Below, piece after piece: positions 1 to 32,000 of a stretch of 32,000 nucleotides of DNA. The stretch covers positions 150,595 to 182,594 of the forward strand of contig JBHLKY010000003.1 in the NCBI GenBank assembly GCA_048886185.1. The letters run 5' to 3'. Position 1 is the stretch's first letter. The number at the start of each line of letters is the position of its first letter. Source of the DNA: Candidatus Hermodarchaeota archaeon. GTDB lineage: Archaea; Asgardarchaeota; Heimdallarchaeia; Hodarchaeales; Hodarchaeaceae. The notes under the pieces are model-generated. The model was not told the DNA's origin, searched no databases, and was given only the letters and a program-made list of their open reading frames with translations. The translations under genes were made by a program, and so were the position numbers.

Positions 1-670
1 CATCAACACAGACATAATGACTCTTTTTTTTATGAAACACAAATAAAGGCGGAATTGGGAATTCTAAAGTCGCTAAAATTTCACATGATTTATCATACTT
101 TTGACTTACCCTTTTAATGAGTTTTCGGGATTCTCGATTTGATTTATGAATAGATATTACTTTTTTTGAAAAAATCAATGCTTTTTCCAGAAATACAATG
201 TCAATACCCTTCCTTTTTGTACCAAAAGGTGGATTCATAATAGTAACCTCAAAAGCGTTTTTCCAGGAATAAGTTTCCAGAAATTCAATAGCTGATATCA
301 AAAGTTCCGCTTCGAGTTTTTGCGATTTGAGGAGCGCTTTTAAACCATACATTGTCTCTGAGTCCACATCTACACAGAGTAAATATTTGGAAAAGAATTT
401 TACTAATGGTAGACTTATTCTACCAGTTCCTGATCCAAATTCGACAATTTTCTGATTCATCAAATCATTTTCTACATACACTAAAATAAAAGCGATGAGC
501 TGCGCTGGTAATGTATATTGCTCTAATTCTATTTTACCTTTATGAAATGAATTAATAGTATTTACATAATCAAGTATTTGATTATACAAATAATATTTGT
601 CTTGAGTCCAATTAATGGCCCTAGGAGATAATAATCTAAATTCTGTGGAAGGCCATTTTTTCCCTGACAT
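1..670 (-). CDS. METTL5-like / COG2263 SAM-dependent RNA (adenine-N6) methyltransferase, 3' end runs off the window
   Basis: Not in the ORF track because there is no stop in the window. Hand translation from ATG at 670: MSGKKWPSTEF...KIELEQYTLPAQLIAFIL...KIVEFGSGTGR...VDVD...IMNPPFGTKRKGIDIVFLEKAL...SIHKS...HKKK. It has the LEQY motif, SAM motif I and the NPPF motif IV typical of METTL5/COG2263. Confidence 0.85.
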   Translation of the reverse strand, partial: MSGKKWPSTEFRLLSPRAINWTQDKYYLYNQILDYVNTINSFHKGKIELEQYTLPAQLIAFILVYVENDLMNQKIVEFGSGTGRISLPLVKFFSKYLLCVDVDSETMYGLKALLKSQKLEAELLISAIEFLETYSWKNAFEVTIMNPPFGTKRKGIDIVFLEKALIFSKKVISIHKSNRESRKLIKRVSQKYDKSCEILATLEFPIPPLFVFHKKKSHYVCVD

Positions 671-738
671 TCTCTTTTTCACACATTAAAAAGGAAAGAA
701 AATTGAGAAATCTTGGGATATTAGAAAAAAAGGTAATA

Positions 739-1182
739 TCAACGCATAGGTTTTTCCTTTTTTCCAGAAAGCATTGCATCAAGGCTTACTCCATTTACGT
801 GAACAATTTTATATCTCACGCCTGGTAGATCACCTATGGCACCGCCTTTTGCGCCTCCGATCCCTTCTATTATTACTTCATCATGTTCATCTATAAATAA
901 CAGCCCTCCATCACCAGGAACGAAGGCTGTAACCTGTTTTCCATTTTTTATTAGCTGTACTCTTACACATTTCCTAATTGCTGAATTTGGTTGTTTCGAT
1001 TCAATTCCTACCTTTTCAATCACAATTCCACGAGCTTGAGGTGCTCCTTCCAGAGGATCGAATTTTTCCTTCAAGCGAAGCACTTTTCGCTTATATATTG
1101 TATTCTTCCAACGAAATTTCTTTCTTTTTTGCAATAACTTATTTGCAGCAAATTCTCCTCTTGGTGATTTCAATCCAGTCAT
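739..1182 (-). CDS. rps12: 30S ribosomal protein uS12 (S12/S23e)
   Basis: [20 protein letters not shown] and GDLPGVRYK motifs; AGGTGA Shine-Dalgarno upstream of the ATG. Confidence 0.98.
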
Positions 1183-1322
1183 ATTTATTCACCTAACTAA
1201 AATTTTTTACTAAATCAATATATCAAACTGATCTAATTTCTCTTTAGTGCCAATAGGGGTTTTTGTACTCTGTTTTGGTTTAGTATAAGAAGGGTTTGCC
1301 TTACAAATATAAGTTGACAATT

Positions 1323-1763
1323 TCATGGAGGACTTTGGATGACTACATTATTGACTCCAAAATGTCTTTTCATCAAAAGTCGCGATCTTTGGATATTTCT
1401 GCCATTTTTACCAATAGCTTTTCCTCTTTCTTTAGGAATAACCGTAATTACAACCGTTTTCTTTCCTGATTTTTCATGAATCTCAATATTTTTCGTTTTG
1501 GCTGGAGCTAAGGTATTTGCAGCAAAAGTTTCCAAATTTTCAGAATACTCAACAATATCGATTTGCTTCTGAAAATGATCACGAAGGCGTCTTATTGTCG
1601 TTCCGCCACGTCCAATCACTTTTCCTTTATCACTTCGTCGAATCACAAAAATAACACGAGTTTCAGATTTATCCCAAATACAATCAACCGCTAATGCACC
1701 TGTGAGTCCCTCGAGAATAGAAATAAAACGAAGTTCCTCTTGGGACATGCGAATATTAGACAA
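1323..1763 (-). CDS. nusA: Archaeal NusA (two KH domains)
   Basis: GKVIGRGG and GKAIGKNGRNI KH GxxG loops; position between L30e and S12. Confidence 0.95.
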   Translation of the reverse strand: MSNIRMSQEELRFISILEGLTGALAVDCIWDKSETRVIFVIRRSDKGKVIGRGGTTIRRLRDHFQKQIDIVEYSENLETFAANTLAPAKTKNIEIHEKSGKKTVVITVIPKERGKAIGKNGRNIQRSRLLMKRHFGVNNVVIQSPP

Positions 1764-1777
1764 TTGAAAACATCCTA

Positions 1778-2077
1778 TTAAAGGAATTCTAATATTTTTG
1801 AATTTCCTGGGTCTAAAATCGCTATTGTGGAAATCATATGAGGACGTCCACAGACAGCACCAAGATCCACTCCGGTTTTTTCATATTGAATAATTGGGAT
1901 TTTTGAGAGTTCACAGTTCCTTAATAGTCTCTTTTTCGAATCCAAAGGTAAATTGTTTGAAATAATAGTTGCTTTAACTTTTCCGCTCATTACGCTTTTA
2001 ATAGTGTTATTATATCCTAGTTTTACCTTCCCTGTACTTATAGCCATACTTATAGCCTTTTCTAACTCTGGTTTCAT
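1778..2077 (-). CDS. rpl30e: 50S ribosomal protein eL30
   Basis: TGKVKLG...LGAVCGRPHMIS...ILDPGNSKI; position after rpoA2. Confidence 0.96.
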   Translation of the reverse strand: MKPELEKAISMAISTGKVKLGYNNTIKSVMSGKVKATIISNNLPLDSKKRLLRNCELSKIPIIQYEKTGVDLGAVCGRPHMISTIAILDPGNSKILEFL

Positions 2078-2079
2078 TA

Positions 2080-5974
<3,895 letters not shown>

Positions 5975-6481
5975 AAAGAATTCTCCCAGTACTATAACAG
6001 CGAGAGTAGAGTATAGAATTTAGAGAACATTAACAAGTTTTTCAGGAGAGGAGTTGGCAAGGAATGTGAGAATTACTCAATTAAAGCCAACTGCGAAAAT
6101 GCTTATGTGTTTTAACTAAGACCAACCAGAAGTGGTCTCCTTTAGCTGAAGGGTAAAAAACAGTTATAATGGAGAGGATTTTAGATCTCAAAGATTGAAA
6201 GGGAATAAATAGTAAGAAAAAGAGAGGAGGTTTAAAGGAAGACAAATAACAAGTTCTTTCTTGGAGAACATTCTCAATCTCATGATGTCATTTCTTATGG
6301 ATATCTTAGTAACTTTAAGTGGTCTCTACTTTACTTATTATCCTATGATCAATTTTACAGGTATGATTTTTCGAAATTTAGACCAATAACTTTGTGAGGA
6401 ACATATTAGATTAAATACTACTTTAATCTTCGCAAATAAATATCCTAATACATAACACATCCATGAAGATTTCAAGTAATG

Positions 6482-6489
6482 TATATAAA
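6482..6489 (+). promoter_or_regulatory. Putative TATA box for the UPF0282 gene (leaderless transcript)
   Basis: TATATAAA ending 28 nt before the ATG at 6517; no SD seen. Confidence 0.4.
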
Positions 6490-6516
6490 AACTAATTTAG
6501 TTTATTATTTCAGATT

Positions 6517-7533
6517 ATGGTGAACAACAGGATGTGGGTGATTCCAATCGCCTCAGAGTCCTTAGGTACTCGGGGTTTTTCTCTATTCATAGTTTCTGAA
6601 GATCAAAAAATTCTTATTGACCCATCTGTATCTCTTGCTCCATTTCGTGATGGATATCTTCCGCATATTCAAGAGATAGCTGCATCTTTTCTTTCTCGGC
6701 AGTATATCATGAAATTCTGGGAACTATCTTCAATTATAATTCAAACCCATTATCACGCTGATCATTACTCATTGGGCGTTGATCGGCCATATGAATTTAC
6801 GGATAAAGTCATTGCAAAGACGTTATATTCTCATCCTAGAAAAAAGATACTTGCTAAAGATCCAGTAAGAAATATAAACCTTAATCAAAAAAGAAGAGCG
6901 TTTTGGTTGTGGAAAAACAAAGGCCTTCCATTATTTGTAGCTGATGGTAATACATTTATCTTCGGACGAACTAGAATAACCTTTTCAGATGCCTTACCTC
7001 ACGGGAAACAAAATTCAAGACAAGGCTGGGTTGTTGCAGTCTTTATATCTGATTCTTATGGAAGTCTCTTGATTTCGTCTGATGTGGTAGGCCCTGGATC
7101 TGATTGTGCATTAAATTTCATATGTGAGAATCCTGCTGATTTGATGATAATAGATGGCCCCTCGACTTATCATCCTGAACAAACTGATATAGAGAAAGAA
7201 AATGCTTTTAATAGATTAAATCAGGTGAATGATATTGGTCCAATGATCCTTGATCATCATCTATTACGAGATTTAGAATGGAAAACACAATTGAAAGATC
7301 ATGGTATTCTAGGTGAAATAATAACACTAGCGAGTTTATTAGAGTTACAACCAATGTGTTTAGAAAGTAAAAGATCTCAATTATATGAACAATTCCCCAT
7401 GAATTCCTTTTTTCATAATAGATTCCAGTCTCACGATCCAATAATTTCTCAACAAGTGGAAAAAGTAGCAAAAACTCTTCCTGTTTATCGAAAGATGAAT
7501 CAAATTCATAAAGAGATCCTTGATACCAAATAA
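6517..7533 (+). CDS. UPF0282 / COG2248 metallo-beta-lactamase-fold hydrolase
   Basis: N-terminal ASESLGTRG...ILIDPSVSLAP, THYHADH metal motif, HG, SSDV, LDHHLLRD. Confidence 0.88.
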   Translation: MVNNRMWVIPIASESLGTRGFSLFIVSEDQKILIDPSVSLAPFRDGYLPHIQEIAASFLSRQYIMKFWELSSIIIQTHYHADHYSLGVDRPYEFTDKVIAKTLYSHPRKKILAKDPVRNINLNQKRRAFWLWKNKGLPLFVADGNTFIFGRTRITFSDALPHGKQNSRQGWVVAVFISDSYGSLLISSDVVGPGSDCALNFICENPADLMIIDGPSTYHPEQTDIEKENAFNRLNQVNDIGPMILDHHLLRDLEWKTQLKDHGILGEIITLASLLELQPMCLESKRSQLYEQFPMNSFFHNRFQSHDPIISQQVEKVAKTLPVYRKMNQIHKEILDTK

Positions 7534-7539
7534 ATTAAC

Positions 7540-7562
7540 AATATCCTATAAAGTAGGATATT
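7540..7562. terminator. Perfect 9-bp hairpin between convergent genes
   Basis: AATATCCTA-TAAAG-TAGGATATT lies between the stop at 7533 (+) and the stop at 7580 (-). Confidence 0.45.
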
Positions 7563-7579
7563 AATGAGTTTCCGTTAAG

Positions 7580-7768
7580 TTATATGCCAAAAATTAGACT
7601 TTTAATGGTAAAAATAAAAATCCCAAATAATAGACAGAATTTTCCGATCCGGTTTCCAGTAGGCGCATATAAAATCGCTCCCAGAGTTATCAAAAGAGCT
7701 CCAAATTGAATAGATATAATTACATCTAGAAGAGACCAAAAGAAGTTTGATAGGATTTCATTTAACAT
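7580..7768 (-). CDS. Small two-TM hairpin membrane protein
   Basis: Two hydrophobic helices joined by a GNRIGK loop; 4-nt gap to the upstream co-oriented gene. Confidence 0.6.
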   Translation of the reverse strand: MLNEILSNFFWSLLDVIISIQFGALLITLGAILYAPTGNRIGKFCLLFGIFIFTIKSLIFGI

Positions 7769-7772
7769 AGAA

Positions 7773-8309
7773 TCACATTTTCCATAATGGCATTTTTGGA
7801 AACTGGAAATTTAATGGTAAAATAATACACACAAGACAGAATCCACTTTTTTTTAAATTTTTAATTCTTTTTGAATCAGATATGATCAGATAAAGGCCTA
7901 AATTTCCAAGGAAAATAATAAGAGATAATACTGCAAAAATAAATAACAAATAGGAAGTAATAAATGACATTAAAATGTAAAATCCCTCAAAAGGTTCCTC
8001 TACAAATGGTGAATTAGGAAATTCCAAATTAAAAATAAAAATTAAGAGTATCAGGATGGATATTGACCGAAAAATCATCATTTTTCCATTTTCTTCATTA
8101 TAATTCAAGAGATAGATTATTGATCCTGAAATAAGTGATAAATTAACTGTTACAATTGCTATACTAAGTAAAAATGGAAATAAAAAAGAAAAAAAAGCAA
8201 GAAGTTGTTTTGGAATGTCCTGTATATAGTATTGGATCCCTTGTGAGAATAAATTTCTTATTTGAGCTATTATAAGGACTTTATGAATAGGAATCAAAAT
8301 TATCTCCAA
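7773..8309 (-). CDS. Membrane protein, about 4 TM (two hairpin units)
   Basis: Hydrophobic helices separated by NYNEENGKMM and SDSKRIKNLKKSG loops. Confidence 0.65.
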   Translation of the reverse strand: MEIILIPIHKVLIIAQIRNLFSQGIQYYIQDIPKQLLAFFSFLFPFLLSIAIVTVNLSLISGSIIYLLNYNEENGKMMIFRSISILILLIFIFNLEFPNSPFVEEPFEGFYILMSFITSYLLFIFAVLSLIIFLGNLGLYLIISDSKRIKNLKKSGFCLVCIILPLNFQFPKMPLWKM

Positions 8310-8555
8310 TTAATTTACCATAGTGAACCTATTTTCCTTTTTTATGCAAAGATATAAAGTCCCAAAGAAATGATAAAAAAAGCTCGAATTCAAGAAAGAT
8401 TGCTTCTAATAAAGAAAAAAGCCAATAATCCATCATCTGAAGACTTTAGGGTTGAAAAATAGCCATTGAATAATTGAAAATAAGGGCATAAAAATAGATA
8501 ATCCTTCTATCATCCCTGAAAAACGTTAGAATTCACAATAATCCCTGTTTTAAAT

Positions 8556-9941
8556 TTAGAATGTACATAGATCCAATTTTATCTCTTCAAAATTCACCAG
8601 TATTTCATCAAAACCAATTTTCTTATTTTTAATTATAGAATCCAAGGTGAAAACTCCTGATTCAGCTTTAGGGCGAGAGAAAAATGATTCGAGATCCTTT
8701 TCAGACAGCGTTTCTATTTTTCCTTTATCTGTTAATTCAACAATTCTCATGACTGAACGCTTTTTGACATTTTTGATCCAAGAGACATTTAATTCTATAA
8801 AAATGTGAGGAAAAGAATTTTTCATCAGTTCTAATGGAATATTATATATATCTTTCAGACGTGCAAATAGAAATTTTGGATTCTTGCCATGTATCGTTTG
8901 AATTGATGGAATTCCAACAGAAAGAACATTCAGGAAGGCATTAAAATGATCTTTTGTGGAAAGCTCCCCTAAATTGATGAAGTCTGGGCTTCTATGTAAA
9001 ATTTTTTGAATTTCCAATGATTTTGAAACAGTTCGAGTTTCAAGAGGATCATAACCCAGACGAAATCTCACGATATTTCCCTGTCTTATTTCGGGAGTTT
9101 CGAGGACATCCTCCACTGACAAAAGTCTGAATTGAGAAGGAATATATTCAATCAAAGCATTTTGCAGCGTAGTTTTGCCTGAATTTGGAGGTCCAATTAT
9201 AGTTATGGAAGTCTGATTTTGTATTAAAAAAACTAATAAAATGGCTTGAGTTAGACTAAGACTTCCATTTTCAATTAAATCACGAATTCTTAAATTCTCT
9301 GAGCGAAATTTTCTGATATCAATGTGAACATCTTCTATAGTGAGAGGAGGAATATCAACAGTAACTCGAGTATGAAATAAAGGAGATACAAAATCAGATT
9401 TCATTGTAGGATTACTATGATTTAGAGAAAAATCATTTTCCAACGCTATTCGATGGATAAAAGCTTCTATTTCTTTTTTTGAAAGTTGGATTGAGGTACT
9501 GCATCTTCCGTGTCTCGAATGATCTATATAGAGCTTTTTCCTGCTTGAATCTAAATACACTTCATCGATTTTATCATCAATTAAAAGCGGGCCTATTTTC
9601 TCGAAATCTAGTGTACGAAATAAAATTGGGATTAAAAGTTGTTTCGGGGTTTTTAGTTGGTTAAAAATATCTTCTAATAAATGATTGTAAAGTTGGTTGA
9701 AAGTACAGAAATCTTTTTTTCGTAATATAAATTCTTTCAGGTAAAATTTGACCTCCTTTTCATAGTCGCTGAAATTTTTCAGATAATTATATGTTGATGT
9801 GTTATAATGAACCTGGTACTCAAGTTGTTCGTTTTCAGATAGTTTGGTTATCGTTGCTATGTAACAGTTATATGGATATGAGTCTATTACGATTTCATCA
9901 TTTGGATAGAAGCTGGGATCAATTTTTAGACGCTGATTCAT
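8556..9941 (-). CDS. Type II/IV secretion ATPase (TadA/CpaF/VirB11/ArlI family)
   Basis: PLLIDDKIDEV, DIRKF, Walker A GPPNSGKTT, Asp box SVEDVLE, Walker B RSPDFINLGE, TIHG; strong SD (AGGAGTG) before the ATG. Confidence 0.9.
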   Translation of the reverse strand: MNQRLKIDPSFYPNDEIVIDSYPYNCYIATITKLSENEQLEYQVHYNTSTYNYLKNFSDYEKEVKFYLKEFILRKKDFCTFNQLYNHLLEDIFNQLKTPKQLLIPILFRTLDFEKIGPLLIDDKIDEVYLDSSRKKLYIDHSRHGRCSTSIQLSKKEIEAFIHRIALENDFSLNHSNPTMKSDFVSPLFHTRVTVDIPPLTIEDVHIDIRKFRSENLRIRDLIENGSLSLTQAILLVFLIQNQTSITIIGPPNSGKTTLQNALIEYIPSQFRLLSVEDVLETPEIRQGNIVRFRLGYDPLETRTVSKSLEIQKILHRSPDFINLGELSTKDHFNAFLNVLSVGIPSIQTIHGKNPKFLFARLKDIYNIPLELMKNSFPHIFIELNVSWIKNVKKRSVMRIVELTDKGKIETLSEKDLESFFSRPKAESGVFTLDSIIKNKKIGFDEILVNFEEIKLDLCTF

Positions 9942-9974
9942 AATTTCACTCCTTTAACGAAGAATTTCTGATCT

Positions 9975-10298
9975 TTAATGTTTTTTCTTTGACTCTTGAA
10001 TCATTTGGTCAAAGATTGTACCCAAATTCTTAGGAAAAGTAATTTTTAAGGAATTAATTTTACTTTCTGCAATATCAAAACAATATTTTCTCCGTACAAT
10101 TCCTTGGCCATCAATATAAAGAGTAAGGATATGACCCTCTTTTACATGAGGCATTGCTTTTGTTATAAGAGAATGTTGTTCTTGTGCAATACTGAGTTCA
10201 GATTCAGTTACAAAAATCGATTCTTTCTTTCCACAGATTGGACATGTAGTTTGAATGATAGATTTCTGTGCATGAAGTACAGTCAATTCCATTACCAA
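9975..10298 (-). CDS. Small putative Zn-binding protein (CPIC...H...H-ILTLYIDGQGIVR)
   Basis: CxxC plus two His ligand candidates; 33 nt upstream of and co-oriented with the ATPase. Confidence 0.7.
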   Translation of the reverse strand: MVMELTVLHAQKSIIQTTCPICGKKESIFVTESELSIAQEQHSLITKAMPHVKEGHILTLYIDGQGIVRRKYCFDIAESKINSLKITFPKNLGTIFDQMIQESKKKH

Positions 10299-10819
10299 AA
10301 TTATTTTTAGAACTGAAAATAAAAAAACCCAAGTTTCCCATAATCAAAGATCAATCCTCAAGAATTCTTCTTGAGTAAAAATAAGCAAACTAAATTATTA
10401 AATAATGCTTAAAATATTGAAACAATACTCTTTTCTCCATTACTAGACATATTATACTCCATCCATCTCTACTCAAGTTGCCTCTTATGAATAGTAATTA
10501 AAGAGGTTTCCTCTAGCCAGCTATTGTATTGTAATGCCTAATTAGATTCCTCGGTAATCTCCATTTGATTGATATCAGATTAATCAAGAATTCGCTTTGA
10601 TAAGAACTTCATTACATAATTGAGGCGGTAGAGAAGGGTCTTCTAATTTTCTCAAAGCTTTAGTAATCACCTATGAAGAGGTTCGATAAAACTGAAACAT
10701 GCAATTTTCTACATGATTCTCGTGTTTAAATAAAGCATTCTGTGATATTATGATGATATGGCATGAGGAAACCTCTGCTTAAATTCGAAGACTTATTTGA
10801 GAATTTGGTGTCGAATTAA

Positions 10820-12331
10820 ATGTCAAAGGACTTTCGTTTCATCTCTAGAACCATTTTTCTTGCCATATTTGGAAACTTCGACTTCTTTAATACTTCAGAT
10901 TTTGAGGAATATTTCAAATCAAGATATAAAATCGGTGAGAGGCAGGTTTATATAATTGTTTTCTTTTTTTTCATCTTTTCCCTGATTTTCATTGGTTTTC
11001 AGATGTTTATACTAAAGAGTGTCTCATTTGAGGATATTTTAATGGAGATATTATTAGTATTAATCTTCTTGAGGTTAATTAACCGTATCATTTTGACTCA
11101 GTTCCAGGAATATAGTACTTCTATTGAAACTATAGGCTATTTCGTTGTTAATGAGCTCCTAGTAATATTAGATACTTCCCATTCTCTGAAAGAAGCACTT
11201 AAGTTCATCATATTAGGCAATTATCCATTATTTTCTAAAACATTTGAAACTGCAATGGTTCAAACACATTTTGGTTATTCCCTTGAATTTTCACTAAAAT
11301 ATCAGATCAAGAAGTGCCTCAATGGGAATATTCAGACTATTTTTCTTAATATCTTAGAAATCTGGGAAAACGGGAAAAATATGGCACTCCTTTCTAAAGA
11401 TAAAATTCTTAATCGAATTTCAGAGCAGATAACAGAAGAAACCAGTAAAATCGATTCTTGGGCATCATTATCATCTGGAATAATATATTTAAGTCCTCCT
11501 ATAATGTTGTGTTTTTTATTGATCTCTGGAAACATGAATGTGTTATTTGGAATAACAATTATCATATATATAGTGGTAGGATCATTCTTTTTTCATCCAG
11601 AGAGACATTTAACTGTATTTTCTAGAAATAACGAAATTTTAAATTATGACAATAAATCATTAGAATTTCTCATTATTTTATCAGAAAATCTGTTAAAAGG
11701 CAGCTCTTTTGACAAGAGCTTAAGTGATTCACTAAAAATAATTGAAAATGACATATACAGAGATCATCTAGTAATAAAATCAGAGCATTTGACTCAATTT
11801 CGATTAGGGTTAACTCAAGAAGAGGAAATAAAAGAAATTTTTTCTCCTGAAATTTTCTCTGAAAGAATTTCTCAGCTTGTTTTATTGATAAAGAAGTTCT
11901 CGATGATTGATAGTTATATTGCTGGGAAAAAACTGCTGACAATGACCACTGAATTGAGTAAAACCAATGAATTGTTGAAAAAGGGGAAGGCCCAACTTAC
12001 GGCAACAAAATTCCATGGAAATGTTATACAAATACTTGCATTGATATCATTAGCTTTTATTGCAGGAGCCAGTCCTTTATTTTTATTTGTTTCAAGTATG
12101 TTAAGCCAATCATCTACTGAATCAGCTATTAGAATGGATCATTCCATATTTGAATTAATTTACTTCATAATTGCCATTTTAATAAGTGTATTACCAATCA
12201 AGGGAGTCGAAATCAGAAACTTCAGAAAATATAACAGAATTCCTTGGAGAAATATCTTTGGATTATCAAGATTCACCTTATTTCTTATTGTTTATATGTT
12301 TCTTAAGAATTTATTGACAGGTTTATACTAA
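10820..12331 (+). CDS. TadB/TadC/ArlJ-like (T2SSF) membrane platform protein
   Basis: Two repeated cytoplasmic units (ELLVILDTSHSLKEAL...GYSLEFSL; LSENLLKGSSFDKSL...GLT), each followed by TM helices; divergently adjacent to the TadA-like ATPase. Confidence 0.7.
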   Translation: MSKDFRFISRTIFLAIFGNFDFFNTSDFEEYFKSRYKIGERQVYIIVFFFFIFSLIFIGFQMFILKSVSFEDILMEILLVLIFLRLINRIILTQFQEYSTSIETIGYFVVNELLVILDTSHSLKEALKFIILGNYPLFSKTFETAMVQTHFGYSLEFSLKYQIKKCLNGNIQTIFLNILEIWENGKNMALLSKDKILNRISEQITEETSKIDSWASLSSGIIYLSPPIMLCFLLISGNMNVLFGITIIIYIVVGSFFFHPERHLTVFSRNNEILNYDNKSLEFLIILSENLLKGSSFDKSLSDSLKIIENDIYRDHLVIKSEHLTQFRLGLTQEEEIKEIFSPEIFSERISQLVLLIKKFSMIDSYIAGKKLLTMTTELSKTNELLKKGKAQLTATKFHGNVIQILALISLAFIAGASPLFLFVSSMLSQSSTESAIRMDHSIFELIYFIIAILISVLPIKGVEIRNFRKYNRIPWRNIFGLSRFTLFLIVYMFLKNLLTGLY

Positions 12332-12438
12332 TTAAATCATTTTTTCAGATAATGATATTTTTGGGAGTTTTTTAAGATCCACTTTATTACAAGACAGATG
12401 ATCTAGGAAGAGCTGATTTTAATAAAAAGCTGAGAAAA

Positions 12439-15400
12439 ATGTCAATAAGAAATAAGTTCCAAGATTCAGTAAATACAATTGTTTTCTTACTTATTACATT
12501 CTCATTAGTATTCAGTTCTCTCAATACATGTAATATCCTGCAATTTTCTGATAAATCTGCTTCTGAGATTAATTACTTTCCAAAAAAAGAGTTTTTTACC
12601 CAGAATGTTCAAAAAAATATTTCTAAATTCCAAATTAATTCGTTTTCATCCAATGAAGAACCCATACCCTATTTTCTAGAACAAAGCAATGAATTCGATT
12701 TAGAACTTAACCAAATGAAACAAATATTAACCACATCAAACACAAACATTTCCATTAATTCAAAAGTTAAAAATTCATCCTTTCAGATCCTTTCAACAGG
12801 TAATACAAGCATTAATGAGTGGCAAAATGGTATCGAACCTGATTATGGATATGTTAATGTATCTACGTTTCTTTCGGAGGATGAAACTGTCTTTCAATTA
12901 AATTACTCTGATAATAGTGTGACTCCTGCTTCAGGAATTACTAACACGAAGTTTCTGGGCTCCTTCAATCCGAATGTAACAAGTTCTTCAACTATCATAT
13001 CTTTTGACTTTCGAATCCCATATGTAACCCCAGGCTTTTTGAGTACTTTACACACTCTTGTATTGGATTTTAGATTTAATAACGGCTCGATAAGCTTTAT
13101 ATTATCTGATTTCGGTGGAAGCATTGGTGAAATACTTGAGGAAAACATTACAAGGCCTAATGGATCTGATACATTATTCATATTGTGTAATGATACAGTA
13201 CCTTTCAGTTGGAAACATATTTCTTATAATATTACACGATTGGTCACAACATACTTTGATCTAGAGGATTACATAAAATTTTCAGAGCTTACTACCCTTT
13301 TCTGTTATTTGATTTCATTTTCACCAGAATTTCAATTATGTCTCGATTTAAACAATATAGAGTATTTTGCATCATTACCCTGCAATCCGCCAATTAACTA
13401 TTCAATAGGAGAAACAACTGTTTTTTCTGAGAATGGTTCTCTCTCTTTCGAGTCAGCTTTGGGAAATTTCACTTTTTGTGCTTACGAGGACTCCCCGAGG
13501 AATAATTCCCAGACATATCTAGAGGTTAACATATCTCGTATATTTAACTTGGAAAGCTTTTGTTGGGCTGAAAATTGGAATAAAACTAATGTGAAGATTA
13601 AGATGTTTCTGAATATTCCTAAAATTCTTGAAGGGGCATCTTCTAGTATAATACACATTTTTCTTCCTTCTGATTGGAATAATCTTAATATCATTAACCA
13701 TAGTGTTAATTTCAAGTTTCTTAACAAAACAAGAATGTTAAATGAATATACTTTAGGTAATTATTATAAGCTGAACGTCTCTAGAATAGAGGAGGGTATT
13801 CTAGAGGCATGGACATTAAATCATCTCTCAAATATTATTACTCCCACAGATATTAGCAGAAATGAAGTCATTGAAATTAGAGGTGACTTACATTATCCCT
13901 TACCGGGTTATATAAATTTATTTTTGCAAAATGGGTCTTTTATCTATCATCAAACAACACTCCCAATGATCAATTCAACTTTTATTTTTCCAAAAATAAC
14001 CATAACGGATCAATTCCCTCTTGGAATTGTACAATTAACTCTTAATTGGTCATATTCGCATGGATTTGGAATTTTTAAAAAGCTAGTTTATATTCATGAG
14101 GATGTTAATCTTCACTCACTTATTCTATTCCAATCGCCGCAAAATATAGATATACATCAGTTTGAACCATTATTGATTAACCTTAGCCTCTTAAAAAATG
14201 GGAATAAATACTCTACAAACTCAACTTTGGTATTCTTATTTATGGAGACTGAATGGTTACTTTTTTTTCAAACATCTAATAATGACTATATTTTAAATGT
14301 GTCTCATATTATTTGGAATCCAGGGGATTACACGCTTGATATTATCGCTTCTGATGGCAATTTATTTTTTGCAAAAAATGTTGTGAACATAACTGTTGAA
14401 CCTGCATCCATCTTTTGGAGTTTTGAAAATTTAAAAACAGAAATATTGAAAAACGAGAGTATTAATTTCCGAGTTTATTCTTATGTAGTTCCTCAAGGAA
14501 GTTTATATTTTAAAATTCTTTCAGGTTTAATTATTCGGATTTGGATTAATGACACAATAGTCTCTACCTATCAAACAAACTTATATGGATTTAGTGATGT
14601 TGAATTTTATCATGGAACCCTAATAGATGGGGATTTTCTTCAGGTTGTCCTAGAAGGTAGACTTGGAGGGGAGGTTGTTAAACTTCAAACAGTATTATTC
14701 CTTATTTCGAATGAAACAGTCCTAAACAGTGGAGATAGAGCCTATATTAAAGAAATAACGAGATCTGTAGTAAAGGCGAATGAAACTTTTTATATTTATT
14801 ACACTATCGAATACTTAAGCAATAATTCAAATTGGTTTATACAGATAGAAACATTTAGCGATTTAATATTATCCGCATTCATTTTAAGAGATAACTATGT
14901 TGTTGGAGCCCATATTGAGGATGAAAAGTTAATCTGGACACTTAAAGCAGATCCATCGATTAAAGACACTTTGGTTTTAGAATTACCAAGCCCAACAGTC
15001 TTGGTCAGAAAGGAATCTTTAGGAAAAAAGTTCAGATTGAAAATCTTAACAGAATCGAAATTAACGATCAATAACTACACAATAGAAATTAATTTACAAT
15101 TTCTAGGCTTCACATTTTCAAATATTTCTCTTTTTGATTCATTAAATCGTGATATCACAAATCTATTTCCAATGACCATTAAGGGGACATTTATTTCATT
15201 TTTCAATCTTAATATAATTGCTGGGCTAGAAATATGTTACTTCTTAGAAGGTTATCTTCATACATTAGAAATTGTAATAAAAAAGCCTTTTCTGCCAACT
15301 TATATGTATAATGAGAGTATTATTGGAAGCTGGAAATTTTCAGCCCAAATCAACTCCTCATATTCAGTTATATATACCATCTTAGGTTTAGGCTCTTGGG

Positions 15401-15966
15401 AATGTTATAATACTAGCCTAAAAGTATTCTCAAATGCATCTAGTATCGTAACAGCCTTTTTACCACCTCAAAAATGGAATTATTCAATTTCGATTCAATT
15501 GATAGTGAAATATCATTTTGCGTTTATAATAGGAAGTTCATTCCAGAACTTCTCAATTAGAGACCCATTTCCCCCAACATTAGATTATTCTATCGAACCA
15601 CTGGTTAATCTCATTCGAATACATGCTTTTGTATTTGAGCCTGATAGAGCTTCAGGAATCAAGAATGTCTCTCTATTAATAGGAGAAGAAAATTACTCTT
15701 CTCTTAATTTTTCATCATATCACTTTGAATTTGAAATCCCAACTGTCCTTGCAACTTCCTCATTCATCAAAATAAAGGTTTTCGATAGGGCTGGTAATGA
15801 AAGAACAACTGATTTCATTGATATTAATAATTTTATTTCTAATTCTTCTTCTCTTTTCATGAATTTAGCAACACAATTTCTCTTTTCTACTCTTTTTTCT
15901 GTAGTTATAGTTAGTAGCATTCTCTTTTCTCGAATAATTCGAAGGAGAAGGGCCTCAATTCTTTGA
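12439..15966 (+). CDS. Large cell-surface glycoprotein (N-terminal signal/TM, beta-rich repeats, C-terminal Ig-like domain and TM anchor)
   Basis: Hydrophobic N-terminus; about 45 N-x-S/T sequons by hand count; DPFPP...SGIKNV...DRAGN Ig-like signature; C-terminal TM followed by RRRR. Confidence 0.8.
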   Translation: MSIRNKFQDSVNTIVFLLITFSLVFSSLNTCNILQFSDKSASEINYFPKKEFFTQNVQKNISKFQINSFSSNEEPIPYFLEQSNEFDLELNQMKQILTTSNTNISINSKVKNSSFQILSTGNTSINEWQNGIEPDYGYVNVSTFLSEDETVFQLNYSDNSVTPASGITNTKFLGSFNPNVTSSSTIISFDFRIPYVTPGFLSTLHTLVLDFRFNNGSISFILSDFGGSIGEILEENITRPNGSDTLFILCNDTVPFSWKHISYNITRLVTTYFDLEDYIKFSELTTLFCYLISFSPEFQLCLDLNNIEYFASLPCNPPINYSIGETTVFSENGSLSFESALGNFTFCAYEDSPRNNSQTYLEVNISRIFNLESFCWAENWNKTNVKIKMFLNIPKILEGASSSIIHIFLPSDWNNLNIINHSVNFKFLNKTRMLNEYTLGNYYKLNVSRIEEGILEAWTLNHLSNIITPTDISRNEVIEIRGDLHYPLPGYINLFLQNGSFIYHQTTLPMINSTFIFPKITITDQFPLGIVQLTLNWSYSHGFGIFKKLVYIHEDVNLHSLILFQSPQNIDIHQFEPLLINLSLLKNGNKYSTNSTLVFLFMETEWLLFFQTSNNDYILNVSHIIWNPGDYTLDIIASDGNLFFAKNVVNITVEPASIFWSFENLKTEILKNESINFRVYSYVVPQGSLYFKILSGLIIRIWINDTIVSTYQTNLYGFSDVEFYHGTLIDGDFLQVVLEGRLGGEVVKLQTVLFLISNETVLNSGDRAYIKEITRSVVKANETFYIYYTIEYLSNNSNWFIQIETFSDLILSAFILRDNYVVGAHIEDEKLIWTLKADPSIKDTLVLELPSPTVLVRKESLGKKFRLKILTESKLTINNYTIEINLQFLGFTFSNISLFDSLNRDITNLFPMTIKGTFISFFNLNIIAGLEICYFLEGYLHTLEIVIKKPFLPTYMYNESIIGSWKFSAQINSSYSVIYTILGLGSWECYNTSLKVFSNASSIVTAFLPPQKWNYSISIQLIVKYHFAFIIGSSFQNFSIRDPFPPTLDYSIEPLVNLIRIHAFVFEPDRASGIKNVSLLIGEENYSSLNFSSYHFEFEIPTVLATSSFIKIKVFDRAGNERTTDFIDINNFISNSSSLFMNLATQFLFSTLFSVVIVSSILFSRIIRRRRASIL

Positions 15967-15976
15967 GCTGAAAAAT

Positions 15977-17434
15977 GTGGATCAAATTACATTGAAAGAA
16001 AAAATCAGGATTTTCATCATAACATCTTTTCTATTCATTATTCTAATCTCTGTAGAAGGTTTTATTATATTAGATGATCCTAGCGGAATTTTAAAGGAAT
16101 TTCTAGCATCTCCTATTGAGTTAATAAACTATCTTCCTATCATTATACTGCTGTTTGTATTCGTTAGAGAAATAACTTCATTATTTAACAAGAATGTTCC
16201 AATGTTAGATTTCACGTGGCTAAGAAAAGGTATAATCTTTGTCTCAAATTTCAATATTTACTTGGTGATTTTCGAGACACATTCCCTTGGAAAAATCCAA
16301 ACAAGCGAATTAAGCCAATTAAAGCATTTAGAATTGTTCTCATTAGAATTGGACAAAAAAAATAGATGTGTTAGGGTCATTCTTTATTCAAATTCCTATA
16401 AAGAATTGGATAAATTAATTATAAATTCAAAACCAATTCTAGAGGTTGTTTTACCTGATATTCACTTAATCTCATTCATTCATTATAAGAAGTTGTTCGA
16501 TAAGACTGAAGTAGTCAAATTCAGAAAACAATTCATTTTAAAAGAGAATTCAAAATTTCTTTTCCCTCAATTTATCAGTAATCCTACTGCGAGTATTAGT
16601 TCTTCGTTTTCCAGAATTGTTTTAGCCTTCAACATTCATAAAAGAGGAAATAGCAGTGAAAATGATAATGTAGTTAGATGTGTTCAGTTATATTGTCTTG
16701 AAGATTTTAATCAGAATTCTTTTTTTAGGTGGGCAAATAAGATACTTTCAAGCCCTCATAAGAACTCACCTAAATTCCTTTGGGGCAATCATGAGCTTCA
16801 AAGGATTAGATTGAGATGTCAGATTGAAAAAAGATTCTTATTTTGTTTTCAAGATGGACTCAATTTATTTAATCGTGAGTTAGCTCTTCTCCTGTTAGGA
16901 TTAAAGAAAGTTGGAATTGAAGAAAAGAAAACTGACTATTCTCTTGATACAAAACAATATGAAACAAAACACTCATCCTTATTAAGTACAGAAACTGAAA
17001 TACATACCTCTGGAGCAAATCAAATCTGTTCCGAAATGTGTAATATTCTGAAAGAGAATAAATTATCGAATACAGAAAAAGAAAAGAAATGCGTCAAAAG
17101 AGGAGCTCTTAGCAAGAAATTATTGATAAATGATGATTTTTATTTAATTATTGAAAATATTTTGAAACAAAAAAAAGAAACAGATCAATTTCATCTAATT
17201 TCCGAATTATACAAACAAATCTCACATAAACAATTCTTTTGTGTGCTAGCACATTTGAGTCAGATAAGAAAGCCTGAAATATCTCATCAAAAGATTATCA
17301 AAATTATTATAATTCTATTAAGATTGATTTATCAAGTTCAGGTAACTCCTTCTAGTGATAAAAGATCTCCTTCTGTAGTATTGGCTGATAATGAAGTGAT
17401 TGAAAAGATTTCTCCCTCATTGACTCCAAATTAG
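15977..17434 (+). CDS. Hypothetical protein with two N-terminal TM helices and a cytoplasmic domain
   Basis: 485-aa ORF with GTG start, 10 nt after the glycoprotein stop; no NTPase motif. Confidence 0.7.
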   Translation: MDQITLKEKIRIFIITSFLFIILISVEGFIILDDPSGILKEFLASPIELINYLPIIILLFVFVREITSLFNKNVPMLDFTWLRKGIIFVSNFNIYLVIFETHSLGKIQTSELSQLKHLELFSLELDKKNRCVRVILYSNSYKELDKLIINSKPILEVVLPDIHLISFIHYKKLFDKTEVVKFRKQFILKENSKFLFPQFISNPTASISSSFSRIVLAFNIHKRGNSSENDNVVRCVQLYCLEDFNQNSFFRWANKILSSPHKNSPKFLWGNHELQRIRLRCQIEKRFLFCFQDGLNLFNRELALLLLGLKKVGIEEKKTDYSLDTKQYETKHSSLLSTETEIHTSGANQICSEMCNILKENKLSNTEKEKKCVKRGALSKKLLINDDFYLIIENILKQKKETDQFHLISELYKQISHKQFFCVLAHLSQIRKPEISHQKIIKIIIILLRLIYQVQVTPSSDKRSPSVVLADNEVIEKISPSLTPN

Positions 17435-17442
17435 ATAAGGAA

Positions 17443-17545
17443 TGGGCCCACCCGGATTTGAACCGGGGATCTTTTCCTTAACATTTGGAACAAATGTTAT
17501 CTCGGTTATCAGCCGAGCGCTTTAACCAGGCTAAGCCATGGGCCC
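17443..17545 (-). tRNA. trnI: tRNA-Ile(GAU) with a 28-nt non-canonical intron at 43/44 (17473-17500)
   Basis: GGGCCCA/TGGGCCC acceptor, CTCGG-CTGATAA-CCGAG anticodon arm, CCCGG-TTCAAAT-CCGGG T arm. Removing the 28-nt hairpin insert gives a normal 75-nt tRNA. Confidence 0.93.
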
Positions 17546-17605
17546 TTTTTTGATATGAAAAAAGGTAAGATTTTTCCTGAGTCTTCCTTAAATAAATCTT
17601 GTGGA

Positions 17606-18007
17606 CTATCGATAACTCTTGGTATATTTTGCTCGCGCTCCTGGTCCACCAAAGTGCTTAGGTTCACGACGACGTGGATCTCCTACTATCATATGACGAT
17701 CATATTCAATAAGTTTAACCCGTAATTCTTCAGAATCAGTCCAAGATAAAAGAGCTCGTGCGATAGCAGTTCTAGCAGCGTCAGCTTGACCCATATACCC
17801 TCCACCTTTAACTTTAACCTTAATATCTATTTTATTTTTAGTTTTTTCATCAATAAAATAGAATGGCTCCAATAATTTCAACCTGACAATTTCAGGCTCA
17901 ATGATCTCTATTGGTTTGCCATTAATTAATATTCTACCTTTTCCTTCTTTGATAATGGCACGCGCAATAGCAGTACGTCGCTTTCCACTTCGTAACATAC
18001 TTTTCAT
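17606..18007 (-). CDS. rps9: 30S ribosomal protein uS9
   Basis: SGKRRTAIARA, GGGYMGQADA, EPKHFGGPGARAKYTKSYR. Confidence 0.97.
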   Translation of the reverse strand: MKSMLRSGKRRTAIARAIIKEGKGRILINGKPIEIIEPEIVRLKLLEPFYFIDEKTKNKIDIKVKVKGGGYMGQADAARTAIARALLSWTDSEELRVKLIEYDRHMIVGDPRRREPKHFGGPGARAKYTKSYR

Positions 18008-18017
18008 TTATAAACCT

Positions 18018-18455
18018 TCATATCTTTGATTTCAATTCGCCAAGGGATATGTAAGATGCTTTAGGATTTATTTTCTGAGTTGCTGGGATGATTTCAATTT
18101 CTTTTTCGTGTAATTCTTCAGGAAAGTCCTTGAAAACAACCAAGCGATTATAAGCTTCCTTTCCTTTACTTTTATGATATGGAAGCATACCACGAATCGT
18201 TCTCTTCAGGATCTTGTCGGTTTCACGGGGGTAAAAAGGACCTTTTAATGGATTCGATTTGGTTTTAATTCTCCTTCTTTGCGAATATCTGCTGGCTATT
18301 AGATCTCCTCTTCCAGAAATCAATCCTTTATCTGCATTGACTATTATGATCTTTTCTCCATTCAATAACCTTTTAGCTACAATACTTGCTAATCGACCTA
18401 AAATAGAATTTTCTGCATTTATGATGTTTGATTCATCTAATAAATTATCGAGCAT
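18018..18455 (-). CDS. rpl13: 50S ribosomal protein uL13
   Basis: INAENSILGRLAS, GPFYPR, RTIRGMLPY. Confidence 0.97.
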   Translation of the reverse strand: MLDNLLDESNIINAENSILGRLASIVAKRLLNGEKIIIVNADKGLISGRGDLIASRYSQRRRIKTKSNPLKGPFYPRETDKILKRTIRGMLPYHKSKGKEAYNRLVVFKDFPEELHEKEIEIIPATQKINPKASYISLGELKSKI

Positions 18456-18475
18456 TATTTTTTCCTCTTTTTCCC

Positions 18476-18862
18476 TTATTTAATTATTCTGATTTTAGAT
18501 CCATTAGGATTCTTTTTTACAAGATCTTCGATGGTTAGACAATGTCCACCAACAGAGGTGATTTTCTCTCGAGCTGCTTCTGAAAACGATTCTGCTGCAA
18601 TATCAAGTTGATGATTCAATAATCCTGTACCCAGAACCTTCCCTGGTATCAATAAAACATCACCTGGAGATGATATTCTATTTAGATGGGATAAATTCAC
18701 GGTAACGCGCCTCCTTTTCGCCCTTGATAGTTCAGACGCTAGTAACGACCAGATTTTAGCGTTATTTGCAGCAGCGACTCCTTTCAAAAGCCTAATTAAC
18801 GTGATTTTGTTTGGATCTGATCTTCCCTTAGTTTTCAACTGAATCACACTTTTAAAACTCAT
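18476..18862 (-). CDS. rpl18e: 50S ribosomal protein eL18
   Basis: VNLSHLNR, LLIPGKVLGTG, AAESFSEAAREKI. Confidence 0.96.
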   Translation of the reverse strand: MSFKSVIQLKTKGRSDPNKITLIRLLKGVAAANNAKIWSLLASELSRAKRRRVTVNLSHLNRISSPGDVLLIPGKVLGTGLLNHQLDIAAESFSEAAREKITSVGGHCLTIEDLVKKNPNGSKIRIIK

Positions 18863-19652
18863 TTACAAGAATATTAAATTCTTTTGTTTTTTCTTTCAAT
18901 AGTTTAAGAGCTTCAATCAGAATATTTTTGATCGAAAGTGCTCCAGTACTTTCAATGATAAATACGAAATCTTTCCCAGTTGTTGATACTGTAACAGCAT
19001 CCAATTCACAGATATCAACACATTGGTTGCATAAACTGCAATTTATCACATTTACAGCCAGAATTTCATCGTTTTCAATCTTTATGATATCTCGAGGACA
19101 AACCTCAACACAATCTCCACAAAAAGTACAATTGTTTAGATTAAATTCAACATAAGGATTATATTTGTAAGAAACTGTTGAAATGGGTTGCCACTTTGCA
19201 TGATCTATCCCTCTACCAAGTCGAGCAATAGCTTCGAGAAAAATCTTTTGGTCTCTAGCCATTTTAAGAATTGGAATATTTGGGTGAACAGGAACTATTT
19301 TGGGATCTTGAGATAATAAATGACTGGAAAAAACTATTTCTACATCTTGGTCACCCGATTTTTCTAGAGTTAAAGAAACCTCACAGGAAGTACACCCTTG
19401 TCCCCCACATGAACATAATTCGTGTCTGACATAGTTTTCTAGATCAGTCTTAAGAGGAATTAGTCCTAATCTATGTGCTACGATTTCATCATAAAGAGGT
19501 GTTGTATTCTCTATTACAATTACTTCATCAATTGCCATTGTGGGAACTTCACTCAGGATCATTCTCCGCAAAGTATTTGCGAAGGTTGGGGTTACTTCAG
19601 AGAGAATAAACTTGACGAAATTCGCTCTTTGTTCAATAATCTCTAATTCCAA
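18852..19652 (-). CDS. rpoD: RNA polymerase subunit D (Rpo3) with ferredoxin-like Fe-S domain
   Basis: ANTLRRMILSEVPTMAID, HRLGLIPL, HAKWQP, and CxxCxxCxxxC motifs; TTG start. Confidence 0.97.
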   Translation of the reverse strand: MELEIIEQRANFVKFILSEVTPTFANTLRRMILSEVPTMAIDEVIVIENTTPLYDEIVAHRLGLIPLKTDLENYVRHELCSCGGQGCTSCEVSLTLEKSGDQDVEIVFSSHLLSQDPKIVPVHPNIPILKMARDQKIFLEAIARLGRGIDHAKWQPISTVSYKYNPYVEFNLNNCTFCGDCVEVCPRDIIKIENDEILAVNVINCSLCNQCVDICELDAVTVSTTGKDFVFIIESTGALSIKNILIEALKLLKEKTKEFNILVNEF

Positions 19653-20470
19653 AGATAAAATACCACCTTTATTTGGATCACTTTATTCTAGAACCTAACG
19701 TTAGAATCAAAGAAAAAAACCCATTTTTTCTCTTCTTCTTACTGTTGGTGACTCATAGTGATGTATTTCGTACGATATGGCTGCAATTAAGTTAGCTATA
19801 AATGTTTTTTTCTGAATCTGGTTTCTTTTCTGAAGAAATGCTGAATTAAACCTTTCAAAAGAAATAATCGTTCATTTAATCCTGAATTTCACCCAAGTAT
19901 AGAAAATAATGTTCCCTTATAGAGTTAGCGGGAAAATTAAGGTTTTTTTTATTGAAGCATTTGTAACTAGAATCATTATTGCAGACTCTCTCTGTGGATT
20001 TACTACCTTTCATAAGAAATCACCTGTAAAATAAAAGTAGGAAGGAAAAAAACTCCTCCTATTCTTTTAATTAAGACGGAGGAATCACCTGTGGTGATTG
20101 ATAGATGTTGGAAGTGACAATTAATACAAAATGTTGAACTATTGCATTAACAAGATTCGGTTGGAGTTAACAAGAGGAATTTAAGCCCTCATTGTAGGAA
20201 TACCTTTATATGATTAGATTCTGCGTCAAACCTTGAATTCTCATTCTCAATATTAATTTGAAATCTATTGGGGGAAAACTAGAAAACAAACTACCATTAG
20301 ATGATTTATAAGGCCTCTTCAGAGTTCTCTGAGCTTAATAATACTCTAGTAGCAGAAGAAAGATATGAAATAACCTAAATAAATTGGACTAATGACTGAC
20401 TTACTCAAAATTAGGACTTTAAAAAAGATTAGCTCTTTCATTTAATGAGCACTTGTAAAAGATGGTTTAA

Positions 20471-20749
20471 ATGGTATTGATAATCCTAAGTCAATGGGAT
20501 GAATATATTCGTGGATGGCAACTTCTTATTGAATCTGGAGATCAGATCTTTTGGACAATCCTCATTCTTGTTGCTTGGATAGTTCGAGCAATATCCCTAA
20601 CAATGATTCTTATCCAGCTTGGAGAAAAGTTGATTCGAAATAAGAAAGACTTTGAATTCAATATTTTGATCACTGTAGTAATTTTTATTTTAGTAACAGT
20701 TCCATTTTTTTTGGCTGGACTACCTCTAATTTATCCTATTATACCTTAA
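20471..20749 (+). CDS. Small membrane protein (2-3 TM), unknown function
   Basis: 92-aa hydrophobic ORF with a basic loop (LGEKLIRNKKD), convergent with ksgA. Confidence 0.55.
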   Translation: MVLIILSQWDEYIRGWQLLIESGDQIFWTILILVAWIVRAISLTMILIQLGEKLIRNKKDFEFNILITVVIFILVTVPFFLAGLPLIYPIIP

Positions 20750-20765
20750 TCTCGAAATGATCATT

Positions 20766-21641
20766 TCATTTGGACAAAAAAGTGATTAAAATTTCATTAA
20801 AAACATTAAAAAGGTCAAGTATTTCACTAGGGGAAAGACTGATTGGCTTACGAGAATGATATTCAAGCCTATCTAATTCATTCATGAATAATTTTCGCTG
20901 ATCACGTGAATATTGTTTTGCATATATCTGTAAATTATTTCTTACCTTTTTATGTTTTCGACAAAACAATCGTGTTAAAAATTCGAAGAAATTTTTGTCT
21001 TTTATTATCTCAGGGGATTTCAACTTAGTACCACGTACAAGAGCTGATTGAACCTTGGGCCTAGGGGTAAAGTAGTGAGGGGGGAATGTTTGGATTAGCT
21101 CAAACTTATAAGAATATGAGGAAAAGACTGAAATTCGGCTATAAGAAGAATCTCCTGGTTTTGCACACAGATGGTTAGCAAACTCTCTTTGTAAGGTAAG
21201 TGCCATGATTTCAGGTCGATTTTCAATCGTTGTTATCTTTTTGATAAAGGGGGAGGATATATTGAATGGAAGATTAGAAATCAGTTTCTGATGAGGAGGA
21301 ATTTCAAGGTTAAGAAAATCTCCTGAAATGATTTTTAATTTCTCACCATAATTAATAAATTCTTTTTTTACTATAGAGGAAAGAATTGGATCGATTTCAA
21401 AAGAGAAAACTTTTTGACATTTTTGAAGGAGAAAATAGGTTAGTGTGCCAATTCCAGTTCCAACTTCAACAATAATATCTTCCTGACTGGTATCTACAAC
21501 TGAAAGAAGGGCATCAATCACAGCTTTCTCTATAACAAAATTTTGTCCTGAAGATTTTGATGGAGTAATGGCATATTTTTGAACTATAGTCTTAGTGTAC
21601 TTCTTTAGATTTCCTTTTTCAAGCAGATTGAAGAAGCTCAA
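20766..21641 (-). CDS. rsmA: 16S rRNA dimethyladenosine transferase KsgA/Dim1
   Basis: GQNF, VEVGTGIGTLT, EID, SNLPF, QREFA, PRPKVQS motifs; follows DUF655 as usual. Confidence 0.95.
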   Translation of the reverse strand: MSFFNLLEKGNLKKYTKTIVQKYAITPSKSSGQNFVIEKAVIDALLSVVDTSQEDIIVEVGTGIGTLTYFLLQKCQKVFSFEIDPILSSIVKKEFINYGEKLKIISGDFLNLEIPPHQKLISNLPFNISSPFIKKITTIENRPEIMALTLQREFANHLCAKPGDSSYSRISVFSSYSYKFELIQTFPPHYFTPRPKVQSALVRGTKLKSPEIIKDKNFFEFLTRLFCRKHKKVRNNLQIYAKQYSRDQRKLFMNELDRLEYHSRKPISLSPSEILDLFNVFNEILITFLSK

Positions 21642-21653
21642 TATCGGTCAAGT

Positions 21654-22256
21654 TTATAAGGATTTTTTTGTGAATAAATAATATTTTGGTGAAGTTTCAA
21701 GTTCTAACAGAATACGATTAGTGAATATTGACATGGGATCTGTGATTCCAGTTCTTTTGGTGAAATCACCAAAGGATGAGAATGGACCCTGTTTTCTGGC
21801 TTCTAAAATTGACCATAGTCTCTTTTGTCCAATTCCAGGAAGTAATTCAAGCTGGTGCATTCGTGTTGTGAGTGGGTGTGCCAGATTGATGAAATTTATA
21901 TATTTTGATTCTGATGAATTTACAATATTCTTGATTATAAGAGGGAGGCTTTCCAGAGCCAAACTAGAAAGTTGATCATATCGGAGCTGTTTTACTCGTA
22001 AAATGCGTTTATTTCTTGGTGAAAGTAGTAAAGTATCACCTACTGTGAGTCTTAATCCATTTACCAAAATCACATCAAAAAGTTGGAATCCTTTAACCGT
22101 GATGACAACTGCTAACGGATTATAATCTTCAGAACGTCTGTGACTTAATGATTTTCCTTGAGGATAAAAATCTATTACTACGCTCTCTCCTATGATTTCA
22201 AATCGGTCTTTTAGTTTCCTCTCCTCTCTTTTTCCTCGTTGATCTCTTCTTCTCAT
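21654..22256 (-). CDS. DUF655 / COG1491 predicted RNA-binding protein
   Basis: VIDFYPQG, PLTTRMHQLELLPGIG, PFSSF, KYYLF; canonical neighbour of ksgA. Confidence 0.92.
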   Translation of the reverse strand: MRRRDQRGKREERKLKDRFEIIGESVVIDFYPQGKSLSHRRSEDYNPLAVVITVKGFQLFDVILVNGLRLTVGDTLLLSPRNKRILRVKQLRYDQLSSLALESLPLIIKNIVNSSESKYINFINLAHPLTTRMHQLELLPGIGQKRLWSILEARKQGPFSSFGDFTKRTGITDPMSIFTNRILLELETSPKYYLFTKKSL

Positions 22257-22659
22257 GAATTAAATTCCTCAAAAAAACAAGGTTGGAAATTAGTCTCCTC
22301 TTGGTTTTATACTTTTAAAGAATTTTTATTTAAACATCTAGTCATTTAATCCTTAATAATTTCCTACTTTCTAATGAATAGTGAAATATAGCCTATCCCT
22401 TGCAGCTGAAAGGGATTTAATCGTGGGTAGATGGCAAAAGAGATTTTTAAGGTAAATTTAGATATTTGGAAACCAAATATCCCTATAGAAATTTCTTTTA
22501 AGATGTAAACTTAGTTCTAAACCATTCATGTTTTTCCTCTCCTTGATGGGGGTGATATACTCTACAGAAAATCTCAGAAATCATTCAAGGAGGTTTAGAT
22601 AGCAATGATCTATTACTATATAATAAAAATAGCCATAAGGTACCAATATGCAATAGCTC

Positions 22660-23772
22660 ATGGTTTATTGGTGGGAAAGTCATTTTTATTCAAGTCTCTC
22701 TTTCTGTGATTTGCTTAGATATGAGATTTCCAACTTATTCTTGGTGAATAAATTGAAATACGGCTGTTTAGAATGTGGTGGAAATCTTGTGCAAACTGAA
22801 TCTGATATTGTTTGTATGAATTGTGGTTTGGTAGCAACTAAAATTTTCGAAAAGCCGACGATACAGCTGATAAAAGCAGAGAGAAGTTTTGGAAACCAAT
22901 ATGCATCTATAAGTGAGAGACCTAGTGCCATGAAATCTTTAGGAACATACATAGGTTGTTATCGAAAGAAGTTTTTAGCCGACTCTAAAGGTGTTCAATT
23001 AAAAATTTCTGCTAAACAGCAATTTCGGCGATTAAAATCTCTGAACGACATTTATCTCCACTTTAATGGTCGCCAGCGAGAGTATCGCGCTTATAATTTC
23101 TTAACAACTATTTGTAGTATGCTTCAAATTACTGAGGCAGCAAAAGCTGATGCTTTATTCCTGTATCGAAGTGTAGAACCGCATTTACACGGGGAGCTAA
23201 AACTTTCCAGTTTAATTATGGGCTCTCTTTACTTAGCTATTAGATCCAGGAGAGAAAATATTGAATTAATACGTCTTGTTGGCACCGTTCATAGTCGTGG
23301 TTACACAATTCAGGGTAAAGACATAATAAAGGCTGCTTCATTAATTAGACAACATGCTCAGATTCGAGTAAGTCATGTAAAATCGGAGGAGTATCTGGAT
23401 ACTATTATTAGTCGTCTCCAGAGAGACGCTGCGATATTAAAACAAGTGCAAAAAAAGATAGTTGTCATAAAAAATGAATATTTTCATTATTTAAAGGTTA
23501 CAGCAAAAAAATTACTTATGAATTTCCCACGATCAAATCGAGGTGGACGTAATCCATTTATACTAGCAGCAGCGATAATCGTTGCTTCAGATATTCTGTT
23601 AGCACAGCAAAATTTGTTTTCCCACTGTTATAAACATAAATCTAAACGAGGAATCTTAACACAAAAGCACATTGCAAAAATCTTAAGTATAGCTGAATTC
23701 ACATTACGTGAACACTTTCTCTTGTTAGCAAAACCTTTAATGGAAGATGAAATGAAAAATAATCAAAAATAA
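22660..23772 (+). CDS. Divergent TFB/TFIIB-family protein
   Basis: Zn ribbon CLECGG...VCMNCGLV, two cyclin-like repeats, GRNPFILAAA, and TQKHIA...EFTLR HTH. The start may be the TTG at 22741. Confidence 0.85.
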   Translation: MVYWWESHFYSSLSFCDLLRYEISNLFLVNKLKYGCLECGGNLVQTESDIVCMNCGLVATKIFEKPTIQLIKAERSFGNQYASISERPSAMKSLGTYIGCYRKKFLADSKGVQLKISAKQQFRRLKSLNDIYLHFNGRQREYRAYNFLTTICSMLQITEAAKADALFLYRSVEPHLHGELKLSSLIMGSLYLAIRSRRENIELIRLVGTVHSRGYTIQGKDIIKAASLIRQHAQIRVSHVKSEEYLDTIISRLQRDAAILKQVQKKIVVIKNEYFHYLKVTAKKLLMNFPRSNRGGRNPFILAAAIIVASDILLAQQNLFSHCYKHKSKRGILTQKHIAKILSIAEFTLREHFLLLAKPLMEDEMKNNQK

Positions 23773-24210
23773 TTAATAAAGTAAGATTGCTTTTTTTGAA
23801 GAATTATTATAATAGAATATCTAGCTGAGGAGTTTGGAATATCCAAGATTAAAATTTCTCAAAATCTCTCTCAAAGTGGTAATTCAATAGACAATGAACC
23901 GATTATGAAATTAGATTCCTCATACAGGAAATACATCACTCATAGCTGATTCCAGAGTCATAATGGAAGGCACCTTACTATCGATGCCAATTAGACATAC
24001 AAGATCTTGATAACCGGACTTCTAAAGGCTTCTACAGCCGATAAGGTAACTGATGTCGGATTAAAGCCAGTATAATAGAAACTGGATGTGGTGACGAGTT
24101 ATTTGATACTCTTCTGTGAATAAAATTAAGAAATCTTTTATCAGAATTCATAACCTACCTCGAAAACATGATAAACTGTAGTCCACTTCGCTGACTCTTG
24201 GGATTAAACA

Positions 24211-24274
24211 AAAAAACCAAGTTTATACAGTAATATTTAATCCTATATTAACAAATCGAGTAATTTTCTGGTGA
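24211..24274 (+). promoter_or_regulatory. BRE/TATA promoter and SD of the first EF-1alpha gene
   Basis: A-rich BRE followed by TTTATA (24222-24227); GGTGA at 24270-24274, 6 nt before the ATG. Confidence 0.6.
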
Positions 24275-24280
24275 ATAATA

Positions 24281-25810
24281 ATGGCAGATCTCGAAAGAAT
24301 GAATTTAGTGGTTACAGGTCACGTCGATCATGGGAAGTCGACTGGTTTAGGCCACATGTTATTCCTACTCGGTCAGATTCACGATCCTAAAAAGAAAAGA
24401 CAACCTTGGCGTATAGCTGAGAGATATTTCAAAGATAGTAAAGCGCAAGGTATGGGAAGTTGGTCATATGCTTGGATCCTAGATCCTCTCATAGATGAGA
24501 GAGAACGGGGTTTAACAATCAACGTATCTTTTATGGAATTTAAGACCAAGAATTATATCTTTAACCTTATTGATGCCCCTGGGCACAGTGACTTTATTAA
24601 GAACATGATTACAGGAGCCTCACAAGCAGATGCGGCAATCCTAGTAGTTTCAGCGAGAAAAGGAGAATTTGAGGACGGGACTAAAGTAGCTGGAACGGCC
24701 TCTGGAAAATATGCAAACGTTATTGGAATGACCACAGAACATATGCTTCTTCTTACTTCTCTAGGTGTTACAAACATTGTTGTTGCAATAAATAAAATGG
24801 ATGTTGTAGATTATGATCAGAAGCGGTACGAACAAATCAAAGATGCAATTCACAAGATTTTCACCCAACTTATGACCGCGTTACAGATAGATAACAAAGA
24901 AAAGTACCTAGAAGCTATTAAATATGTCCCTACAAGTGGTTTAGTTGGAGTGAATGTTCTTTCAAAAGATGTAACATTTAAAAATCTTGAAGGACATATT
25001 TCTGCCGCAAAAGCTGGTAGTGGTGACTCTGAATTCATTGAATCATTGGAGAAGGAGAAAGAAGGTATTGAAGCAGGATTTGACGCGTTATCTTGGTATG
25101 ATGGTCCATCCTTAATTGAAGCTCTTGATATACTAGAATCTCCAGCAGTTCGTAAAGAACAATTTGCGAAACAATCAATTCGGATACCAATTCAACAGAC
25201 TCTGAATATAGCTGGCGTTGGTACAGTTCTTACTGGTCGTGTTTCAAGTGGAATTCTTAAACCAAATACTGAAGTTGTCATATCTCCTACAAAACAGAGT
25301 ATTGAACCCCTCCCAATCACAGTAAAGTCAATTGAGGAATTCCATAAGGAAATTCCCCAAGCCCTACCAGGTGATAATGTTGGATTCAACATAAAGACCA
25401 AGAATATTGGCGCAAAAGACATTATCCGAGGAGCAGTAGTCAGTGATCCAAAAGATCCTGCAAAAGCTTTAAGACCAAATATCGACGCATTCTTATCATT
25501 TGTGCTTGTTGTCCGCGGATTAGGTAAAAAATCCAAGAAAAAAGGAGAAGTGTGGGGGATCCATGAAAACTACTCACCTGTTGTTCATTGTGGTACAGCT
25601 CAAGTCGCCTGTCGTGTGACTCAAGTTCAAGAAAAGGATTTACTTGCTCAAGGGGAAAGGGGAATGGTTTGGATGACTCCACTAAATCCCCTCGTTATTG
25701 AACCTTTATCCAAATCCCCTGCACTTGGACGATTTGCATTACGGGATTCTGGTAAAACTGTTGCGGTGGGAGTAGTTCAGAAGATTGAATTGGGCAAATA
25801 TGCTACCTAG
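24281..25810 (+). CDS. tuf: EF-1alpha-family translational GTPase, 509 aa, with multiple insertions
   Basis: GHVDHGKS, ERERGLTI, DAPGH, GASQAD, NKMD, RIPIQ, GVGTV, PGDNVGFN, LGRFALRD. Confidence 0.85.
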   Translation: MADLERMNLVVTGHVDHGKSTGLGHMLFLLGQIHDPKKKRQPWRIAERYFKDSKAQGMGSWSYAWILDPLIDERERGLTINVSFMEFKTKNYIFNLIDAPGHSDFIKNMITGASQADAAILVVSARKGEFEDGTKVAGTASGKYANVIGMTTEHMLLLTSLGVTNIVVAINKMDVVDYDQKRYEQIKDAIHKIFTQLMTALQIDNKEKYLEAIKYVPTSGLVGVNVLSKDVTFKNLEGHISAAKAGSGDSEFIESLEKEKEGIEAGFDALSWYDGPSLIEALDILESPAVRKEQFAKQSIRIPIQQTLNIAGVGTVLTGRVSSGILKPNTEVVISPTKQSIEPLPITVKSIEEFHKEIPQALPGDNVGFNIKTKNIGAKDIIRGAVVSDPKDPAKALRPNIDAFLSFVLVVRGLGKKSKKKGEVWGIHENYSPVVHCGTAQVACRVTQVQEKDLLAQGERGMVWMTPLNPLVIEPLSKSPALGRFALRDSGKTVAVGVVQKIELGKYAT

Positions 25811-25815
25811 CTATC

Positions 25816-25863
25816 CCTTTCTCTTTTCTCTTTTTTTCTTTGAATCTCATTCTTTTTTATAAA
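25816..25863 (+). terminator. Pyrimidine/U-tract terminator overlapping a putative TATA for the second GTPase gene
   Basis: CCCTTTCTCTTTTCTCTTTTTTTCTTT directly after the stop; TTTATAAA at 25856-25863, about 30 nt before ATG 25893. Confidence 0.5.
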
Positions 25864-25892
25864 AATCAGCCTAGGATTGGCGGTTTAACTCT

Positions 25893-27224
25893 ATGGTTGA
25901 TGATAGACCAACTATATCTCTTGTTTGGATCGGACATGTGGATCATGGGAAATCAACAACATTAGGACACTTATTATTTCAAATCGGTGCTGTTGATCCC
26001 CGAATATTAGAAAAGTTAAAGGAGGAAGCTGTACAGCATCAAATGGAATCTTGGCAGTGGGCTTATATTCTTGATTCATTACCAGAGGAAAAACAACGTG
26101 GAATCACTGCAGATATTGCGTTTTATCCATTTGAAACAAAAAAGCGAAATTTCATGCTCATTGATGCCCCTGGACATCGTGATTTTGTGAAAAACATGAT
26201 TCGTGGTGCAGCATTAGCAGATGCATGTGTTTTAGTTGTAAGTGCTGTACCAAATGACCTTAAATCTGGTTTAAAGAGTGGTAGCTACGACAGTCCTGGA
26301 GGTCAAACTAGAGAACACGCAGTTCTGGCATCCGTTTTAGGGATTGAACAGATCGTTGTGGCAATCAACAAAATGGATTCAGTTAATTTTCAAGAAAGTC
26401 AATTTCGGATAGCAACAGATCATATTAAGACGCTATTTCAGGAAATTCAATCACCTTGGACTAAAAAATTGGATAAAATCCCATTTATCCCCATAAGCGG
26501 GTTTTTAGGAGATAATCTAGCTCATCCTTCAACAAATTTCAAATGGTACTCAGGCCCAACCTTAATTGAAGCTTTAGATGCATTAGAGGGTTCCGTGTCT
26601 AATGAAGAATTAACAATGAGATATGTTTCTTATGATTTGGATGAACGTCATGGTTTTGGTACATTGTTATTAGGTAAAGTCTTAGGGGCCCCATTGAAAA
26701 CAGGAGATCTTGTAAGAGCTCTTCCTTTGAATAATGTGTCTGAGGTTAAAGAGATATGGAAACAAGATACTAGAATATCACATATTAGCCCTGGTAATCA
26801 TGGATCAGTACTATTACGAGACTTAGATAAAGATATGTTGGAAGAAGGGATTGTTCTAGCCCCCGAGCAATTAGATTATCGTTTTGCCTCCCTAATTCGT
26901 GCTAGTCTGTTAATACTCGAAGGATCTTTTGTACCTGGTTCTTCTATGATTTTACATTGTGGAACTTCCTATACAACCACACAAATTTCAAATATATCAA
27001 AGATTTTGAGGATGAATCCAAAGTATAAAAAATTACCCCGGAATTTTGAAGGACATATAACTATTGCTTTTAAAGGGGAACTCATTGAAGTAGAATTAGT
27101 TTTAGATTCCCCTCTAGTCGTTGAAAAATTTAGTGACTTTCCGGAGCTAGGTAGAATAATATTACGCCATTCTGGGCAAACCATCGCTGTTGGTAAAATA
27201 AACGATATAGTAAGGGAGAATTAG
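25893..27224 (+). CDS. Second EF-1alpha-family GTPase with divergent domain II (Hbs1/eRF3-like pattern)
   Basis: Intact G-domain (GHVDHGKS, RGIT, DAPGHRDF, GGQTREH, NKMD). Domain II lacks RIPIQDVY, IExHH and GDNVGFN. Confidence 0.85.
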   Translation: MVDDRPTISLVWIGHVDHGKSTTLGHLLFQIGAVDPRILEKLKEEAVQHQMESWQWAYILDSLPEEKQRGITADIAFYPFETKKRNFMLIDAPGHRDFVKNMIRGAALADACVLVVSAVPNDLKSGLKSGSYDSPGGQTREHAVLASVLGIEQIVVAINKMDSVNFQESQFRIATDHIKTLFQEIQSPWTKKLDKIPFIPISGFLGDNLAHPSTNFKWYSGPTLIEALDALEGSVSNEELTMRYVSYDLDERHGFGTLLLGKVLGAPLKTGDLVRALPLNNVSEVKEIWKQDTRISHISPGNHGSVLLRDLDKDMLEEGIVLAPEQLDYRFASLIRASLLILEGSFVPGSSMILHCGTSYTTTQISNISKILRMNPKYKKLPRNFEGHITIAFKGELIEVELVLDSPLVVEKFSDFPELGRIILRHSGQTIAVGKINDIVREN

Positions 27225-27321
27225 AACCTCTACATTAATTATAACTAAGAATTCAATCTAGTTAATACCTGACTTAAATTAGTCATAAATAGATGTAAAT
27301 GTTTCATTACTTTGTAGATCC

Positions 27322-27903
27322 CTAGCGAGCGCTTAAGGCAACACGTTCAATATCCTGCTTTCTTTTTATTGCATTAGAGTTTGGATTATTAGTTGATGCT
27401 AAGATTAATTGTTCTGCAAGAATTTCTTCAAATGCTCTTACGCTATTAAAAGCTGATTTCCTCACTGCTTGAGCCAGTAAGCGTAAGGCAACATCTACCC
27501 GCCGTTGAGGCGCACTATCTACAGCTGTGTGATAAACAATTCCACCATATGAAATTCGGGTAGTCTCTTCCCTCGGAGCACAATTGATGATAGCATCCAC
27601 AAGAACCTGAATAGGATTACTCCCTGTTTTCAGCTCAACTATTTGTAAAGCAGATTTGACAACATTAAGAGCTAAAATTTTCTTTCCAGTGTTTTTCCCA
27701 GGACTCATTAATTTGTTTGCCAGACGTTCAATAATATGAACATAGGATTTATGAAATCGTTTATGTTCATGACGTCCAGCACTATGGGGAACAAGTCTTT
27801 CAGTTAAATTAATGTAACGGACGAGACTAATATCTTTGATTTCGATTTCCTTACAATTCCATAAACCAAATATCTTCATTTCTTCTGGAACAGCCATTTT
27901 CAT
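27322..27903 (-). CDS. rps7: 30S ribosomal protein uS7
   Basis: PHSAGRHEHKRF, APREETTRISYGG, PQRRVD, ERVALSAR. Confidence 0.98.
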   Translation of the reverse strand: MKMAVPEEMKIFGLWNCKEIEIKDISLVRYINLTERLVPHSAGRHEHKRFHKSYVHIIERLANKLMSPGKNTGKKILALNVVKSALQIVELKTGSNPIQVLVDAIINCAPREETTRISYGGIVYHTAVDSAPQRRVDVALRLLAQAVRKSAFNSVRAFEEILAEQLILASTNNPNSNAIKRKQDIERVALSAR

Positions 27904-27916
27904 CTTCCATCTATAC

Positions 27917-28228
27917 TTAAGTCCTTAATTCGATTTCTACGAAAATTGAACGCGAAACATTTAGTCTTATAATCTGTCGCATCGTTCTATCGTCTGCATC
28001 GATGTCTATCAAGCGTTTATGAATTCTTAATTCGTAATCTTCCCAAGTTGCAGTGCCTTGTCCGCTTGGTGACTTCCTTACAGGTAATTTTAACTTTTTT
28101 GTTGGTAAGGGAATAGGACCTCGCATTTTCACCCCAGATTTTTCTGCAATTCTTTTCATTTCATCGCAGATTCCATCTAGCTGTCCAACATCGGTACTCA
28201 TCAACCGAATTCGCGCTACGGACACCAA
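27917..28228 (-). CDS. rps10: 30S ribosomal protein uS10
   Basis: ARIRL, GPIPLPTKKL, RKSPSGQG, WEDYELRIHKRLID. The AGGTGA SD favours a TTG 28228 or GTG 28225 start over 28240. Confidence 0.97.
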   Translation of the reverse strand: MVSVARIRLMSTDVGQLDGICDEMKRIAEKSGVKMRGPIPLPTKKLKLPVRKSPSGQGTATWEDYELRIHKRLIDIDADDRTMRQIIRLNVSRSIFVEIELRT

Positions 28229-28456
28229 GATTAGATTCACCTATTTGCTTATGCAATTCTTTGTGTTAGATTACTCGAGTAGGTAGAATGATTTGGGGTT
28301 ATAAGGATTGTTGGTTTCTATCATACGCCTTCCTTTTTTACATTGAAATTATGCAAAACCTGACTGACATCAATAAGTGATTTAGTAGAAACGTTGTTTT
28401 TTAAGATAAATCAGGATTTAAAGGATAACAGAGATCCCTTGGATGCTGAAAAAGAA

Positions 28457-28647
28457 CGCCAGGGGAGGGATTCGAACCCTCGAGTACAAAAAGTACACTG
28501 GCTTTCTGACACAGGTTATAATTCCTTAATGACTCAAGGCCAGCGCCTTACTACAGGGAAATGGGAGACCATTAACCCATCCACTTGGCTTTCGAATTGT
28601 AATACTCCATGGAGATTTAAAAGTGAAAGTATCTACAAAACCCCGGC
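28457..28647 (-). tRNA. trnS: tRNA-Ser(UGA) with three introns: 8/9 (28591-28639, 49 nt), 18/19 (about 28551-28581, 30 nt), 37/38 (28504-28532, 29 nt)
   Basis: GCCGGGG/CCCTGGC acceptor with G73, GCC/GGC D stem, CTGGC-CT-TGA-G^A-GCCAG, long variable arm GTAC/GTAC, GAGGG-TTCGAAT-CCCTC. The spliced product is an 83-nt class II tRNA. Confidence 0.9.
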
Positions 28648-28672
28648 AAAACGGATAGTTAATGATTTATTA

Positions 28673-29122
28673 TCATGTTTTATAGTCGTACATCACAATT
28701 GTTCCACCAATAGCTACAATAGTCAGGATGATTCCCATGATTAATAATGTGATGGATGTCCTTGCATCATAAGCGAATCGTGTAGAATAACGGATTAAGT
28801 AAAGGCCTCCTGAACCTATACTGAAAAATAGGCCTGCTATTAAAGATTCTACTAAGAATTGTTCACTTGAAGATTGAAAAATTGGTACAAGTTGAGTGGC
28901 CGTCTGTCCCATCGGTAGTGGTTGTTCTGTAACATCGTAAAGTCCACCAGCTAGAATGAATACAGTTGCAACGAGTATGAGGGCCAAAATATATTTATGG
29001 GGTGCTTCATAGGGGAGTTCGATATCTGGAATCCTAAAATCGATTGTGGGCTTTTTAAGGCCTGGGATCCATGGAAGTCGTTGTGGATTTTCCTTAATTC
29101 TTTCAGGTTGCTTTTTTGACAT
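28673..29122 (-). CDS. OSTC/DC2-like (OST3/OST6 family) oligosaccharyltransferase subunit
   Basis: Three TM segments. ILAGGLYDVTEQP and SEQFLVESLIAGLFFSIGSGGL match the eukaryotic OSTC pattern GGxxYDxxxxP...QYxxExxxxxxxFxxGxxG as I recall it. Confidence 0.8.
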   Translation of the reverse strand: MSKKQPERIKENPQRLPWIPGLKKPTIDFRIPDIELPYEAPHKYILALILVATVFILAGGLYDVTEQPLPMGQTATQLVPIFQSSSEQFLVESLIAGLFFSIGSGGLYLIRYSTRFAYDARTSITLLIMGIILTIVAIGGTIVMYDYKT

Positions 29123-29233
29123 AAGAATAACCTTTGAAATCCGTTCGCTATAAGATTCTCTTTTTTTTGGTTGGTTTTGTTGATCTAGGTGTCCTGATGT
29201 TTAGTTTAAACCCCTTTTTGGCGCATATTACTT

Positions 29234-29296
29234 AGGATGAAGCTTTAGGGGGCGATACTGTTAATAGATGTACGGGATGAGGCGACATGAATCTGA
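29234..29296 (+). ncRNA. Candidate box C/D guide sRNA
   Basis: AGGATGA (C) - 11-12 nt - GCGA (D'?) - spacer - GGGATGA (C') - 12 nt - CTGA (D). TTTAAA at 29205-29210 lies about 25 nt upstream. This is a GC-richer patch in an AT-rich spacer. Confidence 0.5.
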
Positions 29297-29333
29297 CTTA
29301 ATTTATTTTCGAAATTAAATAATAACAAAATAA

Positions 29334-30434
29334 TTAGTTGGTTTTCTGAGATTTTGAGATTTTTGGATGTTTATTCTTATTTATAATCTTCTCAAAGTCA
29401 ATAAACCCCATTCCTTCTAGATCTGAAATCTTAATTATCGTCAGATGGGAATTTTCTATTGATGAATCAATGGAATCGACATTATCATCATCTAAGAACC
29501 ATACCGCTTTCTTTTGGAGGAATTTTGAAAGGCTTTCAATCAATAGCAATCTATCAGTATCCTCTTTTTCATTCGAGGATGTTACACCAGTAATCATCGG
29601 ATAAGTGGAATCTTTTCGACCTTTAAGAACGATTTTATCTTTATTCGGTTCAGAGAGACCATCAAAAGGCTCTGATCTAAACCAAAGAACATTAAATCCT
29701 TTATCTGTTAAATAATTCGTAATTTCTTTTTGTAATTGGGATCGTGGTTGCTCATAACCTTTTAATATGTTTTGGCCGATGTTTTTGAATTGATTCTCTA
29801 GAATATCTAAAGGAACATCAAGATTTTCCCCTAAAATGGTACTAAGAATTTTAAAGTACTGCATTTTTGGAAAACTTTCACCTTTTTCATATTTATAAAG
29901 TGATTGTCGTGAAATTCCAACTTTATTTGCTAGAATTGCCATGTCTAGTTGTAATTGGTCTCTTCGCGCTTTGAATTTCTCCTTAGAAAGATTAACATAA
30001 ACTCCTCCTCTATCTGCAAACTTTGAGATTTTAGCTTGATTTAATCCCTTTTCATATTGAAGAAACATTTGTAAAGTCTTTAATGAAATTGCAGAAACAT
30101 TATGTCTCCGATACAATGTTGCTTGCTTGATCGATTTTCCTGCAGCTGAATGAGCAATAAGTAAGGGAAATCCTGAGATTAATTTTGAGATCAGTTGTAA
30201 ATCGATGGATGTATGCTTCTTAAAAAAATCTAGGTCAATTAAAACTTTGGTAACGATTTTTTGTGGATTAGATTGTAAACCCATTAAATCATTCTTTTTA
30301 GCAATGAAATCAAAAGCATTTGATTTTACGTTTTCGTTCCAAAGAGAATATCCAGCTTTTTGAAATTCAGTCTTTGTTTCATCAACTAATTTTTCTTTTG
30401 AAACGATCTTTTGAATTGACATTAGCGATTCCAA
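29334..30434 (-). CDS. COG1395-type HTH (XRE) transcriptional regulator
   Basis: AFDFIAKK N-terminal domain, RGGVYVNL, HTH LANKVGISRQSLYKYEKG; TTG start. Confidence 0.85.
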   Translation of the reverse strand: MESLMSIQKIVSKEKLVDETKTEFQKAGYSLWNENVKSNAFDFIAKKNDLMGLQSNPQKIVTKVLIDLDFFKKHTSIDLQLISKLISGFPLLIAHSAAGKSIKQATLYRRHNVSAISLKTLQMFLQYEKGLNQAKISKFADRGGVYVNLSKEKFKARRDQLQLDMAILANKVGISRQSLYKYEKGESFPKMQYFKILSTILGENLDVPLDILENQFKNIGQNILKGYEQPRSQLQKEITNYLTDKGFNVLWFRSEPFDGLSEPNKDKIVLKGRKDSTYPMITGVTSSNEKEDTDRLLLIESLSKFLQKKAVWFLDDDNVDSIDSSIENSHLTIIKISDLEGMGFIDFEKIINKNKHPKISKSQKTN

Positions 30435-30465
30435 GAGGGAACTTAACGTGATTCAGCTATAAAAG

Positions 30466-30573
30466 TGGTGGACCAGCCGAGATTCGAACTCGGGGGTTGT
30501 GGATATCCAGGGGTGAATCCCATGGAAACTCCGCCTTGCGAAGACGGCGTGATACCAGCTTCACCACTGGCCC
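30466..30573 (-). tRNA. trnA: tRNA-Ala(CGC), CCA encoded, with a 32-nt variable-loop intron (best fit 45/46, 30497-30528)
   Basis: GGGCCAG/CTGGTCC acceptor with the G3:U70 Ala identity pair, CCGTC-TTCGCAA-GGCGG, CCGAG-TTCGAAT-CTCGG. It is 76 nt after removing the insert. Confidence 0.93.
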
Positions 30574-30840
30574 AAATTTTATAAATGTTAAAAAAATCTT
30601 TTTGGAGAAGTTGGTATATGAGTTTCCTTAACATCTTTTTTTTACTACATAGTCTTTTTATCTTTTCTAAAAAATCTCCTGCTTGGTATCTTTATTCATA
30701 AAAGACTCATTTCACAACCTAAAAACAAATGGCCTTAATTTGTCTTAGAAAAAGATTGTAGAATTGAAAACTTTTGTTTCAGTTAACCCTTGTATCTTCT
30801 TATATGGAAAAGGGTAAATGGTGGAAAAAAGAGAGGTTCA

Positions 30841-31155
30841 CTAGCCAAATAAGGAGGATAAACCAAGATCATCCCCCTCTTCTTCCTCTTCTTCTTCTGC
30901 TTCTTTAGCTTTTTTTCCCTCTTTTCCCTCTTTTGAGGGTTCGGATGTACCTGAGACTCCTGGAACTGCAGCTGTCATCAGTGAAGCCCCTTTGATAGCT
31001 TCTTCAATGTTTATTGATGACAGTGTTGCTACAAGGGCCTTGATTTTTGATTCATCTGGTTTTCCACCGGCAGCCTTAATTATTGCTTCTATTCCTTTTT
31101 CAGTTACATCTTTACCTGTTGAGTGTAGAACCAGAGCAGCATGTAGATATTGCAA
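30841..31155 (-). CDS. rpl12: Ribosomal stalk protein aP1 (L12p)
   Basis: YLHAALVLHSTGK, AAGG, acidic hinge and GLSSLFG C-terminus; TTG start with GGAAGTGA SD. Confidence 0.96.
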   Translation of the reverse strand: MQYLHAALVLHSTGKDVTEKGIEAIIKAAGGKPDESKIKALVATLSSINIEEAIKGASLMTAAVPGVSGTSEPSKEGKEGKKAKEAEEEEEEEGDDLGLSSLFG

Positions 31156-31516
31156 TTATTGTCACTTCCTTATCATAATAGATCATTATTCTCTTTCGAG
31201 AATTACTAGTAAATTCTAACCATATTGTTAGCGTTTTTGCTTTATTCACACAACACATTATTAGTTAGAATTATCTTACTTCCATTTCTAGCATTTTTCA
31301 CAGTAAGTTTATCTGTGTAATGGAATAGATTCTAGCTATCTTGCAGAAAAAACTAGCCCACCTCCTACAAAAAAGCAATAGGGGTTCGTTAATAGCTATG
31401 AGAATTAATCAATAAATATATTTTAACTAGTCCCATGAAGAATACAATTTTATTTAACTTACCAATAAAAAAAATTAAAGGTTTCTTATTACCCTCCTTT
31501 TATTATAAGAGGAATT

Positions 31517-31715
31517 TGGGGACGGCCGGATTTGAACCGGCGATTTTCGGACATCCTGCGATTAGCAGAGATGACACCGAGTTTCCTCATTTTTCCAGAA
31601 CTTCATCATGAGTTTCAGTTAACCCAGTGGAGTTCACAGGGGGTTCTGGAGCCCGGCGCGATACTTACCCGGTCTTATTAGAAGCTAACAAGACCACTAG
31701 CTTCGCTACGTCCCC
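31517..31715 (-). tRNA. trnW: tRNA-Trp(CCA) with three introns: 18/19 (31665-31696, 32 nt), 37/38 (31583-31645, 63 nt), 45/46 (31545-31574, 30 nt)
   Basis: GGGGACG/CGTCCCC acceptor, GCGA/TCGC D stem, CCGGG-CT-CCA-G^A-CTCGG, GCCGG-TTCAAAT-CCGGC. The spliced product is 74 nt. Confidence 0.92.
31583..31645 (-). ncRNA. Intron-encoded box C/D guide RNA in pre-tRNA-Trp
   Basis: CTGA at 31618-31615, ATGATGA at 31609-31603, ATGA at 31590-31587. The antisense elements pair with tRNA positions 33-37 plus the junction and with 38-45. Confidence 0.8.
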
Positions 31716-32000
31716 AATGAACGCTTAATATATGGTTGTTTTCTAGGATGAGGAAGAAGGAGTTTATTTTTAATAATTTTCGGCCATTAATATAAACATT
31801 GTACCATATGTTAAAAAAATCATTCAACAGAGAGGCGCTTGACAGGATTGTTATTGATCTTGTTCTTAAAAGCAATTAATGATTTATGAAACTTACCTAG
31901 CAGAAAAAGCCTTAAAATTTTGGATACTAGGTTTCTTTGATGATATACAACGAACTACTGATGTTAAAAACAAGTAATATTCAAAAAATCAATAACAAAT

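Follow-up and report, generated by a model that had tools for sequence, protein, structure and literature searches.

All four tRNA genes in the window (the whole stretch of DNA analysed here, 32,000 nucleotides long) are interrupted, together carrying eight inserts, of which two lie at the canonical position 37/38 and six at other positions. We conclude with high confidence that all eight are tRNA introns of the archaeal bulge-helix-bulge (BHB) type, which an (alpha-beta)2 endonuclease would excise and whose flanking exons RtcB would join. The host belongs to an Asgard lineage, as had been judged from the letters of the stretch, its nearest named record being 'Promethearchaeota archaeon DZ3S.51'. 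Such a pattern has been published for Asgard archaea since 2024, and the genes described here are therefore a well-supported further example rather than a discovery.

The four genes are all encoded on the minus strand, and no tRNA gene beyond them was found in the window. Upon removal of the inserts, ARAGORN recognizes a canonical cloverleaf of normal length with the expected anticodon in each case. Specifically, the tRNA-Ile(GAU) gene (17443..17545, 103 nt; Rfam RF00005, 61.8 bits) becomes a 75-nt Ile(gat) tRNA after excision of one 28-nt insert at 43/44 (17473..17500), which is laid out as 1 nt, a 9-bp hairpin, AGGA and AA. The tRNA-Ser(UGA) gene (28457..28647, 191 nt; partial 3' Rfam match, 22.6 bits) gives an 85-nt Ser(tga) tRNA after three excisions, of 49 nt at 8/9 (28591..28639), 28 nt in the D-loop (28551..28578) and 29 nt at 37/38 (28504..28532). 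The tRNA-Ala(CGC) gene (30469..30573, 105 nt; 49.8 bits, in the Rfam E-value run only) is reduced to a 73-nt Ala(cgc) tRNA by excision of a 32-nt insert at 45/46 (30497..30528); its G3:U70 pair is kept after excision, and CCA is encoded at 30466-30468. The tRNA-Trp(CCA) gene (31517..31715, 199 nt) gives a 74-nt Trp(cca) tRNA after three excisions, of 32 nt in the D-loop at 18/19 (31665..31696), 63 nt at 37/38 (31583..31645) and 30 nt in the variable loop at 45/46 (31545..31574). By both the coordinates and the calls after excision, the count given by the sequence-only reading, eight introns in four genes with six at non-canonical positions, is correct. One placement changes, namely that of the serine D-loop intron, which had been assigned to 18/19. 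We consider it probably best placed at Sprinzl 20a/20b (linear 20/21), the sole register that forms a 4/4 central helix in all five orthologs, in which the pairs themselves differ (GUGG/CUGU, GCGG/CUGC and GCGG/UCGU); this register results in an 11-nt D-loop.

The same reading had expected standard tRNA finders to miss or mis-call these genes, and this is borne out. ARAGORN with default settings detects none of the four, ARAGORN with the -i option misplaces the introns of Ile and Ala and calls Trp as Pyl, and Rfam at the gathering threshold reports only Ile among the four genes, the Trp gene being missed in the gathering-threshold and E-value runs over the window alike. With at most one of four genes detected by default finders, conclusions on codon usage or tRNA complement for such metagenome-assembled genomes (MAGs) would be wrong unless an intron-aware census is made.

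The junctions present the 4-bp helix and two 3-nt bulges on opposite strands that define a BHB, but five of the eight do so only as relaxed motifs. Across the eight junctions, 26 of 32 central-helix pairs are formed. Shuffling the introns 5000 times gave 13.4 +/- 2.6 pairs and never as many as 26. This statistic is partly circular because some boundaries (Ile 43 versus 44 and the Ser D-loop) were picked among equivalent or nearly equivalent registers by the motif itself. Strict motifs, with all four pairs, occur at three junctions (0.14 expected from the shuffles): Ser 8/9, where the hBHBh' motif consists of the central helix CGGG/UUCG, a 6-bp h' helix, a 2-bp h helix and the bulges GU|U and AA|A; Ser 20a/20b; and Trp 45/46, with the central helix UCGG/CCGA and the bulges UG|U and AA|A. 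Four further junctions form three of the four pairs: Ser 37/38, which has a 3-bp h' helix and uses the anticodon stem as its h helix, Ala 45/46, Trp 18/19 and Trp 37/38. The weakest is Ile 43/44, which we class as a relaxed BHB because it forms two of the four pairs here, both G:C, and three of four in the orthologs of two congeners, G006 and G011. Additionally, seven of the eight introns end in AA. These pairings, together with compensatory changes in orthologs, uphold the assignment of the inserts to BHB-type tRNA introns.

Orthologs were compared across 21 congeneric species, the genus comprising 22 sequenced species. The exons are near-identical throughout, and the inserts are absent, resized or relocated. 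In tRNA-Ile(GAU), the exons are identical in 19 congeneric orthologs, and the introns occur at four different site combinations; the 43/44 insert is missing from orthologs that read ...CCGAG-AGATC..., and its hairpin carries compensatory changes in G006 and G011. The Ser 8/9 intron is absent from the G011 ortholog, which reads GGGGT-AGCC, while the introns at Ser 37/38 range from 26 to 30 nt at an unchanged site and are divergent in sequence. For tRNA-Ala, G011 has a 73-nt intron-less ortholog, and the 45/46 site holds a 21-nt intron in five species and a 31-32-nt intron in eight; its central helix is 4/4 in 10 of 13 orthologs and includes a compensatory change from G42:C to A42:U. The three-intron layout of tRNA-Trp is common to 15 orthologs, with a column identity of 0.97 in the exons, against 0.78 for the intron at 18/19 and 0.82 for that at 45/46. 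Over these 15 species, 93% of the cells of the h' hairpin at 18/19 are paired and six of its nine pairs have changed on both sides; at 45/46, 92% of the H cells are paired and two of the four pairs are compensatory, tracking the anticodon stem. Lineage-specific gain and turnover of introns, as had been supposed, are thus visible within the genus.

This comparison bears on three other explanations. The interrupted genes might be decaying pseudogenes if functional, compact copies exist at other sites, perhaps within the 4% of the genome that the assembly misses. The assembly is indeed a MAG of 75 contigs at 96% completeness, and a genome scan recovered about 35 tRNA genes, so that some are certainly out of view. 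The sequence-only reading had itself named intron-free functional copies as grounds for regarding the genes as pseudogenes; for none of the four tRNAs did a blastn-short search of the 96%-complete assembly find such a copy. Moreover, synteny and conservation of the interrupted loci extend over 15-19 species, some of them with genomes assembled as single contigs, and UGG can be read by Trp-CCA alone. Near-invariant exons combined with compensatory changes in the helices indicate purifying selection on the spliced product, and we regard decay as very improbable.

Alternatively, some inserts, with Ile 43/44 and the variable-loop inserts of Ala and Trp as candidates, might escape removal and enlarge the variable loop or D-loop of the mature tRNA. 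The Ile insert would suit such a role, as it folds into a stable 9-bp hairpin within the variable region and forms just two of four central pairs, and a recent preprint (10.64898/2026.10.13.758758) concedes that some intervening sequences are possibly not introns. However, the variable loop is a plain 5 nt (AGAUC) in 16 of the 19 Ile orthologs, whose exons are otherwise identical, and Ala is compact in G011; because these orthologs are free of the insert, the insert cannot belong to a conserved mature structure. In all three species that bear the Ile insert, its register (1 nt, hairpin, 4 nt, 2 nt) is exact, and two of them form three of the four pairs. A variable region as long as 33-37 nt is not known among class I tRNAs. 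Retention is accordingly unlikely by a wide margin, if somewhat less so than decay. The least probable explanation, to which we assign next to no weight, is that the inserts arose as artefacts of assembly or binning, the genome being a MAG with an estimated contamination of 5%. Identical gene layouts recur in independent assemblies, from up to 19 other species. Contigs of four DNA runs from one study also hold 97-100% of the sampled words of the stretch, although three of these runs are possibly the source of the assembly and hence not independent. Among RNA runs, none contained this sequence; indirect support for removal of the inserts comes from the orthologs that lack them.

The proposed reading, removal of BHB introns by splicing, requires a suitable enzyme set, and the genome encodes one. 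PF01974 matches two loci, C8:47026 (93.8 bits) and C8:79836 (58.9 bits), and a gene for the RtcB ligase is located at C9:134509 (533.6 bits). The EndA alpha protein (206 aa) matches 3P1Z_B, the alpha subunit of A. pernix, at 3e-41. The catalytic triad of Tyr, His and Lys is aligned, the His falling on the residue that is Ala-substituted in the 3AJV sequence. The segment with its N-terminal loop insertion, GYFGKPVGIRKPKSPRFDRPL, aligns to A. pernix without gaps and places a Lys on K44, the conserved lysine of the Crenarchaea-specific loop (PMC5829648). The second paralogue, beta-like and 212 aa in length, has a 9-residue gap where alpha carries the loop. Its best match among PDB sequences is the ARMAN-2 enzyme 4FZ2, and it also matches the M. 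kandleri beta unit; it appears to lack the catalytic His at the corresponding site. Judged by alignment and inspection, alpha and beta may assemble into a heterotetramer. A broad-specificity EndA had been predicted for this lineage, and the encoded alpha/beta pair, with a Crenarchaea-specific (L1) loop in alpha and its Lys on A. pernix K44, is consistent with that prediction.

We propose that a long precursor would be transcribed from each gene. At each junction, the RNA would fold into a 4-bp central helix, in which exon positions p-5 to p-2 pair with intron positions n-5 to n-2, flanked by two 3-nt bulges, the intron usually forming a hairpin of its own. The heterotetrameric (alpha-beta)2 endonuclease would then cleave each bulge behind its second nucleotide, and RtcB would ligate the exons. 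A Crenarchaea-type (L1) loop, such as this enzyme carries, is known to permit relaxed motifs at non-canonical sites. The gene anatomy, the motifs, the covariation, the presence or absence of inserts among species and the enzyme genes are observed; cleavage, ligation and the order of splicing, like the methylation considered below, are inferred.

The canonical Trp 37/38 intron may have a second role. Its column identity across the 15 species is 96%, the level of the exons, and it contains the boxes GUGAACU (intron positions 9-15), CUGA (28-31), AUGAUGA (37-43) and AUGA (56-59). Each spacer measures 12 nt, the guide duplexes are 9 and 8 bp with N+5 at C39 and C34, and one pair of the duplexes shows a compensatory change. 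No Rfam C/D family matches this intron, the terminal boxes of which are degenerate. Its sequence thus suggests that the intron is also a box C/D guide, which would direct 2'-O-methylation of C34 and C39. A box C/D guide nested in the tRNA-Trp intron is known from Haloferax volcanii and other Euryarchaeota (Clouet d'Orval 2001; Singh 2004; reviewed in PMC4090602). The two share the C, D', C' and D boxes, two 12-nt guides and targets, predicted here by the N+5 rule, at 34 and 39 of the same tRNA; they differ in that here position 39 is C rather than U, the C and D boxes at the ends have degenerate sequences (GUGAACU and AUGA), and the host gene has two further introns.

Novelty for Asgard archaea, which the sequence-only reading had supposed while allowing that published reports of the pattern would remove it, does not hold, such reports being already in the literature (PMC11291895; 10.64898/2026.10.13.758758; PMC5829648). 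In Atabeyarchaeia and Freyarchaeia, 92-95% of tRNA genes are interrupted, often at non-canonical sites, and more than half are multi-intron (PMC11291895, 2024, Nat Commun). A census of 90 Asgard genomes (Goswami et al., bioRxiv 10.64898/2026.10.13.758758, October 2026) gives 2.2 introns per gene in its focal families and 0.91 elsewhere, and describes repeated terminal gains, BHB enrichment, two EndA paralogues and a 30% miss rate of tRNAscan-SE; that Asgard archaea possess an (alpha-beta)2 EndA bearing the L1 loop had already been reported in 2018 (PMC5829648). The genes of the window resemble those of PMC11291895 and the 2026 census in phylum, in being multi-intron with many D-arm and variable-region introns, in (relaxed) BHB junctions, in two EndA paralogues, in intron differences between close relatives that point to recent gains, and in being missed by finders. 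Unlike the intron-rich Asgard classes, this genome belongs to the GTDB order of MAG S146_22, which another preprint labels Hodarchaeales, and to neither of those classes. Its genome-wide load, counted by hand, is about 1.0 intron per gene, about 29% of the genes being compact. This load falls inside the range already published, near the 0.91 of the other Asgard families and well under the focal 2.2.

Further likenesses lie outside the phylum. Thermoproteales, as relayed in PMC11291895 and PMC5829648 (Sugahara et al. 2008; Fujishima et al. 2010), likewise have tRNA genes with as many as three introns, placed at non-canonical positions and bounded by relaxed HBh'-type motifs, and an (alpha-beta)2 EndA whose Crenarchaea-specific loop carries the conserved lysine. 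They belong to another phylum. Their introns reportedly form sequence families that suggest transposition, as described by Fujishima and colleagues; here, each of the eight introns occurs only once in the genome. The epsilon2 EndA of ARMAN-2/DPANN (Fujishima et al. 2011, PMC3239211) likewise has broad specificity for relaxed BHBs, as is predicted here; in contrast to its three-unit fusion, the genome encodes two separate polypeptides of about 210 aa, and it is the Crenarchaea-type CSL (L1), rather than the ARMAN-type loop, to which the loop of alpha aligns.

In an rpoA' gene tree, the window genome falls inside an eight-species clade (SH-aLRT 99). All six other clade members with a recovered Ile gene have a tRNA-Ile intron at 30/31, which the window genome lacks; its own Ile 43/44 intron is otherwise found only in two distant congeners, and the upstream flank agrees with the rpoA' tree. 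A speculative reading, which we hold to be doubtful, is that intron positions turn over at the species level and that intron 'alleles' may pass from one species to another, with recombination taking place in the invariant exons. If true, recombination between species would provide a concrete and testable path by which tRNA introns arrive, a question not settled by the 2026 census.

Taken together, the value of the window lies in material rather than in discovery, as a comparatively validated set of multi-intron tRNA genes. Its junctions, from strict (Ser 8/9) to very relaxed (Ile 43/44), are ready substrates for the specificity of Asgard EndA, which has not yet been measured biochemically by anyone. 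With near-identical exons and species-specific intron positions, including the four configurations of Ile-GAU, the genus offers a natural experiment for dating intron gains and losses.

Four tRNA genes were recognized in the window by reading the sequence, all on the minus strand: tRNA-Ile-GAU (17443-17545 (-), 103 nt), tRNA-Ser-UGA (28457-28647 (-), 191 nt), tRNA-Ala-CGC (30469-30573 (-), 105 nt, with G3:U70 present) and tRNA-Trp-CCA (31517-31715 (-), 199 nt). As the sequence-only reading had anticipated, tRNA finders miss such genes. Specifically, ARAGORN with default settings found none of the four in the whole 32-kb window, and Rfam at the gathering threshold reported one, Ile-GAU at 17545..17443 (-) with a 28-nt variable-loop insertion; a relaxed threshold brought in Ala-CGC (30573..30469) and part of a third gene. 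In published Asgard genomes, 30% of the inserts escape tRNAscan-SE, most of them in the D-arm (Goswami et al., 2026 preprint, bioRxiv 10.64898/2026.10.13.758758). When the whole genome was scanned for intact T-arms with an acceptor stem after them, no other tRNA candidate turned up in the window. The 3' CCA of tRNA-Ala(CGC) is encoded in the genome (30466-30468 (-), ...GGTCCA-CCA-C), and the Ile, Ser and Trp genes of the window are without it.

Eight introns interrupt these genes, located at 43/44 in Ile (17473-17500 (-), 28 nt), at 8/9 (49 nt), 20a/20b (28 nt) and 37/38 (29 nt) in Ser, at 45/46 in Ala (32 nt), and at 18/19 (32 nt), 37/38 (31583-31645 (-), 63 nt) and 45/46 (30 nt) in Trp. After excision, ARAGORN called regular cloverleaves of 75 nt for Ile(gat), 85 nt for Ser(tga), 73 nt for Ala(cgc) and 74 nt for Trp(cca), in agreement with the earlier count of eight introns in four genes, six of them non-canonical. 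The Ser D-loop intron, by contrast with its earlier placement at 18/19, where no central helix forms, fits best at 20a/20b, leaving an 11-nt D-loop. When excisions were enumerated, ARAGORN passed 174 of the 210 variants, unable to tell them apart, and the boundary was placed instead by consistency of the central helix across orthologs: 20a/20b is the sole register with a 4-bp central helix in 5/5 available orthologs, in the forms GUGG/CUGU, GCGG/CUGC and GCGG/UCGU. Searches for copies of the eight introns elsewhere in the genome returned only chance BLAST matches (12-16 nt at 100% identity, or ≤21 nt at 90-94%), and these introns give no sign of transposition.

The junctions were examined for bulge-helix-bulge (BHB) geometry, in which the central helix pairs exon p-5..p-2 with intron n-5..n-2 and each 3-nt bulge is cut behind its second nucleotide. 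Scanning every gene for strict motifs without constraint produced numerous chance matches, and junction-specific tests were used in its place. The central helix is complete (4/4) at Ser 8/9 (flanking helices h' of 6 bp and h of 2 bp), Ser 20a/20b (h' 2 bp) and Trp 45/46 (h' 5 bp), and has three of four pairs at Ala 45/46, Trp 18/19, Trp 37/38 and Ser 37/38. At Ile 43/44 only two of four pairs form, next to a 9-bp intron hairpin in exact register; inspection by hand found no strict BHB for this intron in any register from 43/44 to 48/49, and an alternative 18-nt internal intron, which would leave a 15-nt variable region, was rejected. Across all eight junctions, 26/32 central pairs form, compared with a mean of 13.4 ± 2.6 in 5000 intron-sequence shuffles, none of which reached 26, with the register at two junctions having been chosen among near-equivalent ones partly under guidance of the motif itself. 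Three strict motifs were observed versus 0.14 expected, and all but one of the eight introns end in AA. Relaxed motifs arise easily by chance (10.64898/2026.10.13.758758); most weight in the BHB case is on the strict motifs together with the comparative data. A search of sequencing runs turned up no RNA run containing this sequence, and we infer splicing here, as is done for most such introns in the literature.

Orthologs of all four tRNA genes were recovered among the 22 species representatives of the genus. The three-intron layout of Trp is common to 15/15 orthologs, and mean column identity drops from 0.97 in the exons to 0.82 for the 45/46 intron and 0.78 for the 18/19 intron. In the Trp 18/19 hairpin, 93% of cells are paired and six of nine pairs have changed on both sides, and in the Trp 45/46 central helix two of four pairs vary together with the anticodon stem. 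Likewise, the Ala central helix is complete in 10/13 orthologs, passing from G42:C through G:U to A42:U. The Ala 45/46 intron measures 21 nt in five species and 31-32 nt in eight; in the congener G011, the Ala gene is compact (73 nt) and the Ser 8/9 intron is absent. Such variation and covariation among orthologs are expected under selection for excision, and the comparative patterns speak against the genes being pseudogenes, the inserts being retained expansions or either being an assembly artefact. Additionally, intron-free copies elsewhere, which by the sequence-only reading would have made these genes pseudogenes, were found for none of the four tRNAs in the 96%-complete assembly (blastn-short). 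Beyond the genus, a class-wide search with the Trp gene gave only T-arm matches. One congener carries a second, partial Trp copy (G001:C16:10631-10757, locus L113) at a distance of 22 kb from the complete one; this copy (query 72-199, 83% identity) begins within the 37/38 intron.

The Ile-GAU exons are identical in 19 species, but four intron arrangements occur: two species have an intron in the D-loop, eight have one at 30/31, six combine 30/31 with a site in the anticodon loop, and 43/44 (17473-17500 (-); loci L116-L134) is used only by the window's genome and the distant congeners G006 and G011. In the rpoA' gene tree, the window's genome is nested in an eight-species clade (SH-aLRT 99), and the intron sits at 30/31 in 6/6 other clade members with a recovered Ile gene; the upstream flank tracks the species tree. 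Intron turnover, by loss and regain at the same site, or recombination, by exchange of an intron-bearing gene through the invariant exons, are possible accounts of this distribution, which we regard as a lead and not a result because it draws on the tree of one gene and on three sequences of the intron.

The Trp 37/38 intron (31583-31645 (-)) is 96% conserved across 15 species, equal to the exons. Its layout, GUGAACU, 12 nt, CUGA, AACUC, AUGAUGA, 12 nt, AUGA, reads as that of a putative box C/D guide RNA with two 12-nt guides, in which the N+5 rule matches C39 and C34 of tRNA-Trp itself; the guide duplexes contain a compensatory change in one pair. No Rfam family matched this intron. The same arrangement, a guide within the Trp intron, is known in Haloferax volcanii (PMC4090602). 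Elsewhere in the genome, a tRNA-Tyr(GUA) gene (G000:C29:31130-31264 (-)) is interrupted at 37/38 by 60 nt that include GAUGAUUCGAUGA, and a tRNA-Leu gene (G000:C11:94667-94801 (-)) has a 50-nt D-arm intron with UGAUGA; both introns may host guide RNAs.

The genome encodes the ligase RtcB and two PF01974 genes. The 206-aa EndA alpha has its match in the Aeropyrum pernix EndA catalytic alpha subunit (3P1Z_B, 3e-41), with the Tyr/His/Lys triad aligned; its Crenarchaea-specific loop (L1) aligns gap-free, and a Lys falls on A. pernix K44, the conserved lysine of this loop (PMC5829648). For the 212-aa paralogue, the best matches are the enzyme of ARMAN-2 and, from M. kandleri, the beta unit; it is missing nine residues exactly at the loop and, by inspection, lacks the catalytic His. 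The pair is thus predicted to be of (alpha-beta)2 architecture with an L1 loop, as described in Asgard archaea by Kaneta et al. 2018 (PMC5829648), and would supply the broad-specificity EndA that the introns had led the earlier reading to predict.

Two adjoining genes of the window, at 24281-25810 (+) and 25893-27224 (+), encode EF-Tu/EF-1alpha-family GTPases of 509 and 443 aa; the latter has the size of aEF1A, and the former could be a paralogue of the Hbs1/aRF3 or SelB type. Three consecutive large ORFs at 10820-12331, 12439-15966 and 15977-17434 (+), encoding 503, 1175 and 485 aa, have no Pfam match at E ≤ 0.001.

A T-arm/acceptor scan with hand parsing, which takes in genes with an intact T-arm, counted about 35 tRNA genes in the genome, 10 compact and 25 interrupted, with ~34 introns in total (roughly one per gene), about half of them at or near 37/38. 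The window's 2.0 introns per gene is a local high relative to the genome average, which is near the 0.91 per gene of non-focal Asgard families (10.64898/2026.10.13.758758). Rfam reports about 23 tRNAs above threshold in the whole genome. Missing isoacceptors must be hidden, by T-arm introns or in split or permuted genes, or unassembled.

The sequence-only reading knew of no description of this pattern for Asgard archaea, a novelty that earlier reports in the clade would remove. Atabeyarchaeia and Freyarchaeia have introns in 92-95% of tRNA genes, often non-canonical and multiple (Valentin-Alvarado et al. 2024, PMC11291895), and an October 2026 preprint surveying 90 Asgard genomes found repeated intron gains, often on terminal branches, inserts enriched at BHB boundaries and two widespread EndA paralogues (10.64898/2026.10.13.758758). 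Since the literature already describes the pattern, the claim of novelty falls. Taken together, the four interrupted genes are a further, well-supported example of an already described Asgard pattern.

Follow-up and report, generated by a model that had tools for sequence, protein, structure and literature searches.

The tRNA-Ser(UGA) gene in the 32,000-nucleotide stretch of Candidatus Hermodarchaeota archaeon DNA analysed here (the window) carries a 49-nt insert between U8 and A9 which, judged by comparison with its orthologues, is a genuine protein-spliced BHB intron with exact boundaries. We consider it probable that this intron depends on a splice motif whose outer helix is built largely by the 5' leader of the pre-tRNA, and that it is removed before the RNA refolds and its ends are matured. 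The elements of the locus, numbered by their position in the window, are as follows.

28678..28684, minus strand: TATA-like box TATAAAA, 31-37 nt upstream of G1, seen in the sequence and conserved in orthologues.
28648..28656, minus strand: 5' leader AUCCGUUUU (-9 to -1), in which -8 to -2 pair with D-loop bases 13-20, lengthening the outer helix h.
28457..28647, minus strand: tRNA-Ser(UGA) gene, 191 nt, with three introns between four exons and without encoded CCA.
28640..28647, minus strand: exon 1, GCCGGGGU (G1-U8), with C3-G6 as 5' strand of the central BHB helix and G7-U8 as the first two 5' bulge bases.
28591..28639, minus strand: intron 1, position 8/9, 49 nt; G1 is 28647, U8 is 28640 and A9 is 28590.
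28597..28638, minus strand: intron hairpin h', with arms 28638-28628 and 28606-28597 and one bulged G.
28593..28596, minus strand: UUCG, 3' strand of the 4-bp central helix, pairing with C3-G6 and followed by the 3' bulge A-A^A9 (28592-28590).
28580..28590, minus strand: exon 2, AGCCAAGUGGA (A9-A20); G10-C11 pair with C2-G1, and A13-A20 with the leader.
28550..28579, minus strand: intron 2, D-loop, about 30 nt; relaxed BHB of ambiguous register, 20/21 as given here or 18/19.
28533..28549, minus strand: exon 3 (A21-G37), AAGGCG CUGGC CUUGAG, including the anticodon UGA.
28504..28532, minus strand: intron 3, canonical position 37/38, 29 nt; H 3/4 paired, h 8 bp.
28457..28503, minus strand: exon 4 (A38-G73), 47 nt; anticodon-stem 3' strand, 4-bp variable arm, T arm and CCCUGGCG, which includes CCCUGGC, the acceptor 3' strand.
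28449..28456, minus strand: UUCUUUUU run directly after the discriminator base, a likely terminator.

In-silico removal of the three inserts yields a regular 83-nt class II tRNA that ARAGORN identifies as tRNA-Ser(tga), with a 7-bp acceptor stem, a variable arm and a T arm. The intact gene is called neither by ARAGORN, with or without its intron options, nor by Rfam at the gathering threshold; run on the window, Rfam at this threshold gave only a tRNA-Ile at 17443-17545, and ARAGORN gave no tRNA. Rfam in E-value mode produced a 22.6-bit partial match to the 3' exon, modelled as a mini-tRNA, which we rejected for wrongly taking the anticodon-stem strand GCCAGUG as an acceptor strand. A BLAST search with the spliced sequence against the whole assembly (4.84 Mb, about 33% G+C, 96% complete) found only this locus and a distinct tRNA-Ser(CGA) gene that has no 8/9 insert. 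The gene is thus the only UCA decoder found in the genome, so it must be spliced to work, and since neither ARAGORN nor Rfam sees it, the genomes of this clade seem to have no UCA decoder.

The first-pass annotation had described the 49-nt insert together with the pairings and bulges of its splice motif and cuts after the second bulge nucleotide, and all of this is borne out: the insert is exact against intron-less orthologues, every listed pairing and bulge is present, with a geometry kept in 15 orthologues, and the cuts predicted after the second base of each bulge yield precisely the sequence of the intron-less orthologues. With an exon 1 of just 8 nt, the tRNA itself contributes to the outer helix no more than G1-C11 and C2-G10. 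The central helix joins C3-G6 to the intron bases UUCG through two Watson-Crick and two G-U pairs, and is bordered on opposite strands by two 3-nt bulges, G7-U8^U and A-A^A9 (AU^A or AG^A in relatives). The intron hairpin h', UUGUA(G)AUACU / AGUAUUACAA, has six contiguous pairs, or ten with one bulge. The features that define an archaeal hBHBh' intron are all found here, namely the central helix, the 3-nt bulges, flanking helices of at least 2 bp (h being G1-C11 and C2-G10 plus seven leader pairs) and a cloverleaf restored on removal. By-eye inspection of the 49-nt intron revealed no C/D-box motifs. A canonical motif falls at the exact 8/9 boundary in 0.33% of dinucleotide shuffles of the intron. 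In a free BHB scan of the pre-tRNA, which left the register of the D-loop intron ambiguous, the 8/9 site ranked only about seventh, and many chance motifs scored as high. BHB-like motifs being this common by chance in the pre-tRNA, it is the comparison, not the motif, that carries the argument for an intron.

A match was obtained in each of the 21 other species of the genus, and the orthologous tRNA-Ser locus was recovered in 20 of them. In six species, and in the second tandem copy of a seventh, GCCGGGGU is joined directly to AGCCAAG (intron-less alleles L008, L009, L010, L012, L015, L019 and L005 copy 2). Shifting the cuts by one base either way fails to give GCCGGGGU|AGCCAAG, and the 8/9 boundaries are therefore exact. 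A covariance model comprising the leader, exon 1, intron and exon 2 had insert-length matches in 15 of the 22 genus species and a short, intron-less match in three; it had no match in the 61 genomes covered from 17 further genera of the class, where divergent relatives could escape the model. The inserts measure 36, 43, 45, 48 or 49 nt and fall into at least five sequence families without alignable interior. Each nevertheless begins with one bulge base followed by a hairpin, and ends with the pairing bases, two bulge bases and A9. The last four pairing bases are UUCG, UCCG, CCUG, CCCG or CUCG, and in one case ACUG, with three of four paired; the central helix is thus fully paired in 14 of 15 orthologues, and the 3-nt bulges occur in all 15.

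In the 15-sequence alignment, the 16 modelled pairs are standard in 93.3% of cells, as against 25-42% when partners are slid by one to three columns. None of 500 shuffles reaches the observed percentage paired or the covariation score, although these statistics overstate independence because the orthologues are close kin. In the central helix 98.3% of cells are paired, and change is confined to the intron side. The second pair of h' covaries (UA/CG/AU), and double-sided changes occur in h' and at leader pair -5:N16. Divergence lies in the introns, the exons being almost invariant, and the D-loop intron is present in every orthologue. When one genome of each prokaryotic species was scanned for the pattern exon 1 / insert / exon 2, this arrangement turned up in Asgard MAGs only, beside about 50 chance matches in G+C-rich bacteria. 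The matching MAGs are labelled Candidatus Hodarchaeota (including Hodarchaeum mangrovi), Heimdallarchaeota (B3_Heim, bin76), Promethearchaeota and, in one case, 'Thorarchaeota', and most of these records are identical in sequence to congeners within the genus. Wherever the upstream ORF is readable, the tRNA-Ser gene lies directly downstream of one small membrane-protein gene.

These comparisons also bear on whether the gene works at all. A decaying or non-functional tRNA gene, its insert being junk that is never removed, would be missed by standard finders just as this one is, and the tandem copy in the congener G012 does carry the insert next to an acceptor stem without a matching 3' strand. 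We regard this explanation as highly improbable, as the gene is the only one for Ser(UGA) found in the 96%-complete assembly and has near-invariant exons beside diverging introns, a perfect cloverleaf after in-silico splicing, conserved synteny and a splice motif maintained by compensatory change.

Three of the intron-less alleles (G010, G014 and G017) have a D-loop intron of the family seen in the 49-nt group, and they nest inside the clade bearing the 49-nt intron, with 92/90 support, in a tree of the neighbouring protein of about 150 aa. This tree requires at least two changes of intron state; a single intron-less clade is not rejected by the AU test (p-AU 0.054), the group having been named after the tree was seen. 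With this p-value and this choice of group, the polarity of gain and loss is only suggestive; the nesting fits a recent, precise intron loss in the three alleles.

The short outer helix offered by the tRNA itself is lengthened to about 9 bp by the leader, whose bases -8 to -2 pair with A13-A20 of exon 2, giving two plus seven pairs around a single U x C mismatch. The nine bases upstream of G1 are conserved among orthologues, and two of the leader pairs show covariation: -5:16 is G-C in 12 sequences, A-U in two and G-U in one (this genome), and -4:15 is U-G in 13 and C-G in two. Shuffled leaders reach eight of eight pairs in 0.4% of cases. Complementarity of the leader is found in all 15 intron-bearing alleles, compared with three of the seven intron-less ones (G010, G014 and G017). 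The leader helix goes with the 8/9 intron and not with the D-loop intron, because the four remaining intron-less alleles have no complementary leader yet keep the D-loop intron; the three that do keep one indicate that the leader could have another role. No spare copy of the acceptor 5' strand (GCCGGGG- or GCCAGGG-like) occurs in the 50 nt upstream.

The usual archaeal spacing between TATA box and start would place transcription initiation near -9. Transcription thus probably starts about 9 nt upstream of G1, a position estimated from a TATA-like box that is at the same time part of a coding sequence. With such a start, the pairing segment would make up all of the leader; a start downstream of -8 would shorten the leader helix. 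A predicted membrane protein of 149 aa, ending ...MYDYKT, is encoded at window 28673-29122 (minus strand), and its last codons overlap this box. A further step would be to see the leader as a dedicated cis-acting guide that templates the outer helix and hard-wires the order of events, with 8/9 splicing followed by refolding and then by RNase P and removal of the D-loop intron. We put forward this proposal tentatively, as having somewhat less than an even chance. If true, it would mean that folding information resides in the pre-tRNA leaders of the archaeal lineage named as closest to eukaryotes, and that a leader guide is one solution for introns located too near the 5' end to have an outer helix of their own.

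The 8/9 motif competes with the structure of the mature tRNA. By definition of the motif, the four exon bases 5' of the bulge (C3-G6) make up the central helix, which is why the BHB and the acceptor stem are mutually exclusive. Likewise, the 8/9 BHB cannot coexist with the D-loop intron motif, since both need G10-C11 and A13-A20, as does the D stem. The BHB fold thus takes up the leader together with the 5' strands of the acceptor stem and the D stem, and excludes both the acceptor stem and the D-loop intron motif. The exclusivity of BHB and acceptor stem had been anticipated in the first-pass annotation, and on this point the motif geometry and the fold prediction agree.

Folding was predicted with ViennaRNA at 37 C from nearest-neighbour energies, for naked RNA without protein. 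A co-transcriptional prediction of this kind, which the first-pass annotation had suggested as a check, finds the nascent RNA in the BHB form to about +186 and the acceptor stem only at full length: the leader helix and the intron hairpin belong to the minimum-energy fold from the completion of exon 2 up to +186, and the 7-bp acceptor stem takes over from +188. The same switch is predicted in 11 of 11 orthologues tested. The 4-bp central helix itself, two of its pairs being G-U, is absent from the predicted minimum-energy fold of this gene, and it appears in the nascent minimum-energy fold only for the CCCG family, in which all pairs are G-C. For the full-length RNA, the acceptor form is predicted at -59.5 kcal/mol and the enforced BHB form at -51.9 kcal/mol, a gap of 7.6 that doubles without the leader (-59.7 versus -45.7 kcal/mol). 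The barrier out of the BHB form along the direct path is estimated at about 16 kcal/mol. In the BHB-enforced fold, the free acceptor 3' strand CCCUGGC pairs at GCCAGUG, a complementary segment formed by the anticodon-stem 3' strand and positions 44-45 (within 28457-28503, minus strand). Most orthologues have CCCCGGC as their acceptor 3' strand, and the match to GCCAGUG is weaker there, so this pairing is probably a coincidence.

The predicted stability of the acceptor form could also be read the other way, as a sign that the full-length pre-tRNA is mainly in the acceptor-stem fold and that EndA acts post-transcriptionally, either capturing a rare BHB conformer or cutting a relaxed motif. No order relative to RNase P would then be obligatory, and the complementarity of the leader would be incidental or otherwise used, as its retention in three intron-less alleles might suggest. 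Enzymes of the (alpha-beta)2 type are described as accepting relaxed motifs (PMC5829648, PMC4033280). We consider this scenario unlikely. The predicted BHB-compatible ensemble amounts to only about 5e-7 of the equilibrium population of the full-length RNA; with the acceptor stem intact, the 5' cut site would sit in a multibranch junction devoid of helix-bulge geometry; and the leader helix covaries and is present in all 15 intron-bearing alleles, against three of the seven intron-less ones.

We return to splicing from a leader-bearing precursor. Once RNase P has taken off the leader, a BHB of this form could no longer arise, and the 8/9 intron is thus most likely removed first, from the nascent or freshly made transcript with the leader still attached, if the predicted folds reflect those in the cell. 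A search for RNA runs containing the locus returned none, and three runs assembled there gave contigs of DNA only, without splice joints. An order in which splicing precedes RNase P had already been proposed in the first-pass annotation; geometry, fold prediction and comparison all support it, the leader supplying most of the outer helix and covarying with the D-loop. This support covers the order relative to RNase P, and does not extend to the RNase Z and CCA steps also named there. The refolding factor invoked there as one option is a different matter, as no evidence points to one. Nor is there support for its idea of a built-in maturation checkpoint, in which the competition between BHB and acceptor stem would have been selected as a quality-control or regulatory gate on the supply of tRNA-Ser(UGA). 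In its favour, the two folds are truly exclusive and the gene is the only UCA decoder found. Exclusivity, however, follows from the geometry of any 8/9 intron, with no need for a selected function, and the intron is dispensable, seven alleles of the genus being without it, including a nested subclade; moreover, intron sequences are unrelated between families, and introns occur at many other sites in the same genomes. We judge a checkpoint very unlikely.

The enzymes for such splicing are encoded in the genome. Two EndA paralogues (206 and 212 aa) lie on contig C8, both comprising an N-terminal and a catalytic (C-terminal) domain, and an RtcB is present (533 bits). One paralogue is closest to crenarchaeal catalytic alpha chains (PDB 3p1z, 3ajv, 2cv8 and 2zyz), which we take to be the Aeropyrum, Sulfolobus and Pyrobaculum catalytic subunits. 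For the second paralogue, the nearest relatives are the enzymes of ARMAN-2 and Methanopyrus (M. kandleri) and the N. equitans structural subunit NEQ261, its best matches of solved structure being units of the structural or epsilon type. From these similarities we read the pair as an (alpha-beta)2-type enzyme, one of the two EndA types reported to cut non-canonical introns (PMC5829648).

In the sequence of events that we propose, transcription would start about 9 nt upstream of G1. As exon 2 emerges, leader bases -8 to -2 would pair with 13-20 and G1-C2 with C11-G10, forming the outer helix of about 9 bp. C3-G6 would then pair with the four intron bases that immediately precede the 3' bulge and, with the intron hairpin in place, complete a canonical hBHBh' motif, to be cut after U8 and after the last intron A. 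The two-paralogue EndA, read as an (alpha-beta)2 heterotetramer, would make the cuts, and RtcB would join U8 to A9. Finally, the RNA would refold into the cloverleaf, the other two introns would be removed and the ends matured; the spliced mature tRNA-Ser(UGA) would begin GCCGGGGUAGCC.

Non-canonical and multiple BHB introns in archaeal tRNA genes were reportedly described by Marck and Grosjean in 2003 and by Sugahara in 2008. Such introns are well established in the Thermoproteales, and the positions given in a review are 20/21, 22/23, 25/26, 29/30, 30/31, 45/46, 53/54, 56/57, 59/60 and 3/4, with no 8/9 (PMC4090602). The intron described here shares with them the hBHBh' motif, cuts after the second bulge base, the enzyme type and its presence in a multi-intron gene, and their acceptor stem is already broken at 3/4. 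It differs from them in its 8/9 site, in a first exon of only 8 nt and in an outer helix that comes mostly from the 5' leader and not from the tRNA. The view of the first-pass annotation that 8/9 is not among the commonly reported sites thus holds for the review's list, but is weakened by the known acceptor-stem introns at 3/4, by a 2026 Asgard census (preprint) that mentions a few intervening sequences within the acceptor stem and at junctions, and by tRNAscan-SE 2.0, which scans flanks for motifs near the gene ends. That program adds 60 nt of flank to find BHBs near the 5' and 3' ends and removes introns iteratively, one motif sometimes forming only once another intron is gone (PMC8450103). 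The flank scan is a search heuristic, and the accessible portion of the program's description gives neither a covarying leader helix nor an 8/9 case (PMC8450103).

Near-universal interruption of tRNA genes has been reported in some Asgard lineages (PMC11291895), where the 2026 preprint counts 2.2 inserts per gene and repeated gains. These studies centre on Atabeyarchaeia and Jordiarchaeia (Freyarchaeia), and several Heimdallarchaeia lineages have fewer than one insert per gene; the accessible part of the Atabeyarchaeia-1 table has no intron at offset 8. Our case resembles the published ones in belonging to the same phylum, in most tRNA genes being interrupted, in inserts missed by annotators and in repeated gain or loss at one locus. 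In contrast, its host is Hodarchaeales-like, and leader pairing and fold competition are described in neither Asgard paper. Sequence outside the mature tRNA also builds the helix flanking the BHB in the split and permuted tRNAs of Nanoarchaeum, Caldivirga, Aeropyrum and Thermofilum; there, it brings together separate transcripts, two in number, or both ends of a permuted gene (PMC3218864), whereas here the pairing is in cis, from leader to D-loop within one ordinary transcript.

We found no paper naming an 8/9 intron or a covarying leader-to-D-loop helix; '8/9' is not searchable as a term, and older catalogues (Sugahara 2008, Marck and Grosjean 2003) may list one. What is new here is the covariation between leader and D-loop and the nascent switch from BHB to acceptor stem; as a kind of element, BHB introns at odd sites of intron-rich Asgard genomes are already established, and the advance is for that reason incremental. 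For annotation, it means that introns within the first ten bases, with leader-dependent motifs, need flank-aware searches. The locus also offers a natural test case, with 15 intron-bearing alleles, three that appear recently intron-less and four other intron-less ones, and it lends itself to asking in what way a splice motif comes to be folded at the cost of the acceptor stem, and whether tRNAs of archaea can be spliced during transcription and before their 5' ends are matured.

Inserts are frequent in the rest of the tRNA set. Between 22 (Rfam) and 31 (ARAGORN) tRNA genes are called in the genome, most of them with inserts, and a load of this kind looks high for a genome of the class Heimdallarchaeia when set against the fewer than one insert per gene given for several such lineages in the 2026 preprint. 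A scan for T arms and acceptor strands raised the number of genes to about 34, among which only tRNA-Ser(UGA) has no D-arm sequence directly after U8. The tRNA-Ser(CGA) gene, at contig C3:85533-85680 outside the window, carries a canonical 37/38 insert and a T-loop insert of about 32 nt, with neither an 8/9 nor a D-loop insert. ARAGORN labels three multi-intron genes 'tRNA-Pyl(cta)', including one at window 31516-31716, and these labels are probably miscalls. A further tRNA locus in the window lies at 30466-30573.

Among the congeners, eight have orthologues whose T-loop holds a fourth insert, about 29-31 nt long (GGUUCGAAU|CUCAGGAUGUUAUUAU...GAAAA|UCCCUC), which the gene in the window does not have; the carriers are L004:1571-1790 (G007), L006, L008, L009, L012, L015, L019 and L005 copy 2. 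G007 and G003 combine 8/9 and T-loop inserts, and so have four introns in one gene. L005:1216-1489 (G012, minus strand) is a tandem pair of tRNA-Ser genes. Its copy 1, which has the 8/9 intron, is probably a pseudogene, given a changed 5' strand, GCUGGGA, that finds no matching 3' acceptor strand; copy 2 has neither the 8/9 intron nor a complementary leader. An estuary metagenome contig from another study is about 92% identical across window 28380-28760, and its 8/9 insert has the same length, with four substitutions.

Follow-up and report, generated by a model that had tools for sequence, protein, structure and literature searches.

A tRNA-Ser(UGA) gene with three probable introns in a Hodarchaeaceae genome, and the history of its introns within one genus

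Background

Heavily interrupted tRNA genes have already been described in archaea, and the gene analysed here adds another example. Asgard genomes are known in which inserts interrupt > 90% of tRNA genes, a single gene having as many as five, many of them at non-canonical sites; inserts in the D-arm are missed by standard callers, often have relaxed splice motifs, and are found together with alpha/beta pairs of the splicing endonuclease EndA (PMC11291895; Goswami et al. 2026 preprint, 10.64898/2026.10.13.758758). Several Heimdallarchaeia lineages have < 1 insert per gene (preprint 10.64898/2026.10.13.758758). The most relevant experimental work concerns A. pernix, whose EndA cuts the bulge-helix-bulge (BHB) intron in the D-loop of pre-tRNA-Thr(UGU) in vitro, an activity for which the Crenarchaea-specific loop (Lys44) is needed (Hirata et al. 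2011, PMC3241643). This D-loop intron is cut more slowly than an anticodon-loop intron, and an alpha'2 enzyme that is given the Crenarchaea-specific loop gains D-loop cutting (PMC3241643). In the Thermoproteales, tRNA genes interrupted by as many as three introns are a long-established observation (Sugahara et al. 2008; reviews, PMC4033280 and PMC4090602).

The gene considered here lies in a stretch of 32,000 nucleotides of a Candidatus Hermodarchaeota archaeon (Hodarchaeaceae; assembly GCA_048886185.1, contig JBHLKY010000003.1, positions 150,595 to 182,594), referred to below as the window, within which all coordinates are given. Like the published Asgard tRNA genes it has several short introns, non-canonical insertion sites, a D-arm insert that callers miss, and a genome that encodes an alpha/beta EndA pair. 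Unlike the published work, which centred on Freyr-, Jordi- and Atabeyarchaeaceae, the present analysis follows one gene over 21 genomes of a single genus, and this series yields a relative age for each intron and a test of the splice register. What is added here is a comparative dating of four introns and a revised register for the D-loop intron. With A. pernix pre-tRNA-Thr(UGU) the gene shares a D-loop intron, here probably of BHB type, and an alpha paralog that has the loop and its Lys, the A. pernix enzyme being (alpha-beta)2. However, the A. pernix intron is reported to be a canonical BHB and its cleavage was demonstrated in vitro and in vivo, whereas the motif predicted here contains an A.A mismatch and G.U pairs.

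Structure of the gene

The gene occupies 191 nt of the minus strand (28647–28457), such that gene position i corresponds to window position 28648 − i. Its ends are the acceptor strands GCCGGGG and CCCTGGC, the latter followed by a discriminator G, and its T-arm reads GAGGG/TTCGAAT/CCCTC. Three inserts of 49, 30 and 29 nt, together 108 of the 191 nt, divide it into four exon pieces. Exon 1 (G1–U8, 28640–28647) is followed by intron 1, 49 nt inserted after U8 at position 8/9 (28591–28639), and exon 2 (A9–G19, AGCCAAGTGG) covers 28581–28590, extending to A20 at 28580 in the register that we number 20/21. The 30-nt D-loop intron follows AAGTGG and occupies 28551–28580 in register 19/20, 28550–28579 in register 20/21 and 28552–28581 in register 18/19. 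Exon 3, from position 20 or 21 to G37 (28533–28550), contributes the 3' strand of the D-stem, the 5' strand of the anticodon stem and the anticodon UGA; the 29-nt canonical intron at position 37/38 follows G37 (28504–28532), and exon 4 (A38 to discriminator G73, 28457–28503) carries the long variable arm and the T-arm.

Joining gene positions 1–8, 58–67, 98–115 and 145–191 gives an 83-nt class II cloverleaf that ARAGORN calls as tRNA-Ser(tga), with a 3-bp D-stem, a 9-nt stretch for positions 13–22, a long variable arm and a normal T-arm. The minimum free energy of this cloverleaf is −37.7 kcal/mol and a tRNA-Ser is called whether position 20 is U or A; removal of the inserts restores a cloverleaf of normal length with either candidate D-loop product. 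The exons contain 60% G+C and the inserts 34%, the latter value being that of the window as a whole. The first-pass annotation of this DNA had read the locus as a tRNA-Ser(UGA) gene with three introns, including a 30-nt insert in the D-loop and a 29-nt insert after G37, and had given the introns 108 of the 191 nt. These lengths and positions agree with the sequence (49 + 30 + 29), and the three-intron reading is borne out by the ARAGORN call on the spliced 83-mer and by D-loop and 37/38 inserts at the same sites in 22 of 22 gene copies. We therefore consider it very likely that this is a real tRNA-Ser(UGA) gene with three short introns.

The gene is missed by standard tools: ARAGORN made no tRNA calls on the raw sequence of the whole window, and Rfam at its gathering score matched only an unrelated tRNA at 17443–17545. 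With relaxed Rfam thresholds, the 3' part of the gene alone scores (22.6 bits). A search of the assembly (4.84 Mb, 96% complete) for the gene gave this one match, two more matches to a loose anticodon/T-loop pattern both lying in apparent coding sequence. The other serine tRNA genes found in the genome have the anticodons GGA and CGA, neither of which reads UCA by standard decoding rules, and UCA is the commonest serine codon in five neighbouring ORFs (34 of 97). As the sole copy found, for the serine codon most used in those five ORFs, the gene is very probably functional. If it is missed, the genome would seem to have no decoder for its commonest serine codon, and missed multi-intron genes of this kind are a practical point for the annotation of Asgard genomes.

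Orthologs and the relative age of the introns

A BLAST search over 61 genomes (the source genome and 60 relatives) recovered the gene from 20 of the 21 remaining genomes in the genus, and 22 copies were parsed from 21 same-genus genomes, source copy included, one genome having two copies and one copy being cut by a contig end. An insert of 25–30 nt follows AAGYGG in the D-loop, and an insert of 20–32 nt follows CCTTGAG at 37/38, in all 22 copies. Mean identity to the source-genome copy is 93% for exons 2 and 3 and falls to 71% for the D-loop insert and 64% for the 37/38 insert. The two inserts thus occupy the same sites throughout and have evolved faster than the exons, and are therefore old introns, homologous among the copies and already in the ancestor of the genus.

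Of the 22 copies, 15 contain the 8/9 intron, and the seven orthologs that are without it read GCCGGGGTAGCC uninterrupted, which fixes the position of the 8/9 join. Eight of the 22 copies, mostly those without the 8/9 intron, contain a fourth intron of ~29 nt in the T-loop, between GGTTCGAA and TCCC. All four introns occur together in two copies (L004:1501-1721 and L006:1501-1713, from relatives G007 and G003). The 8/9 and T-loop introns are younger than the D-loop and 37/38 introns, or have been repeatedly lost. The 22-copy series, with two introns fixed in the genus, two variable and up to four in a gene, is a small data set for two questions in the 2026 preprint: how lax a motif EndA accepts in the D-arm, and how introns are gained and lost.

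The Thermoproteales belong to a different phylum, and related introns recur there in different tRNA genes, a pattern of transposition. Unlike these, the D-loop and 37/38 introns resemble no other sequence of the source genome: BLAST of both introns against that genome found no second copy of either, and there is therefore no sign of intron transposition. A box C/D guide inside the introns was considered and rejected, both being too short and no box C (RUGAUGA-type) motif being seen in them.

One relative (G012, contig C266, L005:1070-1475) has two tRNA-Ser(UGA) copies in tandem. The copy that adjoins the membrane-protein gene, which lies upstream of the tRNA gene throughout the genus, contains three introns (8/9, D-loop, 37/38) and has acceptor strands that no longer pair (GCTGGGA... 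/ ...CCTTGCAT), and is therefore probably a pseudogene. The second copy, ~46 nt downstream, is intact, without the 8/9 intron and with the T-loop intron.

Splice motifs at positions 37/38 and 8/9

Motifs were assessed against the published BHB geometry as restated in the 2026 preprint (10.64898/2026.10.13.758758), in which the central helix joins the four exon bases ahead of the 5' bulge to the four intron bases ahead of the 3' bulge, and each 3-nt bulge is cut after its second base. At 37/38 the exon helix (h) is the anticodon stem, the central helix (H) consists of C32:G, U33:A, a U34.C mismatch and G35:U (3/4 pairs), the intron helix (h') has 3 bp, and the bulges are AG^U and AA^A. Registers adjacent to this one are without the exon helix. 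The orthologous 37/38 introns have one to four central pairs (4/4 in two of them), and every one of them retains the exon helix in frame together with one or more intron pairs. The 37/38 intron is a near-canonical bulge-helix-bulge, and the earlier description of it as the canonical intron holds, with h, three of the four pairs of H, h' and both 3-nt bulges in place.

A strict hBHBh', the kind of motif cut by alpha4 and alpha'2 EndA, with 4/4 central pairs and both outer helices, is formed neither by the 37/38 insert, owing to its U.C mismatch, nor by the D-loop insert, owing to an A.A mismatch; in a motif-first scan of the source gene the 8/9 intron alone among the three reaches it (H 4/4, h 2, h' 6). 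Two further strict matches were found at gene positions 75/113 and 141/166 (window 28573/28535 and 28507/28482), where cuts would remove essential parts of the tRNA, and which are coincidences or potential mis-splicing sites. The 8/9 motif is thus the one real match among three strict motifs in the gene, and because two of those found by such a scan are clearly spurious, motif matches alone are weak evidence.

Directly upstream of G1, at 28648–28656 and the same place in L002–L021, the leader ATCCGTTTT is nearly invariant in orthologs with the 8/9 intron, and is changed or lost in orthologs without it. This suggests that the leader may be part of the splice motif of the 8/9 intron.

The boundaries of the D-loop intron

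The boundary of the D-loop intron can be written in three ways, as 18/19, 19/20 or 20/21. Registers 18/19 and 19/20 give an identical product in the source genome, because exon and insert both end in G, and register 20/21 differs from 19/20 by transferring one A to the exon and one U to the intron. The first-pass annotation had placed the intron at 18/19, on the basis of a pairing of C12–G15 with CCTG (3/4 pairs) and bulges UG^G and UA^G, while calling the choice between 18/19 and 19/20 ambiguous. This pairing is present as described and the motif is indeed relaxed, but the 18/19 register is not supported by the orthologs. In 13 of the 22, position 19 would be filled by A, C or U, so that G19 would be lost; the central helix is paired in 68% of cells over the 22 rows of the alignment, every departure being a broken pair; folding energies disfavour this register in 21 of 22 rows; and its frame includes no outer helix. 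Of the 9614 boundary pairs in the gene, 17.6% show a 3/4 central helix lacking outer helices, as do 50% of shuffled introns if any of three registers may be used. The quality of the 18/19 match is no better than chance, and there is little to recommend it as the real cut site. The same annotation had noted a hairpin of ATGGG (gene positions 68–72) with CCCAT (83–87); the two strands are complementary, but the hairpin is not conserved, with 61% of cells paired and one pair formed in just 3 of 22 rows, and we rejected it as a conserved fold.

Register 20/21, in which the intron lies between GGA and A, is alone in placing three elements in frame together: the D-stem, a central helix of 3 bp and a conserved GGG:CCC intron helix. 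Its exon helix is the D-stem, reached after the usual 13.22 mismatch, and its bulges, of 3 nt each, are G19-A-Y on the 5' side and N-W-A21 on the 3' side. In the central helix the intron strand U93 G94 U95 (28553–28555, minus strand) pairs with G18, U16 and G15 of the exon, as G15:U95, Y16:K94 and G18:U93 over the series, beside an A14.A96 mismatch that is invariant in all 22 rows. The intron helix pairs GGG (G70–G72, 28576–28578) with its 3' strand CCC (C92–C90, 28556–28558, minus strand), and these are G:C in 17, 22 and 21 of 22 rows. Exon 2 is unchanged across the 22 rows apart from Y16, and the A that follows it at 28580 is likewise invariant; this A is the base before the proposed 5' cut, and the base before the 3' cut is T in 14 rows and A in 8.

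The three central pairs of register 20/21 are formed in 95.5% of cells over the 22 rows, and several of the changes preserve pairing: position 16:94 is C:G in 13 rows, U:G in five, U:A in two and broken in two, and a G.U pair is replaced by G:C at 15:95 in four rows and at 18:93 in three. The most divergent orthologs have three Watson-Crick pairs in this helix. None of 500 shuffles matched the observed pairing or the covariation score, although the orthologs are related and this control thus overstates the support; sliding the 3' partners lowers pairing from 86% to 41–52%, a control that likewise overstates support where sequences are related. RNAalifold, run on the 22 aligned rows, retains just the D-stem plus two G:C pairs, the latter in exactly the 20/21 register of h'. 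The in-register class of motif arises in 2.1% of shuffled introns (p about 0.02), at 6 of 122 other insertion sites and at 24 of the 9614 boundary pairs in the gene. Against this register, the central helix in the source genome consists of three G.U pairs and the A.A mismatch, a nearest-neighbour model favours an uninterrupted intron hairpin (A68–G72 with C91–U95; −13.3 vs −5.4 kcal/mol), and counter-examples are found in the orthologs, with U.U at 16:94 in two and G.A at 15:95 in one. On balance, the comparative evidence inclines us towards a cut in register 20/21, which would give the mature D-loop AAGUGGAAA, and the intron probably lies one or two bases further along than first placed. The earlier statement that AAGUGGUAA is the sole acceptable mature D-loop is not supported, since register 20/21, with all its helices in frame, would give AAGUGGAAA.

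Alternative interpretations

It is possible, though we think it rather unlikely, that the same gene with the same three introns is instead cut at 19/20, within a loose internal loop, to give the mature D-loop AAGUGGUAA. In four genomes the intronless Ser(CGA) paralogs read AAGYGG-UAC-GGC, which is the 19/20 product of their own Ser(UGA) genes, and position 20 varies between A and U in the Ser(CGA) paralogs just as the base at 28550 does; but over the genus the A or U that follows G19 in intronless Ser(CGA) paralogs is uncorrelated with the Ser(UGA) gene, and position 20 therefore cannot be fixed from them. Nor do the tRNA-Ser(UGA) genes without introns that occur in other families within the class inform on the register, because they have a different, 13-nt D-loop (AAGYCUGGYCCAA). 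Bulge-helix-loop substrates are cut by EndA enzymes of broad specificity (PMC3241643), and the product is shared with register 18/19, whose central helix has three Watson-Crick pairs in the source genome. However, in most rows a cut at 19/20 is backed by just 2/4 central pairs, with neither outer helix in frame, and 18/19 is burdened with the loss of G19 in 13 of 22 orthologs, with 68% of cells paired and no compensating change, with unfavourable energies in 21 of 22 rows, and with a match quality expected by chance (the 17.6% and 50% above). A single read would decide, as the surviving registers differ at mature position 20 in the source genome, A vs U: register 20/21 predicts mature reads with A after G19 (AAGUGGAAAGGC, AAGTGGAAAGGCG), and register 19/20 (or 18/19) predicts AAGUGGUAAGGC and AAGTGGTAAGGCG.

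A more radical alternative is that the gene is decaying or non-functional, or that the D-loop insert is never removed and is kept as an oversized loop. That ARAGORN and Rfam miss the gene, that its D-loop motif is weak, and that relative G012 has a decayed tandem copy with unpaired acceptor strands would all fit such a history. We nevertheless consider it very improbable, as a single copy was found for the most used serine codon, the exons have hardly changed across 21 genomes in which the inserts drift, none of the acceptor, anticodon, variable and T arms is damaged, and the ends of the D-loop insert are conserved with changes that preserve pairing. An unspliced D-loop would be 37 nt long, and by textbook tRNA structure a loop of this size would bury G18 and G19.

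Splicing machinery and a possible order of events

The genome encodes two EndA paralogs (PF01974), one alpha-like and one beta-like. The alpha-like protein of 206 aa matches the A. pernix catalytic subunit (3p1z_B) at 2.9e-41 without a gap through the Crenarchaea-specific loop, Lys44 is kept, and the Tyr/His/Lys motifs are present. The second, of 212 aa, is without the His, and its nearest relatives are the structural units of ARMAN-2, M. kandleri and Nanoarchaeum (NEQ261). RtcB is also encoded (5.2e-160). The genome is thus predicted to encode a broad-specificity splicing endonuclease together with an RNA ligase.

We propose that the primary transcript contains three introns, at 8/9, in the D-loop and at 37/38, that would be removed by the proteins EndA and RtcB. 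The 37/38 intron would fold as a near-canonical hBHBh' on top of the anticodon stem, and the D-loop intron as a relaxed hBHBh' in register 20/21, with the D-stem as exon helix and GGG:CCC as intron helix. Cuts would fall in the G19-A-Y and N-W-A bulges, the exact sites being those predicted by the register, and ligation would produce the mature D-loop AAGUGGAAA; a crenarchaeal-type alpha/beta EndA with its specificity loop may tolerate the weak motif. The 8/9 motif pairs G1–C2 with G10–C11, and the 5' acceptor strand with the intron, while the D-loop motif requires G10–C12 in the D-stem and holds G18 in its helix and G19 in its bulge, away from the T-loop. The 8/9 and D-loop motifs would be unable to coexist, and neither of them constrains the 37/38 motif. 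In this model the elbow of the tRNA would be unable to form before the D-loop intron is removed. A tentative extension of this model, which we consider less likely than not, is that splicing runs through a succession of alternative folds, with an obligatory order or a folding checkpoint in which the elbow forms after the D-loop intron leaves, an arrangement that would date from the ancestor of the genus.

Flanking sequences and other serine tRNA genes

An ORF for a membrane protein of 149 aa lies upstream on the same strand (28673–29122) and is syntenic with the tRNA gene across the genus. Its stop codon is at 28675–28673, leaving 25 nt between stop and G1, as had been noted previously. A Pfam search of this ORF, called 'OSTC-like' in the first-pass annotation, gave no match; among its look-alike clusters in the Atlas, which are mostly archaeal (Promethearchaeota, Bathyarchaeota), OST3_OST6 (PF04756) is found in 16–31% of members. 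The sequence TATAAAA at 28684–28678 (minus strand), centred ~34 nt upstream of G1, is a candidate TATA box, and overlaps the Tyr-Lys-Thr codons at the end of this ORF, confirming the earlier remark on its overlap with the last codons of the upstream gene. It is not conserved, most orthologs having TTCAAAA or TTTAAA at that spot, and we treat it as a candidate promoter element. Directly after the discriminator, TTCTTTTT (28449–28456, minus strand) is a candidate oligo-T terminator, and T-rich trailers follow most of the orthologs.

A tRNA-Ser(CGA) gene outside the window (G000:C3:85533-85668, L185) has introns at 37/38 and in the T-loop and no D-loop intron. Across the genus the D-loop region of Ser(CGA), positions 13–22, ranges from 9 to 13 nt (AAGAGGAAA, AAGCGGTAC, AAGCTCGGAATAA). 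A contig of relative G023 (C285, L183), in an archaeal metagenome-assembled genome, carries a tRNA-Ser(UGA) of bacterial type, whose gene includes the CCA end and whose D-loop is GAGCGGTTGAA, and is probably a contaminant. A scan of the D-arm of the neighbouring tRNA-Trp gene for the same class of motif found no plausible D-loop excision. Over the whole 4.84 Mb source genome (G000) there are just 22 Rfam tRNA matches and 32 ARAGORN calls, and the latter include three 'tRNA-Pyl(cta)' and one 'tRNA-Tyr(ata)' that look like mis-parsed multi-intron genes; the tRNA-Trp of the window is one of these Pyl calls.
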